From Naegleria gruberi (lineage: Eukaryota), in NCBI GenBank assembly GCA_000004985.1, contig GG738850.1: a stretch of 64,000 nucleotides of DNA; one strand, 5' to 3'. Made by a program: the position numbers and the translations under genes. The notes beneath the pieces are model-generated. The model was given only the letters and a program-made list of their open reading frames with translations. It had not been told where the DNA came from and ran no database searches. Below are positions 1-64,000 of this stretch, one piece after another; positions within the stretch are counted from its first letter, which is position 1; every line of letters begins with the position of its first letter.

Positions 1-1
1 T

Positions 2-295
2 CTAAATCAAACACATACCAATCTCCACTTCATTCTTTGCCAAATTACATTTACTAATAACATGTCCTTGTTCCTCAGCAAAATACAAAGAACCCGAATA
101 ATAGAACAATCCTCTGGGTGTGCTAACATATCTTGGAGCATTACAAATTGTTGTTAGTTTATATTTTACATTAGCTATATCATCTGCAATACAAAAATCC
201 ATCACCATGACGGCGACGAGGGATATGACAATAAGGAAGGAAAAAATTGCCTTACTGTTTGTGTGGGAGGATCTTGGCGTCCTCATATTGAACAA
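2..295 (-). CDS. Partial hypothetical protein (N-terminal part only, runs off the window start); hydrophobic N-terminal segment suggests signal peptide or TM
   Basis: ORF with ATG at 295 on the minus strand, open to the window edge; hydrophobic stretch FSFLIVISLVAVMVM. No recognisable domain. Confidence 0.3.
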   Translation of the reverse strand: MFNMRTPRSSHTNSKAIFSFLIVISLVAVMVMDFCIADDIANVKYKLTTICNAPRYVSTPRGLFYYSGSLYFAEEQGHVISKCNLAKNEVEIGMCLI

Positions 296-957
296 TTTTT
301 ATCAAGTTTTGTGAAGAAAGTTCATTTTGTAGTTTTTGGAAAAGAAACCAAGACACAAGTTGTTCACCTCAAAACCTATCATTTTTTCATCATCTCATGA
401 CCTTGTCATGACCGATTAAAATCCATCGAATCATTGTCAGGTTTTGAGATAATGGTGTTGTTAGAAAAAAAATAGTTGTTGTTTCGTTAATTTCTCCACG
501 ATTAAACAATGGAATCTATTGCAGTGGATTATCTTCTTCCTTTTTTGAGGATATTTACTCCTCAATTCTGTAGCTAGTCACTTGTAAAATGAAGAATCTC
601 TTACCAATCTAACCAAACAGCAACAGTCCTGTTGTTGCAATCCATCCAGACAACACCAAGATTCAGAGCACCAACATTACAATAGAACATCCACCCAAAC
701 CCCCTCGACAACAGTTTCACAATTACCATCATTTGATCACTGAAAATACCAAAAAGGTGATTGTCAAGGAACTCGGTAATGTTTCAATAGGTAACAGAAA
801 CAATTCAATTAAGGAAATCTTTGACTCTAAAGATACCTTAATAAAGCTCAGTGCAATACTATTCGAATGTTCGTCTTACCAAAAAATTTATTTCCAAATT
901 ATTATGTTGTCTATTTAACGGAATGTATTTAGTGATCAACTTTTGATTACTAATATT

Positions 958-2250
958 TTATTCTAAACCTGAAATAATGTACTGAATCTTATCAATCTTA
1001 TTCTGATATTCCTCTTGCATTTTGTTTGACCTATCAAAAAATACCTGTTTCTCATCATTACTCATCCTGTTCCAACAATTTGCAACGATCGTTGCTTGGT
1101 TTGATAATGAAATATTTGGATTTTCTGACACCACCTCCATTCTTTTCTGTTGAGAGAACAACATGTATGGAGAGGGAACTCTTTTCACTGTACGCTTCTT
1201 AAAGAATAGCAAGATTGAGGGCAAGAGTCCACACAGAACCTCTTCAAATGTTTTCCTCTCTGCAGAGGTACTACATGGAGGAAGGAAGATGGAAACTCTG
1301 CTTGAGGTGCTGAAGGAATTATCAATGACATTGAATAGAAATGTGCTTCCCAGACAAACTATTGTGTGAATAGATGAGAGAATGTAAGGTAAACCAGAAT
1401 CATGGAAGATTACAATTCTTCCCGAGTTAATTTTGATGGAATTGGTTAATAATTTGGAAAATTTCAATTTTTTCAAAATGGAATTCAATTTTTCAATTTG
1501 TGATCGAGTTAAAGGTTCCAATAATTTTTCAATAATTTCAAAAAGTGGTACTGTATCAGATGAATTGGTGTGTGGGAAATGGGTTCTCCTTTCCATTAGT
1601 GCAGTAAGTATCAGAAACTTTCGATGAAAATTATTCTTCCAGAGCAGATTAGTTTTGATTCTAATTTCATTTTCAAAACATTTCACACAACTTAGTGCCT
1701 CTAAAGGTTTAACCTCCTCAATACCTTTTTTCCATTGCTCAACATCATTTTCAATAGTTTGTGAAAAATTAAATTTCATCGAGTCAAGCTCTTCAAATTC
1801 ATGACCATTTACATCATTGATGAAAGGAGTAGAAACACAAAACGAATGTTCGAAATAAAACTTGGCAAATTCTGTACCAGATATAAACCGATACCAACCC
1901 TTACAAACCATCATCAAACAAGCACAACTGTTACAATAATTCGGATGAAAAACTTCCATCGGTCTTAAATAGAGGAAAATATTTGCCAATATTAAATCTT
2001 GATCAAACCATTCGCAAGTTATTGTTATTTGATTAGCATTATCAACTTTCTGAAAATCATCATGTTGATCATGATCGGAAGAATTGCCCAAGTTTCGAAT
2101 AATTTCCTTCGTATTTTCACGTTGTTTGGAAATAAAGTTTTGATGAGAGGTGATTTGCTTCTTGTCAAGTGGTTTCGGTAATTGATTCGTAATTTGCTTG
2201 AGAGAATGTGGATGGATTTGGTGGCGATGATTTTGTGACATATTTTTCAA
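958..2250 (-). CDS. HMG-box DNA-binding protein (C-terminal HMG box)
   Basis: 430-aa ORF. The C-terminus KRVPSPYMLFSQQKRMEVVSENPNISLSNQATIVANCWNRMSNDEKQVFFDRSNKMQEEYQ matches the HMG-box pattern (P-x-Y-M-L-F ... W ... Y). The N-terminal two-thirds has no clear domain. Confidence 0.55.
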   Translation of the reverse strand: MKNMSQNHRHQIHPHSLKQITNQLPKPLDKKQITSHQNFISKQRENTKEIIRNLGNSSDHDQHDDFQKVDNANQITITCEWFDQDLILANIFLYLRPMEVFHPNYCNSCACLMMVCKGWYRFISGTEFAKFYFEHSFCVSTPFINDVNGHEFEELDSMKFNFSQTIENDVEQWKKGIEEVKPLEALSCVKCFENEIRIKTNLLWKNNFHRKFLILTALMERRTHFPHTNSSDTVPLFEIIEKLLEPLTRSQIEKLNSILKKLKFSKLLTNSIKINSGRIVIFHDSGLPYILSSIHTIVCLGSTFLFNVIDNSFSTSSRVSIFLPPCSTSAERKTFEEVLCGLLPSILLFFKKRTVKRVPSPYMLFSQQKRMEVVSENPNISLSNQATIVANCWNRMSNDEKQVFFDRSNKMQEEYQNKIDKIQYIISGLE

Positions 2251-3047
2251 CTTTAAATATTCTATTTTCTGATTACAACGATTGAATTTCCATGAAACTC
2301 TTGACTATTATCGCATTGTTAGTGATAGGTTTCCATTGGAATAGTTTCGTTTCTCATTGAACCAGTTACAACATTTTTCAAATTGATTTACAAATTAATG
2401 ATAAACTTTTGGTTCTATTAAAAAGTTTCGAATAAGGTAAATGAGATGGAACTCTTGTAACTCTCCCTTAAAGAAATTTAAAGTTTCGTTCAACCTAATT
2501 GAACTGTACTTCTTGAATGTAAACTTCCAGAATTGAATTCAAATATCAAACGTTCATTTTCTGAACGATTACTTGATCTGCTTAAGGATAAAGCCATACT
2601 ATTTATTTCCTTCTTTCGTCTCTTTTATTAGAAATGGTATTGATGTAAGAAGGTAATTACTCTTAAAAACCTGCAATTTTACACGTTTTTTCATTTAATA
2701 AAAAAGTGCATTTCCTATTCGAAAGGGTTTCCATCTCTGTTCATTTAGACATTTATTGTAAAATTCCAGAATTATGAACCGAAACTTTTAAAGTAAGGAA
2801 GAAAGGAAAAAGACGAAACTCCTCTCGAATTGAACGTTCTAACGAGGTACTTTTTTATACTTCTTTCTTATTGGGACCCCCTGAAATTATCTATCATTCC
2901 AAATGGATCTAATTAGGTTTGTGTGTTTCAACATCTTTTTTCTAAATTGATCCAAACTTCATTCGTTTCGTTTCGAATATTAAAAACTTTCGTTTTAAAT
3001 ATAAACAGACTTTGAATTAAAAAAAGAGAACAAACAGCCACCGTTTC

Positions 3048-3938
3048 GTGTTTTTAGAAATGAAAAAGTCCAACAGTAAAGCTAATTCTTCATCTTCTTC
3101 TTCAACCATCACCATGATCAATTCAAATATTTCATCTTCTCCTTCAAGTAGTAGCAACAAATCTAGTCAACCAGGAAATAATTTTATAGCTAGACCAATT
3201 TTTAGAGGAGAATTCAAAAATTACAAAGTTGATAAACCAAAAAAGATGAGCAAATCAATTAAATCAAATCAAAGAAAGGAGAAGAAACCAATGGAAACTC
3301 AAGTCAACTTGCAAAAGACAGTTCCGATTACTAATCAAAAGAAGGAATCAATAATGAGCCAACTCACATTCCATGAAAGCTATTCCAAAGATTTGTGTCC
3401 ATTCGGAAAGGTTAAAGTTAAGAATAATCCTGTCAGAAATCATCCCTATGTTCAACAATTTGTTTTGAATACTTGTCAATCTACATCTACAGTAATGGAT
3501 AGTGGAAGTTGCAGTTCATTTTCATCACCATCTAATAGATCTCCTAAATTAACAATTTCAAAAACTCCAATTGAAACTTTACAACCTCCAAAAAAGGAAA
3601 ATTTCATATTTCACTTTAAGGTAAATGAAGGAAATCCACAACAAATAACCAATTTACAAAGATCTTCACCATTCCAAACATCATTCAATTCTTCATCAAG
3701 TTGTTCTTCCATGAGTTCTTCCCAAAATAGCAATAATAGTCAATTGACATTTCCAAATCAAGATACAAGTTGTGTGAATGCAAAGCCAATCATGATGGAA
3801 AGTGCCATTGTGCATGAACCAGAATTAATCATCTTGCCACCTTTCAGACAAGTTGATAAATCAGAGAATATCAAAATTCCTTCCATTAAATATATTGAGA
3901 GCATGATACATCATCCAACAAGAATTCATTCACAATAA
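3048..3938 (+). CDS. Ser/Asn-rich low-complexity hypothetical protein
   Basis: 296-aa ORF with S/N homopolymeric runs (SSSSSS, NSNISSSPSSSSNKSS) and no recognisable domain. Divergent from the HMG-box gene across a roughly 0.8-kb AT-rich intergenic region. Confidence 0.4.
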   Translation: MFLEMKKSNSKANSSSSSSTITMINSNISSSPSSSSNKSSQPGNNFIARPIFRGEFKNYKVDKPKKMSKSIKSNQRKEKKPMETQVNLQKTVPITNQKKESIMSQLTFHESYSKDLCPFGKVKVKNNPVRNHPYVQQFVLNTCQSTSTVMDSGSCSSFSSPSNRSPKLTISKTPIETLQPPKKENFIFHFKVNEGNPQQITNLQRSSPFQTSFNSSSSCSSMSSSQNSNNSQLTFPNQDTSCVNAKPIMMESAIVHEPELIILPPFRQVDKSENIKIPSIKYIESMIHHPTRIHSQ

Positions 3939-4078
3939 ATATTGTCCTTCAAAATTAAACTGTATTATTAAGCCAGAGAAAATCTCTTTGAATGTTCTAA
4001 TCGAAACAAATCCCAAATGTCAGCCAATGTGGAATAGCTTCTAGGTACATTAATTACCTTAACCTTAATCATTCATCA

Positions 4079-4167
4079 GGGTGGTTAGCTCAGCGGTAGA
4101 GCACCGGATTGCAAAGTTAATTGCAGCAGACATCCGATGGTCACGTGTTCGATCCACGTACCACCCT
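4079..4167 (+). tRNA. tRNA-Cys (anticodon GCA) with a 17-nt intron in the anticodon loop
   Basis: GGGTGGTTAGCTCAGCGGTAGAGCACCGGATTGCAAA[gttaattgcagcagaca]TCCGATGGTCACGTGTTCGATCCACGTACCACCC+T folds as a cloverleaf with acceptor GGGTGGT/ACCACCC, D stem GCTC/GAGC, T stem ACGTG/CACGT, T loop TTCGATC and anticodon loop TTGCAAA. Intron is about 4116..4132. The track ORF 4081..4266 is just a translation of this tRNA. Confidence 0.85.
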
Positions 4168-4570
4168 ACCTTTTACCTTCTTTTGAGTTATAAGAAATTG
4201 TTAATTCTTCTTTTGAGTGTTCTTTTAACTTGTATTGAAAAAAAGCTCGTTCAAGATAAAGAGTGAATGATCTTCATTAAATTCTTATTGATAAATTAAC
4301 TGTGAGAATGGTATTATTTGGGTTAGCTTGGTGATTAATCAGAAAGGTGGCATTTCATGAATGTTTACAATATTACAAAGACAGTCTCAGAATTCTAAAA
4401 TAGAACTCAAATTGTTGTTTGTTACAAAAGACACTAATCTCTTGATTGGTTCTTCGGTGAGAAAACAAGGATTTTTGTGTCTCTTGGCAGACACAACCTT
4501 TATAAATATCCAACCTTGTAGCATAGCAATTTTAAAAAACAAAGCGAAACCTTTCCATCAATAACAAAGA

Positions 4571-5314
4571 ATGGTAAAATCAGATCAACCTACCGCACCA
4601 ACTGGCACACGTTGTAAAACATGTGTTTGTGGAGAAACAGGGTGCGAACATATCAAGCAATTGAGAAAAATGACTGGTAAAGGGAAACCATATATCAAAA
4701 GCTTTAATGAAAAGATCCAACGTTTAATAACATTAGAAATGAAGGACGAATTTGAGAAGTTTTTAAAGGGAGAATTGACAAAAATCAACTTGGATTCTCT
4801 CAAGCCAAAGACTGGAAAAGAATACGAACTTGGTATTAAAGTTGAATTTTATGATGTCATTGAAGTGAAGTGGAAGAAAACTATTCAAACATGTGACAAC
4901 TCTAACTCAAGTATTGGATCAAGTGCTAATCCACTCCGTTCTCCACAAACAGGTAATGATATCTTAAATTTTTTTGAAGAAGCCAATGAAGACAACATGT
5001 CAGATTCATCAGTCAACCTTGATGAAATGAATGAATCTCAAACAATCCATTCACAGCCTAAATATAAGTGTATGGTAGATACTCCAGAAAGTTTGCAAAT
5101 GATCTGTCTATCTGATATTGAATTGAGAAGCTATTCCAATTTAAAAACACGTTTGAGTGAAAAGTTCTCATGTACTGTTGGTAGCATCTATTTCAAATAT
5201 CAACAGGATCGTAAAAAGTGCCTGTTGGAAGATGATAGAGATTTAATGGATTTATTTAGTCGTGAATTAATAAAGAGTCAAAAGGATTGGGAAAACTTTA
5301 TAATTTCCATTTGA
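4571..5314 (+). CDS. Hypothetical protein with a C-terminal PB1-like domain; N-terminal Cys cluster (CKTCVCGETGC)
   Basis: 247-aa ORF. The C-terminal segment ICLSDIELRSYSNLKTRLSEKFSCTVGSIYFKYQQDRKKCLLEDDRDLMDLF resembles the PB1/OPCA acidic motif (YxDEDGD-like). It lies between the two inverted tRNA-Cys copies. Confidence 0.4.
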   Translation: MVKSDQPTAPTGTRCKTCVCGETGCEHIKQLRKMTGKGKPYIKSFNEKIQRLITLEMKDEFEKFLKGELTKINLDSLKPKTGKEYELGIKVEFYDVIEVKWKKTIQTCDNSNSSIGSSANPLRSPQTGNDILNFFEEANEDNMSDSSVNLDEMNESQTIHSQPKYKCMVDTPESLQMICLSDIELRSYSNLKTRLSEKFSCTVGSIYFKYQQDRKKCLLEDDRDLMDLFSRELIKSQKDWENFIISI

Positions 5315-5364
5315 TTTTGGATTAAAAATTAATAATTTCTTATAACTCAAAAGAAGGTAAAAGG

Positions 5365-5453
5365 AAGGGTGGTACGTGGATCGAACACGTGACCATCGGA
5401 TGTCTGCTGCAAATATCTTTGCAATCCGGTGCTCTACCGCTGAGCTAACCACC
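5365..5453 (-). tRNA. tRNA-Cys (GCA), second copy in inverted orientation, with a 17-nt intron
   Basis: The reverse complement gives exons identical to the 4079..4167 copy. The intron (gatatttgcagcagaca) differs at 3 positions. The 31 nt 3' of the tRNA (ccttttaccttcttttgagttataagaaatt) are also identical to the flank of the first copy. Track ORF 5267..5452 is spurious. Confidence 0.85.
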
Positions 5454-5529
5454 CTGTTGTGGTGTTAAGAATTAAGACGATCACTGCAGTACCCTACATA
5501 CTAAGGCTATACAAAACTCCACCATAATA

Positions 5530-6378
5530 ATGAGTGCTTTGTTTTGGGTTGAGTTCAAACAAACTTTACAAAAAAATGAAGCAACACACAATGATGAACA
5601 ATCTAAACAACATTCCAACGAGTTGAGAATGGATCATGACGATGCACTAAAGAGACTCAATGTTCAATCATTAGAAAAGTTAAAAATTGCCAATCAGCAA
5701 CATTCCGATCAGCAAATTAATGATGAAAATTCTTCATCGTTTATGATGGAAATTAATTCTGATCCTCATCAGGACGGAATTAAATTACAAATAATTAAAG
5801 GGAGTATTGTCGATCTGCCAATATATATCGATACTATTGTGAATGCTGCTAATGAAAGTTTGATGGGAGGAGGTGGAATTGATCAAATTATTCATGCTAG
5901 AGCTGGTGATGAGCTCAAATTGGAATGTAAAACTAAATATTCTCCATCTTGTCTGAAAATGAAAGGTTCCATTACCTATGGAAATGATGAATTGGAATAT
6001 AGATGTGCCACTGGAGAGGCTGTCATTACTCAAGCACATAATTTGAGTGAGAAATGTCAATATATTATTCATACAGTTGGACCATATTTGGATGAAAATG
6101 GAAATACTCAACCAGAACTATTATCAAACTGTTACAATTCATGTTTACAGTTAGCTATGGAAAATAATCTGAAATCTATTGCATTTCCTTGCATTAGTAC
6201 TGGATATTATGGTTATCCAATCGAAGAAGCTTGTAGACTAGCTCTAAAAATAGTCAAAAACTTTCTTCATTCACATCTGAATAAGCAATCATCTTTGAGG
6301 CATATCATTTTTGTAATTTTCAATGATTTGGAGTTTGAAATTTACAAAATTTTATTTCAAACCATTTCGTCTTTGTGA
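5530..6378 (+). CDS. Macro-domain (ADP-ribose-binding/processing) protein
   Basis: The C-terminal ~180 aa, IIKGSIVDLPIYIDTIVNAANESLMGGGGIDQIIHARAG ... IAFPCISTGYYGYP, carries the macro-domain signatures (NAAN, GGGGV/I, AIHRAAG-like, ISTG). The N-terminal ~95 aa is low complexity. Confidence 0.8.
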   Translation: MSALFWVEFKQTLQKNEATHNDEQSKQHSNELRMDHDDALKRLNVQSLEKLKIANQQHSDQQINDENSSSFMMEINSDPHQDGIKLQIIKGSIVDLPIYIDTIVNAANESLMGGGGIDQIIHARAGDELKLECKTKYSPSCLKMKGSITYGNDELEYRCATGEAVITQAHNLSEKCQYIIHTVGPYLDENGNTQPELLSNCYNSCLQLAMENNLKSIAFPCISTGYYGYPIEEACRLALKIVKNFLHSHLNKQSSLRHIIFVIFNDLEFEIYKILFQTISSL

Positions 6379-6697
6379 ACACACCAAAAACAGTAGCTGA
6401 GCATAACCAAATCAATTTAATTCAGAACAACTTCAAATGTAAGCCACAGATTGACACAGTCAAGTTAGATATTGGCTCAGACGATAAAAAAGAGGATGAA
6501 GAAATCATACTAGAAATAGCAATGTGGATATTTCCAAAAGTTTTTAAGAGAGTTACTTCTGGAATGTATTAAAATCGCTTATCCTGAGCTAGAACATATT
6601 GCCAAGTTCATTGAAAGTATTTCCAGTTTTCTGAAAGGAGGAAAAGGACATCTACCTGTTTGGTAAATTGAGGAGAAGAACAATACTGAATAATAAT

Positions 6698-7258
6698 TTA
6701 CAAATTGCTCAATCGAATTGTTCTAATCTTCTTTGTTTCCTCACTCTTGTTAATGATAATTCTCAAAACACCATTCTCCAATTGAGCTTTAACTTGTTCA
6801 AGGTTTGCTTGTTTTGGGAGATAGATACTCCTTTTGAATGATCCACTATTTCTTTCTCTAACAAGAATCTTGTCCCCACTGTTCTCCTGTTCAACCTTTC
6901 CACTTATTATCAATACCCGAACTTCCTCATCAATATTAATCTTTAAATTTTCCCTTTCCAACCCAGGAACATTACAAATTACTTTAAATTCCTTTGAATT
7001 CTCCACCACACCAAGAGCAGGTTTAAAGTAATGTTTCTCTTCTTGTGGTGTGCCTCCATTGAGAGAAGATGATTTGCTTACTCTCGGATCGAACAAGAGA
7101 AAATCAGAAAACAAGCCAGGAATACCATGAATTAAAATTCTTCTTTTCGGAGATGCTGATGTTCCTGTACTACAATCAGTGTTGTTAGAACAATTCTTTT
7201 CAGGAGTACTCTTGTTATTGTCTTGAGAAAAAGCCTTTCTTTCTTCTGCTTGGGTCAT
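6698..7258 (-). CDS. Small heat-shock protein (alpha-crystallin/Hsp20 domain)
   Basis: 186-aa ORF. The C-terminal half, KEFKVICNVPGLERENLKINIDEEVRVLIISGK ... SFKRSIYLPKQANLEQVKAQLENGVLRIIINK, fits the alpha-crystallin domain (GVLTV-like NGVLRI near the end). Confidence 0.6.
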   Translation of the reverse strand: MTQAEERKAFSQDNNKSTPEKNCSNNTDCSTGTSASPKRRILIHGIPGLFSDFLLFDPRVSKSSSLNGGTPQEEKHYFKPALGVVENSKEFKVICNVPGLERENLKINIDEEVRVLIISGKVEQENSGDKILVRERNSGSFKRSIYLPKQANLEQVKAQLENGVLRIIINKSEETKKIRTIRLSNL

Positions 7259-7547
7259 TTCGGTTTTTTTTAATCTTGTGCTTGGAAATTCCGAAACTCT
7301 ATTATGAAGAGAAATGTTGATGTGGAAATGTAGTAACTATCCATCTTTTAACAATTTCCATTAACATTTTAAAAATGTAACGGTTTTCCTACGCGTTTAT
7401 CTTCATATCTTGTTCATCCATCTCCGAAAATAATAATAATATTAAATTCAAAAAGGCTTAAATACATAAATTACAAACTCATATCGCTGCTATTGACTTC
7501 TTCCACTTTAGATAAGAGAATCATCAATAATCAAAGATTAGAAAAAA

Positions 7548-9149
7548 ATGCAAAACTCCAAGTCGAGGAGTTTCATCTCCGTCTTTGCTTTCATCTTGGT
7601 GATGACATTATTTACCAGCAGCAACAATCAAGTATTAGCCAATAATAATAATATTAAACTTGCTGGCTCACCAAAGCACGTCTATCAAGTTGGAGAACCT
7701 GAATTTTGGTTCCATCAACGTATCGATCACTTTAATGCATTGAACACTGATACTTTCCCACAACGTTATTACAAGTTTGTTCCGGAGGGAGTTTCAGCAT
7801 CATCACCTAATCACTTGTTGTACATTTGTCCTGAGGCTACTTGTGGAGGAACACCAAATAATTATGTGAAAAATTATGCTATGGAATTGAAGGCTACAAT
7901 TTATACTTTGGAACATCGTTTTTATGGTAAATCAGGTATGTTTTTCAATGATGATGATGATGATATATTAATTTATAATGTTGAATATTTATTAATTTAT
8001 TGGATAATATTGGAAATTTGATGAATGAATTAATGTGGAATAATGTGTGAAATTGTATGAATAATTGGAATAGTTCCTTACAAATCAATGAAGACTGTTA
8101 ATATGGCCAATTATTTAAAGACAGAAATGGCATTGGCTGACTTGTCAGTCTTTATTGAATATATTGCAACATTGCCATCAGATAATAATACTCCTCATCA
8201 ATTTATTATTGTTGGATGTAGTTATCCAGGTGCATTGAGTGCATTCTTCTCTATGAAATATCCACATCTTGTCAAGGGTGCCTTGTCATCATCTGGTGTT
8301 GTCAACTCTATTTTGGACTTTTATACTTTTGATATGCATGTTCAACAAGCTGCTGGTCCTGAATGTACTGCTCTCTTGACTCGTGCTACTTCTATTATGG
8401 AAAAGATGAATCCAACCAATTTGTTGAGAGATTTCCAAGCTCCAGCAGATATGGATATTAGAGATTTGTTCCTTCTTTTTGGTGATATTGCTGGTGAAAG
8501 CGTTCAATATGGATATCATTATGAATTGTGTAATGCCATGAAGAGTGGTAACACTAATTTGGATGAAGTTATTTATCAAAATTTCCACAATTATTCTCTT
8601 AATTTTTTCTACAAGGTATTCGAAACCTCACCATTGGATTATTACAATGGAGCTATTGGTAATGATAATTATGATCCTTCACAAGGAGCTAATGGTGGCA
8701 GATCTTGGTGGTTGCAAACCTGTTCTGAACTCTCCTATTTCAATACTGCCCCACCAAAGAATTTGCCATCCATTAGAAGTAGATGGTTGGATTTGGACTA
8801 TTTCTATGACAAGTGCAAAAAGATCTTTGGATATCCAATTAAACCAAACACTGACTTTGTCAATAACCAATATGGTGCCAAGCAATTGTTGAATACCACT
8901 ACAGGAAGAACTGTCTTTGTCAATGGTAGCCAAGATCCTTGGCTTAGAGCTGGTGTTGATATTGATCCAAAGAAATTCAGTTTCTTGATTGAATGCAACA
9001 ATTGTGGACATTGTGTTGACTTGAGAGGTTGTCCAAGTTGGGCTCAAAATCAAGAAATCAATTATAAGTGTGTTGAAAATGGTAATGAACAAGTTGCAAA
9101 GATTAGACAACAAACTTTAGCAATTATGAAAGTTTGGTTCCACATGTAA
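7548..9149 (+). CDS. Serine carboxypeptidase S28 family (Pro-X carboxypeptidase / DPP2-like), 2 exons
   Basis: Signal peptide present. S28 N-terminal motif FWFHQRIDHFN...FPQRYY, and the nucleophile motif GCSYPGALSAFFSMKYPHLVKGALSSSGVV (GxSYxG). Intron about 7936..8073 (GTATGT...AG, 138 nt) joins FYGKS|VPYKSMKTVNMANYLKTEMALADL, restoring the conserved S28 ...YL..E.ALADL segment. Exons: 7548..7935 and 8074..9149. Confidence 0.8.
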
Positions 9150-9188
9150 CATTGAATGAAAAAAACTATTTATGTAAATTCTTTGTTT

Positions 9189-10417
9189 TTAAAAAAGTTC
9201 CTCACTAGCATAGGGTACAAAGCTTAGCTCTGTAGAAATCTTTCTCAAATGTTGGATCTTTTCGTAGGGAATTCTACTTTCGTAAGTAATGGCATCGTTT
9301 AATTGTCCCATAGATACGGCAGGGTGGAAAGCCAAATTTCCACTCAAATATTCTGCATACCTATTGTGAATGAGATCTGAAATGTCCAATTGTTGTTTTA
9401 TGAAAATTCCATCTCTAGAGAATGCCAATCGCATATTCTTTGAATCAAAATAAACACCAATAACGTATTCACAATTAGTAGTATCACATGGATAAGTGAA
9501 AATATTTTGATCAACACCGAAATCATATGTCTTGATTGAGGTATTTCTATAATCATGTTACAACTCTATTAATACTAGTAGAAAACAAACCTCAAATAAA
9601 CGTGATGTCCTTCATCATAATATCCAATTCCAAGAGAATTTCCTGATCCAACATAATCCAAAAATGGTACGTCCAATGATTTTGTCTTGATTTCAAATCT
9701 CTCTGATAAACGATCAAAACTCATTGGATCTTCCACTTTACATTCCGATAATATATCTATCAATATCAAACCCATCAAGAGATTATCAAAGGTTCCACTT
9801 TTGTGAACTCTAAACTCGAAAAAGTGAATTCCACTATCATAAAGAATTGGATTATTCACAATACACATTCCAGCATTTGAAGATTTGTAATCTTGATTCA
9901 TCCTCACAGTTCTTCCAATCGTGCAACTGGTACTACTACTACTAGATACATCCTGTCCAACTGAACTGAGATAGCAATCCTCCTTCTCAAAGATGGTCAT
10001 CTCCTTATAACACATCTCCATTCTAAAACATTTCTCCAATGGAAGAGATAATCCCATCACTCCACTACGAATAAAGGCCATTCTAAAACTGGTAAATTGA
10101 TTCAATACTTGTGAAGAAGCAAAATTTGTATTCAACGAATAGGAACGTAATAAATGTTCATACAATCCATCATTCATTAAATTTCCTTCATCCCTATCAT
10201 GATGAATATTTAATTTCTTCAATTGATCGGAAAGTAATTGATCATCGGAAGATTTTGCAAAATCATCGTGTTCAATTTTCGGAGGATCAATCAACTTGTA
10301 AAATCGCTCACAAACACTCGGCAGTGTAATCATGATTGTTTTCAATGATTCGGTCAGGTAGATGAAAATTTCGATTAGAATTTCATCTGGAATTTCATCC
10401 AGCAAATTTCTTTTCAT
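9189..10417 (-). CDS. F-box / SPRY(B30.2)-domain protein, 2 exons
   Basis: N-terminal F-box-like LLDEIPDEILIEIFIYL. SPRY-like segments GIHFFEFRVHKSG and IGVYFDSKNMRLAFSRDG ... AFHPAVSMGQ. The two ORFs (9575..10417 and 9189..9434) join across a 44-nt AT-rich intron of about 9547..9590 (GTTTGT...TTATAG) in phase, giving ...HHVYLR|NTSIKTYDFG.... Confidence 0.55.
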
Positions 10418-10874
10418 TTTTTTTTAAAGTTTTTTTAATTTTTTAGTTTTTTTTAGATTTTGATTTTTGAGGATTTTGTGTGAAATGCAAAATCAAAGAA
10501 CTGCTTACTGATTTTTGAGGAGGATTTTCAAGGAAAATTATTCAATTTCACAAAACGAGTGTTCCTTACTGAGGAGAATTGTAAAGTGGTGAGAGAAATG
10601 GATTTGAATTAGTAACACGGTGGAAGCAGTACTCCCAATGATGGTCTTTGATGTCATGGTGAATATTAATCTGCTAAACGTGTGATGATTTCTGTCTTTG
10701 TAAGGTTGGTTGACCAATCAAACCAATCAAACGAAGGTTAGGAACCTAAAAAATAATATAAATAGAACAAGCAGTTTCTCTTGAACGTGACGAAAATCAA
10801 AAAAAAACAACAATTTTCTCTGATCATCATCACACTTTAAAAGATTCTAATAATCCTCATCAAATTAATAATAC

Positions 10875-11957
10875 TTGACAATGATTCTTTCTACTACCTC
10901 TGATAATAATAGTACCATCAACACTGCTGTTGAAACTAATCAACAACAAAAAGAAGAAGAAGAGGCCAATCTATTCGAATTGTTTAACCTTTCTCCAAAT
11001 GTTTACACTTTCTCTCCTTCTGAAATGGATGATGCTTTCCGTTACATTTTCGGTGATGATTTGAGTGTTGTTACAGAAAGTACAAACTCCTCAGCAGAAG
11101 AGGAACAACTTTCTACAGAAAATGTTGACATTTCCAAGTCAACTTCTTTAAATGATAAGAAAGAAATGAATGAATCCATGGTGAGTGAAGAGGTGGATCA
11201 ACAGTCATTGATACGTGAGTCTGGTATGGGAATTGGTGTTAGTAAACCTCCACCATTGACAAGTAGAGAGAATATTCCACAATTTCAATATTTGATCCCA
11301 AACCAAGGTATTGACATTCATCCTTTACAACATGTGAATGAATGCATGACACAAGTCAACCAAGAATCCAATGCTAAAAAGAGAAAAAATAACACTTCCG
11401 TTGGTGATAATGCAAAGAAACTGAAATGTACTTTACCATATTTAGAATTAAGTTCTCTAGAACTAAAGGAATCAGCTCCTTCAAATTCAGATGACATAAT
11501 GTACGATTTTACTACCAATCATCCCAAGATCCGTGAGAAACTTTATATTAAGGTTTCATCTCCATGTGAATTGGTTCTGGATACATACTGGTCAATGAAT
11601 ATTACTGAAAACCCAAAAGAACTTGGGAAATTTACTCTTTCATTTGAGAAAGTGGGTACTTATAATGCGACAACATTGAAATCACATTTAGTTTCTGAAA
11701 TGCCTAAATTAGAAAGTGAATCGACTAAGAAAAATGCACATGTCTTATTCCATTTGAAGATTGGTTCACATGTATTTCATATTCATTCCAAAGGAAAAAT
11801 GAAAAAGAAAGGAAATACTTCATTACCAAGTGTAATTGTATTAGATGTCAATAATCAAAGTGCCACTCTTGAATTAGCTCCACAATCTAAAACTGGAAAG
11901 AGAGGCAATTTTCAAAGTGGGAATTATCCTTCCATCAAATTCAAATCAGCTCAATGA
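10875..11957 (+). CDS. Hypothetical protein (acidic, Ser/Glu-rich N-terminal half; no recognisable domain)
   Basis: 360-aa ORF with start-codon context and AT-rich flanks. No motif recognised. Confidence 0.4.
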   Translation: MTMILSTTSDNNSTINTAVETNQQQKEEEEANLFELFNLSPNVYTFSPSEMDDAFRYIFGDDLSVVTESTNSSAEEEQLSTENVDISKSTSLNDKKEMNESMVSEEVDQQSLIRESGMGIGVSKPPPLTSRENIPQFQYLIPNQGIDIHPLQHVNECMTQVNQESNAKKRKNNTSVGDNAKKLKCTLPYLELSSLELKESAPSNSDDIMYDFTTNHPKIREKLYIKVSSPCELVLDTYWSMNITENPKELGKFTLSFEKVGTYNATTLKSHLVSEMPKLESESTKKNAHVLFHLKIGSHVFHIHSKGKMKKKGNTSLPSVIVLDVNNQSATLELAPQSKTGKRGNFQSGNYPSIKFKSAQ

Positions 11958-12230
11958 GAGCTGTTTGATATTAATGGTGCAACTCTAACTGATCATTTTA
12001 CAGTTGAGTGCAAACAACTAACTTCAAAGTTCCAAAATTCAAAGTAATTCAGGTCCCTAATCTAGAACTAAGGTCCATAGCTCAAGCTCACTACTCGAGA
12101 AATAGTTTATTCTTTCGTACTGATTTGTGTATAGTATACGAAACTGGCAGAAAAGTTGCAAAGTCAGTGGTGCTCTAGTTTTTGCGTGCTTGCTTTAGAA
12201 ATATCTGTGGTCCCATTTCGGTTTGTTAGA

Positions 12231-12420
12231 TTTTTATTTTTTATTTTTACTTTTTATTTTTTATTTTTATTATTTTTATGATTTGATATTGGGNNNNNNN
12301 NNNNNNNNNNNNNNNNNNNNNNNNNNNNNNNNNNNNNNNNNNNTATAAATGGGCATGTGCCGTGCCAATATCAAATCATAAAAATCATAAAAATATAAAA
12401 ATAAAAAATAAAAATCTGGT
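12231..12420. repeat. Assembly gap (50 N, 12294..12343) embedded in an imperfect AT-rich inverted repeat / palindrome
   Basis: Left flank ...atttttatgatttgatattggg and right flank ccaatatcaaatcataaaaat... are exact reverse complements. Further out, tttttattttttattttt motifs are mirrored on both sides. Confidence 0.7.
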
Positions 12421-12619
12421 TACAGATTGGCAAACCCCCATCAGTCAGAGAAAGAAGCCTCAGCTTGGCGAGAGTCTCCACCAGCAGAAACACTACTCAG
12501 CCATTGTTTCCAAATATGAACATTCCTAATTCAAAAGAATCAGAACTAAAGTATCAAAAGTGAGCTCAATAATCCAGGCCAACTCGTTTATTACCTGCCT
12601 GAATACTACTTTCAATAAA

Positions 12620-13327
12620 TTACAACTTTGAATTAATCGACATTACTCCAATATAGGAACACAAGTGTCCAATAATTGGATTCTTAATATTCACCTCCAC
12701 GTACCATGAATTTGTTGGACGTGAATTCTTATCAAAAACACAAATGGAGTGACCACTAGGATCAATGGAAAGTAAGCGAGGTAATGGAATGAATCCAAAG
12801 AGATACATCTTTTTGAATTGATGTTCAAATCCAACAATTTCATATGGTGCATTTTCATAACCTTCCAAATCATTCCTATAAATGGGAACTAATTTAAATC
12901 CAAATGAAAATATTCCAAAACTTTCAATGACCAAATCATCCTTTATCGACCATTTTGAAGTCAATGCTTCTCCATCAAATGTTCTCTTCCAATAATTATC
13001 TTCAATTTTCACAATCACTTGAGCTCCTTCATTCTCCTTTGGAAGACCTCCAAGAGTGGCAAATAATTGTGAAATAAATGTTTCACCTCTGATGACTTGT
13101 AAACTACCTGTGGCAATACTCTTCTCCGGATCATTTGCTATTCCTCTGTGAAAATCTACAAAGTAAGGAGGAAGCTTTTCAATCACTTCCTTTCCGAGAC
13201 CAAATTGCAATGGATCATCATTCTTTGATTGTTGTTGGAGGAGTGATGAAGTGGAAAAGAATCTTTTTGTTGATAAAAGATTACACGATTGTTTAATGAA
13301 CTGTGGGCCAGTTACAAGTTTTCTCAT
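12620..13327 (-). CDS. Hypothetical protein with a mitochondrial-presequence-like N-terminus
   Basis: 235-aa ORF. N-terminus MRKLVTGPQFIKQSCNLLSTKRFFSTSS is R/K/S-rich with no acidic residues. No confident domain assignment. Confidence 0.4.
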   Translation of the reverse strand: MRKLVTGPQFIKQSCNLLSTKRFFSTSSLLQQQSKNDDPLQFGLGKEVIEKLPPYFVDFHRGIANDPEKSIATGSLQVIRGETFISQLFATLGGLPKENEGAQVIVKIEDNYWKRTFDGEALTSKWSIKDDLVIESFGIFSFGFKLVPIYRNDLEGYENAPYEIVGFEHQFKKMYLFGFIPLPRLLSIDPSGHSICVFDKNSRPTNSWYVEVNIKNPIIGHLCSYIGVMSINSKL

Positions 13328-13384
13328 TTTTTTTGGAATTGATTGACTGAATTTCCTAAATTAGAAGATTGGATCTTGATTGAC

Positions 13385-15106
13385 TTAGTTTCCTTTACAA
13401 TTTTCCATGAGCAAATGCATGATGTGAGAGGCTGTATAGAATCGAATGCACATCAGAAGAAACATGGCAAGAGGTCGAGTAATGAAGAGTTTTACATTGT
13501 CCTTCCATTGAATCATGGCTTGTTCCTTCTTTCTCTGTTTTTGCACGTATTTGCCTCGTTCTGGATTTGAACTACTATAATGGATGGTAATATTGTTTGT
13601 GAGAATATAGGAACGAACAATGTCGAATAATTCCACAGATGAAATTAAGAGTGAAATGTTCAATATTAAAAATCCAATCACGTGTAATGCTTCCTCTCCC
13701 AAAAAGCTCTTTAGAGATGAATTGGCAATCCATAGACAGATAGAAACCATTGGAATTATATCTAAAACAGTGAAGAGAAATCTTGTGGATAAAATGTCAT
13801 CTGTTAAATCATTCAAATCATTCCACCAAGATTCATTACAAATATTCTCGAATCGAACCATGAATTCTTCTCGAATTCCATTATGCACACAAATTTCTCG
13901 GACCATTCTCTTCACTTGAGTTCTCATTAATATGTGATAGTAATAAATAAAGTAGGATCTTGCGTATCTAAAGTGCCCAATAAGAGCCCTTGCATGTTGA
14001 CTAATAATTGGATCAAATGTTGGAATTTTGTCCTGAATGGGTGTTGTAAACAAGTTATTGCAAACACTGTCAATTCTAGAAATATCCCTCGATCCCTTAT
14101 AAATCCAATACAGCATTGAGAATAAATAAAAGTGACCTGAAATTGAGCTCAATGTAAAAGTGACGCCCATTGTTACACAAAACAGAAAAAGCAAAGTCAT
14201 GGATTCTAAAACTTGATTGGGAAACAATAGAAATACAATGATGGCTATTAGGGTGATAATGTACAACCCGTACAATGTCTTGATGAGCAAATCTTGAATA
14301 ATCAGATTGGAAGTTGATAATCCCCACCTTCTATCGAGTTCAAACTTTGATGAATAGCTCTGAAATTGAACTAAATTCTTCATAAAGTTTCTGAATGCAC
14401 AATACAATTTCTCATTGTCCTTTTCATCATTTTTACAATTTCGAGCCAAATCAATTACTGATCTCCAATAACTATCAAATACCTCCACATACACCAACTT
14501 GTATGGATTCTTCTTTACATTATTCAAATAATTCAATAGCAAACTATCAATACAAGTATTCAATAAATCAGCTTGCTCTTCAGAGTCTACCCTCGTTATC
14601 GTGGACGTTGAACAATTGGCAATACAACTGCCAAATATCTGTTCGTCTGCCTTTATCAAACTCAAATCATTCACTTTACCCTTCTCAGTTGTGACATGTT
14701 TCAAAATGACTTGTCTAATATACAATTGATTATTTACAGAATGGAGAAGCATATTAGCCAAAAGTCCCTGATCAATGAACAATCTCTCCACAGCCAAATA
14801 TCGGAAATGTTTACAACTCATTGAAACTTTAATCAATGAAGCAATGTCATTGGAAAGGAATGCAAAGATGTAACACAATTCATCATCGGCCAATCCTTGC
14901 TCTCCATCATCATCATCTGCTCTTCTCCCCACAGAGAATTGTTTATAAACAAGCAATTGAGCAGTTGAATGACTCGAATAGCCTTCCGATGCAAGGGAAG
15001 AGTCATTGTCTAACACCACTTCATAAGGCTTGTGATGATCATCATTTGGTTGTTGTTCTTTGTCTTCGAGAATCATCTCAACTACTGCCATGGATCCTTC
15101 TTTCAA
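13385..15106 (-). CDS. Hypothetical membrane protein with an F-box-like motif near the N-terminus
   Basis: 573-aa ORF with the segment DELCYIFAFLSNDIASLIKVSMSCKHFRYLAVERLF (F-box-like) and predicted TM helices (YGLYIITLIAIIVFLLF, LLFLFCVTMGVTFTL). No other domain recognised. Confidence 0.4.
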   Translation of the reverse strand: MKEGSMAVVEMILEDKEQQPNDDHHKPYEVVLDNDSSLASEGYSSHSTAQLLVYKQFSVGRRADDDDGEQGLADDELCYIFAFLSNDIASLIKVSMSCKHFRYLAVERLFIDQGLLANMLLHSVNNQLYIRQVILKHVTTEKGKVNDLSLIKADEQIFGSCIANCSTSTITRVDSEEQADLLNTCIDSLLLNYLNNVKKNPYKLVYVEVFDSYWRSVIDLARNCKNDEKDNEKLYCAFRNFMKNLVQFQSYSSKFELDRRWGLSTSNLIIQDLLIKTLYGLYIITLIAIIVFLLFPNQVLESMTLLFLFCVTMGVTFTLSSISGHFYLFSMLYWIYKGSRDISRIDSVCNNLFTTPIQDKIPTFDPIISQHARALIGHFRYARSYFIYYYHILMRTQVKRMVREICVHNGIREEFMVRFENICNESWWNDLNDLTDDILSTRFLFTVLDIIPMVSICLWIANSSLKSFLGEEALHVIGFLILNISLLISSVELFDIVRSYILTNNITIHYSSSNPERGKYVQKQRKKEQAMIQWKDNVKLFITRPLAMFLLMCIRFYTASHIMHLLMENCKGN

Positions 15107-15857
15107 TTATAATAAAAGAAGTTGTAGTATCTCGCTACAAGTAACTAGCGGTGAAATACTAAAGGAGTATGTTGTATTTCTTTTGATTTTGATTAATCAC
15201 GAGAATAGGCTTTTATGGCTCCAAGCAAGATGATCTGGTGATAATAATTATTGTGGAGGACTTCATCATTGTGCGACGTTAAAATCCCTCTCAATCCGTT
15301 CGTTAGGACTTTTTTTTTCAAATTATTAAAAATATTAATATTTCGAATTAAAATTCAAAAAAACAATGGCATGATGAGAAAGCATCTGCCATGTCTCGAT
15401 ACCATTGATCTTTGTTTTTGATGGAATTGTGTAGGAATTAATTTTTGGTCATGATGAACAAGTGAACTTTATTTCAAAAGCAAAAAATGTCATCAACAAG
15501 TTTATTTCTACCACAAGATGTGATCGGAGAGGTTTTTAAATTTCTAGAATTGAAAGATAAATTGGTGTGAGTACTCTTTGAAGAAAAACATATTCAAACC
15601 GAACATGTTTTCCATGTAAATTCAAATAATGATCATGATCATGATGATGGAATTTTAGTTTATCACTTGTTTCGGAGGATTGTAATAGAGCATCACTGAA
15701 TGAAAAATCATTTTGGAGAGCAGAATGTTTAAAACAAGTGGAAATCTTTCAAAGAAACTATTATATTGGTATGATTATTAGTTTAATTTTACAATAATTA
15801 TTTACAATATATTAAATAGCCTATCCAAACAAGAAGAGACCTAATCTGAAAGAGACA

Positions 15858-16772
15858 ATGCCTCTAGATTCAAAGCACGATTTTAGTCAACTCAAAAAGA
15901 AAATATATTATTTGAATGGGAAAATCAACAGAAGGAAATATTGGAGTAAAATTCGGACCACTCACATTAGGAACAATACATCTCAATATCGACGTTATAT
16001 GGTTGGTTTTACACTGTGCATGACTGTTCTGCTGGGAATCTTTTTCATCATGTTTGCAATGGCAGATTTGGCCTTAACGAAAATTTCAAACTGGTACAAC
16101 TTTACCTTCGTTCCTGTATGGTTGTTTTTCGTCTTTTTACTTGGTTGGATATTCTTCTATTCTGTGAGTGCTAACATATTGAAACAAAAGAGTGTATTGA
16201 TGATGATTGGACAGATTATGTTATATCTATTCATGCATGGTGCAGTTCTCTATTCAGCAGTGTTGTGTTTTCTTAATTTGGGCGTTCTACCAATCAAGTA
16301 CAATGAAATTAGTCAATCCTACATGTATACAATACCATGGGCTGCAATTCTTGCTCCATATTATATTGGATATTTAGTTGTGGTAGTGATATTTATCGCA
16401 TTATTATTTGAGAATAGAGATAAGTGGTTTAAGAATGGCCTGGCTATTGCCGTATTCTCAATACCTCAACTTGCCATCAGCTCAATAATCATGCTTAATT
16501 TTACATTGGAATATACCAGTTATTTTCCTGCCTATTATTCAATGATTCCCTCACTCATCCTCATTCTGTTATTGATGGGTGGTTTATTTATGGTGAAGAA
16601 TAAGCAATTGAGGATTGTTGGATGGACGGTTTTTTCGAGTTATTTTGTTAACATTTTTGTTGTGGGATTGTATAATTTGTTTGGGAGTTATGTCTGGTTT
16701 AGCTCACTGATTCCTCTCGTAATAGCTCAATCTTCCATAATATTTGTTTCTTCCAGAGAGTTCGATATCTAA
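15858..16772 (+). CDS. Hypothetical multi-pass membrane protein (at least 7 hydrophobic segments)
   Basis: 304-aa ORF dominated by hydrophobic helices; no motif recognised. Confidence 0.4.
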   Translation: MPLDSKHDFSQLKKKIYYLNGKINRRKYWSKIRTTHIRNNTSQYRRYMVGFTLCMTVLLGIFFIMFAMADLALTKISNWYNFTFVPVWLFFVFLLGWIFFYSVSANILKQKSVLMMIGQIMLYLFMHGAVLYSAVLCFLNLGVLPIKYNEISQSYMYTIPWAAILAPYYIGYLVVVVIFIALLFENRDKWFKNGLAIAVFSIPQLAISSIIMLNFTLEYTSYFPAYYSMIPSLILILLLMGGLFMVKNKQLRIVGWTVFSSYFVNIFVVGLYNLFGSYVWFSSLIPLVIAQSSIIFVSSREFDI

Positions 16773-17254
16773 TTTAACGCATCTGTGATATAGTTGGATA
16801 AATTTAACAAACACTATGTAAGGAATAGATGCGTCTAATATAGGGAAGCACCATATTGACTCTCATAAATGGTCAATGTATTATCATTTTGAGGGAATTG
16901 ATCACGGATGGTACCAATTCATGATTTATTACTGCATGATTCTCACTCAATAATGCGAAAAGAGGAGTGCAACGATCCAACACATCCGGCAGACATTAAG
17001 GATTTCCTAACTCGTTACTATTATCCAAATCAAGATTTCTTAATGGGTATTGCGCACCATTCTAAGATTTAATACGTACTTATAATGTGACTACTTTTCC
17101 TTAATACTCAAACATCACCATATTCAGCGAGTGAGTTTTCCCTACTGAAGAGGCATTATACACATCTCTGCTCAATATTCATCAACAGTGGGTTCATATA
17201 CTACTGCACACAACGAATACCTGAATACACACTCACATACGTAGAGAAAAAACA

Positions 17255-19065
17255 ATGAAAGTATTGCCAATCAATGATTCTTTAATCATTCAACAAGGTT
17301 CCCTCGAGAAGGAATCATCAACAAACGTGCAAAAACATTCAGCCAGTGTTCGTAAGGCCATTAACAATAACAATACCTCCTCATACAAGCTGGAAGATAA
17401 TGAGTTGGAATTTAACTTGTTTCGCTCGGGGAGAGGATGCTGTCTTGATGGATTGTGTTCTATTAAGAGTGTTATTCTCTCATTCTTAATTGTCTCTCTA
17501 CTCTTGACATGTGCTGTGATTTGGGCTGTACTGATGGTGCTCATCTCACAGGAGGTGAATATAACGATGGGCATTGCTTCGCTGGTTGTTTGGTGCACGT
17601 GTATTGTTTCGGTAATTGTCTTTGGTGTGGTATCCTCTGTGGTGGTCTATTATTTGATAAGGAAACCTATGAGAGAGCTAACCAGACAACTCTTCACAAT
17701 GAAATCATTGAGATTCGACTCGGTTATCCAGCTCTCCTCCATAATGTATGAATTTATTCCCCTCTTCAGGATCTTCTTAGAGATGAACAATTTAATGAAG
17801 GAGATTAGACCATTCATTCCAGAATCTATTACCAGATCTTCAGAGTATGAAACTGAGAGTAATAACAGTTCAGACAATCAGGAGCAACAGAAGGAAATTC
17901 AAATGATGGCCATGAGAATGTCACTTAAAACATCAAATTCTATTGCTCAATTGGGTAAAGCTCCATCAACAGCTCTGATCCAAAATTCCCTCAAGTCTGT
18001 AAATTCTGTGGCCAAATTGAAGAGAGCCATGTCGAAAATGAGGAAATCAATGGAAGGAACTGGATCAGAAGGAGCAAGTTTCCAATCCAAAGACGGCGTG
18101 GAGCAACAGCAACATCTGCAGGTTTCACACCTCAAATCACAACCAATTTGGGTCTTGGATTGAATTCACACATTACCACCATTATTGTCATTCAATTCAG
18201 AAACTTTGATGGCAAGTGTTATCCAAACACATCCGATCTCGTCTCTGTATTCACCCTCTTGTTCCAGAAGGTTCAGAGTGCCAGTAGACAATTCAAAGGA
18301 AGATGCTCTATCATTACTCCAAAGGTTTTGATGATTAGTTTTGAGGTGGGAAAGAATGTCGAGAGAAATGCCCTATTATGTGCACTTCAATTGGAGAAAC
18401 AAATGCAAGCAATTAATTCACAACTTTGTGAACAAGTTAATCTCCCACCTATTCAGTTTGGTATTGGAATTTCAAGATCTGAATGTTTGATTGGTAATAT
18501 TGGAACGGCTGCTGTTAGATTTTCTGCTCTGATTGGAGCTTGTTCCAGTAATGCATTGAGATTATCATGTTTGTGTGCCTATTTGGGAACTTCCATCTTG
18601 ACAGATGAATCTCTCATGTTGGCACTTCAGAGAGGATTCATAACGAGACCTGTACATTTTATTAGAAAGACATCGATATTTGATGGTGAGGTGTTGAGCT
18701 TGGAAGATGGTGATGACGACAATAAGCAAACCATTTATCAACTACTCGGAGAATCCAAACTTCAAGATGATGAATGGCTCTACGAATTGCAGCAACACGA
18801 AAACAATAACAAGTACAAGGAATTCGATAGAGCTTTTGATTTACTTCGAGTTGGAAGTGTAGATTCTAAATTGTTGGCAGAAATTTGTGATGTATTTGGT
18901 TCTTATCTGAGTAAATATCCTGAAGACAGAGTTGTCTCACTCCTATACACGCAACTGACAGAATTATCCAAGCTAGATGCCAAAGACGTGGAGAAGGCAG
19001 TTAGATCTTTCAGTTTGGAAAAGACAGACGTTCCACTCCATACTGATCCTTCTTTTATATTGTAA
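17255..19065 (+). CDS. Membrane-anchored class III nucleotidyl-cyclase-homology protein (2 TM + HAMP-like linker + cyclase homology domain); reading frame disrupted near 18060-18160 (possible pseudogene or sequence error)
   Basis: ORF 17255..18163 encodes 2 TM helices and a linker. ORF 18148..19065 has no ATG (it starts at TTG in the track) and encodes a cyclase homology domain: IVIQFRNFDGK (beta1, metal Asp), IQFGIGISRSECLIGNIGTAAVRFSALIGACSSNALRL (the GIHxG...R..FGDTVN.ASRM region, with Asn and Arg kept). The second metal-binding Asp (the IGDAYM position) is not evident. The two frames overlap between 17959 and 18160 with no in-phase GT..AG intron available. Confidence 0.5.
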
Positions 19066-19444
19066 ATAAACCATGTGTACATAGTATTTTCAGAGTGGAT
19101 GTGTGAGAAGTGCGTATTTACTCTCCTTTTTTAATTATGTCTCATAATGTGAAAACTTCTAAAATTGAAGTTTATGGCTATTAAAAAGTTAATAAGTTTG
19201 GATAATAGTTCATCATGGATATCACTGCTTTATATGGCTCCACACTGTTTAAGCTCATGTCAAAAGTTGGGGTATTATGTCATTTATTTTATCAGTAACT
19301 TGGATTTTTGGATTTTTGGAATGTGAGAATACTGCTCATTGTAATCTACAATTCACTTAGACAGGGTGCGTGAAACAATGAATTACCTTCAACGTGGATA
19401 AAGCGTGATTGTTGAAGTTTAAAAGTTTAAAAAAACAAATCAAA

Positions 19445-20969
19445 ATGAAACTGATCCAATTGGTGATTGCTGTCTGTATGATAGCTTGTATAGTTCTTTC
19501 CTCTCACACTGTTTCACCACAAGAAGTGAGAGACAAACACTTGAAGGTATGCTTTTGTCAATTATTGTATATTGAATAACGAACTTTGGTTTCAATACTA
19601 ATAGGGTGTTGTTATCCATCAACCACCATTCGTATTTATCGATAGAAACACAACAGATCCCTCTCAAAGATACACTGGTTTTTCAATTGACTTGATTCAA
19701 ACTCTAGTTTCCAAAATGTCAAATGTTTCCATTGAATTTTATGAAGTTCCTGATGGTACCTTTGGCAGTCCATCAACAACAAGTGGAAACTGGACAGGAA
19801 CTATTGGTGAATTAATGACTGGTCGTGCAGATGTCATGGTCGGCCCTTTGACAATTACTCAACTAAGACATCAAGTCATTGATTTCACAACTAGTTTCTT
19901 TGATGTTGGTCTTTCCATTTTAACAACTAAACAAGGAGAAGAATCCAACCTATTCTCCTTCTTGTTACCATTCTCATGGGAGGTTTGGATTTTGATATTT
20001 GCCAGTGCCTTGATTGTTGCCTTATTGACTTGGTTTTTTGATCATGTTTCTCCATATGGACATTCGAAACAAGATGATGATTCAAAGAATGAATTGGATT
20101 TTAGTGGTTCTTTAATCAATGCTTGTATGACCATTTCTGGTCAAGATGGTAATCCAGGTAAAAGTTGGTCAACCAGAGTAATGCTACTCGGTTACTTTCT
20201 CTTCGTCATGATTATCCTCTCCACATACACAGCCAACTTGGCAGCTGTCCTCACCACAAAAGTTCAATCCACAAGAGTAACTGGTCTCTCTGATATCAGA
20301 ACTTATGGTTTCAAGTTTGCTGTGGCCAAGAATTCAGCACCTGCATCCTTCATCTCCTCTAGTGAGGAAATGGCAGATATCAAAAAGAACATGGTTCTAT
20401 ACGATTCTCTGGACGATTGTATCAAGGCACTCAGAGAAGGTCAAGTCGATGCTCTGATATGGGTTTCTTCCATTCTCGAATATATGGCCAACCAGCCACC
20501 TTGTGATACCTTAATCGTTGGTGATTTGTTTAATCCTGGTAATTATGGACTGCCATTTGCGAAGGGAAATTGGATGATCGGACATTTCTCTTCAATTCTC
20601 TTGTCGATGAGAGAAAGTGGACTTGTGGAAAAGTTAAAGAAAAAGTGGTGGATTGAGAAGGGAAGTTGTTCATTGGTTGCCTCATCACAGGAAGCATCTG
20701 GAGTGAAGATTCAAGACTTGGGAGGTATCTTTTTGATTTTGGCTGGTTTTATATTTGTTGGTGGTTTGATTTTGATATTCGAATTGGTGTATAGAGCTAT
20801 CTATGATAAGACGAAAAATAGAACTAAACATTTAAAGTATTTAAATAGATTCTTGGGAGGTGAGAAACATCAAGAAAGTGATAAAGAAGAACAAGAATTA
20901 AAGACAACCAATATTGCTGCTTCCACTCAATCTCTGCAAACAGATGAAAACAAAATTATCAATCAATAA
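19445..20969 (+). CDS. Ionotropic glutamate receptor-like channel (S1-M1-P-M2-S2-M3 core, no large N-terminal domain), 2 exons
   Basis: Exon 1 is 19445..19546 (signal peptide). Intron 19547..19604 (GTATGC...AATAG, 58 nt). Exon 2 is 19605..20969. Ligand-binding lobe GNWTGTIGELMTGRADVMVGPLTITQLRHQVIDFTTSF, the canonical M3 motif YTANLAAVLT, a pore-loop region and S2 lobe (ALREGQVDALIW ... GLPFAKGN). Confidence 0.8.
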
Positions 20970-20994
20970 AAAACAACAAGTGTTTATTAGAAAT

Positions 20995-23900
20995 CTACCA
21001 GAAAAGGAAACTGAAATTAAGCTTTCTAATAACCCACTTTCTCATTTCATCATAAAAAATCATCAAAAACATCCAAGGAATTGGATACAACCAAAAGTCA
21101 ATAATCATAAATCTCGTATTGAAAATATAATCTCCAATGAATGGAACATAAATTAAAATCACCAACAAGCAAGCAGAATAGATTAATCCAAAATAGGTCA
21201 TTAAATTACCCAATAATCCATGTGTGAAAATGCTCAATCGACGAGTTTTGCAACTGAATAGAGTGGCCCATTGACAAATGACAATTGTCATGAAAAATGC
21301 TGTTTGTGCAGTGCATAGAACGTTATGTTGATACATCTTATCCAAATACATTCCAGTTTCTTCAATGTAAAGCTTTTTATCCGAATTGATATCGAAATAA
21401 TCCTTGCTAGTTGCTTCCCAAAGATATTTTGGTGGAATTCCATAATAAGCAAAGACTAGGAAGTAATTTGTAAAGCATGCAAGAGTTTCAATTACTCCCA
21501 TTTGGAGATAGGAAAAGATTAATAAGGAAGAGCTTACTAGTGGTTGATTCTTGGTACGAGGTGGAATGCTCATAATGTCAGATTCGGCTGTTTCGTAGGC
21601 GAGACTGACTGCACTGATGAGCTCCTTTTTAAGATTTTAAATTTGATATATTTGGATAATATAAAAATTGATAAATTAAGAATTTTCCAAATAAGTAAAA
21701 CTTACAGTTCCCAAATCAACACACAAAATCAATAAACCTGTAATTGGAAGAGGCATGCTAAATACAATAAAAACTAAATAAGGGAAAATTTCTGCAGATA
21801 AATGTGAAACAGTATAAGCAATTGACTTTTTCAAATTGTCAAAAATCAATCTGCCTTCCTTAATACCATTCACAATCGAAGCAAAGTTATCATCCAACAA
21901 GATTATAGCAGCTGCTTCTTTAGAAACAGCACTTCCTGAAATATTCATAGCCACACCTACATCTGCCTTCTTTAGAGCAGGTGAATCATTAGTTCCATCT
22001 CCTGTCACAGCGACACAATGCCCCAATTCTTGGAATTTTGTAACGATAATCAATTTTTGTTGAGGTGAAGTTCTGGCAAAGACAATTTGCTTCTTTTTAA
22101 GAATTTGTTTCCATTCCTTAGATGTCAACTTGTCAATTTCTTCTCCGTGTAAAACAATGGCATCAGCTCTACTGTATGGAATGGTTTTTGGATCACAACT
22201 TTCTTCCTCTGCGATATCGTCAATGGTTCTGGCGTCTGATTCGATAATTCCAACTTGTTTGGCTATGGCTTTGGCTGTGGCTGGGTGATCTCCTGTGACC
22301 ATGACTACTTGAATTCCTGCTTTCTTACATTGTCCAATACATTCAGGAACTCCTACTTTTGGAGGATCAGTCAATCCAGCCATTCCCAAAAAGCAAAGAC
22401 CTTCCATTGGAATGGATTGAGCAATTTGATCAGAAGTTTGTCCAGATTTCTCAATTCTTAATTGTTCCTCAACCAAATGTTCATCAATGAAAAGTTGGGC
22501 AAAACCCAAAACTCTCTCACCCTTAGAAGCAAAGAAATCATAGGCGTCCTTAAAATTTTGTTTCCAATTATCGTCCAATGGTAAAGTTTGTGAGCCAACT
22601 CTGATGTGTGAACAACGTTGAATGATTCTCTCTGGGGCTCCTTTCATGAGCAACAAAACTTTGGAATCAGTACTGGCACTGTCAGTGGTATTGGTAGTCC
22701 ACTGAGGGAGGTGATTATTCTTTCTAATACTTAACATCCACTTGTTTTTAGAATTGAATGGAATGGAATAAAGTTCAGTATAATCAGAACGAAACTCTTC
22801 AATGGTAGCACAATCAGTTCTTGTCTGAATGAATTTAACTAAAGCTGTCTCACTAGCATCTCCTTCACATTCTCTGTCCAAAATTGGTTTTCTCAAATTG
22901 TCTTCCTCTGGCACGAAATAAGTTTTCGAGCAGAGAGCTGAACATCTTCTCAACATTTGATCAGTTGTCAATTGTTCTTCACCTTCTTTTGAGTAACTTG
23001 TTAATGGAGTTAAGGTGCTTGGCTTTTGGGTCATGTATCTGTCTTGGTAATCTACAGAAGAAACTCTTCCATCTACCCATAGCTCAACAACTGTCATTCT
23101 GTTTTGTGTCAAAGTTCCTGTCTTGTCACTACAAATAACTGATGTACTGCCAAGTGTCTCAACATGCTCAAGCTTTTTAACGAGGACATTCACTGCCTTT
23201 AGACGTTTAGCACTGACTGTTAAGCAGACAGTTACTGTAGGAATCAATCCTTGTGGAATGTTAGAAATGATTATACCAATAGCAAATAAAAAATTAGTGA
23301 ACCAACTGTTTCCAATAGCAAATCCTAAACAGAAGAAAATAATGGCCATTGTGAAGGCCAGAACAGCAATCTTTCTAACAAAACTGTCAATTTCTCTTCT
23401 GAGTGGAGTTTTCTTTTCAGTTGAAGCTCCTGCCAATAAAGCAATTTGACCAATGACAGTTTGATTTCCACATCTAATTACGATACCATAACCACTTCCT
23501 TCCAAAGCCAAAGTTCCAAAGAATACCAAATTATTTGTTTCCAAAGGATTCTTTGAAGTCATTTCCACACTCCTTGATTGAGGTTCAGTTTCTCCTGTCA
23601 AGGAAGCATTATCAAGTTTTAGTTGTGAACAAGAAACCACACGTAAATCAGCTGGAATTTTATCACCACCCTCAATTCTAACCAAATCACCCAAAACCAA
23701 TTCTTCAACTGGAATTTTTTGTGGAATTCCATCACGAATCACCATACAGCTGTCACTTTGCATTTGTTGAAAACTCTGCAAAACCTTCTCACTCGATCTT
23801 TCCTGAACCAATGTAATGGTAGCATTCATAATCACAATAAACCACAAGATGACACCCAGAAATATATTCGGATAGGATTCAGTTGTTCTCTCAATGGCAA

Positions 23901-24585
23901 CGTTTAGGAAGGAAAGGAGACCAGCAACGATGAGAAGAAGGGCAAAGAGAGAGGTGAATTGTTCGATGATTTTAAAGATGAAAGGACGTTTTTTGGGTGG
24001 TGTGAGTTGATTGGGACCGTTTACTTTAAGTCTTTCGCTGGCTACTTGTTGGGTGAGACCCTATAATTATATATTCGAATGTACAAAAATATATTAGAAA
24101 GTCCAATACATGAATACATCAATATTCGAAATACTTACTGTTGATTTCTCTGGTTTGTCTTGATTAAAGCTCGTTCCATAAGTTTCGCACACTCTCTCAA
24201 CACTCAACTCGTGTTCAGAAATATCGATTGCTTTCTTCTTTGATTTCTTGATGAATTTCACTTCCTTGGCACTTTTTTGTTTCATGAGTTGAGGGTTTTC
24301 TTGGGCAGTTCGAATAATATCAATCGATTGACGAGCTTCTTCAAAGTACCTTGGAATATCATTCGACAACATTCCACTACTATTCGAAACATTATTCGAA
24401 ACAGCTCCAGTGAGTGTATGACCAATAATATCCAAAGAAGCAGATGATGTAGTTGTACTAGTTTCAATTCTATTGTCCATTTGATGTTTTCCAACATCAA
24501 TAATAATCTCTTCAGTATTGGCAGATGACATTTTGCATCTTTTTTTTGATTGGTAATAATCAAAACTACAAACTACAAACTTCAA
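20995..24585 (-). CDS. P-type ATPase, Na+/K+-ATPase alpha-subunit-like (type IIC), 3 exons
   Basis: Exons 24585..24139, 24060..21706 and 21624..20995, with introns 24061..24138 (GTAAGT..TTATAG) and 21625..21705 (GTAAGT..AAAAAG). Contains the phosphorylation motif ICSDKTGTLTQNRMTV, TGES-like LTGETEP, TGDHP, VAVTGDGTNDSPALKKADVG, and Na/K-type segments KNPLETNNLVFFGT and ELISAVSLAYETAESDIMSIPPR (LAYE..ESDIM). The alternative start is the internal ATG at about 24531 (MSSANTEE). Confidence 0.85.
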
Positions 24586-24882
24586 AGTTATTCAAATTTT
24601 TGAAACCTCCCACCTACATGAACCTGCCTCTCACTGCCTCATGACCTTTGTACAAGTCGAAATCCATTGCCTTTACTAATTTGGAAGGAGCGAGGATGAT
24701 GCATCATATGTTGAAATTCGTCTTGTTGGTTTGGTACTGTGGACTTGAAGAGTATGCATCTCCTTGGAACATGCATGACATGGTGGAACTTGATAGCAAC
24801 GTGTCATTATGAAGTTTCGAATAATAATATTCGATTATTATTTATGATGACTTCAAAATTAATATGTGGTAATTATAAGGGG

Positions 24883-27800
24883 TTAGAAACTTAATTTATC
24901 TCTTAATTGAATGAGTTGTTTGGAAATATCGGAAAATTCTGGTCTATTACTTGGATCCATATCCCAACACTGTTGCATGAGTTTCGTATAATCTTCAGTG
25001 ACCGATTTGAGTACTGAAAATGGAGCGCTAGTTTCTTGTCCATACACATTCATCCACTCATGCAACTCCTCGTCATTTCTAAATGGTATAATTGGTCTTT
25101 CATTATTTAAAACTTTCATTGGAACTGTATATGGTTGATCTTCACAAGTTGCCTTTCTGAAATGGTGAATTTTAGAGCTAGCTGCATTCAGATATGGATT
25201 TTCCAAAAAGTATAATTCATACATGACAATTCCAAATGAGTAGACATCAACTTTGTGTGTAATCTTTGTAGATGATCCCTGTAGACCTTCATTTCCAATA
25301 TAAAACAAAGTTCCAACATTGACAGTCATTGAAGTTTGTAATTGATTGTTTCCAATGATTTTGACCAAACCAAAATCACACACCTTACAATTATTGGATT
25401 CATCCAAAAGAATATTAGCTGGTTTCAAATCTCTGTGAATCACTGAGGGTTGAAGGGAGTGTAAATAATTCATTCCATTACTCACTCCAATTAAAATATT
25501 AATCTTTTCCTTCAATGATAAAAATTCAATATTTTGCTTGCATTTGTAAATAATCTTGTCCAAGCTTCCCTTCTTTACAAACTCTGTAATCATATACTTT
25601 GAGGTCTCGGTAATACAGACACCATAGAATGAGACAATATTTGGATGTCTGAGTCTTGAAAGAATGGCAGCTTCCTTTTCAAATTCAAAACTTCCTTCTG
25701 CAGTTTTCAATGATTTAATGGCAACTTCAGTATTGACCCAGAGTCCTTTATAGACATTTCCGTAACCTCCCTCACCAATACGTTTGGTAATTTCAATATC
25801 CTGAACTGGAATAACTACAGAACTTTTAACTGTGTTTTGGTTCATGTGATCGTTTTCCAAAAGTGGAGAATCATAATCTGAATTATGTTTTGATTTGTAA
25901 TAACTTGTTGATCTTGAATGAGTATAATTTGTTTCACTATCACTCATTTCAAAGACAATTTTGTTGTCTAAAATTGTTTTTTCCAAATTCTTTTCTGCAT
26001 TTTCCTTCCTTTTAAGTAATCTTAATTTGGAAATAATTTTAGAAGTGCAATAGAATATTAAAAATCCCAAAATAGTTCCACCCAACAACATGAGAATACC
26101 CACAGGCACTGTGATTGAAATAATGAGAGTTTCCAAATCAATTACATTTTTGCAAACAAAAATTTGTTGTTCATTAACAAATTCTGCAACCATTCGTAAT
26201 GGCATTGGACAAGGCAGCAATGTAATATTAAAATTGGTAGTTACCAACGATTCTGAGATTATTTTCACATTGGCAGTTGTGTTTTCATAGATTGCCTTTG
26301 TGAAATAGACACTTGCAATAAATCGCTTATTTCCAGCAATGGATGAATTAATTTGTAAATAGTCTGAAATTATTTTGAAATTCTCAGATTGGAGTGGTAA
26401 TTCTAAACCCAGGTTTCCCAAAAATCCCATTTCTATTGTAATATTCTGTCCAGATTCCACAGAAGGGCTCACATAGTCAATTGTTAAATTTCTGCCAATT
26501 GATGAAAAGTCATCTCCAAACATGGAAGCTCTATTACCTCTGAATGTATTACCTGGTCCAATTATACTATTATTTACACTTGATACTAAAATTGATTGTT
26601 CAAAAAAGTAGAAGGCACCTCCTGTCATATTTGCAAAATTGTCAATCAGTGTGAAATCTTTAAATAAGTATGGAGATCTATTCCAATACGTGAAATACCC
26701 TACACACAAAGCTCCTCCTCTAATAGCTCTATTTCCAATAAACTCAGCTCCCCCATAAGATCCAGGACCATGTCCAATAGAATGGATGGTTAGAGCTCCA
26801 CCACAACCCAGCAACATTCCAGCGATTGCATTTCCAACCTCTCTCTTGATATAATTTCCAATAAATTTGGTATTTTCAAATTGGGTTACCAACATGTCTT
26901 GACGAATGAATAAGGCACCTCCAGATTGTAAAGATAAATTTTCCTTAAATAGGCAATTAATAAATTTCATGATAAAGCTATTGGTTAAGAAAATAGCACC
27001 ACCAAAAGTATTAGCTCCATTTCTAATAAAAGTTGAATTGGCAATAAAACTTTCAGTAAAATAGGCGTTTTCTATCGAATATTACAAAATTAGAAATATT
27101 TTAGAAATGAACTTACCTGAAAACGAAGCAATACTAATTGCACCACCAAAAGCAATAGCACGATTGTCTGCGAATGTGCAATTATCCATATTTAGTGAAA
27201 CAATATCACGGAATCCCAAAACTCCTCCTTCATTACCAATATTTCTATAAAACTCACTGTGATTAATAATAGTTTCAGAAACGGATGTAATCTCAACCAC
27301 ACTCTTAACATTCTTATAAGTGTCCAATACATTACAATCAAATATCGTTGTATATTCTATCATTAAATTTAGTATAGCTCCCAATTGTGCAAACAAATCC
27401 AAATTCTGAGCTACACAATTTGTAATTTTAACCTTATCAACAAATTCCACAGCAAGTGCAGGTAAGTAATATTTTGAAATTTGAAACTTGGTGTTAGAAA
27501 ATAGAGTTGAATCAGCTTTTGTGATTACAATATTCGATCCAATACAAATCGAGTCCTTAATCTCCAATGTCTTTAATCCAACAGCTCTAAAAGATAAAAA
27601 ATCAAAGTAGGTTTCGGATACCTCAACATGTCCACAATTTGCAAAGGTAAAAGTAAATCCAATTGCACCTACAAAGACAACATTCTTAAATTTGACAGTT
27701 TTCACATTTGAAAAATCCAAACTGTAAGCTTCTTTAGTACAGTAGACTTCTTCGAATATGACATCTCCAGAGGAAAAGTTGTAAACTTGATAATTAGCTA

Positions 27801-28600
27801 CAGAAATTCTGGAAAATGTCATTATGGAATTGTAAATGCCAAAATTGTAATTTAGTGAACTTGTCATGGCAGCATTTAATCTCAAATCATGAAAATAAAA
27901 CCTTGTCATGTCGTTTCTGATAAGAAACAATGATGTACCAAACTGATTACATGAAAGAACATTGAAATAACTCTCTGAATAAATCTCAAATAAATAATTA
28001 ATATTACTATATATAGGTGTGACCATTTCATTGTTACAGAAACCTGTCAATTTTCCTGTAAACTCCAATTGTACATGAATATTGAACTGTTGCTGATTGA
28101 ATATCGATTCATTCATTGATCGTGTCCAATTCATCACCAGCACATCCAATCGGGCAAGAGCTTGTGAAATCGATGGACATGGATACTGTGAATTTTCACA
28201 TGTGGCATTATCCACACCCAACTGACTCGACAAGTACAGTGTAAATGTTTGATAGGGTCTCGATTCTAACTCTACTCTAAAGTATTTGAGTGCTTCATTT
28301 TCCGAATCAGTTGTCGAACGTGTTCTACTCTTCCTTGTTGATGCCAAATATTCATCAAAATTATTTATGCTATATTCATCATGGTTATTGACATGTTGTT
28401 GTGTCCACTGATGTGATGGTTCGTTGCTGTTGCTGTTCGGCACCTGGTTTGATGAATGCAGTTAAATCCACATTATGTAAATCATGAAAAGTCACATCAT
28501 GATATTGTTGTACTGTTCCTAGGACAACAGTAATGAGAAGCAACAGAAGAAGGAAATAATGATGAACTGTAGAATGGCCGAGCAGAGGATTTGCTGCCAT
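24883..28600 (-). CDS. Receptor-like protein kinase: signal peptide + beta-helix ectodomain of Chlamydia-PMP-type repeats (GGA[ILV] / FxxN) + TM + TKL/Tyr-like kinase domain
   Basis: Ectodomain repeats FADNRAIAFGGAISI, FIRNGANTFGGAIF, QSGGALFI, FIGN...GGAEFIGNRAIRGGAL and GGAFYF. TM is VPVGILMLLGGTILGFLIFY. Kinase motifs IGEGGYGNVYKG, VAIK, HRDLKPANILLD, DFGLVK. The 27082..28443 and 24883..26970 ORFs join across a 45-nt intron (27072..27116, GTAAGT..CGATAG) in phase. A putative 5' signal-peptide exon 28600..28514 (MAANPLLGHSTVHHYFLLLLLLITVVLGT) would join at 28443 through a 70-nt intron (28444..28513, GT..CCAG); that exon is tentative. Confidence 0.7.
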
Positions 28601-28909
28601 TTTTTGTTGTTCTTTGAGCTGTCAACAAGGAAATGCCTTGATGATCAATACCCATAGTAGCGGACAAAAAAAGTAATCTTGATTATAATGCATGGACTGT
28701 AACACTCAGGAGTGATTTGGTTGCATCATATCTGATTTTACTGATTCTCAATATTCTCATTTCCCCCGAGGAGTGTTACCTTCTCTTCCCTTAATCAGCA
28801 TTCTCATGAACCTCCAACTACAACACCAAAGTCATCCTCAGTTTCATCCTCTGAGAATATCATCTCTTTGAATAAATAAGTTATTTTATCAAATATACAA
28901 TATGTACAA

Positions 28910-30151
28910 TTACAGTTTAAGGTTCTCTGACAATGCTTCAGAATAGTCCAATTTGAGTTTTCTAACTTGTTCTGGATTTTGTGTAATTAAATTGTTGCCA
29001 TGAGCCATAATTATATGCTCCCAATTCCAAGTGAAGATTTTGGTAAAATCCTGAACTGCTTGATTCTTGTCAGTAATTAAAGCTCTAAATGATTTTGGTA
29101 TTGTTGGTCCTTTTCCGTACAAATCCAATAATTTTCCATAATGTACACTGACTGGTGTATGATTTGGATCATCAACTTTGATAGTTATTGGTTCCTTCCA
29201 ATCCATTACAGTATCGCAAGCTATCAAGGTCTTTGTTGGCTTGTGACACATTACAACTTCATTCAAATTCAATCCAGTCACAACTTGTAAATCAAATTGT
29301 GTTTGCCAATCACGAGGCCATTCTCTTGGAGTTGTGCTATTGTCTGAAGGGAGTGTGTAAATGCATTTGGCAACATCTTCTTTCTTCAATTCTGGATATT
29401 CGGCCGATAATTTGGAATATAAATTATCAATCACTGTTTGCTTGTTTGGATATGGACAATAGATGAATGGTTTTTCCAACTTTCCATCCTTATTTTCCAA
29501 TATAAAGTATTTCAAGTATTGACTAGCATACTTGAGATGTGAACTGTTTGGTAAAATAATTAATTTCACCTTTCCCAATCTCTTCAATTCATTCTTTACA
29601 ATATCTGTCAATTCAACTGGATTATATATCATCAATTCCGATTTTCCCAAATCAACCACACACATATTGCTACTCATTGCAATAGGTGGCATGCTCATTT
29701 GAAAGTGATGTCTATAGGTAGAGAGTATTTCCTTCTTGGTCTTTCCATCCCTATGAACACAAGTAAACGACTTGTCATTAAACTTTTCATGAGAAACCTT
29801 CTCTGTTACTTTGGCATAATAATACCCTACAGTGAGTAAGCCACCAATCACTCCACCAATCATTAATAATTTCCCAAAGAATGATTTCTTCTTCTTATTG
29901 CCATTATTATTATTAGTAGAATTTTGTTTTTCTTGTTGTTTCTCTTGTTGTTGATGATTATTCAATGTATTGGCCACTGATGATCGGATTGGAGAAATCT
30001 TCATTGAAAATCCTCTTTCCATCATTCTATTCTGTAATGATAAAGATGATTTAGTTGCAACACCATTCATCATCAATTGTTGCACCACTTGTTTAATTTG
30101 ACTTGAATTCATCAAACTCTCCACGAGTTTCAAATTATTTCTTCTCATCAT
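28910..30151 (-). CDS. Hypothetical N-terminally membrane-anchored protein (Gln/Asn-rich linker, one TM, ~270-aa C-terminal domain of unknown function)
   Basis: 413-aa ORF; TM FFGKLLMIGGVIGGLLTVGYYY; no confident domain assignment. Confidence 0.4.
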   Translation of the reverse strand: MMRRNNLKLVESLMNSSQIKQVVQQLMMNGVATKSSLSLQNRMMERGFSMKISPIRSSVANTLNNHQQQEKQQEKQNSTNNNNGNKKKKSFFGKLLMIGGVIGGLLTVGYYYAKVTEKVSHEKFNDKSFTCVHRDGKTKKEILSTYRHHFQMSMPPIAMSSNMCVVDLGKSELMIYNPVELTDIVKNELKRLGKVKLIILPNSSHLKYASQYLKYFILENKDGKLEKPFIYCPYPNKQTVIDNLYSKLSAEYPELKKEDVAKCIYTLPSDNSTTPREWPRDWQTQFDLQVVTGLNLNEVVMCHKPTKTLIACDTVMDWKEPITIKVDDPNHTPVSVHYGKLLDLYGKGPTIPKSFRALITDKNQAVQDFTKIFTWNWEHIIMAHGNNLITQNPEQVRKLKLDYSEALSENLKL

Positions 30152-31621
30152 GATTTGTATTCTTTTTCTTCTTCAATTACTCAACCCGAACTTAGAAAAT
30201 GATCATCAAACAGGTCCTATACTTGATGAAAAGTACTTCTATGAGTTTGCTTGTTTTTTTTCGTTGTATTTCAAGCACATTAGACTTCATCTATTCATAA
30301 CCCATTGGACGATCCTTAATGATGAAGAAAGGATCGGAGAGTTTTTTTATTTCGGCGGGATTTGGGTTATTTAAAAAAGGTAAGGCTGCGCCAAAGCAAA
30401 AGGGTTTTACAAAATTCAATCTATTTGCTTGGTGTGGAATTGATTGTACAAATTTTTTGTCCATGTACGAAAGTCATCTGTGAATTGATTTATTATGTTT
30501 TGGTGTTTTTGTTTGGTATTATTAATGTTGATATGTCAACAAGAAATGAAAGCACACATTACTGGTGCTTGATTGATTATTGTTCACTGACGTTTTCTTT
30601 TCCTTGTTGTGATGGAAATTTATTTGAACACACTTCTCAAATATTTGGCAATTGACTTGGAATTTAACATTGGAAGGTATATAAATTGGAAATATTGTTC
30701 GAAACTTGATATTTGTTGAATTTTGAATATTCCCCTTTGAAGAACATCTTCCAACAATTCTCCATTCTTTACTTTTGGGGACATCCATTGTTATTCTCAT
30801 ATAATCTTCCTAATTCTTCTAATGAAAGATCATTGTAAACCTCAACCACATTTCTTAAGAAAAAGACATGAAACATCATCAGTTTGATGATACATTTTTT
30901 TCCTCCAAGATTTTGCGCATCTGAATTCATCATTCTTATCATATGGATTGGCTAACATTGGAAATTGTTTGATATTGCATGTTTGCTTTCTAATTGTTGA
31001 TTCTTAAATACCATCGATGACATTACATATTCCCAGGTCAAACATAGAGACCCAGAACAGACAGCTTTGGAAGAAATTAGCAAAAGATCCATTTGAAGAT
31101 ACTGCATTTCAAATAACTTCAATATATAAAATAAAGTTTATTTCATTACTTGTAAAGTAGTTGTCTTGTAAATAATCGTGGAACTCACCTCAATTGTTGT
31201 AAGATCATTGAAACTGGTTCGGATTTTTGAATTTAATTATTTGAGAAATAGATGTGTTGCAGATAAATATGTAAAACTGATGGAACTTTGGTACCAGTTT
31301 TCATGCATTCAAAAACAGTTATTAAAACCAAATATCTCTCTAAAAATAACACGATTCAAATTTACAAACTTTAATTTCAAACAACATTACAAAAAAACGC
31401 ATTTAGAATGTTGTTCTTTTTAATACGCCTCTCTTTCTAAATATCCAATTAGAAGAAGGATACCAGATAGTGTTCGTTAGTTAAAGTCGGTGCATAACGA
31501 CTCTAATCACATCACAAACATCAATTCTTTCAAAAAAAATTCTGTCTAACCAATTTACCGTTTAGACAGCTGACAGATAAGAGACCATCGTCTAAACACA
31601 TTTCTCTTCTTCTGTAAAAAT

Positions 31622-33595
31622 ATGGATTTTCTCAATGGAAGCACATCGAGTGTGCCTAACTTGGTACTCATTGCTTGTATAGCAATCATTCCCATTGTTC
31701 TTTTTGTTGGTGCTGTTCTCTTTATTATTTTCTTCTCAAGTCCAGCCGATAGGTTCCAAGGAATATTCCCCAAAATTATATGTGTAAGTTTATATTGGTC
31801 ATTAGCAATTTTATTCTTATCTGTTTCTTCTGTTGCTTCTTTGTATATACAAAATTTGGTGATGATGAAAAAATTGTTTAATTAATATTCGGGTGATGAA
31901 ATTTTCCCTCCAAAATTAAAATTTACGATACAAAATTAACAACAATAACAAAATGACTGTATGATGATGACCACTGTATTGGTGCTTTTATAATATTTGG
32001 TTATTATTAATTCAAATAACATTATGATGGTATTATTGTGTTGAATGTTTTGATGATGAAATGTTTACATGTTAAAACACATTTCGATCATTGATGATAT
32101 TATTTGATGGATAACAACAAAACTATTATGACTTGATGTATCATCCTCTCAATCTTCTAATATTCACATTATTTTGCTATTATTATTATTTACTACAACA
32201 ACAACAACATTTCAAAATGTAATAATATTATAACAACAATTCTACTTACATATCAATTAATAGGTATTTGGAATGACGTTTGCAGGGTGTATACTATTGA
32301 TCATTCCATTCGATGCTTGGAATACTAGATATAAAGGAGGAATAGGAAGTGCTTTGGAAATTATTTGGCAAGTTTTGTTTGGCGTTGTCGGATTGTTGGT
32401 TTGCCTTGTTATTCCATGGGCACTCATCTATTATGAATCCTATGATGAAGATAAAGCTGGTACACCAAAAGGTTTCCTTCGTCAATGCCTCTGTGGTTTG
32501 ATTGGTTCTCTCATCACTTTTGGATTGTGTGCATTGATTATTGGTGTCACTTATATTTGGTTGGGTATTGCCCGAATTGATGTGAAAGAGTATACAGGTT
32601 ACTATGTTGCTGATGATAGAATTTCTGCATATTCTCTATTGCCTGATAAACCCAGTCAGTATGGTACTACTTTTGATGTGAGAATGTCATTCCTGGTTTA
32701 CCTTATTGCCTTGTTAAGTTTGGCTGGTTGGTTTTGCTTACTAATTTGTGGTGGTTGTGGCCTGACAGCTGTTCCTCTAGAATTGATATTGTGGTTCGTT
32801 TATCGTCCAAAGAAGATTTCCAAGTCTGAATTTATTGAACAACAAAAGAAATATGCTGCACGTGCCCACAAATTGATTGAAATTGGTAAGAGATTGGATG
32901 ATTTGAGAAAACAACCTGGTAATCGTGCCAAACCAAAATCTATTCGTAGTTACCGTGCCTTTAAGGATGCTGTCTATCAATTGGATGATGATTTCAAGAA
33001 GGTCAAGACTGCCTTTGAAAGAGGAGGTGGTTGGATTGTTTTGTACATTTTCTCATTGGGTTTAGGTATCGTTTTGGCAATTATTACAGTTTTGTGGATT
33101 GTTCACTTGATTGTTTACACACTTCCAACTGTTCCATTGTGGGGAGGTCTTAATCAATTCTACATTTGGTTCGATACTGCTTTCCCACTTTTCGGTATGC
33201 TTTTGTACAGTATTTTCGCATTCTATTTATTGTTCAGTATTTTGGCCGGAAACATTTTGATTGCTGGTAGAATTCCAATTTGTTCAGTTTATCCAATTAG
33301 ATGGAAGGATACTTTTACTAGTAGTTTCCTTTTCAACACTGGATTATTATTGCTAGGTTCTTTAACAGTTGTACAATTCTGTGCCTCAACTTTTGAAGCT
33401 TACGTCCAAAATTCAGTTATTGACTCAATGATGAATACCTATGTCAAACACATTCTTGGTCTTGGATATGTATTCCAATATTTGGATAAGATCTTCTTTG
33501 GTTTTATTTTCCTTGGTTTCTTCTTGGCTATTTGTAACATTGCTATCAAACAAAGAAAGTCAGAAAAGGAAATTGAAGCCATCCTTAACAGCTAA
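31622..33595 (+). CDS. LMBR1-domain protein, LMBD1-like (probable lysosomal cobalamin-transporter homologue), 2 exons
   Basis: Exon 1 is 31622..31783 (MDFLNGSTSSVPNLVLIACIAIIPIVLFV...). Donor is GTAAGT at 31784 and acceptor ...TTAATAG at about 32262-32263. Exon 2 starts 9 nt before the ORF ATG at 32273 and runs to 33595. It is a nine-TM protein with the LMBD1-like segment ...LIYYESYDEDKAG (compare YFYYEEKDDDD) and a large cytoplasmic loop with a coiled-coil-like stretch (FIEQQKKYAARAHKLIEIGKRLDDLRKQ). Confidence 0.65.
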
Positions 33596-33667
33596 GCTTT
33601 GTAATAAAATAAAAGATTTTCTAAGGTCGCCTATTCATATTCATCCAGAATGATTGCAGTCATAAAA

Positions 33668-33785
33668 GACTACAGCACCACAGGTTCCCAAGTTGTCTCC
33701 AACCTCAGTACTGATGTGGCTCGACGATGCTTAACTTCTCAAATCGGACGGGATGAGGTGCATTCATCGTGATATGGCCGTAGCC
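33668..33785 (-). rRNA. 5S ribosomal RNA gene (118 nt)
   Basis: Minus-strand sequence GGCTACGGCCATATCACGATGAATGCACCTCATCCCGTCCGATTTGAGAAGTTAAGCATCGTCGAGCCACATCAGTACTGAGGTTGGAGACAACTTGGGAACCTGTGGTGCTGTAGTC matches the universal 5S pattern: ACGGCCATA, CCCGTCCGAT, box A GAAGTTAAGC, AGTACT, GGGAGAC-like, GGTGCTGTAG. Helix I pairs the 5' and 3' ends. It is followed by TTTT (Pol III terminator) and lies 73 bp downstream of the LMBD1 stop, on the opposite strand. Confidence 0.85.
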
Positions 33786-34325
33786 ATTCATAACCCTAAA
33801 ACAATGAATGTAAAGAATATTGAAAATCTTAAACTCCATATTTAAGAAATTACAAATCTTCTTCTCGATATTTTGTGGAGGTTTGTACCACTTACAGAAC
33901 CTCCAAATGGTCCAATGGTGGGATAAATTGGATCAAATCTATTTAAAATTAGATCCTTTGTCAACAGAGCTGTTTTTCTATACATTGGCTTGTTTTAGTT
34001 CAATAAATAATGATATTTTATATGGCACAACAGGTCTAAAACAATATGAGCAAAAAGGCATGGGTGGAGTTACGCCACCAACACTTCAGAGAAATGAGCT
34101 GATCGTGATGTTAGAATTACACTACATGCCTCAAATTCAGTACTAGTTTGCAATCTCTCTTACCTTCAGATGGTTGAAAACATTCATTTCATTATGGTAT
34201 TATTCTTTCTTTAAAACCAACTCTGAAATGGAAGTTTCATGCTTCTATTAATAAATTAATGGGTTTGCTTGCCCAACAGACATTATACTAAGGAGAATTA
34301 AGGGCCCATACCCATCTTGATGTAA

Positions 34326-34396
34326 TCGGGTGTGGTATAGTGGTAGCATTCCAGACTGTCACTCTGGCGACCCGGGTTCAATTCCCGGCACTCGAG
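34326..34396 (+). tRNA. tRNA-Asp (anticodon GTC)
   Basis: TCGGGTG TG GTAT AGTGGTA GCAT T CCAGA CTGTCAC TCTGG CGAC CCGGG TTCAATT CCCGG CACTCGA G. Acceptor has one G-U, a 4-nt variable loop as in tRNA-Asp, and discriminator G. One A-C mismatch in the D stem. Followed by TTTTTT (Pol III terminator). Confidence 0.75.
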
Positions 34397-34825
34397 AATA
34401 GTTTTTTGCTTTATCTCCAGGATTTGAGTTTTAATTTTTTCATAGTAGCAGGTATGATATGTAGTCGAGCTAATTACCATTTTTCAAAGTTTCATCTCTT
34501 AAAACCACCGAGAAAATAATCAAAGATTATATACTTTCATTTTTTTTAAAAATATTCCAAGTTCTTTTCAGCTGCCTGCAGTTCCATGCCTTAATTTCAT
34601 TTACATTAAACTTGTTAATTAAATATTATATATTTATTAATATTTAATTAACACAATATATTTACAACGGATTTCAATGAAACTAGCAAACTACCTATTT
34701 CAAAAAACACGTGTTTTTTACAATATTCTTAATCACGCAACACGTGTTTGAAAATCATCTTGCAATATTATAAACCATTTTAAAGAAGTAGTTACAAAAT
34801 TGTTAAATAAATATTACTAAAAAAA

Positions 34826-36478
34826 ATGATGAAACAAGTAATTGGAAGGAAAGCAACATTGTTGGTGTTGATTTTGGCTTTATGCACAATATTTGTTATG
34901 GGAAAGGAATCGAATAATGATCCAATTATTGGACTTTCTATCGGAAATACACACTGGAGAGCTGTCATTATTAGAAATGGTAATGTTGAATGGATTAGAG
35001 ATGGAGAAGGGCAGATTGAACACAAATCTTTTGAGAATATTAACAAAATAATAGGAAAAAATTACAAATCCATTCAATTTAAAGATCCATACTTGTTGGA
35101 ATCGAATAAGATTTTTGAAAGAAATGGAAAGGTTTATTGTAAATTTGATGTAGATGGAGTTGTGAAGGAAATGACACCAGAAGATATTTATTCAAACATT
35201 CTGCTTGATGTAAAGCAAGCAACTTTAGAATATTTAAATGAGAATATTACAAGAATCTACATTTCAGTTCCTGTTTATTTTGGTCCTGATCAAAGAAATG
35301 TTATTCGAAATGCTGCTTCAGAGCAAGGTTTAAAAATTGAAAGATTTCTTCTAGATCCAGTCAACACGGCAACATTCAATACCAAGGAATACGAATCAAA
35401 TAATTCAGCTAACATTCTAGTTGTGGACATGGGAAGAAAATCATTGGATGCAACTGTACTGAGTAGAAATAATAGCGTGTTTGAAGTTTACCAAGCTGAA
35501 TCGAATGGCCAATTGGGATCTGAAAAGTTTCATATGAAATTGAGAGATTTATTTGTTTCGAAATTTAAGAAACAACATGAATCATTAAGAGATGTGAATT
35601 TATTGGAAAATCAACAGGTGAATGACTTGTTAATGAGTCATGCTGAGATAGCAATGATAGCCCTCTCGAATGATTGTAAATATCATATTGTAATACCATC
35701 TCTCTATGAAGGAAAGGATTTCACATACACTCTAACTCGTGATTACTTTGAAAAACATTGTAAAGACCTTCTTGATGAAATTTCCAAGTTGATTTACAGC
35801 ATTATTACAGAGACAGTTTTTTACTTTGAGACTGTTGATTCGGTCATTCTCTCAGGTGACTCAACCAATAACCCGTTAATAAGGAAGTCAATTACTAATC
35901 GTTTTCCATTTTCCAAAGTTGTACATGGGCAAAATCCAGAGGTTGGTGCTGCTATTCAAGCTTACATGAGAAATCATCCTGAATCAAGTGTTCCGACTTT
36001 ATTTCTTGCGCCATTTTCCATTGGAATTGAAAATTCAGATCATCAATTGGTGAAGATTATTCAAAGGGGTGACTTGTTACCAACTGTGAAACGAGTAATC
36101 TTTTCAAATTTGGATGATTTTAGTGAATCTGCTCATTTGAAGATTTTCATTGGTGAATCTGTGGTTAATATTGGACCAAGGAATGTTCATATCGGTGATT
36201 TGATTCTGAAAGGAATTGAATTGACTGAGAGCGGGAATGCACAAATTCAAATTTCCTTTCAAATTGATGGAGAGTATAATCTCACAGTTACAGCTCTCGA
36301 TTTGAAAACCAACGCCAAGAGTGAAACTGTGATTTCTCTTCACAGTTTTGCCAATAATCTTGAACTAATTGATGAATTATTAGAGGATGGAATTCAAGAA
36401 GTCACAGATAATGTTAAAACTGAAAAGCTTATTTCCAGTTTCATCGTGGATCCAATTAAAAATCATGACGAATTTTAA
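34826..36478 (+). CDS. Hsp70-family ATPase, short STCH/HSPA13-like form with signal peptide (nucleotide-binding domain only, no canonical C-terminal substrate-binding domain)
   Basis: Signal peptide MMKQVIGRKATLLVLILALCTIFVMG. Actin-like ATPase motifs IIGLSIGNTHWRAVII (phosphate 1), ISVPVYFGPDQRNVIRNAASEQGLKIERFLLDPVNTA and VILSGDSTNNPLIRKSI (like GGSTRIP). Length is 550 aa. Confidence 0.7.
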   Translation: MMKQVIGRKATLLVLILALCTIFVMGKESNNDPIIGLSIGNTHWRAVIIRNGNVEWIRDGEGQIEHKSFENINKIIGKNYKSIQFKDPYLLESNKIFERNGKVYCKFDVDGVVKEMTPEDIYSNILLDVKQATLEYLNENITRIYISVPVYFGPDQRNVIRNAASEQGLKIERFLLDPVNTATFNTKEYESNNSANILVVDMGRKSLDATVLSRNNSVFEVYQAESNGQLGSEKFHMKLRDLFVSKFKKQHESLRDVNLLENQQVNDLLMSHAEIAMIALSNDCKYHIVIPSLYEGKDFTYTLTRDYFEKHCKDLLDEISKLIYSIITETVFYFETVDSVILSGDSTNNPLIRKSITNRFPFSKVVHGQNPEVGAAIQAYMRNHPESSVPTLFLAPFSIGIENSDHQLVKIIQRGDLLPTVKRVIFSNLDDFSESAHLKIFIGESVVNIGPRNVHIGDLILKGIELTESGNAQIQISFQIDGEYNLTVTALDLKTNAKSETVISLHSFANNLELIDELLEDGIQEVTDNVKTEKLISSFIVDPIKNHDEF

Positions 36479-36493
36479 TAAGGTAATAAATAC

Positions 36494-36954
36494 TATAAAT
36501 CAATTTATTATTGTGGTTTTCGAGAATCCTCGGACCGAGAAAAATTGCAATTTATTGATATTGCAAGGAGCAAAATTCGAAAAACGCATTTTTTACCAAT
36601 AAATTGCGATGAACAAAATCGCAACAAACCTCAATTATTGGTGTATGTTTTCATTCAAGGTTTTCAATTTTTCAGCCTAGTTTCCAATAACTTTTGCATA
36701 ATTTTCTTCCCATTGTTGAAAGGTGAGTAAGGACTTGATGTACACAATGAATACCACCTCCTTTTAGCAAACTCGTAATATCATCTTTAATGTAAAAACA
36801 ACCAACATTGTGCATCGTGATTTATCAAAAATGCACAATCTCAATTTTATTGGCAAAAATGTGAAATGAAAAAAATTCACAATTTCGCGATTTTATCTAA
36901 TATCAAAAACGCAAACACGGTCCGAGGATTCTCGAAAACCACAATATTTTATAG
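36494..36954. mobile_element. MITE-like non-autonomous element candidate (about 461 bp) bounded by long imperfect terminal inverted repeats
   Basis: Perfect 28-nt inverted repeat attgtggttttcgagaatcctcggaccg (36510..36537) / cggtccgaggattctcgaaaaccacaat (36918..36945). Both ends start with CTATAAA...(left) / ...TTTATAG (right). Outside the perfect core there is further IR-like similarity (ttgatattgcaa, gccaataaa). There is no coding capacity. It sits just 3' of the Hsp70-like gene. Confidence 0.4.
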
Positions 36955-37192
36955 AAATTTATCTGAAATATGGTACAATGTCTTTGCTCGCTTTGCTATA
37001 ATGTTAAATTGATCAAAGATCAAATAACAAGTAGTTGGATATTTCAACCATTCTTCGTTTTGAATGAGTATCAATTCCACACTTCTATGGTTACAATTTC
37101 TTGGATTCAGACTCAAAATCTAGGATTTGAATCCAACTAGCAATATTTGCATTCTTTCCACCAAACAACTTGGTTAATTCATCAACAACAAG

Positions 37193-37921
37193 TTATTTAC
37201 AACTAGTGTAAACTGGACAAATTGGTGGCAATCTAAACATGGTCGAGTCTACAATCGTGCTTGGAATGTAAACGTTCTGTGAAAGATTCACTTGTGGCAG
37301 AGTGAGTTCAATACTCAAAGGAAAACAATACTGCTCTGGTTGAGTTGGTTTTGTCGTCCATTGTGAATAGGTTTTGGTAAAGATATGAGTTGCTTCAAAT
37401 TCTCCATGCTTCTTTCCAAATGAATTCTTACTATCCAACGGATAGCAAACCAAATCCCAATCAATTTTCTCCTTCAAAATCCTACAAGAGCAATGTCCTC
37501 TCATTACATGATATTCATAATCATTGGAACCTAATCTAAAATAATAACGACTCGCATTGATTGGTTCACCATTCGGATTGATACTCACAGAATCGATACG
37601 TTTTCTCATGGTTTCTCTATCGATCCATGTCTGGCTATTGGTTGTTGAGATGTGTTGGTGATGGTCATGTGTGGAATTCTTTCGTGTGAGACTACTTGTC
37701 ATTATCATGGAATATCTTGGTGGTAAACAACATTTAGAGTCCCCAGAAGGTAAACTCTGCTTCCATGCCTGATGTATTGTCCTTCTCAGTGACTCATCTC
37801 TAATGAGTGAAAAATCTACGCATTCAACTTGATTCTCACCTCCACATATGAATATTGTTGTGAACAAGACAATTATCAGTATAATATTCCTCATCTTTAT
37901 ATCTTCAATATTGCTCCTCAT
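37193..37921 (-). CDS. Hypothetical secreted cysteine-containing protein (signal peptide)
   Basis: 242-aa ORF; N-terminal MRNIILIIVLFTTIFICG; 13 Cys; no domain recognised. Confidence 0.4.
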   Translation of the reverse strand: MRSNIEDIKMRNIILIIVLFTTIFICGGENQVECVDFSLIRDESLRRTIHQAWKQSLPSGDSKCCLPPRYSMIMTSSLTRKNSTHDHHQHISTTNSQTWIDRETMRKRIDSVSINPNGEPINASRYYFRLGSNDYEYHVMRGHCSCRILKEKIDWDLVCYPLDSKNSFGKKHGEFEATHIFTKTYSQWTTKPTQPEQYCFPLSIELTLPQVNLSQNVYIPSTIVDSTMFRLPPICPVYTSCK

Positions 37922-38308
37922 CCTTCAAATAACTTGATGAGAGAAGTGATGTGGTGTGGTTCTTTTTTTTTCTCTGTGGAATAATAGAAGGTAGCTTGAA
38001 TCATATCTCTGCCTCTAATTACAGTAACCTTAAAAGTAAAGTAAATTCTCTATTAAGGTAGGTTATGAGTACGAATGGGCTATTCTAAGGAACCAAAATA
38101 CAATGATGAATCACTTGTAGTGAGTCCTAAAACTCACGTACAGAACATCACATCTCTATTACTGTTTATCATATTTATGACTTGTACAAGATGTATCCAC
38201 ACAAATATGAAGATGACGAGACTTTTAAGGTTGAATGGATCCTTTTAATTGGAATTTTAATATTTCCTGTGGTGATATTATTTTCCTTAATTGTACGTAG
38301 TATAGACT

Positions 38309-38767
38309 TTATTGCTTTGGAGATTCGAGATGTTCAATAAGTGATTGAATTCCGCCACGATAGGCCGAGTGCACAATCTGAGTCAAATCCTCACTTCTCT
38401 CTGCAGGACAATTGAATCGAACACTCCACTCAAAGAAAGTTTGATTGGTGAGTGTAATTTCACTGACCTTGATGGTTGCTGTGTAGTTTTGCAGCTCAGC
38501 AAAGGCCCCACCAGCTTGCAATAGTTTGTAAGTAAAAGTGTGATTGATTTGATCAAGGGCTATTAATTCCTCCCTTGCTGGTGTTGAAACTCCTCGAATT
38601 TTGAGACAGCGAATGGAGCCAATGGTTTGTGGATTTACAGAATTCTCAATAGTGCTCTCTTCAACAACAGCTGACCATTTTGGGGAGCCATCGAATTGAC
38701 TAACGAGTGGCCACACAGTTGAGATGGAGGCTGGTAAGACACCTGATTCGTAGACTTGATAAGACAT
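38309..38767 (-). CDS. SRPBCC (Bet v1-like / polyketide-cyclase-like) ligand-binding-domain protein
   Basis: 152-aa ORF with the pattern W.LVSQFDGSPKW ... HTFTY ... NYTATIKV ... FEWSVRF, typical of small SRPBCC proteins; assignment by pattern only. Confidence 0.4.
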   Translation of the reverse strand: MSYQVYESGVLPASISTVWPLVSQFDGSPKWSAVVEESTIENSVNPQTIGSIRCLKIRGVSTPAREELIALDQINHTFTYKLLQAGGAFAELQNYTATIKVSEITLTNQTFFEWSVRFNCPAERSEDLTQIVHSAYRGGIQSLIEHLESPKQ

Positions 38768-38961
38768 TTTTTTCCAATTTACTTGAAAATGTTAACACTT
38801 CTTTGTGGACATTTAATTGGACTTTAATTATTAAGCGCGGGCTATTTATTTTGAAACTCCCAAGATATTTTCCCACAACTTGCACATGTGGAAAAGAATC
38901 ATTAACATTGAAATTGCAACAGTCTTTATGATTCCAATCTGATAAAACTTTATTCCACATA

Positions 38962-41298
38962 TTAATTCTTTCTTCTCTTGTAAATTAATTCACTTCTCAT
39001 CAAATATTTAGTGCCACTCTTGAGAACTGAGCCATAGTGAAGAATATTGTGTGGGAAAATGATGCACAGACCTGGTTCTGGCTCAACGTGTCCCTTGATT
39101 TCAAATGGTGGTGCAGGTGGGAAGGTATGTGATTTGATAAATGTGGTTCTTCCCTCTTCATAATCACCATTGAGATAGAACATGAATGTGTAAAAACTAC
39201 GAGTATCACCATCGAGCTCAATACAACCATCATAGTGAGGAGCAAGGAAGTGTTGACCTGGTGTGTATTTGCAGAATCGCCATCTAGAATTGAGGAATGC
39301 CAAGTCCCAGGTATCTCCTGATTCTGGATCGACGTAAACTTGAGGAGCCATTGATTTTACTCTTTCGAATAGAATTTGTGCAGAAATCTTGTCTTCAACA
39401 ATGACTCTCTTATTAGATCTGTATTCCTTAGCATAACCATACAAATCCTCATAGCTTAATTTTTCTGTTTGCTCGATCAAGTGTTGACATTCTTCCTCAC
39501 TCAATAAATTATGAATCAGGTAACTGGTATTCTTGGTGAATTTGGTGCCAATTAATTTATCATCAAATATTCCCTCCAAGAATGTTACACATTGAATTGG
39601 TTTTCTCTCAGTGCATGGTTTGGCATGGTCAATGCTGAAATCTTTGAATATTTTCAGGTAGGCATGATTGGTGTGATCGTATTGCAAATCATCCGTTCCA
39701 AGTTCAAAATCTGAAGGATACTCCCATTCATATCTTGGACTAAATTTGACAAAAAAGATGGCAGAATCTGAGAGACCCAGCAAAAGAATTGACTGATCTG
39801 GAATCAACAACATGGAATTACATTGAGATCCACTACAATCCAACTCGACTGTTTCAGTTAAACTCAAAGAAGAACCACTCTTTCCAATGTAGAACAATCT
39901 CACTGTACAATCTCTGCATGAACAAATAAGCTTCTCTGGAGTGAGAACAATATTGGTGCATGAGCTTGGCAAGGATTCATTGTGTTGTAAAGAATGAATG
40001 CTCGATAATTTTCCATCCTCAAATCGTAATTTACAGGATATCACCTGTAATGTCTTGTCTTGGTAGGAAATGGAGATTATAAACTCTTCATCAGATCGTT
40101 GTGTTACCTCACAAGTTATCTTGACCCTTCCAGAATTGGATTGTTCCGCTATTAAATATTGTTTCCATGATTTGATATCTTCCATTGAATCTTCTTTACA
40201 ATAGCTCATTACCACTGAACCATTCATATCCACACTCAAGAGACATACCATTTCACCAAAATTCAAAACTCTCAAAGAATTATTAATTGGAGAAGTGTGC
40301 AAAGTTGACACTTTTCCTATCACTTCTCCATTCTCAATGTTGGAGATGCAAACAAATGAATCTAATCCACTCGTTGCTACCAACTTGCTACTCGATGTCA
40401 ATTTGACAATTTTTGCTATATTATAATTATGGAACTCGCTAATCGACTCTATTTGATGAATTCTTTCATACTTTTCATCAACCAATTTCCAAACATTCAA
40501 ATTATTGGAAGTTGAATTCACAACCCATTCAACATTGAAATGTTCAAAATCAGAAACCTTTGATTCAATACCAGATTTAGATTCATTCAATCCACTATGA
40601 ATGAAATATTTCACAACACCATCTGACGGATCAAAAACAATCAACGATGAATGAGACCCATCACTCTCATTACCACTCGAACATGACAAACACAAGTGTC
40701 TCTTTTCACATTGATCATTATGAGGAGAGATGGACATGACAACATCAGATTCTCCCACCACTTGCTGAGGTTCATAATCAAAAATCTTTAAAATCTTTCC
40801 CTCATCTCCACTATGAAAATCAATGGATTTCATTTGGAGAGTAGATCTCAAATCCCATTGACACAAACAAGCTTTCATATCACCAGAAAACAATGTTGGG
40901 ATGTTAATTGTTGTCTGCTTCTTCAATTTGGAGAAGCACATTGCTTGAACTGCTGACAAGTGTCCTTCCAGACATGTCAAATGATGTAAACCCTTCTTAT
41001 ATCTCTGCATTATTTGTAATTGTTGAATGAACAATCTCTTATAGCCCTTTTCATTGATAATCAAGTGAGAAGATTGCTTCAAAACTTGAGAATACTCCCT
41101 CTGACACAACTCCTTCCAAACCATCTCATCATTTCCCATGAATTTAGAGTAAATCTTCGGAGAGAGTAGGAAGAGAGAATTGATCCACTCCGTGGGCTCT
41201 ATCATGAGCATTAGCTCGGAGAGAATGGATGGTTCTTGTACCAATAGAGAAATCAAGTTCATAGTTGTTAGTTGAATTTGTGTTTTAAAATCTCTCAA
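38962..41298 (-). CDS. F-box-like / probable beta-propeller / C-terminal prolyl-4-hydroxylase-type 2OG-Fe(II) oxygenase fusion protein
   Basis: N-terminal F-box-like segment (LISLLVQEPSILSELMLMIEPTEWINSLF...EMVWKELC). C-terminal ~200 aa has P4H / 2OG-Fe(II) oxygenase features: HxD (PHYDG), a distal His (NILHYGS) and a basic residue (TKYLMRSELIYKR), plus FYLNGDYEEGRTTF (like the P4H FYLND..GG.T.F). Confidence 0.55.
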   Translation of the reverse strand: MRDFKTQIQLTTMNLISLLVQEPSILSELMLMIEPTEWINSLFLLSPKIYSKFMGNDEMVWKELCQREYSQVLKQSSHLIINEKGYKRLFIQQLQIMQRYKKGLHHLTCLEGHLSAVQAMCFSKLKKQTTINIPTLFSGDMKACLCQWDLRSTLQMKSIDFHSGDEGKILKIFDYEPQQVVGESDVVMSISPHNDQCEKRHLCLSCSSGNESDGSHSSLIVFDPSDGVVKYFIHSGLNESKSGIESKVSDFEHFNVEWVVNSTSNNLNVWKLVDEKYERIHQIESISEFHNYNIAKIVKLTSSSKLVATSGLDSFVCISNIENGEVIGKVSTLHTSPINNSLRVLNFGEMVCLLSVDMNGSVVMSYCKEDSMEDIKSWKQYLIAEQSNSGRVKITCEVTQRSDEEFIISISYQDKTLQVISCKLRFEDGKLSSIHSLQHNESLPSSCTNIVLTPEKLICSCRDCTVRLFYIGKSGSSLSLTETVELDCSGSQCNSMLLIPDQSILLLGLSDSAIFFVKFSPRYEWEYPSDFELGTDDLQYDHTNHAYLKIFKDFSIDHAKPCTERKPIQCVTFLEGIFDDKLIGTKFTKNTSYLIHNLLSEEECQHLIEQTEKLSYEDLYGYAKEYRSNKRVIVEDKISAQILFERVKSMAPQVYVDPESGDTWDLAFLNSRWRFCKYTPGQHFLAPHYDGCIELDGDTRSFYTFMFYLNGDYEEGRTTFIKSHTFPPAPPFEIKGHVEPEPGLCIIFPHNILHYGSVLKSGTKYLMRSELIYKRRKN

Positions 41299-41600
41299 TG
41301 AAAACAGTGATGGTTTAACAGTTGCAATTTTTTTGATTTTGGAAATAATAAAGAAAGTGTATTATTGGAAATTTAACTTGAAGGTGCTATTCTGAATTTG
41401 AAGTTGAATCAGGTTCATTTTCACAAGTGAATATGTTCAATTTGATTTCCCGCCAAAAACAATGACAAAGAAGCAGATTTTTGGGAAAATGGTGCAAGAC
41501 ATCAGGTAGAGCTTGTTCTGAAAAATTCTTTGGATTTAATGTTGTTTTGAAATTAAGGAGCCAATTTTTTACCACTGTGTTGACATACAACTTTATGTTT

Positions 41601-41633
41601 ATGAGGTGCTTGAATCGTGATATGGCTGTACCC
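41601..41633 (-). pseudogene. 5S rRNA 5'-end fragment (about 33 nt), truncated copy
   Basis: Minus strand GGGTACAGCCATATCACGATTCAAGCACCTCAT matches the first 33 nt of the 33668..33785 5S gene at 28/33 positions, then all similarity stops. Boxes A and C are absent, so it is probably non-functional. Confidence 0.5.
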
Positions 41634-41761
41634 ACTAATTTTCTTGATTTATGGAATATTAATCATACCATGAATTTAGGTTCTTAGATTTGAATAAAAT
41701 TGAAATGCAATATTAACAAGGATTTAAGCTATTCATACTGAAATCAAAGAAATGGTACAGT

Positions 41762-42661
41762 TTGACAGATGATTTTGTGCTCAATCAAAATTGTTTACAA
41801 AAAAAAATGAAAAGATTCCTCAACACTTCATTGCTGCCATCATCAAGATCAACTCCTCGAAATGTAAAAGGTATTAACATGTCAAAATCCAATACATTAA
41901 AATCTTGTAAAAAACACTTCATAGAAACTTATAATCCTTTCAATGTCAAGTCAACAATAACACGATCATTTTCCATCAATCAATTGAATAGATTTAGTCA
42001 ACAGAATAATTTTCCGAGAACAACCTTTATCACTATTCGTACAACTTGTGCCTTGTGTGGACATGAAGGCCAATTTGATCAAGTTACTTCAACAAGTTCA
42101 TTTGGGAATTGTGATTTAGATATGAGACCAGCTCCTTTGGCAAGACATACATTGGTGGATGAGGTTCAGGAGTGTGAGTCGTGTGGTTTCGTCAATCAAT
42201 CCGTTGGAAAATGTGAAAATATTGAGGAAATGAAAAATATTGTCAAGTCTGACAAGTATCAAGAAGCATTGAAAGACGATAATAGCTTCCTTCTTTATGC
42301 ATTAATCAAAGAAGAGGAGCAGAATTACCTTGCATGTGCATGGAGTTATGTAAAATCAGCTTGGATTTTTGATGATAGAAATGAGAATGATAAGGCATCT
42401 ATTTCAAGAAGGAGAGCCATTGAATTCTTTGAAAAGAGTACAACTTGCCTAACTTTGGAGCAAAAGATGCTTATTGTTGACCTTTATCGAAGAACTTCTC
42501 AATTTGATAAGGCCTCCAATCTTGCAAATGATTTGTTGAAAAATGAAAAAATTGATAGCAAATTTCTAATTGGAATTTTGGAATATCAAAAGGATTTATG
42601 TAGATATAAGGATGTGGATTGTCATGTTTCTCCTGATGAAAATAAGATTTTCTTTCGTTAA
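41762..42661 (+). CDS. Hypothetical protein with a CxxC...CxxC zinc-ribbon-like motif
   Basis: 299-aa ORF; CALCGHEGQFDQ ... ECESCGFV. No confident family assignment. Confidence 0.35.
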   Translation: MTDDFVLNQNCLQKKMKRFLNTSLLPSSRSTPRNVKGINMSKSNTLKSCKKHFIETYNPFNVKSTITRSFSINQLNRFSQQNNFPRTTFITIRTTCALCGHEGQFDQVTSTSSFGNCDLDMRPAPLARHTLVDEVQECESCGFVNQSVGKCENIEEMKNIVKSDKYQEALKDDNSFLLYALIKEEEQNYLACAWSYVKSAWIFDDRNENDKASISRRRAIEFFEKSTTCLTLEQKMLIVDLYRRTSQFDKASNLANDLLKNEKIDSKFLIGILEYQKDLCRYKDVDCHVSPDENKIFFR

Positions 42662-42671
42662 ATAAAAAAAT

Positions 42672-42744
42672 TGCCGACACCAGGGATCGAACCAGGGACC
42701 TTAAGATCTTCAGTCTTACGCTCTCCCAACTGAGCTATGTCGGC
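42672..42744 (-). tRNA. tRNA-Phe (anticodon GAA)
   Basis: Minus strand GCCGACATAGCTCAGTTGGGAGAGCGTAAGACTGAAGATCTTAAGGTCCCTGGTTCGATCCCTGGTGTCGGCA is a canonical cloverleaf, near-identical to eukaryotic tRNA-Phe-GAA. It is followed by T7 on its own strand (Pol III terminator) and sits only about 10 bp from the stop codon of the upstream + strand ORF. Confidence 0.9.
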
Positions 42745-43065
42745 TTCTTATTCAACTATTATTGAATGTTGTTATAAAACAATTTGTTTTCTCAGTTACA
42801 ACAAACTTTGTTCAGAACTCATCATTAACGAGCAGCATAATCTCAAATGTTGTTTCAAAATGATACAATGGGTAAAACCATATTATCCTTCCGATTATTG
42901 TTTGACGATCAAACTGTTTTACAACCATTATTCCTGAACTCCTGTCTCCGAACTTTTAAACTTGTTGTTGATTGGTTCGTGTGGTGTGATTGATGAAGAT
43001 AAACGATTGTCTCCTTCAAAAAGTGCTCCTTGTAACAAGCGCCAAAAATTCTTAGCGAAAAAAAA

Positions 43066-44274
<1,209 letters not shown>

Positions 44275-44520
44275 ATTGATTAAATGAATTTTTTAATTAA
44301 TTATTGTTTTTTATTTTTTGTAAAAGGTAACTTTAATTACTCTTGTTACCAGTGGAATTTATTCTAACTGTGCAACACATTCATGAAATGAAACTTTCTC
44401 GTTAATTAATTAAATAACAACAAAGGAAAATTTTACAATTTTCATTGTAAAAACAAATCATCAGTTAAAAGATTTTTCACCCAATCTATCACCTTAATTA
44501 TCCATTCAACGCCCTAAGTT

Positions 44521-45450
44521 TTAACCACCATAAAATCTATAAAGATATACCAATTTGGAATTACTGTCAATTTCCAATTCTTTCAATGTTTTAGCATATT
44601 CACTTAAAGGAATTAACTTTGATTTGTTAGCTATTACAACGTTTTGATCTGTTACACACAATCTATCTTCTAATCTATTGATAAACATTTCAAACGTATC
44701 ATTTGGATTCATATAAACTTTCATTTTCTTTCTAATTAATGATTCGATAGTCAGTTCAATTGAGCTGACTTGTGGGGAAAATTTGGAAATTTCCTCATTT
44801 TTCAACAAATCTTCACCAACAAATCTGAAAGCATTTGGATCTTGATTCAAAGCTGTCAACACAATTTCCCTGTCATTCTTGAGAGATTCTCCAACAAATT
44901 CCAATAATAATCCAGAGTGTCTCACAATTTCCAATATAAAACGTCTATCATTCAATAAATCTTGATTGGAAACAAATTGAATAGCTCGTGGATCACATTT
45001 AACAGCAACTCTGCAAATTTCCTCATCTTCTCTCATCTCAACACTCAAATTTTTAAATAGAATCCAATTTTTCTGAACTAATTCCTTGTTAACTACTTTG
45101 GGATCTCTTATTTTCAATCTTTTCTCAAATTCATCATGTAAAATAGCTTGAGAAATTAGTTCAGTGTCATTTCTCAAACTTTTGTGTAAATATTCGAAAC
45201 CTTTACTTCCATACTTGTTAATAACAGCAAGAGCCACCTCCCGATCTAAACTAAAATCGAATGGTTTCCGACTCGGAATGAAGGGCACATTCGAATTTCG
45301 CATCTGATTTATAACCATCAATTTTCTAGAGAGCTGATTTAATCGTTCCTTTGATTTCTGTAGCATTTCAATTCTAATAGATTGTAGTAATGGATCATCA
45401 TTATTACTGACAAAGTCTATGAGTAAAATTGTTACACAGTGTTCTTGCAT
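44521..45450 (-). CDS. DUF4116-like repeat protein with a C-terminal ubiquitin-like (beta-grasp) domain ending in Gly-Gly
   Basis: Three or four ~35-aa repeats of the form LRNDTELISQAILHD / MREDEEICRVAVKCDPRAIQFVS / LKNDREIVLTALNQDPNAFRFVGEDL. The last ~70 aa, MKVYMNPNDTFEMFINRLEDRLCVTDQNVVIANKSKLIPLSEYAKTLKELEIDSNSKLVYLYRFYGG*, have ubiquitin-like spacing and the terminal GG immediately before the stop. Confidence 0.45.
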   Translation of the reverse strand: MQEHCVTILLIDFVSNNDDPLLQSIRIEMLQKSKERLNQLSRKLMVINQMRNSNVPFIPSRKPFDFSLDREVALAVINKYGSKGFEYLHKSLRNDTELISQAILHDEFEKRLKIRDPKVVNKELVQKNWILFKNLSVEMREDEEICRVAVKCDPRAIQFVSNQDLLNDRRFILEIVRHSGLLLEFVGESLKNDREIVLTALNQDPNAFRFVGEDLLKNEEISKFSPQVSSIELTIESLIRKKMKVYMNPNDTFEMFINRLEDRLCVTDQNVVIANKSKLIPLSEYAKTLKELEIDSNSKLVYLYRFYGG

Positions 45451-45506
45451 TCTTTTTTATTTTTGGATTTTTTAATATTATTCACTATTAATAGTTTAGT
45501 TTCGAT

Positions 45507-48500
45507 TTACTTTTTTCTACTGTCCTGCATTTCCCACTCACTATCCATTGGATTTTCCTCCAAATCAACTTCTCCAATCTTGACCAATTTCTTGGCAAAC
45601 TTTGGATTTAAAGCAAAATTCTTATATTGCATTTCAGGTTTAGGTTTTTCAATTTTAGTTTCTGGTTTAAGGCAACCAATTAGAATAAAGATACAACAAG
45701 TGAACATTAGAATGACTATCAAAACTGCCATGACAACAAGAGGGATCCATAGAATATCATTACCAGAGAATGTTTCAGGAAGAATAATTGGTTTAGCTTC
45801 TTCCACAATAATGATCTCTCCCCTTATTTCTAAAATACCTATCATTTGATTATCAAAACATGTGCAAACGCCTGTTGAGTTATCAGCCAGAGAAAATGAA
45901 CATGAAGGTGCATTAGTAATCTTTCCATCACTTAAAGTCTTGCATTCATATTTGTAAAAAACGTTTGAATTATTGTAGCCAACTTGTTCAGTAAGTGGAA
46001 TGAAAAACATGATAGGGGCTGTTAAGTTGTTCATATTTACCACTTGATTACTCGAGTTGACTATTGAAAGGAAAACAGTTGTTTTTGATTTGATGCTTGT
46101 TTTTGACTTGATAACTCGTTTAGGTTCTACAACCACAAACGAATCTGAATTGTATATTCCTTGATTATTAATGGAATATAATGAATAACTCCATGGTTTC
46201 ACGCTTGAGAGGGCAAGTTTTGGTAAAGTGACTTTTACACTCTGTGATGTAATATACATTTCTGAAAGCTCATCAGCAAAATGTCTATTTGAAGTAATGG
46301 TTGAATAACCAACATTGCTACTAGATGGCTCACTCCCTAATATCATATTTCTTTTGGATAATTCTGAAATGTAAGTTGAAAATTTCAAAAACTCAGAATC
46401 ATATTTCAAGTTGAATTCTAATTTGTTCACATTTTCGAACAATACTGAAATAAATCCTGACAGCAACTTTTCAACTCCATCTAAGAGTAAAATGTTCTTA
46501 TTTGAATAAGCTTCGCTCAAACATTTTTCAGAAGCATGAATCAAAAGCGACAATCTACCCTCATCTAGGGAGCTTACACTTTTAGAAAGTGAAAATGCTG
46601 AATAAATAAAGCTGGTGACAGATTCAGTAGTTAATGGATTAAGAGATTTTTCCCTTCCAACTTCTTCATTAGCCAAATTGGTTATAAAATCAAATTTAAG
46701 CTCCTCTATCAATGCATCAACATTTGAAGTGGAGGTAATTCTTTTTGTTGTTGAGTTTGACAATAGTTGGTCCTTAATCATTGTAACAATTGAGGTGATG
46801 GTTGCCGTGTTAAATACATTTTGAGAAAGAGTTTCTTCTTGCTTTTCCTGGATAGATCTTCTTGTCCAAGTCGAAATGAGGGATTTCAATTCTGTAATTT
46901 CACTAACAGTTGGTGGAATAATGGCGACACTGGTTTTGACAATCATATCAGTGTCGGTATCATGATCTACAATCTTAATATAGAGATCTAAGGTTCCAGA
47001 ATTTGATACTGGTAAATATTGAGACATTGATTTGTTTGATGATTGAGCAGAGCTGGAGGCTATTGGGATATTCAAACCTGAATAATTATCAATAAAACCA
47101 TATTCAAAATCAAAGGAGGGTTCTGTTTCACAATTTGGACATCTAAAAGAAAATTCTGTGCTAAGAGCATAACCAAGAGAAGGGGTTACTGAACATTCAC
47201 ACAGCTTTGGGAATTTCACAACCCTGAATTGATAAGACAAAGTTGAAGATAACCAACTAGATTCATCATCCACTCTTAGAGTGAGAATATAAACGCCTTC
47301 ATCCATATATTGAGTATCTATAATAATAGAGTTTGAGATAGACAATGGATTTCTCATTTTCTTTAGCAATGCTTGATCTATTTTAGTCCCATTAATCCTC
47401 CAAATTCTTTGAACGCGATTGATATCTTCAACTCCTTGAATTCCAACTTGAAGATTTAAAATCTCACCCTTTTTTACACTCTTTGGGTTCACAGAGCTGT
47501 AGAGAAGATTAATGACTGGTGGAATGCCAAACTTTGAATCTAAAGGGAAATTAATTTGTAAAGAGGAGGAGACATTCCTAAAACCTTTCACCACATTAAG
47601 GTTTATATCTATAGGAGCATTCCAAAAGCTTTGATTGTCTGGCTTGAAAATGGTTACATAGTTTGGTTCAGAATTGAAATTTAACAGAGAAGAACAAGTG
47701 TCCCCGTTCATAAAACAAGACCATAACATCTGTTCCTTCTCTGTTGTGTGGTCATTGTCAGTGAGGGAATATGCAAGAACGTATTTTGTCGAGGAGGCTT
47801 CTACTGCGAATAATTGCAAATCCAACTCTGAAATTCTAGTTTGAATGTTAAAGGTTGATGTAAATTTAGATGTTAAATACTCATTCATCGAGTTAAATTC
47901 AATTGAAAATGAATAGAGAGAATCCATCAGTGTAGAATATCTTGAAATAACCAAGTTGTTATAGTTATTTACAGAGAATGTTAGAGGAGGCCCATCTACC
48001 TTGGCATAGCTTGTAGTATAGGTAAAGTTAGAGGATACACAATTTGGATTGATTGTCTTTTTGAATACAATCGGTAAATCACTCACACTAACAACTTTGG
48101 AACCAATGAATACAGGAGGTTGTGGATCCGAGTTCATATCAAATGTGAAGGTAGTTTCACTTTCTGTTTTGAATAAGGTACTTTTCACTTTCAGTTTGAA
48201 AATGTGAACACCTCTGGAGTAGTCATTGAATTTGAAGAAGACAGTCTTAGCACCATTATTGTTGGCTTTCTGGAGGATAGTGTTAATCTTTGAATCTAAA
48301 GAGATAACACTCCACTCAAAAATGACAGGCTTTACATCTCTACTATAACTCTTCGATCCATCCAGAATGAAATCATCACATAATGAGTGTTTCTCTATTC
48401 TCACAGTAGGTGCCAATGGGGATGATGGAGGACTAACATTCATTTCAACAAAGGAGCCATTTGAATTCTCTCCTAGTACTTCCACATTGATATATAGGAT

Positions 48501-51500
48501 GCCCCCTAGTCTTAATGTAAAATCTTCACCAAGATTAATATAAAAGGTGCTATTTTTCCATTCACAAGACGGGAGAGTTCCTAAAAGCTCATTATTCAGA
48601 ACCACTTTTTTACAATCCACATAGTAAAGAGAAGGAAAAAATCCATTAGTTTCTAGGGAAATCTTATCGCCATTGTCTGAGAATTTCAAACCTGATTTAA
48701 AGCTCAACTGGCATTTGGCACCAAAATAGTTTTCCAAACAAGTCTCGCATTTAGTTCCTTTCCAAAATCCATTTTTCTGGTTCGAATAACATATACATGT
48801 TCCATTCATTTGGCATTCACCATGATAGGAACAAGATGAAGGTGAACTACATGGTGTTGTTTTACATTCTTCTCCAAAATAAGGATGCATGCATTGATCA
48901 CATTTATCTCCACTCCAGTATCCCTTAATATCATCTTGATAACAGGAGCAAGAATTCAGTTGTTTACATTCTCCATGACGACTGCAGACACTAGTATTTG
49001 AATACTCAATACCAAAGCAATAAAAGTTTTTACATTCTTTACCATAGAAACCATCTCTGCATTCACAAATATCAGGAGATTTACAATAGCCTTGACTTGA
49101 ACAAACATTATAACTCTGTGAAGATTTTCCATAACAGTTGAACAGATTGCATTCAGCTCCATAAAACCCTTCTTTGCAAGAACAATTATTTGGAGAAGTA
49201 CATATTCCATTTGATGAGCATACATTTTCACTGGCGAAATCTATGCTAAAGCAGGAATAATTGCTGCACGTTAATCCTTCATATCCATTTTCGCATTTGC
49301 ACAAGTTTGGGGCAATACATTCTCCATTTGAATGACAAGTTCCTGGATCATTATTTGAAATATTAAAACAATCAAATTGTTCACATTCATCACCGTAGTG
49401 ACCTATGTTGCAGGAACAATTGTTAGGACCTGCACAGGACCCGTTTGAAGAGCAAGCTATGGAATCATTCCTTTCAATCCCAAAACAGGAGAAGTCAGAG
49501 CAATCAACACCAAAGTAACCACTAGTTGTACAATTACATACATCCCTTGAGACGCAATCACCATTACCTGAACAAACATTGGTATTATTATTCAAAACTC
49601 CAAAGCAGTAGAAATTTTCACACCTATCTCCAAAGAAGTCAGAGAAACAATCACACTCATTTGGTTTGATGCACACTCCATTTCCTGAGCAGACCTCCTG
49701 GCTTGTATTCACAACCCCAAAACATGACGCAAATTCACAACTATCACCACTGAAACCATCAAAACAGGAGCAATTATTGTAATCAAAACATTGCCCTAAT
49801 GAAGAACATGCTAAGGAATGGTTTGAGGGATATCCAAAACATGTAAATTCATCACATTTTTCTGAAAGATATCCTTCAAAGCATAAACACTCATCACTAG
49901 AGACACATTTACCATTCCCACTGCAAACATTTGAGCTATTAGAAGAGTAACCATAACAATCGAAAAGAGAACATTCCAGTCCATGATATCCATCATCGCA
50001 TGAACAGTTATTAGGTCCTAAACACATTCCGTTTGAGGAACATACAGATGTCTCTGTTTCATTCTTTCCAAAGCATTCAAAGTGTTCACAATTATTGCCA
50101 TAAAAACCTTCCAAACATGAACAGTTACCTGGGGATACGCATAGACCATTAGATGAACATACAGCTGTTGAATTGTTTTCCAATGAGAAACAGGTAAACT
50201 TTTCACATTGGTTTCCATAATAACCTTCATAACAAGTGCAGTTGTTTGGTGAGGAACAAAGACCATTTCTTGAACAGGAATCCACTGTTGAACTCTCAAT
50301 CCCAAAACAATCATAAAAAGTACACTCTAAACCATAATATCCACTGAAACATGTGCAATTATTTGGGGAATGGCAATCACCATTTGAAGAGCAAACTGAA
50401 CAGTCCGTTTCATTCTTTCCAAAACATTGATGGTACTGACAATTATTTCCAAAATATCCTTCTTCACAAGTGCAGTTATTTGGAGAGTTACACTCACCTC
50501 TCGAAGTACAGACTAAGGTTGAATTGTGTTCAATGTTAAAACATTGATACATGTTGCACTCTATTCCATAGTATCCTTGATGACAGGAACAATTATTATA
50601 AGAAGAACAACAGCCATTATACGAGCATACTTCCTCTCTTGAATGCTCAATACCAAAACAATCGAATAATGAGCAATCCGTTCCATAGTATACTCCTTCA
50701 CAGGAACAATTATTTGGACTTGAGCAAATACCATTCCCAAAGCAAACACTGGAGTTATCTTTCCTTATTCCATGACAATTAAAATATTGACACATATCTC
50801 CATAGTAATTGGGACTACATGAACAATTATTGACAGTCACACACAACCCTCTCCCACTGCAGACTCCCGAAAAGTTAGCAGGAATATTGAAGCATTTAGG
50901 TATTTCACAACTACTTCCTATCCAAGAATCATTGCATGAGCAGGAATTAGGAGAGGAGCAATTACCATGATTGCTGCACACTCCGCTCTCTCCATTGGTT
51001 TTACCAAAACAAACAGGAGAACTACAATCTTTTCCTGTCCACATTGTAAAATCTGAACATGTACAATTATTAGGAGACACGCATGTTCCGTGTCCAGAGC
51101 AAGTTGCTGGGAGGTCTTTTTCAATTGAGTAACAATAGTAATTTTGGCAAAGGTTTCCACTATAGCCATTTGAGCAATCACAATGGTCAATGTAAGAGCA
51201 AACTCCAAACGAAGAGCAAACAGTTGAATTATTCCATAAAACTCCACCACAGCTGGTATGGGTCAATTTTCTAACTCTAAAATTCGAAGTATCTGCAATG
51301 AAAACTTCATTAGAAATATTTGAATACGAAATTGAGTAAACTGAATCAATTTGAGCAGACAGAGAATCTGTTCCATCACCCACACTCCCTGAATTCCTTG
51401 CAGATCCAGCAATTGTTCGTATAATTCCATTTGAATAAACCTTCCTTATTACATAATTATCACTGTCAGAAATAAGCATTTCACCTGCTGATGTAAAGGC

Positions 51501-52400
51501 TATTGATGTTGGACTGCTTAATTGAGCTTGTTTAGCTTGACCTCCATCTCCTAAATATCCACTCACACCTGTACCAACAACTGTGATAATCTTGTTATCT
51601 AATCCAACCTTTCTAATAACATTATTGCCAGTGTCAGCAATAAACAACTCGCCCGTTGTTGGTGATATGGCAACATCGTTAGGGCTGTTGAGTTTAGCAC
51701 TTGTGGCAACACCATTATCTCCACCATATCCTAACAGAGAACAAGTGCCTGCAGCTACACTCACAACCGTTCCACTAATTTTACCAATACAATGATAGGT
51801 ATAATCTGAAAAGTATAAGACTCCACTCGAAGAAACTGCCAATCCCAATACTTGACCAATAGTAGAACTGGTTGCAGTTCCTTCAGTCAAAGCTCCTTTT
51901 GTTCCTTTTCCAATAACTGTGGAAATAATTTGATTCGTTGATATCTTTCTAATTCTATAATTTAGAGAATCACCCAAATACAAAGTCCCGTCTCCACTAT
52001 AAAAAGCCAAAGCTTGAGGTTTGTTGAGCTTGGCAGATGTCGCTACACCATTATCACCAAAATACCCTCCTGAAGATCCAGTTCCTGCTATTGTTTTGAT
52101 AATTCCATTCGATACTTTCCTTATTCTGTGATATGTTTTATCGGCAATGTACAAATCTCCATTCGATCCTACTTCAATAGCATCTACATAACCAATTGAA
52201 GCATGACTAGGGGATACACCATCTCCAGAATTTCCCTCATTACCATCCCCAACATAGGAGGTGATAGTAAATCGCTCGATTTGATCTGTGACTACTACAC
52301 CATTAAGGCTATTCAATATGATTAATATTAATATAACAATATACATCACTCGGCTATTACGGATTATTGTACAACCATCCGATCCTTTTGACTTCATCAT
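45507..52400 (-). CDS. Giant type-I membrane protein: signal peptide, ~6 NHL repeats, ~25 tandem EGF/tenascin-type Cys repeats, ~1000-aa Cys-poor extracellular region, single TM, short cytoplasmic tail
   Basis: Single 2297-aa ORF. NHL-like YIADKTYHRIRKV, LYLGDSLNYRIRKI, FIADTGNNVIRKV, LISDSDNYVIRKV, FIADTSNFRVRKL. Repeated CxGxGxCxSPNNCxCxxGYxGxxC units from about aa 390 to 1150. TM is ILWIPLVVMAVLIVILMFTCCIFILIGCL near the C-terminus. Confidence 0.7.
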   Translation of the reverse strand: MMKSKGSDGCTIIRNSRVMYIVILILIILNSLNGVVVTDQIERFTITSYVGDGNEGNSGDGVSPSHASIGYVDAIEVGSNGDLYIADKTYHRIRKVSNGIIKTIAGTGSSGGYFGDNGVATSAKLNKPQALAFYSGDGTLYLGDSLNYRIRKISTNQIISTVIGKGTKGALTEGTATSSTIGQVLGLAVSSSGVLYFSDYTYHCIGKISGTVVSVAAGTCSLLGYGGDNGVATSAKLNSPNDVAISPTTGELFIADTGNNVIRKVGLDNKIITVVGTGVSGYLGDGGQAKQAQLSSPTSIAFTSAGEMLISDSDNYVIRKVYSNGIIRTIAGSARNSGSVGDGTDSLSAQIDSVYSISYSNISNEVFIADTSNFRVRKLTHTSCGGVLWNNSTVCSSFGVCSYIDHCDCSNGYSGNLCQNYYCYSIEKDLPATCSGHGTCVSPNNCTCSDFTMWTGKDCSSPVCFGKTNGESGVCSNHGNCSSPNSCSCNDSWIGSSCEIPKCFNIPANFSGVCSGRGLCVTVNNCSCSPNYYGDMCQYFNCHGIRKDNSSVCFGNGICSSPNNCSCEGVYYGTDCSLFDCFGIEHSREEVCSYNGCCSSYNNCSCHQGYYGIECNMYQCFNIEHNSTLVCTSRGECNSPNNCTCEEGYFGNNCQYHQCFGKNETDCSVCSSNGDCHSPNNCTCFSGYYGLECTFYDCFGIESSTVDSCSRNGLCSSPNNCTCYEGYYGNQCEKFTCFSLENNSTAVCSSNGLCVSPGNCSCLEGFYGNNCEHFECFGKNETETSVCSSNGMCLGPNNCSCDDGYHGLECSLFDCYGYSSNSSNVCSGNGKCVSSDECLCFEGYLSEKCDEFTCFGYPSNHSLACSSLGQCFDYNNCSCFDGFSGDSCEFASCFGVVNTSQEVCSGNGVCIKPNECDCFSDFFGDRCENFYCFGVLNNNTNVCSGNGDCVSRDVCNCTTSGYFGVDCSDFSCFGIERNDSIACSSNGSCAGPNNCSCNIGHYGDECEQFDCFNISNNDPGTCHSNGECIAPNLCKCENGYEGLTCSNYSCFSIDFASENVCSSNGICTSPNNCSCKEGFYGAECNLFNCYGKSSQSYNVCSSQGYCKSPDICECRDGFYGKECKNFYCFGIEYSNTSVCSRHGECKQLNSCSCYQDDIKGYWSGDKCDQCMHPYFGEECKTTPCSSPSSCSYHGECQMNGTCICYSNQKNGFWKGTKCETCLENYFGAKCQLSFKSGLKFSDNGDKISLETNGFFPSLYYVDCKKVVLNNELLGTLPSCEWKNSTFYINLGEDFTLRLGGILYINVEVLGENSNGSFVEMNVSPPSSPLAPTVRIEKHSLCDDFILDGSKSYSRDVKPVIFEWSVISLDSKINTILQKANNNGAKTVFFKFNDYSRGVHIFKLKVKSTLFKTESETTFTFDMNSDPQPPVFIGSKVVSVSDLPIVFKKTINPNCVSSNFTYTTSYAKVDGPPLTFSVNNYNNLVISRYSTLMDSLYSFSIEFNSMNEYLTSKFTSTFNIQTRISELDLQLFAVEASSTKYVLAYSLTDNDHTTEKEQMLWSCFMNGDTCSSLLNFNSEPNYVTIFKPDNQSFWNAPIDINLNVVKGFRNVSSSLQINFPLDSKFGIPPVINLLYSSVNPKSVKKGEILNLQVGIQGVEDINRVQRIWRINGTKIDQALLKKMRNPLSISNSIIIDTQYMDEGVYILTLRVDDESSWLSSTLSYQFRVVKFPKLCECSVTPSLGYALSTEFSFRCPNCETEPSFDFEYGFIDNYSGLNIPIASSSAQSSNKSMSQYLPVSNSGTLDLYIKIVDHDTDTDMIVKTSVAIIPPTVSEITELKSLISTWTRRSIQEKQEETLSQNVFNTATITSIVTMIKDQLLSNSTTKRITSTSNVDALIEELKFDFITNLANEEVGREKSLNPLTTESVTSFIYSAFSLSKSVSSLDEGRLSLLIHASEKCLSEAYSNKNILLLDGVEKLLSGFISVLFENVNKLEFNLKYDSEFLKFSTYISELSKRNMILGSEPSSSNVGYSTITSNRHFADELSEMYITSQSVKVTLPKLALSSVKPWSYSLYSINNQGIYNSDSFVVVEPKRVIKSKTSIKSKTTVFLSIVNSSNQVVNMNNLTAPIMFFIPLTEQVGYNNSNVFYKYECKTLSDGKITNAPSCSFSLADNSTGVCTCFDNQMIGILEIRGEIIIVEEAKPIILPETFSGNDILWIPLVVMAVLIVILMFTCCIFILIGCLKPETKIEKPKPEMQYKNFALNPKFAKKLVKIGEVDLEENPMDSEWEMQDSRKK

Positions 52401-52727
52401 TTCTTCCGTGATGATATTGAAGGTAAGGTTATTAAATTCCTCACTAACTTGTTGTTGAGGCTTTTTTTACAGTATTTTACTGTAATGTGACTTACTGCAG
52501 GCGAAATATTAATATTGAATTACTAAGTAACCATTCCAAATGGAACAAATTCATTTCACAATCAATTCATCTCGAAAGTTGTCAATCAAATAATATTGGA
52601 GAAATAAAAATCACAGCATTTTTTTTATTGTTTTTTTCAATATTGTTATTCAAGTATGGTCCTTAAGAGGTCTTTGTAAACAAGTGGTTCTTCAATCATT
52701 CTAATTGAAATACTCAAATATAAAAAA

Positions 52728-53648
52728 ATGTCTCAAAAGCTTGTGCTAATTACTGGTGTTTCTCAGGGCATTGGAAATGCATTGATGAGAAATCTATTGG
52801 CTAAGTCTTCATATAAGATTATTGGAACTGTTAGAAATGCAAGTGATAAAGAGAAAGTCATGCAATCACTTGTTTCCGATCGGACTAAAAGTAATTTGGA
52901 TGAAAGAGTGACCCTTGTAAATATTAATTTTCTCAAAGAATTGCAGAATAAGCAAGAAGCCAATGATTGGATCAAGTCAATCAGTGCAGATGCTTCTAAA
53001 CATTTCCAAAATACCTTTACTGCCCCAAATATTCTCATCAACAATGCAGGAATAATGTTGAAAAATGATGAAAATTTCAAGAACATGTCAACTGTTCAAT
53101 TGGTGAGAGATACATTGAAGGTTAACTTTTTTACTCCATTCTATTTGAGTGAGAGTTTATTGGACATTAGTTCCTCATCAGCTCATTCCCCAACCATCTT
53201 GAATTTGGGAGCCAGAGTATGTAAATTATCAACCAACAATTATCTGAAATCAATTCCAGAAATTGGAGAAACTCTCAAAGATAAAGTATTCACTCCAGAA
53301 AAATCTCAACTCACCTCAGAAGATTTATATCATCTTCTCACTCAATCAGTTATGAAAAATCCAGATTACATGTCTACTGAAAGAATATCCAAAATTCCAG
53401 CAGCACTTCCAGATGCTCCCTATCTTGTTTCAAAGGTTTTCCTTCATGCATTGACTAAAATTGAGGGAACAACTCGTCAAAACGCTCAAGTCAATGCTGT
53501 AGATCCTGGTTGGGTCAACACTAGATTGACCTCCTTTAAGGCTCCACTCACACCAGATAAGGCAGCTCAAAACATTCTCCAACTCTTAGACACACCTCTT
53601 CAAAATGGACAACTCTATGGAGATGGAAAACTCATCACTTATGTATAA
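52728..53648 (+). CDS. Short-chain dehydrogenase/reductase (SDR) family oxidoreductase
   Basis: N-terminal Rossmann motif LVLITGVSQGIGNAL (TGxxxGIG), NNAG (INNAGIM) and catalytic YxxxK (YLVSKVF). Confidence 0.8.
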   Translation: MSQKLVLITGVSQGIGNALMRNLLAKSSYKIIGTVRNASDKEKVMQSLVSDRTKSNLDERVTLVNINFLKELQNKQEANDWIKSISADASKHFQNTFTAPNILINNAGIMLKNDENFKNMSTVQLVRDTLKVNFFTPFYLSESLLDISSSSAHSPTILNLGARVCKLSTNNYLKSIPEIGETLKDKVFTPEKSQLTSEDLYHLLTQSVMKNPDYMSTERISKIPAALPDAPYLVSKVFLHALTKIEGTTRQNAQVNAVDPGWVNTRLTSFKAPLTPDKAAQNILQLLDTPLQNGQLYGDGKLITYV

Positions 53649-53878
53649 AAACCATTGTAAAACATTGAATGTGTTGTTTTTTTCAAGAGAATGAACTTGT
53701 TCCTTTGCATCTCCTTCGAACATCTCAGAACATCCAAAGCAGCTATTTTAGGAACTCACTCAAATCTATTCAACATTTTTTCAATCACAAAAAAATATCA
53801 TCATTTAAAATCTGGTGTTGTTTTGATCAAATTGAAAAAATAGATCATCTTGTAAATTAAAGAGAATATATAAAGACA

Positions 53879-56800
53879 ATGTTTGGCAAGTGGTTCGGAA
53901 GTAAGAATAAAGCAGCTGATGATGATTTATCACAAGTTTCAGCCAACACAAATAATGATGCCTTGACTACAACGACATCATCCATTAGCACCATTCCAAA
54001 ATGTTTACACAATTTGAAATTGGACGATTTTGTGGGTGTGAGAATGTTGGGAGAAACCTATTCTGATAAGGCCTCTACATTATTACCACTCGTTTCACAA
54101 CGTTTGCAATGTCATGTGACCTATCCAATTGTTCAGGTTGTTTCGACCATGACTTTCCGTAATCAAAATCAAAAGTGTGTAGAGGGTGAGTTGCTATTGC
54201 CAATGCCAGAGGGTGCAACCTTAATTGGTTATGCTATGGAAGTTGATGGTTCTTTAATTGATGCTGTCCCAGTTCAAAAAGAAAAGGCAAAACAAGTTTT
54301 TGAAGAAGAAGTGAGATCGGGAAGAAAAGTTGCCATGGTAGAGAAGGTAGCCCAATCCAATTCATTCAAAACTCGTCTCTATCCATTGCCATATAATACT
54401 GACAAGACTGTTCAAGTTAAATATCAAATGATTTTGAACGAAACTGTACAAAAGAATAATAATTCTCAAAGTGGAAAAATTAATGGAACTGCTTGGGTAC
54501 CGCTCTCCTTTATAGATTTTGCTGCATTGAGAGATGATACAAAGATTGAATTTACTCTCAATCAAACTTCATTGCAAGGGTTTGAAACTCAAGTTCTCAT
54601 GAGTGTTGCTGGAGGTTCCTCTGGTGTGGAAGATCAATTATTATGGACAAGCAAGAATGCTAGTGCAAGAACTGGTTATTTTGAACTCAAAAAGTCAGAT
54701 CTCAAAGATTCCATGACAGGTTTCAAATTGCAAGTCACAAAGCAATCCGAAGATGTTAGAGATATGTTGCTTGCTTCTGAGAATGGTTACTTTATGGCAT
54801 CTATTCCTGTTCCTCAACTAAGTGATGAATTGAGAAATAAGAGCCGTATTGGAAACAAGGTTCAAATTATTTGGGATTGTTCAAATAGTTCAAAGAATAG
54901 TCATGAAAAGAACCTTAAGAACTTAAAGTTCATCTTGGAAGGAATTGCACCATCTTCTATCTATTTCACCTCATTCAGCTCCGATATCATTGAATCAACT
55001 GAATTTAAATCAGTATCTGATGCTTTGAAGCACGTGGGTGGAGTGTTTTACGATGGTGGTTCAAATATGCTCCTCCTTGATAAGGGTGTTATCAACAAAT
55101 CAGCTGATTATTGTATTGCATTCACTGATGGTGTTCATACCTTTGGTTTTGAAATTAGTCCATTGGCTAACTTTGAAAAACCAATTTACTTTATCACCTC
55201 TGGCTCGGTTATCAATTCACATTTATTGAAGCACATTGCAACAAAGAGTGGTGGTGTCTATCTCAATGCAAATGAACTCTCTGAAACCGAACTATTGAAG
55301 GCTATTGGCAAACCTGTTCTTTCTTTTGCAGTTGCTGATTTTGAAGATTCTGATATGGAGGAGGTTTATCCAAACGAACCAGTTAGTCTTACTGAAGGAG
55401 GTGTGTTCAAATTATTTGGTAAATTCAAGAATAGTGGAAAGGAGAGTGTTAAAGTTGCTGTTTCATTTAGATATGGATCTTCCGTATACCATGTTCAAGA
55501 ATTGGACTTACCGGTCAACTTGGAACAATGCGAAGCTGCTATTTTACCATTATTGTGGGCTCAACAAAAGATTGATTCACTCTCCACATTCCCTCACTTA
55601 TTCAAAGATGAAATTAGTAGACTTGGACAAGAATTCAGAATTGTAACAGATGATACTACACTTTTAGTATTGGAAACTTTGGATCAATACTTGAAGCACA
55701 ATATTACTCCACCAGCTTCCCTTTCCAATGTATTCAAACAATATACTGAAACAAAGAAGAATGAGCAAGAAAGTGAAGAACGAAGAGAAAAGGAAAAGAT
55801 TGAAAGAATTGTCACTATGTGGCAAGAAAGAGTAAATTGGCATAACCGTGATTTCCAATCTGTGACAAAAGATCAGAAAATTTATCATGATGCTTCAGGC
55901 GACAACGATGATGAAGAAGAGTGTGAATGTGATGACTTTGATGGTGGGGTACCAGAAATGGAATGTTGCCCTAGTGAAACCCTTTGTTGCCAATCAGCAG
56001 TACAAGAGGATTGTTTAATGTTGGACAGAGAAGAATGCAAAGAGAAGTGTTCTGAAGAAAGGGAGGAGAAATCAGACAAGAAACCTAAAAAGAAAAAAAA
56101 GGAAGGTTCCTCCAAGCAATCAAAAGGAGTTTCTGGATCCATCAATATTAAGCCTTGGAGTCCAGATGCCTCATACTGCAAAGCCATCTCAACAGCCAGT
56201 GATCCTTACAAGGAATATTTGAAACAAAGAGAAAGCTATACTGACTCACCTGCCTTCTACCTTGATGTTGCTGACTATTTCCTTTCAAGCTTGAAAAATT
56301 CACAACTTGGTGTCAGAGTTTTATCCAACATTGCAGAATTAGAATTGGAAAATATTCAATTGTACCGTATTGTTGGATATCGTTTAGATCAAGCTGATGC
56401 TCTTGAATTAGCTGAATGGGTGTTTGAGAGGGTAAAATCACTTGCTCCTTACGAACCTCAATCTTACAGAGATTTGGCTCTTGTTAAGGAAAGACTTGGA
56501 AAATATGAAGAAGCCATGCACTTATTCAATAAGGTTATTACAGGAAAGTGGGATATGCGTTTTGATGAAATTGAAATGACTGTTGCTACTGAGATGAACC
56601 ATCTCTTAATCAACGATCCAAACCTTCCAATTATTGACAAACGTTTCATTCATAACTTTGAATTGGATATTCGTATTTCAATGGCATGGGATGTCAATGA
56701 CACTGATTTGGATTTACACGTTCAAGAACCAGCTGATAAAGGTGGTGAACATGCCTATTTCGGACACAATAGAACAAAAATTGGAGGTTATGGTAAGTAT

Positions 56801-57084
56801 TCAAAGTAATATTTGTAAATTAATTTTTTATCAAATTAGTGAGTAGAGATTTCAGACAAGGATACGGACCTGAAGAATACATGATTAAGAAAGCTCCAAA
56901 AGGTCAATATAGAGCTACCACCAACTATTACAGTAGTCATACACAGACACTAACCGGAGGCACAACAGTTTTATGCACCTTTTTCACTAACTACATGAGA
57001 CCAAATGAACAAAGACAAATGTCAACCATTAGATTAGCCACCCACAGATCCGATGTAGTTGTTTGTGATATTCAAATTGATTAA
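53879..57084 (+). CDS. VIT - vWA-like - DUF2135-type C-terminal domain protein (vault/inter-alpha-trypsin family architecture), 2 exons
   Basis: VIT-domain-like N-terminus (LQCHVTYPIVQVVSTMTFRNQNQKCVEGELLLPMPEGATLIGYAMEVDGSLIDAVPVQKEKAKQVFEEE ... FKTRLYPLPYNTDKTVQVKYQ). The C-terminal WDVNDTDLDLHVQEPADKGGEHAYFGHNRTKIGG | VSRDFRQGYGPEEYMIKKAPKGQYRATTNYYSSH matches the DUF2135 pattern (TDLDLHV.EP.G...Y..N..T..GG ... GYGPEEY ... G.Y...VNYY). Intron 56793..56839 (GTAAGT..ATTAG, 47 nt) joins ORFs 53879..56809 and 56839..57084. Confidence 0.65.
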
Positions 57085-57307
57085 ATCCAAATTCTAATTA
57101 TCTTCCAATTATAAAATTATTGAACTCCCATCAAATTGACCTTCAATTTCATTCCTCTCTACTATCAATATACATTCGATCACAAGAAACCATTCAACTC
57201 TCTGCTTATTCCCTCCATTATCTTTAGCACAAAACAAACACAACTTGTTTCATCAAAACTCCGAAATCTTTTCGGGTCACAACTTAAAATCTTTTGAACA
57301 CAAAAAA

Positions 57308-58308
57308 ATGGCCAAAATTAACAAGGTGGTGTGTGCCAACGTTTGTCTATCGATTGTTTGTGTGTTGGGCATTATGGGAGCAATCGCATTGGCTGCGCTC
57401 TCGATTGTGGATGCTCTTGATTCGGATTTGAGTAAACTTGGCGTTGCTTTCCCAGATGGTTTTTGCAAAGATACTCGTATGTATTTTAATAATATTGATG
57501 GAATATAATTGATTGAATGATAATATCATGTTATTGATAATGAATGTTGAACAATGATGACAATGATCGTGATTGATCAAATAATTAATTATTATTTAAA
57601 TATGTGTGGATGATTGTGTGGATAATGATCGGAATAGACCTGAGTGAACGTCGTCCATTTTCAATGACTTATAAAGTTGTAGATGGTGTTAATCACACTG
57701 CTACTACCTACAAGATTTGTGCTGATATGCTTCCAGGACATCTTGAAGGATACAATGGCACCTTCTGTCTCTATCCACCAATTCCAAGAGATGCCGAAGG
57801 TAACCCTGTTCTCTCAGATATGAACTTTCATTGTGGATTTGATTTGGCAGTAATGTTTGAAAGATTTGGTTTTGCTGCTGGGTTTGCTCTTGGAAGTCTT
57901 TTTATTTTACTTTGGATTGTTCTCACTAGAAAGAATATTGAAAAGAATTCAGTTAAATGGGTTGGAAGAGTTTTTGGAGGTATTCACACCGTTTGGACTA
58001 TTTTGAGTGTTGCAGCTGGATTTTACTTGATGATAAGAGATGCTCATCGTGTCCAACAAAGTAATGAATATTGTGAAACATTTAGACAAACTTATTGTAA
58101 CCCTGTTGGATTTGGTGATCCAATTGTTGGTTGTACTTGTAACAATTTGAACTATGTTGGTATGCCATTGTTGGAAGCTATTTTGATTGTAATTTATACA
58201 TTCTCTGTCATTTCAACTATTTTCAGATGGTTTGCTGATTATAGAGCTGCCAAAGAAGGATATACTGATTTGGATGCAGCTGTGGCTGATTTGACCAGAA
58301 ATCAATAA
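57308..58308 (+). CDS. Hypothetical four-TM membrane protein with Cys-rich extracellular loops, 2 exons
   Basis: Exon 1 is 57308..57476 (MAKINKVVCANVCLSIVCVLGIMGAIALAALSIV...FCKDT). Intron 57477..57637 (GTATGT..AATAG). Exon 2 is 57638..58308. Four hydrophobic helices with loops containing CADM...FCLYPP...FHCGFD and CETFRQTYCNPVGFGDPIVGCTCNNL. Confidence 0.45.
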
Positions 58309-58484
58309 TTATTTCTTTAAAAGATTACAATTTTGTTAATTTATTCAATACTATAAATATATCTAAATTATTATGTTTGTTTGAACTTATTTCGTAATAT
58401 CTCAATATCATTTGAAAATATTTTTCGTTTCCTTTACAATTTTTTTTTAATTTATAATTTAAATATTTTTTACAATTAAAATAA

Positions 58485-59975
58485 TTATTCTTCCCATTTG
58501 GCGTGGAAAGCACCCTTCATGTCAGTTCGTTCATAAGTGTGAGCACCAAAGAAATCACGTTGAGCTTGAATCAAATTGGCTGGCAAACGTCCTCTTCTGT
58601 AAGAGTCATAATATGCCAAACTTGAAGAAAGGGCAGGAGTTGGAATACCAGCTGAAATGGCCATTTGGATGATCTTTCTCCATGCAGCTTGTCTTTCAGC
58701 AATTTCCTTATTAAAATCTGGGTCCAAGAACAAACTTGGCAAGTTTGGATTGAGATCATAGGCATTCTTAATACGATCAAGGAAAACAGCTCTAATGATA
58801 CAACCACCCTTCCAGATACGAGCAATTTCACCGAGCTTCAAATTCCATCCATATTGCTTGGAAGCTTCAGCAATCAAATTCATACCTTGAGTATAAGAAC
58901 AAATCTTTGAACAGTAGAGAGCATTCTTCAATTGTTGAACAAAGACCTTCTTGTCAACAGTTTCAGTCAAATCGTTTGGAGTTGGACCAGTCAATTGAGA
59001 TTCAGCACTCAATCTTTCATCTCTCAATGATGAAATATAACGAGAGTCAAGAGCAGAAGCCATAGTTGGGATAGCAATTCCTCTTTCAGCACCTTCTTGA
59101 ACAGTCCATTTACCAGTACCCTTACTACCACTCTTATCTACAATCTTATCAACGAGGTGACCTTCACCCAAATCGTCCTTCTTCTTGAAAATCTTGCTTG
59201 TAATTTCAATAAGATAACTCTTCAATTCAGAATTATTCCATTCAGTGAAAGTTTCAGCAATTTCTTCATTTGTCAATTTACCAACACTCTTCATCATGTC
59301 ATAAACTTCAGCAATAAGTTGCATATCTCCGTATTCAATACCATTGTGGACCATCTTGACATAATTACCTGATCCTCTTTCACCAATATATGTGACACAA
59401 GGTGGTTCATTCACGAGTGGAGCAGCAATCTTTTCCAAAATATGTTTGATTTGATCATAAGCTTCAATTGGACCACCTGGCATCAATGATGGACCATGTC
59501 TAGCACCTTCTTCACCACCACTAACACCCATACCCATGTATAATAATCCGAGCTCAACAGCCTTCTTGGCACGCTTTTCAGTATTCAAGAACCATTCGTT
59601 ACCACCATCAATAATAATGTCACCCTTTTCCAAAAGTGGTGACAAGAGTTCAATAGTTGAGTCAACTGGGTTACCAGCTTGAACAAGCATAATAACCTTA
59701 CGTGGCTTGGAGAGACTGTTTACGAATTCTTGCATGGTTTTGAATCCAGCAAGTTGATAAGAACCCTTTCCTTCGTCTTCTGCTCTTTTAACCTAAACAC
59801 AATTTAAATAATAGAATAGAAAAATTCAATCAATTAAAAAACAATAAACACATACTGTGTGTTCAGTCTTTTCATAACTTCTATTGTAGACTGAAATTTT
59901 AAAACCCTTATCAGCAATATTCAAAGCCAAATTTTGACCCATAACAGCCAATCCGATCAATCCGATATCTGCCAT
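58485..59975 (-). CDS. gnd: 6-phosphogluconate dehydrogenase, decarboxylating (oxidative pentose-phosphate pathway), 2 exons
   Basis: Exon 1 is 59975..59856 ([43 protein letters not shown](P)-binding GxAxxG). Intron 59793..59855 (GTATGT..GTTTAG, 63 nt). Exon 2 is 59792..58485, with classical 6PGD motifs ([51 protein letters not shown]). Confidence 0.9.
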
Positions 59976-61204
59976 CTTGTTTCTATTATCATTTTCAATA
60001 CATTCCGATCCATTATTTAAAATAGATTACAGTAATAAATTATTTTTCAAATTCTATCAATTTTATCATCATAACAACATACAATATTCTCTATCTATTT
60101 TTTTCTGTTGTTTTTTAAGAAGCTTAAAATTGGTGGAGACTTGCGCCTGAGAATGAAAATTTTGGACAGAACCCATTTGGAAGAAGTCTCAAAAAAGGAT
60201 AGGAAAGCGCAGGAAGCTTTAATAATAAATATTACTTCCTTAGTTGCGACTTTAATTTCTCAATCTTTGCAACAAGCAATGAATTGAGAAGCAGAAGTCA
60301 TTGCAAAGCTCATGGTTAAAATCTTCAATAGCCGATATTTGATTTGAACGATCAGAGGTAATGTTCTGTATTGCAACAATACATTCGCCACAATTAAAAG
60401 CCTTATGCGTGCGTACCTATGAGTTTCTCCATTGTCCACTCTCTTTAAGCTTCATGGCGTAGGAACAAATAAGAGGAGTTTATATAATTATGCTCGCAGT
60501 GAGGGCGAATTATGTTTGATGTACATCCTTTGCTCATCGAATCATTTTTTGATCATTCACTCCATTGGGAGATGGTCAACCACATCTAACATGTCCAATT
60601 CATTTATTTAGTCCTTCTTCTTTTAAAATCAATCAAGAAAAAACAACTCAATACATTGAGAGAGTTTACTATTATCAATATCCAAAAGTTTGCCCTCTGT
60701 TTCTTTCAAAGTAAAAAGAACAGAGCCCTCCAAAGAGAACAATTCACCTGATCAATTTTATCTATATTCCCAACGCGTAAGCAGTACCCACCTGAATATG
60801 GTTCTTTCAACAAAACAATCCGAGCGTGGCAAAGAAATTAAATTCAAAGAAGAAGAAAATAATTATACAACAATGGTCTTTCCAAAGAATGTGGATAAAT
60901 CCGACAATATGACGTAGGTTTTTTTCTTCGAGATATATGTATTGAAACTTATTGTATTTGCGAATTATGATTGGTTGACAATCAATCTGATATGATGATC
61001 AATGTTATTATTCAATGTTATTATTGATGTTACTCCTTCCATAATAATACTCTGTGATTGCAACAATATTATTCATTATTGAATCAATTAATCTATTACA
61101 CGTGTTACTATTTTTGCAACAATATATATTGAATAATACCATAAATTACTACAAATATTAATATTGATATAACAATCAATTATTATTTAAATACTTTATT
61201 ACTA

Positions 61205-62912
61205 ATGATATTAAATAGTATTGTCATTCTCGGAGCCAGTGGAGATTTGGCTAAGAGAAAACTCTTCCCTGCCTTGTTTACAATTTTCAAAGAAGGATTT
61301 CTCGGAAGTGCTTGGAGAGTTATTGGTTATGCCAGATCTAACTTGACAAAACAAGAATTAATTGATACACACTTATTACCATTCCTTAAGAAACACGATA
61401 AGAAAGATTTGGATGCCTTCTTTGAACATGTTTTTTATCAAGCAGGTCAATATGACAAGGAAGAAGATTTCCAAGCTCTTAACAAATTGATGGAACAATG
61501 CGAAATTGAAGGTGAAAAGATTTTGGAAGCTGAACACAAATCTCAATTGGAACACAAGTGTTTGACCGATGATGAAGTGTTTGATGACTGTAAATCTCCA
61601 ACTGCTCCATTCAAACCACGTCGTCACAGATTCTTCTACTTATCTTTACCTCCAAATGTTTTCCTTAGCTCTGCATCAATGCTCGGAAGAACTTGTAAAT
61701 CTCAAACTGGATATAATAGAATTGTTATTGAAAAGCCATTCGGTAGAGATTTGATCACTTTCAAGAAACTTTCAAATGGTTTATCTAAAGTTTTTGGAAA
61801 GGATGAAATTTACAGAATTGACCACTATATCGGAAAGGAAGTTGTTCAAAACTTGCTTGTTCTCAGATTTGCTAACGTAATTTTGGAACCATTGTGGAAT
61901 AGAAACACAATTAAGAGTGTTCAAATCATTTTCAAGGAAGAATTGGGAGTTGAAGGAAGAGGTGGCTATGTAAGTACTTAATCATATTGTGTGGAAATTT
62001 ATTCATTTCAAATACAGTTCGATAGTTATGGTATCATCAGAGATGTTGCTCAAAACCACTTGCTCCAAATTTTGGCTCTCATTGCTATGGAACCACCAGT
62101 TACATTGAGCCCAACTGATATCAGAAATGAAAAGATTAAAGTACTCAAATCAATTGAACCTGTCAAGATGGAAGATATCGTAGTTGGTCAATACAAAGGA
62201 AAGGTAATTAATGGTGAAAAGGTTCTCGGTTACAGAGAAGATCCAAGTGTTGCCGATGATTCTATCACACCAACCTATGCTGCCTGTGTCCTTAAAGTTA
62301 AGAATAGAAGATGGGATGGTGTTCCATTCTTCCTTGAATCAGGTAAAGCTCTTGATGAAAGACTTGCTGAAATCAGAATTACCTTCAATGAAGTTCCAGC
62401 CAACTTGTAAGTTAATCTACTTTTTATTCAGCAATATTAACACAGATATAGATATACACATGCTGTAGTTAGTCCAAATGAATTGGTTATCAGAATTCAA
62501 CCAAATGAAGCTATCTACTTTAACATTGTAAATAAGGTTCCAGGTTTGGGTGAAAAACTCTCTGAATCTCAACTTAACTTTACTTATAAGACATTGTATG
62601 ATGCCAAGAAGATTCCAGATGCTTACGAACGTCTCATCCTCAATATGGTTCAAGGAGATGAATCTAATTTCTTATCAGAGGATGAACTCAAGTATTGTTG
62701 GCAAATCTTTGATCCAATTCTCCATGAATTGCAAGAAAAGCTTGTTCAACCAGAGGTATGTATTTTGTAATGTATTTGATTGTCTCAAATCGAAATTATA
62801 GCCATATCCATTTGCCAGTGCTGGCCCAACAGCAGTTCATTATTTGAGAGCTCGTTATGGTTTAGTAGCAAGCAAAAATGTGAGTGTTCTTACTCGCTAT
62901 TCTAATCTTTAA
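61205..62912 (+). CDS. zwf: Glucose-6-phosphate 1-dehydrogenase (oxidative pentose-phosphate pathway), at least 4 exons
   Basis: Exons 61205..61969, 62018..62406, 62473..62755 and 62802..62912, with introns of 48, 66 and 46 nt (GTAAGT..ACAG, GTAAGT..TTAG, GTATGT..TATAG). Motifs GASGDLAKRK (NADP binding), RIDHYIGKE (active-site RIDHYLGKE), NVILEPLWNR, YGIIRDVAQNHLLQ. The 3' end is uncertain: a further 66-nt intron (62880..62944) would make the stop 62959 instead of 62912. Confidence 0.85.
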
Positions 62913-62978
62913 CACATTTATTTACAATGATTTTTAATTAATAGGATTCTGATTTGTAAAAATTGTAAAATTACACAT

Positions 62979-63944
62979 TTATATGACATTGAGAGCTTTC
63001 AGATTTTTGAATTTGGCTATCTTTGAAATAACCTTCGTTAGAAACATGCATTCCAAATCATCCTTATTATTTCCTTTCATTATTGTAATGATATTTTCAG
63101 TTTCCCTCATTAGAATATCCACTACTTGTGGTTGGTAATTTTCGAATATTATTGTCACCAAGTTATCATAAATTTTCAGAATATAAAATGGTTTTCCATT
63201 ATACAATTCCTTAACAAATGTCAATCTGTCTTTTAAATGTTTGAATACTTGTTCTAGGAGTGCGCTTGTAACATTCTCAAATAATTTCAATCTGTTGGCA
63301 ATGTACATTAGTCTTCCAAATACTAGCTCACTCATTTTCCATTCATAAGCAATCTTATTGTCCTCATAAATTGAAGTGTTGAATACGCTCATCAAACTGG
63401 CAAAGCAATTCTTCCAAATTTCATCACTTCTCTTCTCAATATTCTTCTCCATGAGTGATGCAACAATTTCTATAATTCTCTTACAAAGCTCCTCATCCTC
63501 ATTAAATCTATCTGAAACAAATCCCATCACTTGTTCCAAATGATTAGAAATACAATTCAGTGAGTAAGCATCCGAAAAAGCCTTCGAGTCTGACATTTCT
63601 AAAACTCTTTCCAAAAACTTGACGCTTTTAATAATATGCAATGGTTTTTCAAAGCCTTGATCATCAATTCTCCACATTGTCTTTTGATGTCTTCTCTCTT
63701 CAATAACTAATCTTTCCTCCTCAAACAATTTAAGATTATCGGAATCACAATAGTCCAATCCATGCATTTCTTCCACCATTGCTTCTCTCTTCTCTCCACT
63801 CTCAATTTCATATTCAATATAAATCACTTCTTCCTTCTTATCTTGCTCATGATTTGCATCGAGAATTTGTTGCCCCAAAATAATGAAAGAGTTTAGTTCC
63901 ATTTTTTTATTTAGAGACTGTCTGAGTGAAATTTTGTATTCCAA
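62979..63944 (-). CDS. Hypothetical protein (no recognisable domain)
   Basis: 321-aa ORF, acidic N-terminal region, no motif recognised. Confidence 0.35.
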   Translation of the reverse strand: MEYKISLRQSLNKKMELNSFIILGQQILDANHEQDKKEEVIYIEYEIESGEKREAMVEEMHGLDYCDSDNLKLFEEERLVIEERRHQKTMWRIDDQGFEKPLHIIKSVKFLERVLEMSDSKAFSDAYSLNCISNHLEQVMGFVSDRFNEDEELCKRIIEIVASLMEKNIEKRSDEIWKNCFASLMSVFNTSIYEDNKIAYEWKMSELVFGRLMYIANRLKLFENVTSALLEQVFKHLKDRLTFVKELYNGKPFYILKIYDNLVTIIFENYQPQVVDILMRETENIITIMKGNNKDDLECMFLTKVISKIAKFKNLKALNVI

Positions 63945-64000
63945 GATAATGCTGCCTTATTGCAACACTGAAAAGGATTTCAATTCTGTTTGAAGCCTTC

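What the first reader, a model, noticed from the sequence alone, without database searches (positions are those of the whole stretch)
4079..5453. Inverted duplication of intron-containing tRNA-Cys(GCA) genes bracketing a small protein-coding gene
Two tRNA-Cys genes (4079..4167 + and 5365..5453 -) face each other and enclose the PB1-like ORF 4571..5314. Their exons are identical and 31 nt of the 3' flank are identical too, yet the 17-nt anticodon-loop introns differ at 3 positions. That pattern points to an inverted segmental duplication in which the mature tRNA and an adjacent conserved element are maintained, by gene conversion or selection, while the intron drifts. The conserved 3' flank may be a downstream Pol III element such as a terminator or external box. 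The convergent arrangement means Pol III units on both sides of a Pol II gene, which could act as insulators or as a retroelement-targeting hotspot.
Basis: seen in the sequence. Interest (0 to 1): 0.6.

Follow-up and report, generated by a model that had tools for sequence, protein, structure and literature searches.

The report
Inverted pair of tRNA-Cys genes
Two working copies of an intron-containing cysteine tRNA gene in the amoeba Naegleria gruberi point toward each other across a small species-specific gene, and this looks like an ordinary short local duplication of a tRNA gene rather than a new kind of genetic element.

Summary
The window is Naegleria gruberi nuclear DNA. Two tRNA-Cys(GCA) genes, each with a 17-nt intron at the standard 37/38 position, lie at 4079-4167 (+) and 5366-5454 (-). 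Rfam gives 54.7 bits each, and ARAGORN finds both when introns are allowed. They sit in a 136-nt inverted repeat (4074-4209 / 5324-5459) with 6 mismatches. This is the strongest repeat in the 64 kb.

The exons are identical. The introns differ at 2 positions, not 3; the third difference is the base just after the tRNA. A 31-nt stretch of the 3' flank is identical, but the 42-nt homologous flank has 3 differences in all. That rate is indistinguishable from the intron's (Fisher p=0.62), so nothing shows a specially conserved downstream element.

The first 17 nt of the flank carry two T4 runs, plausible Pol III terminators. There is no external B box. Similarity falls to background just outside the arms.

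The enclosed ORF (4571-5314) is an orphan, and PB1 similarity is not supported. No retroelement lies nearby.

Best reading: a short local inverted duplication, with selection keeping the exons intact. Same-amino-acid tRNA gene pairs are already counted in N. gruberi (PMC2888827). Interest is low.

The parts
4074..4209 (+). Left arm of the 136-nt inverted repeat: 5 nt of leader, the tRNA gene and 42 nt of 3' flank
   Evidence: the repeat finder pair I1; blastn 95.6% over 136 nt; per-position mismatches
4079..4167 (+). tRNA-Cys(GCA) gene, left copy. Exon 1 is 4079-4114, the intron 4115-4131 (17 nt; the boundary can shift by 1 nt because of a repeated A), and exon 2 4132-4167. The discriminator is T and no CCA is encoded.
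   Evidence: Rfam RF00005 54.7 bits; ARAGORN -i Cys(gca) i(38,17); cloverleaf plus anticodon-intron helix in the minimum-energy fold
4168..4209 (+). Homologous 3' flank of the left copy. T4 runs at 4171-4174 and 4181-4184 are likely the Pol III terminator and a back-up. The identical 31-mer is 4169-4199.
4571..5314 (+). Orphan 247-aa protein-coding ORF between the arms, named 'predicted protein' of N. gruberi at NCBI. Its stop codon lies 9 nt before the right arm.
   Evidence: ORF; 100% match, the only hit among 5.8 bn proteins; full HMMER scan of 1.84 bn representatives: itself plus one weak partial hit, 25% identity over residues 98-166; no domain, no usable model
5366..5454 (-). tRNA-Cys(GCA) gene, right copy. 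Exon 1 is 5454-5419, the intron 5418-5402, and exon 2 5401-5366.
   Evidence: Rfam 54.7 bits; ARAGORN -i; fold
5324..5365 (-). Homologous 3' flank of the right copy. T4 runs lie at +4 and +14, and a T5 run at +38 falls at the end of the homology.
5324..5459 (-). Right arm of the inverted repeat

Best explanation
This is a short local inverted duplication of a nuclear tRNA-Cys(GCA) gene in Naegleria gruberi. The copied DNA segment was about 136 bp. It covers roughly 5 nt of leader, the 89-nt intron-containing gene and 42 nt of trailer that includes the Pol III terminator T-runs. It now lies 1.1 kb from its source in the opposite orientation, so the two genes converge on an unrelated orphan gene.

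Both copies keep everything a eukaryotic tRNA gene needs, so both are probably transcribed by Pol III, spliced by the tRNA splicing endonuclease and used. Purifying selection on the mature tRNA keeps the 72 exon positions identical. The leader, intron loop and trailer have picked up about 9% differences at similar rates. The 31-nt identical stretch is shared ancestry (partly terminator), not a separate conserved element.

Shown here: the genes, their folds, the extent of homology and where the differences lie. Inferred: the direction and mechanism of the duplication, and expression and splicing of both copies.
For: - The organism is identified by a 100% protein match to N. gruberi.
- Both tRNAs score 54.7 bits on RF00005 against a gathering score of 29, and ARAGORN calls both Cys(gca) with a 17-nt intron at the standard position.
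- Both precursors fold into a cloverleaf with the anticodon stem extended by an anticodon-intron helix and a single-stranded bulge before exon 2. The two intron differences fall in the hairpin loop.
- The discriminator is U73 and the anticodon GCA, the known identity elements for CysRS (established knowledge; read).
- The arms are 136 nt with 6 mismatches, and identity drops to the 20-35% background within a few bases on both sides.
- None of the 6 mismatches is in the 72 exon positions (p=0.0095). Intron and flank rates do not differ (p=0.62).
- T4 runs lie at +4 and +14 in both copies. The 5S gene ends in T4, tRNA-Asp has T6 at +6 and tRNA-Phe has T7 at +2.
- The flank is unique to the pair within the window.
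- N. gruberi has 924 tDNAs. Same-amino-acid pairs within 1 kb are several-fold more common than random: ++ 8, +- 4, -+ 0, against 1.02, 0.51 and 0.51 expected (PMC2888827). This shows local tDNA duplication is common there, in the same +/- orientation as here.
Against: - Only 64 kb of the genome could be read. I could not test whether the same flank follows other tRNA-Cys copies elsewhere, which would point to a family-wide unit or master copy rather than a local event.
- A weak similarity in the 5' flanks (TTAATT..CTTAAC, p about 0.02) could be the trace of an older, longer duplication whose core was later homogenised by gene conversion.
- The identical 31-nt run is borderline unlikely (p about 0.06), so mild constraint on the trailer is not excluded.
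- There are no expression data.
Confidence: 0.72

Rival explanations
1. This is an older, larger duplication in which only the tRNA gene and its near flanks were later homogenised by gene conversion between the two copies. The surrounding DNA has diverged beyond recognition.
For: The 5' flanks share a weak motif (TTAATT..CTTAAC) at about the same distance from the gene, p about 0.02 against shuffles and against random window 40-mers. Exon identity with sharp homology borders fits a conversion tract. Conversion between dispersed tRNA genes is established in fission yeast (my own knowledge, not checked here).
Against: There is no similarity at all beyond +42 on the 3' side (shuffle test p=0.90). 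The ungapped 5' flank identity of 10/30 is background. A conversion tract normally ends inside pre-existing homology, so 42 nt of shared trailer still requires a shared origin for that trailer.
Confidence: 0.15
2. The 136-nt unit is a genome-wide tRNA-Cys module. Either all tRNA-Cys copies share this trailer because it is a selected downstream Pol III element, or copies spread from a master gene. One route could be retroposition of an unspliced read-through Pol III transcript. Under this reading the two copies here are independent insertions.
For: The homology spans roughly what a Pol III primary transcript would cover: about -5 to a T-run. In the right copy it ends at a T5 run at +38 to +42. 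N. gruberi has an unusually high tDNA count of 924. The 31-nt run is borderline long (p about 0.06).
Against: No target-site duplication, A-rich tail or simple-repeat tail is visible at either arm. Two T4 runs lie well before +42, and T4 appears sufficient for the 5S gene. There is no B-box-like element in the trailer. The trailer's difference rate equals the intron's. The trailer is not seen after other Pol III genes in the window. Two independent insertions 1.2 kb apart would be a coincidence.
Confidence: 0.08
3. The whole 1386-bp segment (4074-5459) is a mobile cassette. The tRNA-bearing arms would be terminal inverted repeats and the ORF its cargo or transposase.
For: The geometry fits: 136-nt terminal inverted repeats bracket a single ORF.
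Against: No direct repeat flanks the unit (sequence). The ORF has no transposase or any other domain. It has no paralogue in N. gruberi or anywhere else, so it is single-copy. The repeats are complete functional tRNA genes.
Confidence: 0.02

Closest known systems
Same-isoacceptor ('homogeneous') tDNA pairs in eukaryotic genomes, as counted by Bermudez-Santana et al. 2010 (PMC2888827), including N. gruberi
   Same: Two genes for the same amino acid lie close together in +/- orientation. That paper's supplement lists 4 such +/- pairs and 0 -/+ pairs in N. gruberi against about 0.5 expected of each, and attributes clusters to local DNA duplication.
   Different: The gap here is 1198 nt, just above that paper's 1000-nt cut-off, so this pair was not in its count. 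Here a protein-coding gene sits between the copies.
Dictyostelium discoideum tRNA gene pairs and triplets with identical anticodons
   Same: Identical tRNA genes occur as nearby pairs in a compact, AT-rich protist genome (PMC8163159, citing the genome paper).
   Different: The lineage is different. Dictyostelium tRNA genes often carry an external B box and attract TRE retrotransposons (my own knowledge). Neither an external B box nor any retroelement domain in the neighbouring ORFs is seen here.
Canonical eukaryotic intron-containing pre-tRNA (intron one base 3' of the anticodon, cut by the tRNA splicing endonuclease)
   Same: The intron lies between positions 37 and 38. It pairs with the anticodon loop, and the 3' splice site lies in a single-stranded bulge.
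   Different: Nothing differs structurally. I did not check how common an intron in tRNA-Cys is among eukaryotes.

Membership tests
Nuclear tRNA gene (Rfam RF00005) | Covariance-model score above the gathering threshold, full-length match | tested here: met
   54.7 bits against 29, model positions 1-71 of 71, both copies
tRNA-Cys | GCA anticodon and U73 discriminator | tested here: met
   ARAGORN calls Cys(gca). The discriminator T is at 4167 / 5366.
Canonical eukaryotic tRNA intron | Intron between positions 37 and 38, an anticodon-intron helix, and a 3' splice site in a bulge | tested here: met
   ARAGORN i(38,17). The minimum-energy folds of both precursors show the extended anticodon helix with a 6-nt bulge. 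Splicing itself was not tested.
Pol III type 2 gene | Internal A and B boxes and a downstream T-run terminator | tested here: met
   A box TAGCTCAGCGG and B box TGTTCGATCCA read from the sequence. The B box matches 7 of 10 consensus positions. T4 runs lie at +4 and +14 in both copies.
Local tDNA duplication (homogeneous pair) | Same isoacceptor, close together, with homology extending into non-coding flanks | tested here: met
   136-nt arms that include the intron and 42 nt of trailer, 1198 nt apart
Dictyostelium-type external B box | A second good match to the B-box consensus within about 100 nt downstream of the tRNA gene | tested here: not met
   Best match is 5 (left) and 6 (right) of 10. 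In random 100-mers of the window the commonest best match is 6.
tRNA-derived SINE or retroposed tRNA copy | Target-site duplication, A-rich or simple-repeat tail, many dispersed copies | tested here: inconclusive
   No target-site duplication or tail at either arm. Copy number in the genome could not be tested: metagenome and viral scans found nothing.
TIR DNA transposon | Target-site duplication, a transposase, and multiple copies | tested here: not met
   No flanking direct repeat. The ORF has no domain and no paralogue.
PB1 domain protein (Pfam PF00564) | A match to the PB1 profile or fold | tested here: not met
   No Pfam family at E<=10. The PDB sequence search gave only E about 0.5 hits to the caspase-8 pro-domain. 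The AlphaFold model is unusable, pLDDT 32, so the fold itself is untested.

The most novel reading that the evidence does not exclude
N. gruberi may create same-isoacceptor tRNA gene pairs preferentially in the convergent (+/-) orientation. The published count within 1 kb is 4 to 0, and this pair adds one. The copied unit matches a Pol III transcription unit (about -5 to a T-run). That would point to a tRNA-gene-specific duplication mechanism, such as fold-back repair at a Pol III replication-fork barrier or reinsertion of unspliced read-through pre-tRNA, rather than random segmental duplication.
Probability: 0.08. Interest if true: 0.5.

Novelty: new member of a known kind. Interest (0 to 1): 0.15.

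Why it matters
It matters little beyond annotation. The region adds two intact intron-containing tRNA-Cys genes and one more example of local tDNA duplication in a genome already known to hold about 900 tDNAs. The pair could help date duplication against divergence in non-coding tRNA flanks. The 136-nt inverted arms could in principle allow the enclosed orphan gene to be inverted. The one slightly wider question is whether Naegleria's same-type tRNA pairs are biased towards convergent orientation, and that needs the whole genome.

Tried and rejected
Rerunning with -i found them.
- **Exact-protein look-ups** of the ORF, the Macro ORF, the HSP20 ORF and the NCBI models P0001 and P0003 found no N. 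gruberi contig. The rest of the genome could therefore not be read.
- **Two metagenome scans** with exact 27- and 28-nt tRNA-Cys exon patterns found nothing. A viral-contig scan with the 31-mer also found nothing.
- **The N. lovaniensis Macro orthologue locus** (L001) has no tRNA within 10 kb either side and shares only the Macro gene with the window. The pair therefore cannot be dated by synteny.
- **The PB1 idea for the ORF** got no support. There was no Pfam hit at E<=10, nothing significant in the PDB sequence search and an unusable single-sequence AlphaFold model with pLDDT 32. A full HMMER scan of 1.84 bn representatives returned only the protein itself and one weak partial hit.
- **External B box** in the trailer: rejected.
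- **A 14-17-nt match** of the trailer at 22978-22994 lies inside a 723-aa ORF and is taken as chance.
- **A lenient Rfam scan** of 3500-6000 found no further RNA.
- **The bacterial-type promoter and terminator scan** is uninformative for a eukaryote.
- **The Dictyostelium genome paper** was not held in the library.

Full report
**Where the window comes from.** ORF 4571-5314 is 100% identical over all 247 residues to an NCBI 'predicted protein [Naegleria gruberi]' on a 707,703-bp contig. The window has 31-38% G+C throughout. It carries ordinary eukaryotic genes: an HMG-box protein, a Macro-domain protein, an HSP20, an intron-split S28 peptidase and an F-box-like protein. This is nuclear DNA of the amoeboflagellate N. 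gruberi.

**Checking the observation.**
- The default ARAGORN run found only tRNA-Asp and tRNA-Phe, because it does not look for introns.
- Rfam's tRNA model finds two further full-length tRNAs at 4079-4167 (+) and 5366-5454 (-). Each scores 54.7 bits against a gathering score of 29, confirmed in a lenient local scan.
- The repeat finder reports one inverted repeat: arms 4074-4209 and 5324-5459, 136 nt, 96% complementary, 1114 nt apart. It is by far the strongest repeat in the whole 64 kb.

**Where the two arms differ.** A position-by-position comparison gives six mismatches:

| Left / right position | Location |
|---|---|
| 4076 / 5457 | 5' leader (-3) |
| 4117 / 5416 | intron |
| 4120 / 5413 | intron |
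| 4168 / 5365 | first base after the discriminator (+1) |
| 4200 / 5333 | 3' trailer |
| 4207 / 5326 | 3' trailer |

The introns therefore differ at two positions, not three. The 31-nt identical stretch (4169-4199 = 5334-5364) is real. It has no other match in the window at up to 3 mismatches, with zero expected by chance. Outside the arms, identity falls to the 15-40% background within a few bases on both sides.

**Are these working tRNA genes?**
- Both precursors fold into a cloverleaf. The anticodon stem is extended by pairing between the anticodon loop (UGCAA) and the intron (UUGCA), followed by a 6-nt single-stranded bulge before exon 2. This is the standard layout of a eukaryotic intron-containing pre-tRNA.
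- Both intron differences lie in the hairpin loop. One of them adds an A-U pair in the right copy.
- The discriminator is U and the anticodon GCA, which are the known cysteine identity elements. No CCA is encoded. A-box and B-box sequences are present.
- Both copies have T4 runs at +4 and +14. In the same window the 5S gene ends directly in T4, tRNA-Asp has T6 at +6 and tRNA-Phe has T7 at +2.
- The first 17 nt of the conserved trailer are therefore plausibly a Pol III terminator plus a back-up.

**Is the trailer a specially conserved element?** The statistics say no.
- If six differences were spread evenly over 136 nt, the chance that none falls in the 72 exon positions is 0.0095. The exons are therefore constrained.
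- The intron (2/17) and the trailer (3/42) do not differ (Fisher p=0.62).
- A run of at least 31 identical bases, given three differences in 42 nt, has p about 0.06.
- The trailer has no B-box-like motif. The best match is 5-6 of 10, at or below the commonest value (6) for random 100-mers of the window.
- The trailer does not follow tRNA-Asp, tRNA-Phe or the 5S gene.
- A 14-17-nt partial match at 22978-22994 lies inside a long ORF and is taken as chance.
- The 5' flanks share only a weak motif (TTAATT..CTTAAC, p about 0.02). The 3' sides beyond +42 share nothing (p=0.90).

**The enclosed gene.**
- ORF 4571-5314 has no Pfam hit at E<=0.01 or at E<=10.
- It has no significant PDB sequence match, and the single-sequence AlphaFold model is unusable at pLDDT 32.
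- Apart from itself, its only relative among 1.84 billion representatives is one weak partial hit: E=5.7e-6, 25% identity over residues 98-166.
- It is an orphan, and 'PB1-like' is unsupported.
- Its stop codon lies 9 nt before the right arm. Its 3' end must therefore overlap the trailer of the right tRNA gene, or the gene itself, in antisense.
- It is single-copy, and no direct repeat flanks the 1386-bp unit. This argues against a mobile cassette.

**Context from elsewhere.**
- N. gruberi DNA beyond the window could not be reached.
- Metagenome and viral scans found nothing.
- The closest Macro orthologue is from N. lovaniensis, at 52% identity. It sits in a locus with no tRNA within 10 kb and no other shared gene, so synteny cannot date the pair.
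- Bermudez-Santana et al. 2010 (PMC2888827) count 924 tDNAs in N. gruberi. For same-amino-acid pairs within 1 kb they list 8 parallel, 4 +/- and 0 -/+, against 1.02, 0.51 and 0.51 expected at random. They attribute clusters to local duplication.
- The present pair is +/- with 1198 nt between the genes, just above their cut-off.
- Pairs and triplets of tRNA genes with identical anticodons are also a noted feature of Dictyostelium (PMC8163159).

**Explanation.**
- The simplest account is a short (about 136 bp) local inverted duplication of a tRNA-Cys gene together with its terminator-bearing trailer.
- Purifying selection then kept the mature tRNA sequence intact, while all non-exon positions drifted at a similar rate of about 9%.
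- The main rival is gene conversion of an older duplicate. It is weakened by the complete lack of homology beyond +42.
- A family-wide tRNA-Cys module (a master copy, or retroposed read-through pre-tRNA) cannot be excluded without the genome. It lacks the usual retroposition hallmarks.
- A transposon reading is essentially excluded.
- The insulator and retroelement-hotspot ideas are untested. No retroelement-type domain turned up in any of the neighbouring ORFs from base 1 to about 12 kb.

**Verdict.**
- The feature is real and its core was correctly seen.
- Three details need correcting: two intron differences rather than three, the right-copy coordinates, and the PB1 label.
- The central inference, that a conserved flank contrasts with a drifting intron, does not survive a simple test.
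- It is another instance of a known kind of arrangement in a published genome, and interest is low.

Noticed in passing
window 4179-4190 and 4206-4217: A 12-nt direct repeat, CTTCTTTTGAGT, occurs twice in the left trailer, 27 nt apart. The second copy straddles the inner end of the arm homology and is absent from the right copy. It could be a small local duplication or a junction microhomology from the duplication event.
   Followed up: partly
window 4055-4069 and 5464-5478: Both tRNA-Cys 5' flanks carry a doubled CTTAA motif at about -12 to -23 (left CCTTAACCTTAAT; right, reverse complement, TCTTAATTCTTAAC). Similarity is marginal (p about 0.02). It is either residual homology or an upstream Pol III motif.
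   Followed up: partly
window 33667-33785 (-) and 34326-34396 (+): A chromosomal 5S rRNA gene (105 bits) and a tRNA-Asp(GTC) gene lie 540 bp apart in divergent orientation. A tRNA-Phe(GAA) gene is at 42672-42744 (-). That makes five Pol III genes in 64 kb.
   Followed up: partly
window 5530-6378 (+): The Macro-domain ORF is 282 aa, but the NCBI model for N. gruberi is a 'partial' 177-aa protein covering 63% of it. The 264-aa N. lovaniensis orthologue aligns over 91% of the ORF, which suggests the longer model is right.
   Followed up: partly
window 7548-8021 and 8088-9149 (+): Two adjacent ORFs match consecutive parts of the S28 serine carboxypeptidase profile (profile positions 1-91 and 85-418). 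This is one gene split by a short intron near 8021-8088.
   Followed up: partly
window 45507-52400 (-), repeats at 49149-50726: A 2297-aa ORF carries NHL, many EGF-like (teneurin-type) and REJ domains. Its EGF region shows up as 117-nt tandem DNA repeats.
   Followed up: partly
window 12228-12417: An AT-rich imperfect palindrome made of TTTTTA-type units has arms of 44-49 nt, 80-86% complementary. Its nature was not examined.
   Followed up: no
window 5312-5365: The orphan gene's stop codon is 9 nt from the right arm. Its mRNA 3' end must therefore overlap the convergent tRNA gene's trailer, a possible site of Pol II / Pol III interference.
   Followed up: no

Follow-up and report, generated by a model that had tools for sequence, protein, structure and literature searches.

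Does the 1.8-kb stretch at 17255..19065 of the Naegleria gruberi genome hold two genes, as its public annotation has it, or a single gene whose reading frame is broken? The N. gruberi NEG-M genome is a Sanger assembly of 40.9 Mb with 35% GC (PMC9928731). The window analysed here, a stretch of 64,000 nucleotides from contig GG738850.1 to which all coordinates refer, is gene-dense, has 33-37% GC and includes a 50-N scaffold gap at 12294-12343, being part of a gapped draft. Within it, ORF1 begins with an ATG at 17255 in register pos%3=2 (position modulo three) and ends with a TGA at 18161-18163, giving 302 aa. A second frame, which carries the cyclase homology domain in register pos%3=1, is open over 17959..19065, contains no stop in 369 codons and closes with a TAA at 19063-19065. 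The two overlap in different frames for about 200 nt (17959..18163), which confirms the overlap that a first-pass annotation of this DNA had placed at roughly 17959..18160. That annotation had also held that the cyclase frame possesses no ATG of its own, as proved to be the case, its first ATG (18331) already lying within the cyclase domain.

17255..18163, plus strand: ORF1, comprising the N-terminus, two transmembrane (TM) spans, a HAMP-like segment and a variable linker; its start motif, M-[KR]-V-x-P, is kept in homologs
18403..19065, plus strand: public model NAEGRDRAFT_63222 / EFC48568.1 (P0008), 220 aa, identical to the translation and starting at an internal Met

Both halves of the locus have been deposited in GenBank and UniProt as separate "predicted proteins". 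ORF1 is identical to NAEGRDRAFT_63221 / EFC48567.1 (P0009, 302 aa) of the N. gruberi NEG-M reference, while NAEGRDRAFT_63222 comes without 88 residues at the start of the cyclase fold, from β1 to α2. A literature search on both locus tags found no mention of either, and no second copy of the gene was found within the 64-kb window. On the minus strand, 13327/13388 had looked like a second break in the window, but two distinct genes that share one frame lie there.

With the joined protein as query, homologs came back only from Naegleria and two metagenome contigs, and in seven relatives the sequence runs unbroken through the linker: the N. gruberi paralog P0001, N. fowleri FDP41_011863 and FDP41_011864, N. 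lovaniensis C9374_000916 and C9374_000917, and two environmental proteins. N. fowleri and N. lovaniensis carry tandem pairs of this gene. Read as DNA, the N. fowleri pair and a metagenome copy are single-exon ORFs of 1725, 1914 and 1773 nt, encoding 574, 637 and 590 aa. P0001, which lies on a different scaffold and is 76% identical in the C-terminal part, is intact; the comparison with a genomic paralogue that the first-pass annotation had proposed thus finds a continuous protein with no frame break. The gene model of P0001 begins at MKSLRFD and does not include the TM region. Synteny with N. fowleri was too weak to be used for the neighbouring genes, and a metagenome scan for a near-identical copy found none, matching only distant bacterial cyclase domains. 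From the joined frames and their uninterrupted relatives we conclude that 17255..19065 is one gene, encoding a protein of about 603 aa that begins with a short N-terminal tail. NAEGRDRAFT_63221 and NAEGRDRAFT_63222 ought to become a single entry, or else carry a flag that marks them as parts of one frameshifted gene; the 220-aa model is a truncated piece and would be unable to fold. What the draft reference contains here is an unremarkable case of a gene model split in two, and the frame break itself is without wider significance.

Where the frame changes can be placed to within a few tens of nucleotides. Homology of the upstream frame to P0001 reaches about 18090 ('SEGASFQSK' vs 'SEVSSVFNSS') and that of the downstream frame sets in from about 18094 ('RRGATATSAGFTPQITTNLGLGL' vs 'REFGSNLGSGFSPEFKKNFGLGL'). 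The final ~24 codons of ORF1 are an out-of-frame read-through that ends at the TGA. When one base was inserted at each position in turn and the product aligned to P0001, the best scores were obtained for insertion at 18087-18093, and scores collapsed for a switch after 18120; codon usage placed the optimal frame switch at 18095-18114. Passing from register 2 to register 1 needs one base added or two removed, and with one base restored the locus reads through as 603 aa with zero internal stops. Candidate spots for the missing base are the AAA run at 18089-18091 and the GC-rich GACGGCGTGG directly after it. The break sits in the least conserved part of the gene, the ~15% whose length differs among relatives (a linker of 124 aa in the N. 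gruberi paralog vs about 55).

18087..18114, plus strand: most probable site of the missing base, where the register passes from pos%3=2 to pos%3=1 (paralog alignment and codon usage)
17825..18138, plus strand: variable linker, low in complexity and poorly conserved, which houses the frame break (alignments A1 and A4)

Two frames might be joined in the mRNA by an atypical short intron, such as 18078..18121 (44 nt) or 17955..18121 (167 nt), or during translation by programmed -1 ribosomal frameshifting, and we consider it very improbable that either happens here. All phase-restoring GT/GC..AG and AT..AC pairs were enumerated and compared with the real introns of the window, of which about 11 are clear when read from the exon frames (44-138 nt, 15-26% GC, with GTAAGT or GTATGT as donor and, rarely, GTAAAT or GTTTGT).

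Example introns of the window: 21705..21625, 24138..24061, 27116..27072, 56793..56839, 61970..62017, 62407..62451, 59855..59793, 7936..8073 and 19547..19604

The first-pass annotation had taken 18078..18121 for the only phase-compatible candidate, which was mistaken: the interval holds 45 phase-compatible GT..AG pairs free of stops, such boundaries being a weak criterion for an intron. One of the pairs, 17955..18121, has a fair donor (G/GTAAAG at 17955), and introns of 44 nt are common in this window. It was right, however, that the break contains no true intron and that the candidate looks like coding sequence, since no pair resembles the introns of the window. At 52% GC (44 nt) and 45% GC (167 nt) the candidates lie far from the composition of real local introns, and they are open in the upstream frame, score positively as coding sequence and are homologous to the paralog's linker, while all relatives are in a single frame and the three that were read as DNA are intronless here. 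Judged from composition, donor sequence, coding score and the lack of an intron in these relatives, the break is therefore no splice junction. As for recoding, the shift needed (-1 or +2) has the direction of classical programmed frameshifting, but no slippery heptamer of the form X_XXY_YYZ lies in register anywhere in the overlap, and a programmed -1 frameshift was rejected on that ground. Reassignment of a stop codon, as in ciliate or Euplotes-like codes, was discarded as well, the organism being Naegleria and read-through of the TGA giving non-homologous sequence. Least probable of all is that the public annotation is right and that gene fission has left 63221 as a membrane protein and 63222 as a small soluble one. 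Two gene models do stand in GenBank and UniProt, but the downstream frame offers no start before 18331, and the start chosen at 18403 strips 88 residues from a compact α/β fold that is modelled as one unit with pLDDT >90. Moreover, the stretch 18139..18402 is as conserved as the remainder, with ~85% identity to P0001, and the split is seen in no relative.

The break behaves, then, as a one-base indel, in keeping with the first-pass proposal of either a sequencing indel or a recent pseudogenisation by frameshift, the relatives being continuous (and intronless where read as DNA), the local introns looking quite different and the window copy showing no rate acceleration after the break. This last point comes from a relative-rate test at the protein level over the 308 residues after the break, in which the window copy was compared with the intact paralog P0001 using six outgroups: unique changes numbered 11 in the window copy and 11 in the paralog by majority outgroup (11-21 vs 9-25 with single outgroups), and accelerated change after the break relative to the intact paralog was not detected. 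In 1.8 kb there is one frame shift and no other lesion. Among the signs by which a pseudogene is recognised, a disrupted frame is therefore present, and those of relaxed constraint (several lesions or acceleration) are not. Judged from these results, the gene has been under constraint until essentially now. With a single lesion and no acceleration, two readings are left for the break: an artefact, or a mutation that arose extremely recently and may sit on only one allele. We give about an even chance to the draft Sanger assembly being in error here, in base calling or in the consensus, and to the gene being intact in the organism. One base could, for example, have been lost when haplotypes that differ in length were mis-merged in the length-varying linker. 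The shifted frame led annotators to call two separate 'predicted proteins'. That the base is truly missing, because the NEG-M lineage acquired a frameshift only very recently, whether fixed or on one allele, and so carries a young pseudogene or null allele, falls somewhat short of an even chance. The break is present in the deposited reference, from which both halves were annotated; the gene family is large and redundant; and the intact paralog on another scaffold (76% identical C-terminally) could cover the function, so that loss of one copy would be tolerable and a recent pseudogene plausible. Furthermore, among the ~35 genes of the window we found no other break with overlapping frames, and 64 kb without another indel-type break indicates an assembly that is generally accurate and not error-prone, which counts against an error, as does the lack of a long homopolymer (none exceeds 4 nt around the break, the longest runs being 3-4 nt). 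Against a real mutation, the single lesion, the 369 codons without a stop and the 11 vs 11 substitutions require that the event be extremely young, and a random inactivating mutation would have only a ~15% chance of landing in the variable linker. We lean slightly towards an artefact over a real frameshift, because an error always shows a single lesion without decay, as only the youngest of pseudogenes do, and because the break falls within the length-variable ~15% of the gene, where haplotype lengths could be mis-merged.

What kind of protein does the restored gene encode? The N-terminal half has the two-span membrane anchor that the first-pass annotation had described, with hydrophobic spans at residues ~72-98 and ~106-136 (for the first span, a Kyte-Doolittle 19-residue mean ≥1.6 centred on residues 70-96).

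17468..17548, plus strand: predicted TM span 1, residues ~72-98, from hydropathy; aligns with TM1 of relatives
17570..17662, plus strand: predicted TM span 2, residues ~106-136, from hydropathy and alignment A4
17663..17824, plus strand: HAMP-like two-helix segment (KPMRELTRQL...EFIPLF...MKEIRPFIPES), directly after TM2
18139..18753, plus strand: class III cyclase homology domain, catalytically degenerate

The segment that follows TM2 conforms to a family consensus of ~55 residues, 'KPlxxLxxqfxxIxxmxLdxvxxxxSxFxExxxIyxxLxxxvxWLkEfksFiPE', in which a Pro and a Glu are invariant across a linker alignment of 40 family sequences (A7). A profile of the family linker matched the HAMP domain of Af1503 (2lfs, 3zrv, 3zrx, 2l7i, 2y0t) from end to end but below threshold (hmmsearch against the PDB, E 0.5-1.3), and hhalign to the same domain, which paired both the Pro and the Glu, also stayed below significance (P 3.6e-4, probability 37%). 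The Pfam HAMP model (PF00672) matched neither the window protein nor any of 60 relatives. 'HAMP-like' is thus a fair description, short of established HAMP membership.

For the cyclase homology domain, the structure model shows the βαββαβ core of the cyclase-homology fold, and its closest structural matches are the bacterial cyclases Cya2 (2w01), CyaB (3r5g), CyaC (1wc1) and Rv1625c. The search with PF00211 that the first-pass annotation had suggested failed to recover it: neither the window protein nor its six closest homologs matched even at E≤10, while farther relatives did match (P0025 with 40.7 bits and P0013 with 27.2 bits against a gathering cut-off of 21.9), 23 of 60 relatives doing so at E≤0.01. 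Alignment to 2w01 places Gln at the first metal-binding Asp (codon 18193-18195; 'IVIQFRNFDG' vs 'ILTSDLRGFT'), Lys at the second (codon 18322-18324; 'IITPKVLMISF' vs 'FMGDGILVLF') and Ile at the Lys/Glu position that defines the substrate. In the N-x-x-x-R motif of helix α4 the Arg aligns, whereas the Asn is shifted one residue downstream and Ser takes its canonical site, and the Asn and Arg sites vary in close homologs (Thr, Lys) and are not conserved across the family. The first-pass annotation had suggested a degenerate cyclase that seems to lack the second metal-binding Asp and keeps the transition-state Asn and Arg. Degeneracy is borne out by the replacement of both Asp residues, so that its account of the second Asp stands and its implied retention of the first does not; of the other pair, the Arg holds its place, the Asn is out of register, and neither is invariant in the family. 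With Gln and Lys in place of the Asp residues, the domain would be unable to bind the two catalytic metal ions, and the protein probably makes no cAMP or cGMP. The alternative suggestion, that the cyclase depends on a heterodimer, found no support: in N. fowleri and N. lovaniensis the tandem copies lack the same residues and so could not complement one another.

How old is this loss? A profile search of the family matched 1810 representatives at E≤1e-3, 161 at ≤1e-10 and 16 at ≤1e-30, the middle figure meaning that at least 161 clusters at 50% identity were matched at that threshold. The family thus has many members, which come mainly from heteroloboseans and related protists and most of which carry a dCache ectodomain. 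Asp stands at metal position 1 in 10 of 164 aligned domains from the wider family and at position 2 in 56; distant members with both Asp residues intact occur in Percolomonas, Entosiphon and N. lovaniensis. Q299 and K342 (in a Pro-Lys pair), along with many of their neighbours, are invariant in the seven close homologs (A1), all of which, unlike the wider family, share the Lys at the second metal position. This distribution indicates that the degeneracy is ancient, maintained and family-wide, and hence that it is unrelated to the frame break.

Next in relatedness come proteins of ~800-860 aa from Naegleria, Willaertia and metagenome sequences, in which a dCache_1 domain lies between the two TM helices; linker, cyclase-like domain and helical C-terminus then come as in the window protein. 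These heterolobosean dCache receptors (N. lovaniensis C9374_006834, C9374_013833 and C9374_014379; Willaertia magna ABK040_005495) are homologous to the window protein from TM2 to the DEWxYEL motif of the C-terminus, with profile E-values of 1e-28 to 1e-35, and most of them have lost the first metal-binding Asp, as the window gene has. They differ in the ectodomain: the window gene, P0001, FDP41_011863, FDP41_011864, C9374_000916 and C9374_000917 have lost the ~300-aa dCache, leaving TM helices ~9 residues apart (loop SQEVNITMG). By homology, then, the window gene is best classed as an ectodomain-less member of a dCache-TM-linker-cyclase-homology family. The first-pass annotation had recognised a prokaryotic module order, in which a membrane anchor leads through a HAMP-like helix to a single cyclase domain, and this stands; its view that the layout is unusual does not carry over to N. 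gruberi, where, given the size of the family, it is not rare. A Cache-bearing 'bacterial-type adenylate cyclase' has been noted in Naegleria, and eukaryotic Cache domains have been ascribed to horizontal transfer (PMC4822843).

The window protein shares with the bacterial HAMP-linker cyclases a membrane anchor, a HAMP-like two-helix segment and a class IIIb-like cyclase domain in the same order. Such membrane-anchored class III adenylyl cyclases include those of the M. tuberculosis Rv3645 type and the dCache-bearing Rv2435c (PMC4822843). Arthrospira CyaG is a further bacterial example. The bacterial enzymes are active, with both metal Asp residues, the residues that define the substrate and the Asn and Arg all in place, whereas in the window protein all of these but the Arg are changed; it has, in addition, a C-terminal helical domain that they lack, and its membership of the HAMP family is not established. 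The degenerate halves of pseudo-heterodimeric cyclases, such as mammalian AC C2 (1ab8) and the sGC subunits (3uvj), offer a second comparison. Those of the C2 and sGC-beta type retain the residues of the shared active site (substrate-defining, Asn and Arg), which are not conserved in the window protein, and, unlike C2 and sGC, the window protein has no evident complementary partner, the co-occurring tandem paralogs of other species being without the same Asp residues. A structural precedent for a non-catalytic domain is provided by the class III adenylyl cyclase-like ATP-binding protein of P. aeruginosa (6yii), with which no sequence relationship is detectable beyond the fold.

About 80 or more cyclases have been reported in Naegleria species (PMC9928731), and such abundance is often read as a sign of rich cyclic-nucleotide sensing. 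It is perhaps an even bet that a sizeable share of those counted are pseudo-cyclases that signal by protein contacts or nucleotide binding instead of making cAMP or cGMP, with the two-TM subfamily as an ectodomain-less offshoot. In most members of the family the domain stays strongly conserved despite the loss of the first metal-binding Asp and of its other catalytic residues. The residue survey suggests that many are dead cyclases; if so, the reading of abundance as cyclic-nucleotide sensing would need revising. At this locus, only the loss of catalytic residues throughout the family is of wider interest.

By analogy with TM-HAMP receptors and with dimeric cyclase domains, the protein would probably form a membrane-anchored homodimer. 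With an extracellular loop that is nearly absent, its cue might come from the membrane or from inside the cell; alternatively, it might work as partner to ligand-binding relatives. The dead cyclase domain and the helical domain would then relay the signal through their conformation or serve for docking, in place of cyclic nucleotide synthesis.

18754..19065, plus strand: helical C-terminal domain bearing the family motif DDEWLYELQ, followed by the stop (structure model and alignment)

The helices of this domain span model residues 213-289 in an AF2 run with 119 sequences. D211, E212, W213 and Y215 are invariant across 14 relatives, and weak TPR-like Pfam matches in relatives hint at the type of domain that this may be.

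The 2TM subfamily (the members without a dCache ectodomain) is represented in both N. fowleri and N. lovaniensis by a head-to-tail tandem pair of genes that are ~70% identical to one another:

L001 (N. fowleri DNA) 7602-9515 and 10001-11725, N. fowleri tandem pair
P0003 and P0006, N. lovaniensis tandem pair

N. gruberi has its two copies on separate scaffolds, and these share a higher mutual identity (76%), which suggests that the duplications occurred independently. The public model of the second N. gruberi copy, P0001, comprises 516 aa and begins with MKSLRFD, within the HAMP-like segment. The N-terminus and the two TM helices, present in all relatives, are thus missing from the model, so P0001 too could be mis-modelled or have an interruption upstream. 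The P0001 linker spans 124 aa, compared with ~55 in the gene studied here.

When assessing database matches to this locus, it should be borne in mind that P0008 and P0009, the two deposited proteins identical to translations of the window, were missed by the word-indexed protein search and recovered by an exhaustive representative search; self-matches missing from the former do not imply that the proteins are absent from the database. In addition, the window derives from a draft assembly with gaps, and includes one such scaffold gap:

12294-12343, run of 50 N

The next gene 3' of the studied gene codes for a glutamate receptor-like protein with a signal-peptide-like N-terminal start, and possesses a single intron of 58 nt (19547-19604, GTATGC..TAG). 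Elsewhere, two minus-strand genes are very tightly spaced at 13327-13388, sharing a common frame across a gap of only ~58 nt, and a long uninterrupted ORF probably extends via a 59-nt intron (45510..45452) into 44521..45450:

19445-20969, plus, ionotropic glutamate receptor-like protein gene (Lig_chan, Lig_chan-Glu_bd)
ends 13385, minus, F-box-like ORF, 573 aa
starts 13327, minus, 235-aa ORF with a mitochondrial-presequence-like N-terminus
45507-52400, minus, 2297-aa ORF

RNA genes were also identified:

4079-4167, plus, tRNA match, 89 nt (Rfam, 54.7 bits)
5366-5454, minus, tRNA match, 89 nt (Rfam, 54.7 bits)
33667-33785, minus, 5S rRNA gene (105 bits)
34326-34396, plus, tRNA-Asp(GTC), ~540 nt from the 5S rRNA gene
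42672-42744, minus, tRNA-Phe(GAA), about 9 kb from the 5S rRNA gene

The last three are all interspersed with protein-coding genes. The two 89-nt matches, identical at 87 of 89 nt and inverted relative to each other, flank an ORF at 4571..5314. Both appear to contain a short intron 3' of the anticodon loop and, with the anticodon GCA, are probably tRNA-Cys genes; neither was picked up by ARAGORN.

Follow-up and report, generated by a model that had tools for sequence, protein, structure and literature searches.

In the 5S rRNA genes of Xenopus and yeast, the classical type-1 Pol III promoter is used: TFIIIA binds box A, an intermediate element and box C. The genes closest to the one considered here are those already described in Naegleria gruberi. 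A survey of its genome catalogued 279 putative 5S genes, which lie apart from the rDNA units (Feng et al., 2012, PLoS One; PMC3369914, Table S1 and Fig. 2). The same study described a TATA box upstream of one N. gruberi 5S gene, recorded an internal control region in the 5S genes and the presence of TFIIIB and TFIIIC in the organism, and did not find a TFIIIA homologue by BLAST or PSI-BLAST (PMC3369914). N. gruberi has its 18S, 5.8S and 28S genes on an extrachromosomal circle of 14,007 bp, of which there are thousands of copies (PMC5805870). The Naegleria rDNA circle (CERE) carries the genes for the three rRNAs that share a ribosome with 5S (PMC5805870; PMC10586121), and the 5S gene is not listed among the genes of the circle (PMC5805870). 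A comparable arrangement is known from another free-living amoeba, Acanthamoeba castellanii, where about 100 copies of 5S are dispersed over most chromosomes, apart from 18S and 28S (PMC9528979). The likeness has limits, as Acanthamoeba belongs to the Amoebozoa and not to the Heterolobosea, and its large rDNA is chromosomal and subtelomeric (PMC9528979).

Here we analyze one chromosomal 5S locus in a 64-kb stretch of N. gruberi DNA (the window, scanned over its whole length). The DNA is about 34% G+C, and its ORFs are long and intron-poor. Two Rfam scans were made of the window, one at gathering thresholds and the other permissive (E<=1). They identify a full-length 5S rRNA gene at 33667..33785 on the minus strand, matching model RF00001 with 105.4 bits (E 4.4e-22) over positions 1-120 of 120; the gathering score of the model is 38. 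In the covariance-model alignment no non-canonical pair is flagged and the helices are all paired. The minimum-energy fold is a Y shape with a three-way junction (-41.5 kcal/mol, z -2.6 against shuffles), from which helix I, the helix II/III arm and the helix IV/V arm emerge with their standard pairs. The original prediction, a full-length 5S gene of 118 nt on the minus strand to be looked for with the same covariance model, is borne out at a score far above threshold; its boundary at 33668 differs from ours only by one T, the first of the terminator run, which makes the length 119 nt when included and 118 nt when not. The permissive scan found no second 5S copy or fragment across the 64 kb, and neither scan found an 18S or 28S gene there. 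The gene, in our judgement, highly probably belongs to the several hundred 5S rRNA genes on the chromosomes of N. gruberi. The dispersal of this family in the species has been published; the copy in the window is an ordinary member of it, and very probably among the 279 entries of the published list. With the listed genes it has in common the length (117-119 nt), an internal control region, a T-run terminator and the lack of linkage to rDNA (PMC3369914).

The elements expected of a 5S gene are recognizable within and just beyond it. Box A, anticipated in the original prediction, is present as the motif GAAGTTAAGC, within AGTTAAGCATCGTCG at 33722..33736 (minus strand, +50..+64), and matches all six specified positions of the consensus N(G/C)(C/T)(C/T)AANC (the consensus as given in PMC3369914). 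A box C-like element, GAGGTTGGAGACAACTTG, follows at 33689..33706 (minus strand, +80..+97) and agrees at 10 of the 12 specified consensus positions. The consensus of the intermediate element is too loose to be informative. Directly 3′ of the gene, and again as foreseen, is a TTTT run at 33664..33667 (minus strand), which we take as the putative Pol III terminator. Runs of four T's are common in N. gruberi DNA (about 12.6 per kb per strand), hence the terminator call rests on the position of the run. Upstream, no TATAWA-like hexamer, with up to one mismatch allowed, is present at -40..-15; in this the copy departs from the gene with a TATA box described earlier (PMC3369914). In AT-rich DNA such as this, 24% of random 26-nt windows contain a hexamer of the kind, so that finding one near other copies would mean little.

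From these elements we infer how the gene might be expressed. Pol III would read it from the minus strand, starting at 33785, under the direction mainly of the internal control region (box A and the box C-like element), which would recruit TFIIIC and TFIIIB. Transcription would end at the T4 run directly past the gene. The arrangement resembles the classical type-1 promoter in having box A at +50..+64 and a box C-like element at +80..+97, the same positions, and in ending with a T-run terminator. It differs from the classical case in the two mismatches of the box C-like element and in the absence of a recognizable TFIIIA from BLAST and PSI-BLAST searches of the organism (PMC3369914). As no TFIIIA was found, the classical route, in which TFIIIA engages box A, the intermediate element and box C, is only hypothetical here. 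With the promoter inside the 119-nt gene, a 5S copy could work wherever it is inserted. This would explain why the copies are found singly or loosely grouped among Pol II genes, and why their flanks are unrelated.

The last point could be looked at in a second copy. A 21-nt pattern from the 5S core was scanned against JGI metagenome contigs, viral contigs and GTDB genome contigs. The metagenome contigs gave one true 5S match, L007, which scores 106.3 bits and is identical to the window copy at 118 of 119 positions. The sole difference is at position 24, where the window copy has U and L007 has A, within the unpaired loop B. In both, the gene is followed directly by GTCTTTTAT; beyond that, nothing meaningful is shared in 150 nt upstream and 100 nt downstream, and the alignment of the two loci contains no upstream promoter motif conserved in position. 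The repeated unit is accordingly the 5S gene itself, which fits a gene with an internal promoter. Two copies that have in common only the 119-nt gene and its T run would also fit dispersal by copies of the Pol III transcript inserted at new sites. The viral contigs gave zero matches with two different patterns. An exact 21-mer of the 5S core in a Bacteroidales MAG (L008, JAGAIM010000115.1, 660..680) was rejected as a chance match, as Rfam finds no 5S there.

With so many copies in the genome, the one in the window could be a silent, pseudogene-like duplicate, the cell's 5S RNA being supplied by only a subset of the roughly 279. Truncated and divergent entries are indeed included in the published table, 15 of the 279 being shorter than 110 nt (PMC3369914, Table S1). 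The lack of a TATA-like element at -40..-15, when such a box has been reported for an N. gruberi 5S gene, points the same way, as does the fact that the locus is not conserved in a strain 97-99% identical in sequence or in other Naegleria (see below). Against this stands the state of the gene: it is of full length with no broken helix, its box A is perfect and the terminator is in place. Furthermore, the single difference from L007 falls in an unpaired loop, whereas a decaying copy is expected to gather more changes. We therefore consider a silent copy improbable and keep to the reading of an ordinary, intact member of the family.

How the family is arranged is a separate matter. One window is insufficient for a claim of genome-wide dispersal, and the support for it comes from outside evidence, namely the published coordinates rather than a genome scan. 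In our re-analysis of Table S1 of PMC3369914, the copies of at least 110 nt number 264 and are spread over 113 scaffolds. Copies on the same scaffold are never closer than 1104 bp and are separated by a median of 33 kb. Those without a neighbor within 30 kb make up 145 of the 264; the remainder are in loose groups with a spacing of 1-10 kb. The coordinates support the view of N. gruberi 5S genes as scattered, some alone and some loosely grouped, with no head-to-tail array. The original prediction had the genes as dispersed single copies: the dispersal is upheld by the scatter over the 113 scaffolds, but "single" is true of only about half of them. That they form no tandem array, also predicted, agrees with the minimum spacing of 1.1 kb and with the window copy being the sole 5S in 64 kb. 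Their predicted absence from the rDNA unit is in keeping with the location of 18S, 5.8S and 28S on the extrachromosomal circle (PMC5805870) and with a window devoid of large rRNA genes. It should be noted that Table 1 of PMC3369914 scores the N. gruberi 5S genes as "tandem arrangement: Y," a score that the coordinates in Table S1 of the same paper contradict (minimum 1104 bp). Could the published coordinates have arisen from a tandem array that collapsed during assembly? We think it unlikely, as the window copy is flanked by unique coding sequence.

The neighbor on one side is a gene for a membrane protein of the LMBR1/LMBD1 family, convergent with the 5S gene. Its last large exon, at 32273..33595 on the plus strand, matches Pfam PF04791 (E 5.9e-18). 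The encoded protein is 69% identical to an LMBR1-like protein of N. lovaniensis, 60% to that of Willaertia magna and 44% to that of Acrasis kona. An exon farther 5′, near 31616..31795, has conserved counterparts in N. lovaniensis, Willaertia and one metagenome relative. The stop codon ends at 33595 and an AATAAA lies past it at 33603..33608; the 3′ end of 5S (33668) is 73 bp beyond the stop, exactly the distance that had been given from an LMBD1 stop codon. No N. gruberi protein is among the database matches of the LMBR1 gene (31616..33595, plus strand), unlike the neighboring Hsp70-like ORF (34826..36478), which matches an NCBI entry, "predicted protein [Naegleria gruberi]," with 100% identity over 96% of its length. 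That identity marks the window as nuclear DNA of N. gruberi, with which its G+C content, its intron-poor ORFs and the Naegleria, Willaertia and Acrasis relatives of LMBR1 agree. The lack of an N. gruberi match suggests that the annotation of the species may have overlooked the LMBR1 gene.

Upstream of the 5S gene, the spacer that separates it from a tRNA gene contains a 108-aa ORF on the plus strand (33820..34146), which had been suspected to be spurious and which we judge not to be a gene. It has no Pfam match and zero matches at E<=0.001 among 1.84 billion representative proteins. For codon usage it scores 0.086 bits per codon, a value in the range of out-of-frame ORFs (0.116 +/- 0.120); the window's 20 long ORFs, at 0.319 +/- 0.105, are over two standard deviations higher.

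The tRNA gene itself, at 34326..34396 on the plus strand, specifies tRNA-Asp (anticodon GUC) and is divergent from 5S. Rfam (RF00005, 57.1 bits against a threshold of 29, E 1.1e-09) and ARAGORN (anticodon gtc) agree on the call, and the 5′ ends of the two genes, on opposite strands, are 541 bp apart, where 540 bp had been predicted. Reading of the sequence reveals an A-box-like TGGTATAGTGG and a B-box-like GGTTCAATTCC within the tRNA gene and, 5 nt past its 3′ end, a T6 run (34402..34407, plus strand) that is likely its Pol III terminator. With A and B boxes and a terminator of its own, tRNA-Asp(GUC) would function as an independent Pol III unit.

Whether the two genes amount to a small Pol III cluster, as originally proposed, is doubtful beyond the plain adjacency. 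The adjacency is real, but a recurrent or functional unit finds no support. At the tRNA density of the window (four genes in 64 kb), the chance of a tRNA gene within 600 bp of a given point is about 7%. There is no tRNA gene in the 1964 bp of L007, a comparison by which recurrence of the 5S-tRNA linkage is judged on two 5S loci only, and the pair is absent from the LMBR1 loci of relatives. The other tRNA genes of the window, which bring its Pol III genes to five, are one for tRNA-Phe(GAA) at 42672..42744 (minus strand, 67.9 bits) and two for tRNA-Cys (GCA), at 4079..4167 (plus) and 5366..5454 (minus). The tRNA-Cys genes score 54.7 bits each in Rfam and have an intron of about 19 nt; both were missed by ARAGORN. 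They sit in the arms of an inverted repeat (4074..4209 and 5324..5459; 136 nt, 96% complementary, 1114 nt apart).

LMBR1 loci were compared from N. lovaniensis (L001), Willaertia magna (L002) and two metagenome relatives (L003/L004 and L005/L006). None of them has a 5S or a tRNA gene, which makes an argument from covariation or conserved synteny impossible. Synteny with N. lovaniensis, Willaertia and a 72%-identical relative stops right after LMBR1. With N. lovaniensis it picks up again at the G6PD gene, 28 kb away and in inverted orientation: G6PD and its neighbor occupy 61517..63902 in the window and 19273..22021 in L001, the distance from LMBR1 being 28 kb in the former and about 8 kb in the latter. 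In between, N. lovaniensis has genes for a 446-aa protein, an F-box protein and a kinase-like protein, none of which has a counterpart in the window.

The closest comparison is with L003 and L004, both from one ENA metagenome run, which encode an LMBR1 protein identical to that of the window. Their DNA is 96.9% (L003, over 30842..33624) and 99.4% (L004, over 32078..33624) identical to it. Past 33624, the two contigs have a 20-nt insertion, then about 18 nt in common with the window, and from there on, some 20 nt short of the 3′ end of 5S, diverge completely. The environmental strain thus departs from the window 20-40 bp before the 3′ end of 5S. The stretches compared are 33624..33648 in the window, 2836..2999 in L003 and 1545..1555 in L004. 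There is no 5S in the remaining 125 nt of L003, and its 164-nt tail matches nothing anywhere in the window. No near-identical ORF of the strain was found for the Hsp70-like gene. The breakpoint may mean that a Pol III gene was recently gained or lost here, or that the DNA at it was rearranged. Equally, a short metagenome contig may be chimeric, or the intergenic DNA may have turned over in the ordinary way. A tentative idea, to which we give a low probability, is that the N. gruberi lineage acquires, loses or moves its 5S genes within very short spans of time, and that these genes perhaps mark rearrangement breakpoints.

An imperfect 8-mer, TTATGA(A/C)T, brackets the 5S gene plus two T's, as TTATGAAT upstream and TTATGACT downstream. 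The sites (33778..33785 and 33659..33666, minus-strand flanks of 5S) have the layout expected of a target-site duplication flanking an inserted copy of a Pol III transcript. The comparison with L003 does not support such a duplication: the L003 breakpoint is about 20 nt further out, so that the comparison is not one with a simple empty site. The pair is possibly due to chance in AT-rich DNA.

Dispersed copies, the divergence of a near-identical strain about 20-40 bp from the 3′ end of 5S and the flanking 8-mers might together suggest a SINE derived from 5S, or another mobile element, of which the 5S sequence forms the head, but this reading is largely refuted and, we think, barely credible: similarity between the window and L007 ends at the gene plus TTTTAT, with no common body or tail; the candidate duplication and the L003 breakpoint fall at different places; and the entire 5S structure is intact at 105 bits including the 3′ domain, whereas known 5S-derived SINEs keep only the 5′ part of 5S. 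The sequence is better regarded as what the covariance model makes of it, a complete 5S rRNA gene.

In closing, the locus by itself has little significance; it amounts to the correct annotation of a routine pair of Pol III genes, within an organization that was catalogued in 2012. To annotators, it may be useful to know of the conflict between Table S1 and the entry "tandem: yes" in the same survey, and of an LMBR1 gene that is possibly unannotated. The wider interest is in how the ribosome of the organism is provided for. The 5S RNA from this and similar genes would join large ribosomal subunits whose 28S and 5.8S rRNAs would come from a separate source, the multicopy extrachromosomal rDNA circle. 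Naegleria thus presents an unusual split, with three rRNAs from thousands of copies of a circle and 5S from a few hundred genes scattered over the chromosomes. As the sources are on separate replicons, the cell must balance their output.

Follow-up and report, generated by a model that had tools for sequence, protein, structure and literature searches.

Between two genes of Naegleria gruberi that converge at their 3' ends lies a short intergenic segment with perfectly matching inverted ends, and the question it raises is whether these ends belong to a mobile element or arose where they now stand. The segment was examined within a 64-kb window of nuclear DNA (the whole stretch analysed here), in which genes are closely packed and the GC content is 33–34%. 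Eukaryote-type domains are encoded across the window, including teneurin-like EGF/NHL/REJ, LMBR1, protein kinase and P-type ATPase domains. One 2297-aa ORF (45507–52400, minus strand) carries teneurin-type EGF, NHL and REJ domains. Two divergent neighbours, encoding 6-phosphogluconate dehydrogenase (58485–59735, minus strand) and glucose-6-phosphate dehydrogenase (61205–62410, plus strand), both belong to the pentose-phosphate pathway; the frame of the latter is divided between two adjacent ORFs (61205–61981 and 61991–62410), perhaps by a short intron.

The two convergent (3'-3') stop codons are separated by an AT-rich spacer of 714 bp (36479–37192), inside which the candidate element is located. 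On the left, the ORF at 34826–36478 gave a Pfam HSP70 match with an expected value of 2e-60 and is NAEGRDRAFT_30761 (XP_002681315.1), with 100% identity across the annotated 526 residues; the scaffold carrying this gene is 707,703 bp long, and on it the locus is placed between this gene and NAEGRDRAFT_63230. Its stop codon, TAA at 36476–36478, agrees with the annotated C-terminus ...NHDEF, and the onset of the element close behind this codon, as described in an earlier note on this DNA, was confirmed, the distance being 30 bp with an AATAAA (36485–36490) in between. An 82-codon open stretch, in frame past the double stop of the Hsp70-like gene, was rejected as coding sequence, since 9% of shuffles gave an equal stretch and the annotated protein ends there. 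The Hsp70-like protein is highly divergent: in a search of 5.8 billion proteins the closest other protein was 27% identical and no orthologue from another Naegleria was returned. Its C-terminal HDEF resembles an ER-retention signal. Just upstream of this gene are a dispersed 5S rRNA gene (33667–33785, minus strand, 105 bits) and a tRNA-Asp gene (34326–34396, plus strand), and a tRNA-Phe gene (42672–42744, minus strand) is found further right. On the other side of the spacer, the stop codon of the orphan predicted protein P0012 is 246 bp from the element. No homologue of P0012 was found outside N. gruberi. An ATG further upstream would lengthen its ORF to 242 aa (37193–37921, minus strand) and give the protein a hydrophobic N-terminus resembling a signal peptide, so part of the 5' end may be missing from the gene model.

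The ends of the segment provide the firmest evidence. The sequence TATTGTGGTTTTCGAGAATCCTCGGACCG at 36509–36537 is perfectly complementary to 36918–36946, so that the perfect core of 28 bp reported before is real and extends by one base to 29 bp. No perfect inverted repeat of short range in the 64-kb window is longer; 100 shuffles yielded no match, and by analytic calculation about 2e-9 perfect inverted repeats of 29 bp, with at most 600 nt between the arms, are expected by chance in 64 kb. Complementarity drops from 100% to near background immediately inside and outside the core, and edges as abrupt as these are more in keeping with a functional terminal repeat than with a duplication decaying uniformly along its length. 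The simplest bounds of the element are 36511–36944 (434 bp, within a size range of 434–438 bp), which gives a 27-bp terminal repeat reading TTGTGG...GGACCG (Table 1). The earlier note had instead drawn the boundaries at a CTATAAA and a TTTATAG heptamer, and these did not hold: the distance to the core is 17 nt for one heptamer and 9 nt for the other, which puts them 8 nt out of register, and the CTATAAA is at 36493–36499, one base before the start that had been given. They are probably AT-rich flanking DNA rather than ends of the element. A compositional contrast with AT-rich surroundings had also been proposed. It stands for the terminal repeats, with 48% GC against a range of 13–30% in the interior and flanks, and is lost for the interior, which at 30% does not differ from the right flank (30.5%). 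Because the two 29-bp ends do not have a single mismatch between them, a fairly recent insertion is suggested.

Table 1. Coordinates of the candidate element, its parts and its flanking genes (positions in the 64-kb window).
Feature	Start	End	Strand	Remarks
Upstream flanking gene, divergent Hsp70-like protein NAEGRDRAFT_30761, 526 aa	34898	36478	+	Ends NHDEF
TA dinucleotide just outside left terminal repeat	36509	36510		Candidate target-site duplication
Left terminal inverted repeat TTGTGGTTTTCGAGAATCCTCGGACCG, 27 bp (29 bp including TA)	36511	36537	+	48% GC amid 13–30% GC
Non-coding interior, 380 bp	36538	36917		30% GC; subterminal copies of ATTGYR; several small hairpins formed locally; resembles no protein or RNA family
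Left-arm ATTGYR copies, starting at 36544, 36560 and 36603	36544	36608	+	Orientation of the left-repeat copy at 36510
Single clear co-linear inverted block within the arms, TTTTTACCAATAAATTGCGAT	36590	36610	+	Pairs with 36838–36859; 21/22 nt match
Right-arm ATTGYR copies, starting at 36883, 36839 and 36748	36743	36883	-	Orientation of the right-repeat copy at 36945
Right terminal inverted repeat	36918	36944	-	Exact reverse complement of the left
TA dinucleotide just outside right terminal repeat	36945	36946		Candidate target-site duplication
Convergent downstream gene, orphan N. gruberi predicted protein P0012, 138 aa	37193	37609	-	

Inside the core the two arms have much less in common. Terminal repeats of about 130 bp, imperfect but extended, had been claimed for this segment, and a long hairpin with them; neither was recovered. 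Apart from one co-linear block, whose local score of 27 compares with 18.5 +/- 2.5 in shuffles and was reached by 4 of 500 of them, and from scattered ATTGYR hexamers, the arm sequence beyond the core shows about 60% identity with many indels. The minimum-free-energy fold of the DNA is much more stable than those of shuffled sequences (z = -7.4), and in this predicted single-strand structure the arms are joined through the 29-bp stem alone, with the arm interiors folding locally. Within the window, a 31-nt stretch at the 3' end of the Hsp70-like coding sequence (36333–36363) is 84% complementary to right-arm positions 36841–36871 (blastn E = 0.002), probably by chance.

The hexamer ATTGYR, which corresponds to positions 2–7 of the 29-bp repeat, is enriched in the element. 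It occurs 10 times there, compared with 1.7 +/- 1.4 times per window of equal size, and among 1271 scanning windows this number was reached by only one, the one containing the element. Four copies in the left arm and four in the right arm match the direction of their own terminal repeat, i.e. they face inward. Without the two terminal copies the orientation bias is weak (6 of 7). One further plus-strand copy, at 36807, pairs with the copy at 36839 to form a 9-bp hairpin. In many DNA transposons, subterminal transposase-binding sites are arranged as inward-facing copies of a motif.

The segment had been described as non-coding, and the searches bear this out: the concatenated six-frame translation had no match at E <= 10 among 5.8 billion proteins, so that neither a transposase remnant nor a copy of the element inside a predicted protein was detected, and none of the small ORFs in the element corresponds to an annotated protein. 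In an Rfam search of positions 36300–37200 all matches had E values of at least 0.4, far under the gathering scores, and a scan of the whole window at the gathering threshold returned the 5S rRNA and tRNA genes, all outside the element. A known structured RNA was therefore rejected as a candidate, there being no Rfam match at the gathering score, and so was an origin of the terminal repeat from a tRNA or other RNA, as neither ARAGORN nor Rfam gave a match at the element.

Two other inverted structures in the window are worth describing. The first is a 136-nt inverted repeat (4074–4209 and 5324–5459, 96% identical) which consists of two copies of a tRNA gene together with about 40 nt of common downstream flank. 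These are intron-containing genes of 89 nt (Rfam tRNA at 4079–4167, plus strand, and 5366–5454, minus strand), both missed by ARAGORN, with an anticodon that looks like GCA; they bracket a 247-aa ORF (4571–5314) with no Pfam match. The second (12228–12417) is an AT-rich inverted repeat with a gap of 50 N (12294–12343) in its middle and arms at about 12228–12293 and 12365–12417 that are 80–86% complementary, with indels. Possibly the Sanger assembly broke here on a palindromic or foldback structure; in sequence the repeat is unrelated to the candidate element.

The 64-kb window contains one copy of the element. At low stringency no diverged relative of the element or of its interior was detected in the window, and none of the window ORFs of at least 120 aa has a transposase domain. 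Exact pieces of the terminal repeat (19–27 nt) were not found in the JGI metagenomes, prokaryote genomes or phage records, and in viral contigs they were unmatched except for one 19-mer with two matches. The latter, in homologous viral contigs (L001 and L002), were set aside as chance matches, since they diverge right past the 19-mer and have no inverted partner. These collections apparently do not contain Naegleria, as indicated by the flanking gene having no relative in the metagenomes, and their negatives weigh little. For the same locus, neither a relative of the Hsp70-like gene nor an orthologous site that would allow an empty-site comparison was present in the JGI metagenomes. Among the papers searched there was no description of Naegleria MITEs (transposable elements of the miniature inverted-repeat type), and the terminal-repeat sequence itself had no match in a literature search. 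Repeats make up about 5.1% of the N. gruberi genome (PMC9928731, Table 1) and are mostly unclassified, with DNA transposons among them (PMC12344493). In a curated survey only 0.28% of the genome was assigned to transposable elements (bioRxiv 10.64898/2026.06.24.734286), a figure which lowers the prior for a transposon at this locus.

An insertion should also be marked by a duplication of its target. The TA just outside each terminal repeat is a candidate; being palindromic, it can equally be counted into the perfect 29-bp inverted repeat, whose outermost 2 bp it would form. When the registers were scanned, TA, ATT (3 bp), TTTA (4 bp) and imperfect 6–9-mers fitted the AT-rich flanks equally well, and all of them are plausible by chance in flanks of 13–30% GC. 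Since there is a single copy in AT-rich flanks and its TA is inseparable from the repeat, the duplication is not fixed and no superfamily can be assigned.

Taken together, these data lead us to favour, at slightly better than even confidence, a cut-and-paste DNA transposon of the non-autonomous type that inserted between the convergent genes; it would be a MITE or, alternatively, a solitary element with an internal deletion. We rate this reading as the likeliest because of the perfect, GC-rich and sharply bounded ends, the MITE-like size, the lack of coding sequence, the inward-facing motifs and the position in a spacer between gene ends. As in MITEs generally, terminal inverted repeats are combined with a size below about 800 bp and no coding capacity, and MITEs are often found close to gene ends throughout the eukaryotes. 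The MITE proposed in the earlier note is thus retained in part: the size of 434–438 bp, the non-coding sequence, the perfect sharp-edged 27–29-bp ends, the inward motifs and the 3'-3' spacer speak for it, and the 130-bp repeats, the long hairpin and the outer boundaries have been given up.

The strongest competitor, which we nevertheless consider rather unlikely, is an immobile local inverted duplication, e.g. one made by template switching during replication or repair at a site about 400 bp away; such a sequence would never have moved and would have no partner transposase. It would agree with a sequence that is single-copy in everything searched (the window and the viral, metagenome and prokaryote collections, the collections apparently lacking Naegleria), with the lack of an unambiguous target-site duplication and with an interior of the same composition as the adjoining intergenic DNA, and the inverted tRNA pair and the AT-rich repeat around the assembly gap show that inverted structures not due to transposition do occur in the window. 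However, the 29-bp GC-rich sequence has no other copy in the window and hence no visible local source. In addition, a simple template switch of 29 bp would not be expected to give the ATTGYR enrichment, the inward orientation of the motif on both arms or the weak co-linear similarity of the arms.

A role at the 3' ends of the genes is more doubtful still. Whether as a DNA cruciform or as an RNA duplex, the 29-bp stem might stop transcription from both directions or signal the 3' end, or read-through might yield dsRNA that feeds RNAi. The location between two convergent stop codons, with an onset about 20 nt past the AATAAA, would suit such a role, as would the two perfectly matched arms and a fold far more stable than its shuffles, although the stability comes wholly from one stem closing a 380-nt loop. 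No Rfam family was matched at threshold, nothing comparable is present between the other convergent gene pairs of the window, and the JGI metagenomes contained no relatives that could show covariation or conservation. Moreover, a MITE could have the same side effects, so that a 3'-end function and a transposon origin are partly non-exclusive. Finally, a chimeric or inverted read join in the draft Sanger assembly is very improbable as the source of the repeat: the assembly does contain gaps, one of them (50 N) inside another inverted repeat, but here 380 bp of unique, non-symmetric sequence, free of any run of N, separate the arms, and an inverted misjoin would yield long, fully symmetric arms instead of a 29-bp core.

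If the segment is a non-autonomous DNA transposon, its life cycle can be outlined by inference, which extends to its mobility, its partner transposase, its superfamily and the duplication of a target site. A transposase encoded elsewhere in the genome would bind the 27–29-bp terminal inverted repeats, probably together with the ATTGYR motifs that face inward in the subterminal regions, pair the two ends and then excise the element. Reinsertion would take place at an AT-rich target with duplication of a few bases, TA being the simplest reading, in which case the empty site before insertion would read ...CAATTTAT-TA-TTTTATAG... The element itself would encode nothing and would be carried as a passenger downstream of the Hsp70-like gene, just beyond the AATAAA.

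A bolder version of the transposon reading, which we offer only tentatively, is that this is a young copy of an undescribed MITE family of Heterolobosea, with its 27-bp ends and ATTGYR motifs recognised by a transposase that is still active in N. gruberi. If this were true, Naegleria, which is poor in genetic tools, would gain a mobile element of its own along with a defined sequence for transposase binding. Confirmation of the element as a transposon would add one further MITE family to a protist in which most of the repeats are unclassified (PMC12344493), would aid the annotation of Naegleria repeats and might indicate an active DNA transposase. If it proves to be single-copy, it would be a local palindrome without evident importance. 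A confirmed transposon would leave the general picture unchanged, and the element would be an ordinary one unless it has been recently active.

Known element types show different combinations of the features seen here. Foldback elements and long-hairpin palindromes have inverted termini, and the N. gruberi element is like them in this respect and in some inverted similarity further inward. However, its predicted arm pairing stops at 29 bp and the inner similarity is weak, and a foldback or long-hairpin element was rejected as a candidate, since in the fold the arms pair over the core alone and not over most of their length. Tourist-like (PIF/Harbinger) MITEs are comparable in size and terminal-repeat architecture, and a 3-bp duplication is possible in one register. 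Target duplications of PIF/Harbinger are typically TWA (TTA/TAA), whereas the 3-bp candidate found here is ATT. MITEs and deletion derivatives from the hAT, Mutator, CACTA and P superfamilies, which have subterminal repeats, offer another parallel, as several short copies of the terminal motif extend over about 100–200 bp of each arm and face in the same direction as their own repeat. These superfamilies duplicate target sites of 8 bp, 9–11 bp or 3 bp; in contrast, the flanks of the element show imperfect 8- and 9-mers with 2 mismatches as well as ATT, all at chance level.

Stowaway-like and other MITEs derived from Tc1/mariner/pogo elements, such as human MADE1 from Hsmar1, are short and non-coding, with ends of about 27–30 bp and a TA duplication, and often lie near gene ends. 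MADE1 also contains an internal string resembling ATTGCGGTTTT, but because its position differs from that in the N. gruberi element, the string in common is probably a coincidence. The end of the element, TTGTGG..., has no established similarity to a known mariner, Tc1 or pogo end, and, unlike in the Stowaway and Tc1/mariner groups, its TA is inseparable from the repeat in the single copy. The element resembles these MITEs in being short and non-coding, in the length of its ends (27–29 bp) and in an AT-rich target at which TA may have been duplicated.

Follow-up and report, generated by a model that had tools for sequence, protein, structure and literature searches.

Several known proteins join an F-box to an Fe(II)/2OG oxygenase on one chain. 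Human KDM2A and KDM2B (FBXL11 and FBXL10) carry both in a single polypeptide (PMC5746411), and F-box fusions of the JMJD6 family are on record (PMC2938197). In Dictyostelium, the F-box and JmjC oxygenase protein JcdI (Fbxo13) associates with Skp1, and it is an active dioxygenase with a physiological O2 dependence, conserved across protists (PMC9485057). Thus the pairing of an F-box with an oxygenase, which the initial annotation of the locus studied here had called unusual, has precedents. To our knowledge, F-box proteins with their own 2OG oxygenase have so far been known only with JmjC domains (KDM2A/B, JcdI), and we know of prolyl hydroxylation being linked to cullin-RING ligases, as it is in the HIF and Skp1 systems, only in trans.

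Here, we describe a gene of Naegleria gruberi whose product pairs an F-box-like region with a prolyl 4-hydroxylase (P4H)-type oxygenase and a WD40 propeller, which is the new part of the combination; our literature search found nothing on an F-box/WD40/P4H architecture. With a probability of about 0.55, we read the protein as an FBXW-type F-box protein that carries an enzyme: its N-terminal divergent F-box is followed by a helical linker, then by a WD40 propeller of eight blades, and last by a P4H-class oxygenase.

A single-exon gene with faulty gene models

The uninterrupted open reading frame (ORF) reported by the initial annotation is present at exactly 38962..41298 on the minus strand of the window (by which we mean the whole 64-kb stretch of DNA analyzed), and it has 778 codons, opening with a TTG at 41298. 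The first ATG, at 41262 (MNLISLL...), gives a protein of 766 aa and is the likely start codon of the gene. With a G+C content of 31-38% per 2-kb bin in the window, a run of 778 codons without a stop is very unlikely to arise by chance; and homologues in other genomes cover the N. gruberi protein over its whole length. This is a real gene and not a chance ORF. The coordinates of its features are collected in Table 1.

The public gene models for this family contain errors in three species: those of N. gruberi and Acrasis kona are truncated, and that of N. lovaniensis is split, an intron of 86 nt being predicted in this species. The N. gruberi model in NCBI (P0001, "2OG-Fe(II) oxygenase family protein") begins at 41139 (MGNDEM), without the first 41 residues, and the N-terminal stretch that it leaves out is conserved in N. 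lovaniensis and Willaertia. We also considered whether the fusion itself could be a gene-model artifact, and we reject this: the ORF is unbroken in N. gruberi and likewise in Willaertia magna, where the homologue is a single exon of 776 aa. As for genomic context, the downstream neighbor in N. gruberi differs from that in N. lovaniensis, and no SCF-related gene adjoins the gene in the window.

Table 1. Features of the F-box-like/WD40/P4H gene of N. gruberi; residues are numbered from the first ATG.
Feature	Coordinates	Strand	Remarks
Complete single-exon CDS from the first ATG, 766 aa + stop	38962..41262	-	
Divergent F-box-like region, residues 8-58	41089..41241	-	orthologue Pfam matches and family profiles
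Helical linker from F-box-like region to propeller, residues 59-92 (KGYKRLFIQQLQIMQRYKKGL)	40987..41088	-	
Eight-bladed WD40 beta-propeller, residues 93-507	39742..40986	-	
Inter-domain segment, residues 508-578	39529..39741	-	conserved 'YD...H.Y' motif
P4H-class 2OG/Fe(II) oxygenase domain (double-stranded beta-helix), residues 579-766	38965..39528	-	
Codons of H676-Y-D678, proximal iron ligands ('APHYDG')	39229..39237	-	invariant in the 7-sequence alignment A2
Codons from H742 (distal iron ligand, 'ILHYG') to K752	39007..39039	-	both invariant in A2 and A3

The C-terminal domain is a P4H-type oxygenase

The assignment of the C-terminal domain to the P4H-type oxygenases, as proposed in the initial annotation, is firm. 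The Pfam model PF13640 (2OG-FeII_Oxy_3) scores 27.8 bits on the full-length protein and 30 bits on the domain alone (cut-off 27), and it matches all 31 members of our family alignment A3. A profile of the family finds the solved P4Hs with E-values between 2.8e-14 and 6e-6, led by the B. anthracis (2.8e-14), Chlamydomonas (2.6e-8), and PBCV-1 (6e-8) enzymes. The AF2 model of the domain has a pLDDT of 92.4, and its Foldseek neighbors in the PDB, among the 50 matches listed, are prolyl hydroxylases almost throughout (vCPH, BaP4H, Cr-P4H, PPHD, PHD2, P4H-TM, and DdPhyA), the exceptions being PiuC, the putative oxygenase 3dkq, and PolD. No JmjC or cupin Pfam model matches the whole protein at E<=10.

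The HxD...H motif and the basic 2OG-binding residue that had been claimed for this domain correspond to H676, D678, H742, and K752, all of them invariant in the seven homologues of alignment A2. K752 ('TKYLMRS') lies ten residues past the distal histidine, its counterpart in B. anthracis P4H is the Lys of 'GEKWI', and it is the predicted binder of the 2OG C5-carboxylate. The active site formed by HxD...H and Lys is intact, and the oxygenase appears to be catalytically intact. Of the P4H-like motif described in the initial annotation, the part FYLNGDYEEGRTTF is present; the remainder, 'GG.T.F', describes the family consensus but not this protein, which reads EGRTTF.

The oxygenase family at large has 3436 representatives at E<=0.001, and most of the best 150 are proteins of 170-350 aa. 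Those few members whose source is named are protists, and there is no characterized member of the sub-family among the retrieved sequences.

An FBXW-like linker and propeller

The middle of the protein, for which a beta-propeller had been suggested, is indeed one: repeated four-stranded blades close into an eight-bladed WD40 propeller, interrupted by a low-confidence insertion at residues about 167-186. Directly in front of it, and C-terminal to the F-box-like region, is a helical linker (AF2 helices 66-72 and 74-90), which is the arrangement that defines the FBXW subclass. The counterpart of the linker in FBXW7 is 'WKSAYIRQHRIDTNWRRGEL', and the profile alignment to the FBXW7 chains 2ovp, 5v4b, and 7t1y spans the linker into blade 1. 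Using hhalign, the pre-propeller linker also matches the same segment of P0160, a Met30-like F-box/WD40 protein (E 0.0016).

Is the N-terminal region an F-box?

Residues ~8-58 (VQEPSILSELMLMIEPTEWINSLFLLSPKIYSKFMGNDEMVWKELCQREY) show F-box-type spacing of helices and hydrophobic positions and a trailing 'lWkel' motif, the region ending in 'VWKELCQREY'. The AF2 model is helical at H11-20, H23-30, H35-42, and the start of H46-63, helices that we take as candidate F-box helices; the model confidence is low over residues 1-92, with pLDDT about 50-67 in the F-box-like region.

The initial annotation had claimed an F-box here and named lack of HMM support as grounds for giving the claim up. For the N. 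gruberi protein itself, no Pfam F-box model matches at E<=10, either with the full-length protein or with the N-terminus alone. The sole result for the isolated N-terminus is Gcn1_N, a spurious match, and the family consensus sequence likewise has no F-box match in Pfam, only Gcn1_N. What keeps the claim alive comes from the orthologues, the family profiles, and the FBXW-like linker and propeller. At the aligned position, the N-terminus of P0006 matches PF12937 with 24.6 bits, above the cut-off of 24.3 (E 2e-5), that of P0005 matches PF00646 with 19.5 bits for a cut-off of 20.5 (E 9e-4), and that of P0008 matches PF12937 at E 0.01. The P0007 and N. lovaniensis N-termini have no Pfam F-box match, and that of P0008 scores slightly higher against TFIID_NTD2, which is also helical and also precedes WD40 repeats.

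In F-boxes, helix 1 opens with a Leu-Pro that is highly conserved but not universal. Most members of this family lack it: at that position, N. gruberi has 'QEPSIL', Willaertia 'SLDSKL', P0006 'KLSDNNL', P0007 'RLEETLL', and P0008 'NMNQTIL'.

Single-sequence phmmer searches of the PDB give only marginal matches, and profiles are needed. We compared two profiles with 177,635 PDB sequences. The N-terminal family profile A1 finds FBXW7 (E 0.0037) and FBXO3 (0.04), as well as FBXW12/19/21/24, and its alignment to FBXW7 covers the F-box and the linker and extends into blade 1. For the F-box-only profile A4, 7 of 11 matches are to F-box proteins, and in every one of these the alignment falls on the F-box (FBXO3 residues 8-58, FBXO31 residues 15-65, FBXW proteins about 9-50), at individually weak E-values of 0.027-2.3. 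There are no TAF5-like chains among the PDB matches of either profile. When the comparison is made by hhalign against the one Met30-like protein P0160, the F-box is unmatched (probability 2%), a single-sequence target being too weak. Altogether, the identity of the N-terminus as an F-box is supported only indirectly, through relatives and profiles.

One conserved polypeptide in Heterolobosea

Besides the domain architecture and the HxD...H + Lys active site, the analysis shows that the whole fusion is kept on one chain across several Heterolobosea as well as environmental eukaryotes. Fused proteins are present in Naegleria, Willaertia, Acrasis, and environmental eukaryotes; four homologues aligned over their full length have the same domain order, and two further ones are C-terminal fragments of the same layout. 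In a neighbor-joining tree built from 154 oxygenase domains, those of the fused proteins group into a single clade of 12 members, which suggests a single origin. Among the fused homologues, identity is highest in the oxygenase domain (48-74%) and lowest at the N-terminus (16-34%); and in the inter-domain segment, Y528, D529, and Y535 are invariant.

Word-indexed homologue searches are nearly blind to this family, with 2, 1, and 14 matches and with generic WD40 proteins crowding the last set, and the family was recovered only by exhaustive HMMER search. An NCBIfam scan gave nothing useful.

What could the protein do?

The likely role that we infer is that of a Skp1-docked, WD40-targeted protein hydroxylase. 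Through its N-terminal helices, the protein would bind to Skp1 in the manner of Fbw7 and Cdc4, the propeller would pick out a protein partner, and the oxygenase, using O2 and 2OG, would hydroxylate that partner or a neighboring SCF component, most likely at a proline. Target hydroxylation would then be physically coupled to the SCF/Skp1 complex, and as a result the target could be ubiquitinated, or the enzyme turned over. Docking on Skp1 need not imply substrate ubiquitination, because in JcdI the O2-related phenotype needed the dioxygenase activity and the F-box was dispensable for it (PMC9485057).

How else could one interpret this arrangement? The propeller alone might bring the P4H domain to its substrate, in a WD40-targeted hydroxylase with no SCF link, whose N-terminal helices would be a decayed F-box or an unrelated propeller cap that does not bind Skp1. 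This is on the unlikely side. In its favor are the missing Pfam F-box match in N. gruberi and N. lovaniensis, the missing Leu-Pro motif, the low conservation and low AF2 confidence of the N-terminus, the consensus sequence that matches no F-box, and the competing TFIID_NTD2 match in P0008. Against it, F-box models match three orthologues at the corresponding position, with one score above cut-off, and what the two profiles retrieve from the PDB includes F-box proteins, aligned by their F-boxes, but not a single TAF5-like chain. Also, the linker and eight-bladed propeller are most like those of Fbw7/Cdc4. That same resemblance bears on a proposal in which the F-box is functional and controls the enzyme itself, by Skp1-dependent stabilization or SCF-dependent turnover: a full FBXW layout, with a large conserved eight-bladed propeller like those of the degron-binders Fbw7 and Cdc4, has the look of a substrate receptor, and we consider such self-control improbable, although the observations fit both readings. 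It has been suggested for JcdI, where the O2 effect requires the dioxygenase and not the F-box, where the F-box may mediate reduced JcdI levels, and with the remark that some F-box proteins may be substrates rather than receptors (PMC9485057).

The protein could also be a PhyA-like hydroxylase docked by its F-box in order to hydroxylate the C-terminal proline of Skp1, as an alternative route to the Skp1 hydroxyproline known in Dictyostelium and Toxoplasma. The Skp1 prolyl hydroxylation pathway does exist in several protist groups (PMC9485057, PMC11570480), and the oxygenase is of the P4H class. The initial annotation was reminded of the Skp1 prolyl-hydroxylation pathway of amoebae and apicomplexans; the domain itself is not PhyA/EGLN-like: the family profile reaches DdPhyA (6t8m) at E 0.009, compared with 2.8e-14 for the B. 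anthracis enzyme, it has no PHD2 match at E<=1, and the 2OG binder is a Lys and not an Arg. Moreover, a 415-residue propeller would be superfluous for hydroxylating Skp1, and we found no literature that ties Naegleria to a Skp1 hydroxylation pathway. We regard this proposal as very improbable.

Within our preferred reading of a Skp1-docked, WD40-targeted hydroxylase there is a bolder version, a single-chain "write-and-read" O2 switch. Here, a target would have a proline hydroxylated by the P4H domain while held by the WD40 propeller, or would be recognized by the propeller afterwards, and the F-box would deliver the hydroxylated target to the SCF for ubiquitination. This version is quite doubtful. 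If true, it would put the logic of PHD2 and VHL acting on HIF into one SCF receptor, evolved independently in Heterolobosea.

The layout is common to a small group of amoeboflagellates, and it may couple the O2-dependent hydroxylation of proteins to the ubiquitin ligase system. A conserved fusion of F-box, WD40, and P4H parts would amount to a natural experiment, with a hydroxylase that depends on O2, Fe, and 2OG wired permanently to a receptor of SCF type. Such a fusion would be a tractable way to protein hydroxylation substrates other than collagen and HIF, and to oxygen sensing in free-living amoeboflagellates, among which are relatives of the pathogen N. fowleri. It is also a first functional clue for an uncharacterized P4H-like family of mostly small proteins.

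Comparison with known systems

By fold and by profile, the nearest solved relatives of the oxygenase are the P4Hs of B. anthracis (5hv0/3itq), Chlamydomonas (Cr-P4H-1, 2jig/3gze), and PBCV-1 (vCPH, 5c5t), with profile E-values from 2.8e-14 to 6e-8 and Foldseek E-values of 1.5e-8 to 1e-7 among the 50 matches listed. Like the Naegleria domain, they have the HxD...H triad and a Lys ten residues past the distal His. On the other hand, identity to them is only about 17-22% and the TM-scores are 0.5-0.6, and the Naegleria domain belongs to a separate family. Unlike the collagen-type and bacterial P4Hs, it is fused to F-box-like and WD40 parts, and the protein has no sign of a secretory signal or of a collagen-like substrate.

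PhyA and PHD2/EGLN1 belong to the same P4H fold class (Foldseek 2e-7 for PHD2 and 2e-6 for DdPhyA), and both tie prolyl hydroxylation and O2 to cullin-RING ligases. They differ in the profile distances given above and in that they are free-standing and act in trans, without F-box or WD40. PHD2 uses an Arg as its 2OG binder.

JcdI, the JMJD6-family fusions, and KDM2A/B have in common with the Naegleria protein an F-box or F-box-like region and an Fe(II)/2OG oxygenase on one chain, but their oxygenases are of JmjC type where that of Naegleria is of P4H type, and in KDM2A/B, the F-box is paired with LRRs and not with WD40 repeats. Since no JmjC model matches it, the Naegleria protein is an analogue and not a member of this F-box/JmjC group.

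The layout of the first two thirds of the protein is that of FBXW7 and Cdc4: F-box-like helices, a helical linker ending in '...RYKKGL..LEGH', and an eight-bladed WD40 propeller, in the same order. FBXW7 is the best profile match of the Naegleria N-terminus, and FBXW7/Cdc4 are among the top structural matches, with the longest alignments. Identity to them is just 13-18%, and they have canonical F-boxes (LPxE) that Pfam recognizes, in contrast to the Naegleria F-box-like region. Another difference is at the other end: FBXW7 and Cdc4 stop after the propeller, without an enzyme domain, and the Naegleria protein carries its oxygenase there.

The gene and its start codon

The open reading frame of the initial annotation is present in this nuclear DNA of Naegleria gruberi exactly as described there, and its product is 100% identical to P0001, the NCBI model "2OG-Fe(II) oxygenase family protein [Naegleria gruberi]" (725 aa). 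With a G+C content of 31-38% per 2-kb bin in the window, an open frame of 778 codons would be very unlikely to arise by chance. Residues are numbered on the product that begins at the earliest ATG. P0001 starts at an internal methionine (MGNDEM) 41 residues downstream of it (minus strand, 41139-41262). The 41 residues that it omits are conserved and cover the N-terminal half of the F-box-like region. Because the skipped stretch is kept in the N. lovaniensis protein (PTEWINSLFLLSPKIYSKF vs. PSDWLQSLFLLSSKIYEPF, 50% identity over 167 residues) and is also found in longer homologues, the NCBI start is probably too far downstream. The protein is already in the databases as a generic oxygenase, truncated at its N-terminus and without F-box annotation.

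Features of the fused gene and of other loci in the window
Feature	Position	Strand	Remarks
Open reading frame	38962-41298	minus	778 codons, counted from TTG
Earliest ATG	41262	minus	MNLISLL...; product 766 aa
F-box-like region and linker	40987-41241	minus	residues about 8-92; all-helical prediction
WD40 propeller	39742-40986	minus	residues 93-507
Inter-domain motif YD...H.Y(L/K)xPP	about 39643-39681	minus	residues 528-540; between propeller and oxygenase; conserved
2OG/Fe(II) oxygenase domain	38965-39528	minus	residues 579-766
SRPBCC/Polyketide_cyc2 protein	38309-38767	minus	152 aa, E 2.5e-16; immediate downstream neighbour
Divergent Hsp70-family protein	34826-36478	plus	550 aa; hydrophobic N-terminus; PF00012, E 2e-60
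Two ORFs, one resembling the propeptide half and the other the catalytic half of a cathepsin L-like cysteine protease (papain family)	43066-43458 and 43726-44274	plus	judged from translation only
Protein built of DUF4116 repeats	44521-45450	minus	309 aa
2297-aa ORF	45507-52400	minus	teneurin-like NHL, many EGF repeats, REJ domain

As for the other loci, the downstream SRPBCC neighbour shows no synteny with the N. lovaniensis locus, a probable intron lies between the two putative cysteine protease ORFs, and the 2297-aa ORF encodes a giant protein resembling a surface receptor, here in an amoeboflagellate.

An intact oxygenase of the P4H class

The C-terminal domain is an intact P4H-class 2OG/Fe(II) oxygenase, as had been proposed. 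Against Pfam PF13640 (2OG-FeII_Oxy_3), the full-length protein scores 27.8 bits and the isolated domain 30 bits, above the curated cut-off of 27 bits. The active-site residues H676-x-D678, H742, and K752 are unchanged in 7/7 fused homologues, and K752, ten residues past the distal His, aligns with the Lys of Bacillus anthracis P4H. AF2 models the domain with confidence (pLDDT 92.4, pTM 0.88), and almost all of the 50 Foldseek matches listed for it in the PDB are prolyl hydroxylases (E 1.5e-8 to 4e-6, TM 0.47-0.59), the exceptions being PiuC, the putative oxygenase 3dkq, and PolD. Given this fold class, we infer peptidyl-proline as the likely substrate.

Searching 1.84 billion representatives exhaustively with HMMER gives 3436 proteins at E<=0.001, and in nearly all of them the match is to the oxygenase domain alone; most among the best 150 are 170-350 aa long. 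Relatives with a named source are few and all protist (Acrasis, Gocevia, Ploeotia, MMETSP transcripts). A profile of 31 family sequences matches solved prolyl 4-hydroxylases from B. anthracis (2.8e-14), Chlamydomonas (2.6e-8), the virus PBCV-1 (6.3e-8), and human P4H-TM (6.3e-6), whereas it is weak on Dictyostelium PhyA (0.009) and Pseudomonas PPHD (0.019), and has no match to PHD2 in the PDB at E<=1. A link to PhyA is therefore not supported: the domain represents a separate, uncharacterised sub-family rather than a PhyA/EGLN orthologue.

Other members of this sub-family carry TPR or MIT modules, and the domain seems to be repeatedly joined to protein-interaction modules. Four members are also matched by the poxvirus C4/C10 family model, Pox_C4_C10, at a best E of 4.5e-6.

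The propeller and the F-box-like N-terminus

The middle region, for which a beta-propeller had been considered possible, can be firmly assigned as one. The full-length AF2 model, built on the alignment of seven fused homologues (mean pLDDT 76.9), has 32 beta-strands within residues 94-506, mostly at pLDDT 80-92, which make eight four-stranded blades. Pfam WD40-type matches are weak in N. gruberi (Prp19 and THOC3 propellers 4e-6 to 1.5e-5, PF00400 0.033), and PF00400 is strong in the orthologues (1e-9 to 4e-25). Pro-Pro or Thr-Pro closes the inter-domain motif in every fused homologue apart from that of N. gruberi, which has KIF. Some stand-alone family members, P0013 among them, carry similar motifs N-terminally.

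The F-box is the least secure assignment, being indirect and derived from the orthologues. The N. gruberi sequence itself has no Pfam F-box match even at E<=10, full-length or N-terminus alone, and lacks the canonical Leu-Pro; AF2 is of low confidence there, though all helical. F-box models do not match the family consensus sequence, hhalign to a single Met30-like F-box gives a probability of 2%, and in the environmental homologue P0008 TFIID_NTD2 scores slightly better than F-box.

On the other side, several independent kinds of comparison agree in pointing to an F-box. The N-terminus of the environmental homologue P0006 reaches 24.6 bits with PF12937 at the aligned position (cut-off 24.3, E 2e-5; PF00646 E 0.0023), with Willaertia P0005 at 19.5 bits for PF00646 (cut-off 20.5, E 9e-4) and P0008 at E 0.01 for PF12937; these matches are weaker when scanned in full-length context. 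A six-sequence profile over the N-terminal 110-140 residues matches FBXW7 in the PDB (E 0.0037) in an alignment that spans the F-box, the linker ('WKSAYIRQHRIDTNWRRGEL' vs. 'KGYKRLFIQQLQIMQRYKKGL'), and into blade 1; it also matches FBXO3 and mouse FBXW12/19/21/24. A profile of the F-box alone, searched against 177,635 distinct PDB sequences at E<=10, has F-box proteins as 7/11 of its matches, each aligned at its own F-box and individually weak (E 0.027-2.3). Since F-box proteins are a tiny share of PDB sequences, this enrichment is not chance. The longest Foldseek superpositions are with F-box/WD40 receptors (Cdc4 538-543 columns, TMq 0.40-0.43; Fbw7 512-516; beta-TrCP 488-523; mouse FBXW proteins about 528-542; most other matches 414-489), consistent with the modelled N-terminal helices also being matched. 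We put the probability that the N-terminus is homologous to an F-box at about 0.75, and lean only slightly towards its functional binding of Skp1.

Conservation and origin of the fusion

The fusion is real and conserved. Willaertia magna has the same layout in one single-exon gene (KAL9653265.1, 776 aa), and three environmental eukaryotic contigs carry fused versions of 686-782 aa. The oxygenase is the most conserved part (48-74% identity), above the propeller (19-46%) and the N-terminus (16-34%). In N. lovaniensis the gene is divided between two annotated models of 204 and 582 aa (PYSW02000032.1:5342-5956 and 6001-7749), whose ORFs differ in frame. Removing a GT...AG interval of 86 nt (5904-5989) would join them in frame, and the split probably reflects an intron missed in annotation or a frameshift in the assembly. 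The Acrasis kona protein KAL0481886.1 (277 aa, annotated 'PKHD-type hydroxylase') has its first residues ('YLMCSSADSSIIVMDFNP') within the final propeller blade and includes the inter-domain motif, so its gene is apparently the same fusion, modelled too short. A neighbour-joining tree built from 154 oxygenase domains groups all the fused proteins, and only these, in one 12-member clade; as it has no bootstrap, it suggests a single origin and does not prove one.

On one contig only (SRR32315890), the fused homologue P0007 is directly preceded by a same-strand gene (985-2100) with a HECT domain, which marks another type of ubiquitin ligase; this may be coincidence.

A probable mechanism

In the most likely mode of action, the N-terminal helices would bind Skp1 in the manner of Fbw7 and Cdc4, with the propeller picking a protein partner, and the P4H domain would use O2 and 2OG to hydroxylate that partner or a neighbouring component, thus coupling an oxygen- and metabolite-dependent modification to an SCF/Skp1 complex. 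The target might then be ubiquitinated, or the arrangement might set the level of the enzyme itself, which PMC9485057 proposed for JcdI; a Skp1 scaffold without a role in degradation is a third possible outcome. Skp1 itself is an unlikely substrate, because the oxygenase is not PhyA-like and a propeller would be superfluous for hydroxylating Skp1.

Comparison with known F-box oxygenases

We found no description in the literature of an F-box receptor with its own P4H-type oxygenase, and to that extent the combination is unusual, as initially annotated. For 2OG oxygenases generally it is not: JcdI/Fbxo13, conserved across protists, pairs an F-box with a JmjC dioxygenase in Dictyostelium and associates with Skp1 (PMC9485057), F-box fusions in the JMJD6 family were noted in 2010 (PMC2938197), and human KDM2A/B combine JmjC, F-box, and LRRs (PMC5746411). 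All of these are JmjC oxygenases, whereas the N. gruberi protein has no JmjC domain by Pfam, and so stands outside the F-box/JmjC families. Its layout agrees with the FBXW class, and its catalytic domain with the P4H class.

Follow-up and report, generated by a model that had tools for sequence, protein, structure and literature searches.

A head-to-head gene pair for the two NADPH-producing dehydrogenases of the pentose phosphate pathway is conserved in Naegleria and Willaertia

In eukaryotes, genes of one pathway are seldom kept in stable physical linkage. Divergent, co-regulated pairs of metabolic genes include GAL1-GAL10 of yeast and niiA-niaD of Aspergillus. Mammalian bidirectional promoters are operationally defined by divergent transcription start sites that are <1 kb apart, and the textbook arrangement of bacterial gnd-zwf is a co-directional operon without introns. 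Conserved adjacent, co-regulated gene pairs across eukaryotes are the subject of at least part of one study (PMC3500266). In the diatom Phaeodactylum tricornutum, glucose-6-phosphate dehydrogenase (G6PD) as well as 6-phosphogluconate dehydrogenase (6PGD, here 6PGDH) are encoded by a fusion gene (Stover et al. 2011, PMC3148214).

We analysed a stretch of 64,000 nt from Naegleria gruberi (hereafter, the window), in which the genes for the same two enzymes are adjacent. Because 6PGDH lies on the minus strand and G6PD on the plus strand, the orientation is head to head; gene models and Pfam domains agree on this divergent arrangement, which had been proposed in an initial annotation of the locus. 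The start codons are separated by 897 bp, or by 822 bp if the G6PD start codon of the NCBI model is used. Like GAL1-GAL10 and niiA-niaD, the Naegleria genes belong to one pathway, are oriented head to head at a distance of <1 kb, and are conserved in related species. For those systems, co-regulation and shared cis-elements have been demonstrated experimentally, whereas the Naegleria pair is known from its arrangement, its conservation, and two sequence footprints, and its G6PD appears to be constitutive as opposed to inducible. The pair resembles mammalian bidirectional promoters in its divergence; its start codons are 822-897 bp apart, and the putative start sites would be separated by ~600 bp. 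No CpG-island-type feature applies. In the diatom and in Naegleria the same two enzymes are physically linked, presumably for stoichiometric expression, but the diatom has one fused ORF and Naegleria has two genes with their own start codons and introns; no single ORF for both enzymes was found, and the genes are on opposite strands. Unlike the genes of the bacterial operon, those of Naegleria are divergent, monocistronic, and spliced. Of 46 retrieved metagenome loci, mostly bacterial, 21 had a 6PGDH homologue no more than 5 kb from zwf. With regard to metabolic clusters, i.e. at least three adjacent, non-homologous pathway genes, no further gene of the pathway (e.g. 6-phosphogluconolactonase) was detected beside the N. 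gruberi pair, nor in the loci of N. lovaniensis, N. fowleri, and Willaertia. The Naegleria pair is a new example of an already known kind of arrangement, and the finding is a modest one.

The 6PGDH coding sequence is interrupted by one intron (Table 1), and the spliced product of 475 aa is 100% identical to N. gruberi XP_002681464.1. The domains PF03446 (NAD_binding_2) and PF00393 (6PGD) were identified; the two scores, 429.4 and 158.1 bits, are both above the gathering threshold. A second intron may be present in the 5'-UTR. Its putative acceptor is located 7 nt before the ATG, and a consensus-like donor together with an AG acceptor 2-7 nt before the 6PGDH ATG is found in N. lovaniensis, N. 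fowleri, the metagenomic contig meta3, and Willaertia. An acceptor just before the ATG is used by two independent N. fowleri models and by the N. lovaniensis model.

The G6PD product contains G6PD_C (PF02781, 354.9 bits) and G6PD_N (PF00479, 166.9 bits), both above the gathering threshold, and its best match among solved structures is human G6PD (E=4e-137). The gene model was revised at both ends. The gene does not end at 62912, as initially annotated, but at 62959, after a fifth intron, and the ATG at 61205 that had been taken as the start is intronic and preceded by an upstream coding exon. A transcript contig of a close relative (L006), the G6PD protein of which is 96.8% identical, joins window position 60913 directly to 61219, and its 144-nt 5'-UTR aligns immediately upstream of exon 1. 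Exon 1 and its GTRRGT donor are kept in N. lovaniensis, N. fowleri, two metagenomic contigs, and Willaertia, and conservation of the encoded N-terminal K-x-D-N-x-T extends to Acrasis. An in-frame ATG at the beginning of exon 2 is lacking in the metagenomic contigs, and the sole one of Willaertia there falls within the nucleotide-binding motif. The corrected N. gruberi protein of 525 aa contains this motif (GASGDLAKRK) as well as the substrate motif (RIDHYIGKE). The upstream exon, which was missed initially and lies outside the GC-richer block discussed below, is already part of the public gene model; the NCBI version (XP_002681321.1, 550 aa) starts farther upstream, at the in-frame ATG 60798. 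At G6PD exon 3 (intron 2), a published RT-qPCR amplicon of 101 nt agrees with splicing (149 nt would be expected from genomic DNA), and a published forward primer crosses the intron 4 junction of exon 5 (PMC10555999). From the positions of exon 1 and intron 1 it follows that the ATG at 61205, two of four copies of a repeated motif, TTGCAACAA, and a CACGTG hexamer are intronic. Because the apparent start codon lies in an intron, motif hunting in the "spacer" must separate promoter from intron.

What had been described as a single 1.2-kb intergenic region (59976-61204) is in part G6PD exon 1 and intron 1. The region between the genes consists of the 6PGDH leader, a non-coding core, the G6PD 5'-UTR with exon 1, and intron 1. 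The transcript of the relative places a candidate G6PD start site at or upstream of ~60716, and the inferred 6PGDH start site would be ~600 bp away. According to the gene models no gene lies between the two, and the spacer has neither coding potential nor a protein homologue. The lengths and accession numbers of the proteins were used to deduce the N. gruberi annotation around the locus; the two genes have consecutive UniProt accessions (D2V361 and D2V362), suggesting that there is no annotated CDS between them. Consecutive locus tags or accessions were found in four species.

Table 1. Features of the 6PGDH-G6PD locus (window positions)
Feature	Position	Strand	Remarks
6PGDH exon 2, including stop codon (stop at 58485)	58485..59792	-	spliced translation, Pfam
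6PGDH intron, 63 nt, GTATGT...TTTAG	59793..59855	-	excision gives the NCBI protein exactly
6PGDH exon 1, coding part, ATG at 59975	59856..59975	-	
6PGDH leader	about 100-150 nt beside ATG 59975		
Tentative 6PGDH 5'-UTR intron, GTATGT...ATAATAG	59983..60082	-	putative; alternative: unspliced 5'-UTR
Footprint A, CTTAAAAAA in 6PGDH sense (TTTTTTAAG on + strand)	60111..60119	-	TATA-like candidate 6PGDH core promoter element
Non-coding upstream DNA between transcription units, about 600 bp	roughly 60120-60716		overlaps the GC-richer block
Imperfect 17-bp hairpin, motif copy 1 in loop	60248..60299		inverted repeat; not statistically significant
Motif copy 1, TTGCAACAAG	60267..60276	+	
Motif copy 2, TTGCAACAAT	60371..60380	+	
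Footprint B, CGTGCGTAC (60408-60416) and partly conserved extension ..ATGAGTTT..	60408..60440	+	candidate shared promoter element
Probable G6PD 5'-UTR, with conserved 16-mer (60780-60795) and in-frame ATG 60798	60716..60872	+	homology with transcript of a relative
G6PD exon 1, conserved coding part, MVFPKNVDKSDNMT	60873..60913	+	five relatives, L006, N-terminus alignment
G6PD intron 1, 305 nt, GC 0.216	60914..61218	+	contains ATG 61205, two motif copies, CACGTG, 13-nt tandem duplication
Tandem duplication, two copies of TCAATGTTATTAT, in G6PD intron 1	60999..61025	+	
Motif copy 3, TTGCAACAAT	61058..61067	+	intronic
CACGTG	61099..61104		intronic
Motif copy 4, TTGCAACAAT	61114..61123	+	intronic
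G6PD exon 2	61219..61969	+	
G6PD exon 3 (intron 2, 61970-62017)	62018..62406	+	
G6PD exon 4 (intron 3, 62407-62451)	62452..62755	+	..VPANLYTHAVVSPNEL.. as in relatives and NCBI model
G6PD exon 5 (intron 4, 62756-62801)	62802..62879	+	
G6PD exon 6, stop codon TAA (intron 5, 62880-62944)	62945..62959	+	

The check for synteny that had been suggested along with the initial annotation was positive: the divergent pair is present in N. fowleri, N. lovaniensis, two metagenomic Naegleria-like contigs, and Willaertia magna, with 481-897 bp between the start codons. In N. gruberi, the neighbours of the pair encode a membrane protein, a VIT-domain protein, an SDR, and an ORF of unknown function. Synteny between N. 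gruberi and N. lovaniensis is lost two genes from the pair, and in Willaertia only the pair is conserved, the rest of 17.5 kb having no match to the N. gruberi window. The pair is absent from Acrasis kona. At one locus of a relative (L009) the genes are close but co-oriented, with a UDP-glucose pyrophosphorylase gene between them. A metagenome scan for further Naegleria loci returned mostly bacterial zwf genes. These comparisons show that the head-to-head arrangement is at least as old as the common ancestor of Naegleria and Willaertia. The two NADPH-producing enzymes have stayed head to head in a protist family with otherwise scrambled gene order; because the pair is kept in relatives and the Willaertia flanks are otherwise different, a shared upstream region is plausible.

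Two short footprints were found in the spacers of N. gruberi, N. lovaniensis, and N. fowleri. These spacers have seven 8-mers in common (1.0 expected; none of 300 shuffles reached seven), and the two 9-mers common to all three are collinear. Footprint A has the same orientation in the three species. The 9-mer of footprint B, CGTGCGTAC, is unique in the window even if one mismatch is allowed; the loci of N. lovaniensis and N. fowleri each have a single copy, which lies in the spacer and is oriented as in N. gruberi. The distance between the footprints is 297 nt in N. gruberi versus 121 and 180 nt in the two relatives. Pairwise blastn and tblastx comparisons of the spacers yielded one weak match, i.e. 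footprint B. Neither footprint was found in Willaertia or in the metagenomic Naegleria-like contigs. The clade that keeps the pair has no element conserved throughout, and the k-mers common to four spacers (those of the most distant relatives included, N. fowleri excluded) are of low complexity only.

We consider it probable, with moderate confidence, that the conserved divergent pair has a shared bidirectional core, that the two footprints are its likeliest elements, and that the TTGCAACAA copies are repeats specific to N. gruberi. The core of ~600 bp would be a regulatory region used by both genes, with CTTAAAAAA (close to the 6PGDH start) and CGTGCGTAC (in the centre) as its likeliest functional elements. 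Such a core would keep both dehydrogenases expressed together, probably constitutively. Of the two genes, G6PD is the one for which published RT-qPCR data were found: in experiments with N. gruberi it was among the most stable transcripts over growth phase, heat shock, and H2O2 (PMC10555999), and the gene appears to be constitutive rather than inducible. Judged from the sequence, co-regulation of G6PD and 6PGDH would be plausible. A literature search retrieved nothing specific on the pair, on Naegleria bidirectional promoters, on run SRR8245504, or on the gene accessions. Next to the G6PD-6PGD fusion of the diatom, the pair is a clean case suggesting that the balance of both enzymes may be under selection.

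A more far-reaching version is possible, but we hold it only tentatively: a bidirectional promoter that predates the Naegleria-Willaertia split would have been kept by selection and would couple both NADPH-producing steps, with CGTGCGTAC as the shared binding site in Naegleria, and the TTGCAACAAT copies that are particular to N. gruberi, both upstream and within the lengthened intron 1, could be a new regulatory layer. Neutral linkage, by which the genes became neighbours once and were kept so by chance, with separate promoters in the spacer and no functional coupling, appears rather unlikely to us. It is in accordance with the distances between start codons, which leave room for two promoters, with the behaviour of G6PD as a constitutive gene, and with the lack of an element conserved in all pair-keeping lineages; Acrasis, which is without the pair, and L009, with its co-oriented and interrupted genes, also fit. 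However, if a genome has about 16,000 genes, the chance that 6PGDH is a neighbour of G6PD is of the order of 1e-4, and the pair has survived in Willaertia although all other surrounding genes differ, and in N. gruberi and N. lovaniensis although synteny breaks two genes away.

The initial annotation, which suggested co-regulation from a bidirectional promoter, had also pointed to four copies of TTGCAACAA(T/G) and a CACGTG E-box in the spacer. The four copies of TTGCAACAAK do exist (Table 1); they are all on the plus strand and the only ones in the 64 kb (0.77 expected), and none of 2000 shuffled spacers contained any complex 9-mer four times. Their number thus exceeds that in every shuffle, and therefore the copies may have a lineage-specific function in N. 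gruberi. In addition, ATTGCAACAAT contains a short inverted repeat, ATTG..CAAT. That the four copies, with the E-box, form an array of binding sites for one factor, which would control both genes together from a bidirectional promoter, is nevertheless improbable. None of the four orthologous spacers tested and none of the five orthologous first introns contains the exact motif, the 7-mer cores TTGCAAC and TGCAACA are missing from the same four spacers, and three relatives have no match with fewer than two mismatches. All four copies fall in DNA that is extra to N. gruberi, and copies 3 and 4 as well as the E-box are located downstream of the promoter, in G6PD intron 1. Of the two further copies of the 9-mer in the window, neither is found upstream of a related gene (that at 55236 is inside the VIT-domain ORF, 53879-56809), and a real 1.2-kb stretch in the adjoining 6PGDH coding sequence also has a complex 9-mer four times. 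The CACGTG is present, but a single one per 1.2 kb is unremarkable, with nine occurrences in the window. Most likely, the four copies are N. gruberi-specific repeats that arose during expansion of the spacer and intron 1, and not a shared control element; on the sequence comparisons, CGTGCGTAC is the better candidate for a shared promoter element. As to a repeat or transposon origin of the extra DNA, the spacer has no significant match in the rest of the window, and one short tandem duplication only was found. Separately, an inverted repeat (61002-61016 and 61128-61142) was considered as a trace of a MITE; this origin is not supported because no target-site duplication is visible and there are no other copies in the window.

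Intron 1 is 305 nt long in N. gruberi versus 217, 175, 46, and 48 nt in orthologues, i.e. 1.4- to 6-fold longer. An internal promoter in this expanded AT-rich intron could in principle direct a short G6PD isoform from ATG 61205, beginning with MILNS: the ATG is in frame with exon 2 without an intervening stop, and motif copies 3 and 4, like the E-box, precede it by about 90-150 nt. This is very unlikely, as the isoform would lose the conserved N-terminal segment, N. lovaniensis has a stop after the equivalent ATG, which the metagenomic contigs and Willaertia lack altogether, and the sole transcript evidence comes from a relative and shows splicing.

The block at 60160-60620 is richer in GC, as initially noted (0.367 versus 0.245 for 59976-60159 and 0.216 for 60914-61218), but its distinctness is limited, other long ORF-free segments reaching 0.353-0.356. 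It had been suggested to hide a non-coding RNA or a small exon; the coding, protein, Rfam, C/D-box, and fold tests were all negative. Codon-usage log-odds in the block do not exceed about +5 bits per 90 nt, compared with +7 to +13 in the flanking exons, and the maximum in the spacer upstream of G6PD exon 1 is +6.4. Stop-free segments of at least 30 aa had no match at E<=10 among 5.8 billion proteins. Rfam 15 gave no match at gathering score over 59900-61300 (best E=4-10, far below gathering scores), and no C/D-box pair was found for the block. Fold z-scores with 200 shuffles were -1.9 and -1.3; a sliding-window signal of z ~ -3 at 60170-60320 (60 shuffles, 78 windows) was not reproduced with 200 shuffles. 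Beyond one footprint of ~35 nt, nothing aligns between the block and N. lovaniensis or N. fowleri. Although no ORF-free stretch of the window is longer than 59793-61144, the GC content of the block is coding-like, a local hairpin is present, and there are weak snoRNA-like Rfam matches (E=4-5), these results and the consecutive accessions leave hardly any probability for an unannotated small gene, exon, or non-coding RNA. The block is non-coding upstream DNA between the transcription units.

To our knowledge, next to no heterolobosean promoter has been characterised. With two conserved footprints in a small and delimited region of ~600 bp, the locus is suited to an initial dissection of a promoter in Naegleria.

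Against a shared promoter, it should be noted that about 600 bp suffices for two independent promoters in the compact N. gruberi genome; other divergent ORF pairs of the window have gaps of roughly 290-800 bp (ORF coordinates).

The minus-strand gene encodes 6-phosphogluconate dehydrogenase (6PGDH), with the Pfam domains NAD_binding_2 and 6PGD, and its spliced product of 475 aa is 100% identical to XP_002681464.1 / D2V361. The plus-strand gene encodes glucose-6-phosphate dehydrogenase (G6PD; Pfam G6PD_N and G6PD_C), with human G6PD as its best match among solved structures (E=4e-137). The initial annotation was thus correct in placing two oxidative pentose-phosphate dehydrogenases head to head.

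It had also proposed synteny as the first test, and the divergent pair was found in N. lovaniensis (C9374_002136 and C9374_002137), N. fowleri (FDP41_000319 and FDP41_000320), both metagenomic Naegleria-like contigs, and Willaertia magna (ABK040_001766 and ABK040_001767). Within Naegleria the genes directly beside the pair are shared as well, synteny between N. gruberi and N. lovaniensis is lost already two genes from the pair, and in the Willaertia locus the pair is the only match to the window. The pairing is therefore older than the Naegleria-Willaertia split and has persisted through extensive rearrangement around it. A stretch of 8 kb around the Acrasis kona G6PD contains no 6PGDH. Glucose-6-phosphate-related genes are linked in another way in L009, a metagenome contig from an organism about 60% identical, with the order 6PGD(+), UDP-glucose pyrophosphorylase(-), G6PD(+). 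This eukaryote-like stretch (L009 211-5190, JGI metagenome 3300057138; proteins about 60-63% identical) has 6PGD and G6PD co-oriented, with the pyrophosphorylase gene between them. The Acrasis contig (L007 16489-17593) carries a PF10282 lactonase gene ~7 kb downstream of G6PD, with no 6PGDH nearby; the bacterial YbhE-type 6-phosphogluconolactonase belongs to this family.

The spacer was compared with the orthologous loci of N. lovaniensis, Willaertia magna and the two metagenomic contigs. Ahead of the presumed G6PD start, every species compared has a short coding exon, which is conserved and has a consensus donor directly after it. The N. gruberi exon is ATGGTCTTTCCAAAGAATGTGGATAAATCCGACAATATGAC (MVFPKNVDKSDNMT), its donor is GTAGGT, and the acceptor of intron 1 is TTAAATAG, ending at 61218. 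As read from the sequences, the start of exon 2 contains no in-frame ATG in the metagenomic contigs, and the sole one that Willaertia has there lies inside the nucleotide-binding motif, so that the upstream exon is obligatory there. A Logan transcript contig of a close relative (L006, 1733 nt; encoded protein P0121, 96.8% identical to G6PD) splices the equivalent of window position 60913 straight to 61219. Accordingly, the ATG at 61205, previously taken as the boundary of the spacer, is within intron 1. The gene ends at 62959 instead of 62912. Published RT-qPCR primers for N. gruberi G6PD agree with the splicing of introns 2 and 4 (PMC10555999).

Gene models of the divergent pair (window coordinates)
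Feature	Coordinates	Strand	Length
6PGDH exon 1	59975-59856	minus	
6PGDH intron	59855-59793	minus	63 nt
6PGDH exon 2	59792-58485	minus	
G6PD (corrected), six exons	60873-60913, 61219-61969, 62018-62406, 62452-62755, 62802-62879, 62945-62959	plus	
G6PD intron 1	60914-61218	plus	305 nt
G6PD introns 2-5		plus	48, 45, 46, 65 nt

G6PD intron 1 is far longer than the other six introns of both genes (45-65 nt), and holds a 13-nt tandem duplication and several short inverted repeats. The public model XP_002681321.1 (550 aa) already includes the upstream exon. Its start codon, an in-frame ATG at 60798, precedes the conserved start by 25 codons (MVLSTKQSERGKEIKFKEEENNYTT). This ATG is not conserved in the close relative, whose transcript reads ATTTGG; which start codon is the true one in N. 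gruberi depends on the position of the transcription start. The 5′ UTR of L006 (144 nt) aligns to about 60716-60872 and has diverged from N. gruberi except for a common 16-mer, AG(C/T)AGTACCCACCTGA (60780-60795), which includes the E-box variant CACCTG. The N-terminal K-x-D-N-x-T segment of G6PD is kept as far as Acrasis. In the 509-aa model starting at ATG 61205, the alignment with human G6PD falls into two parts, residues 6-98 and 139-500; the Naegleria and Willaertia proteins have a ~40-residue acidic insertion relative to human (61500-61620, residues ~99-138), and Acrasis has a different insertion at this position.

Upstream of 6PGDH, all five species have a consensus-like donor and, 2-7 nt ahead of the ATG, an AG acceptor, both downstream of a conserved 9-mer, CTTAAAAAA. 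In N. gruberi, the donor GTATGT is at 60082 and the acceptor ATAATAG ends at 59983. The acceptor is used by three independent gene models in relatives, and a 5′-UTR intron of 6PGDH is therefore possible. The annotated models of N. lovaniensis (P0004, L001 8001-9888) and N. fowleri (P0147, L057 6001-7863) have non-conserved N-terminal extensions from upstream spacer exons, and P0004 also lacks the internal segment SKIFKKKDD...GKWTV; these odd models probably arose as artefacts of annotation around a real 5′-UTR intron. The 182 nt between the convergent 3′ ends of 6PGDH and a membrane-protein gene (58306-58487) are the most AT-rich segment of the window (GC 0.126). The best 6PGDH matches outside Heterolobosea are from land plants (63-65% identity), consistent with the cyanobacterial or plant-like origin published for heterolobosean gnd (PMC2416651, PMC3087521).

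Two short elements stand out as candidates for conserved control sequences. CGTGCGTAC (60408-60416) is unique in the window even when one mismatch is allowed. This phylogenetic footprint has exactly one copy in the locus of N. lovaniensis and one in that of N. fowleri, each within the spacer, with unchanged orientation and in collinear order with the other element, and about 25 nt of partly conserved sequence follow it. The other element, CTTAAAAAA (60111-60119, read in 6PGDH sense), precedes the 6PGDH ATG by about 135 nt and may be TATA-like. Seven 8-mers are shared, compared with 1.0 expected (0/300 shuffles).

CGTGCGTAC is situated in a block (60160-60620) described initially as GC-richer and as possibly hiding a non-coding RNA or a small exon. 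Its GC content is indeed elevated (0.367), but only slightly above that of other long ORF-free segments (up to 0.353-0.356), and the contrast stems mainly from the very AT-rich neighbours, the 6PGDH leader (0.245) and intron 1 (0.216). A hidden gene or RNA found no support: codon-usage log-odds were never exon-like across the block, none of all 19 stop-free segments of at least 30 aa had a match at E<=10 among 5.8 billion proteins, Rfam gave nothing near threshold on the spacer, a scan for C/D-box pairs retrieved none, and the local hairpin fold z-score was not significant.

Four copies of TTGCAACAA had been located correctly in the spacer and interpreted as shared control elements. The 10-mer occurs only there in the 64 kb (0.77 expected), and a complex 9-mer at four copies was obtained in 0/2000 dinucleotide shuffles of the spacer; as a control, a neighbouring real stretch (58201-59700) contains a complex 9-mer, TTCAGCAAT, four times within the 6PGDH coding region. 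None of the four orthologous spacers tested contains exact TTGCAACAA or its 7-mer cores, the exact motif is likewise missing from all five orthologous first introns, and the search in three relatives brought up nothing closer than two mismatches. Shared control is thus not borne out, because orthologous copies are missing and, by the corrected G6PD model, copies 3 and 4 (61058, 61114) are intronic. All four fall in sequence that N. gruberi has in excess of its relatives. The two conserved anchors on either side of copies 1 and 2 are separated by 297 nt, compared with 121 in N. lovaniensis and 180 in N. fowleri. Copies 3 and 4 belong to the 305-nt intron, whose counterpart measures 217 nt in N. 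fowleri and 175 nt in N. lovaniensis; in the metagenomic contigs and Willaertia it measures 46 and 48 nt. We read the copies as repeats specific to this lineage and gained as the region expanded; they may since have evolved a function in N. gruberi.

The anatomy of the locus and the conservation of the pair are established. About 600 bp (roughly 60120-60716) would serve as the upstream region of both genes. The main rival is neutral linkage of two genes with independent promoters; the conservation argues for selective maintenance, but does not prove it. G6PD is among the most stable N. gruberi transcripts in RT-qPCR across growth phase, heat shock and H2O2 (PMC10555999), and therefore the likeliest role of a shared region is constitutive, balanced expression and not stress induction.

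We found no paper on this pairing in the literature; public annotations nevertheless reveal it through consecutive locus tags. Divergent metabolic gene pairs such as GAL1-GAL10 are among the nearest analogues. Near analogues are also the bacterial gnd-zwf linkage, although the Naegleria pair is not an operon, and the diatom G6PD-6PGD fusion (PMC3148214), although it is not a fusion. It is also not a multi-gene cluster, because no further pentose-phosphate gene adjoins. The head-to-head pair is real and conserved, another example of a known arrangement, and the boundaries, motif interpretation and hidden RNA initially attached to it were not upheld.

A CACGTG E-box had also been singled out in the spacer. 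The site (61099) is in intron 1, and one copy per 1.2 kb is not significant because the window contains 9 copies of the hexamer, an over-representation (3.3 expected). Two 89-nt tRNA genes (4079-4167, plus; 5366-5454, minus) lie in inverted orientation on either side of an ORF (4571-5314); they score equally in Rfam, and both contain a CACGTG; ARAGORN made no call on them, and therefore they probably contain introns. A 5S rRNA gene (33667-33785, minus) and a tRNA-Asp gene (34326-34396, plus) share one intergenic stretch. Two further CACGTG copies (34708, 34741) are 85-118 nt upstream of an HSP70-family ORF (34826-36478).
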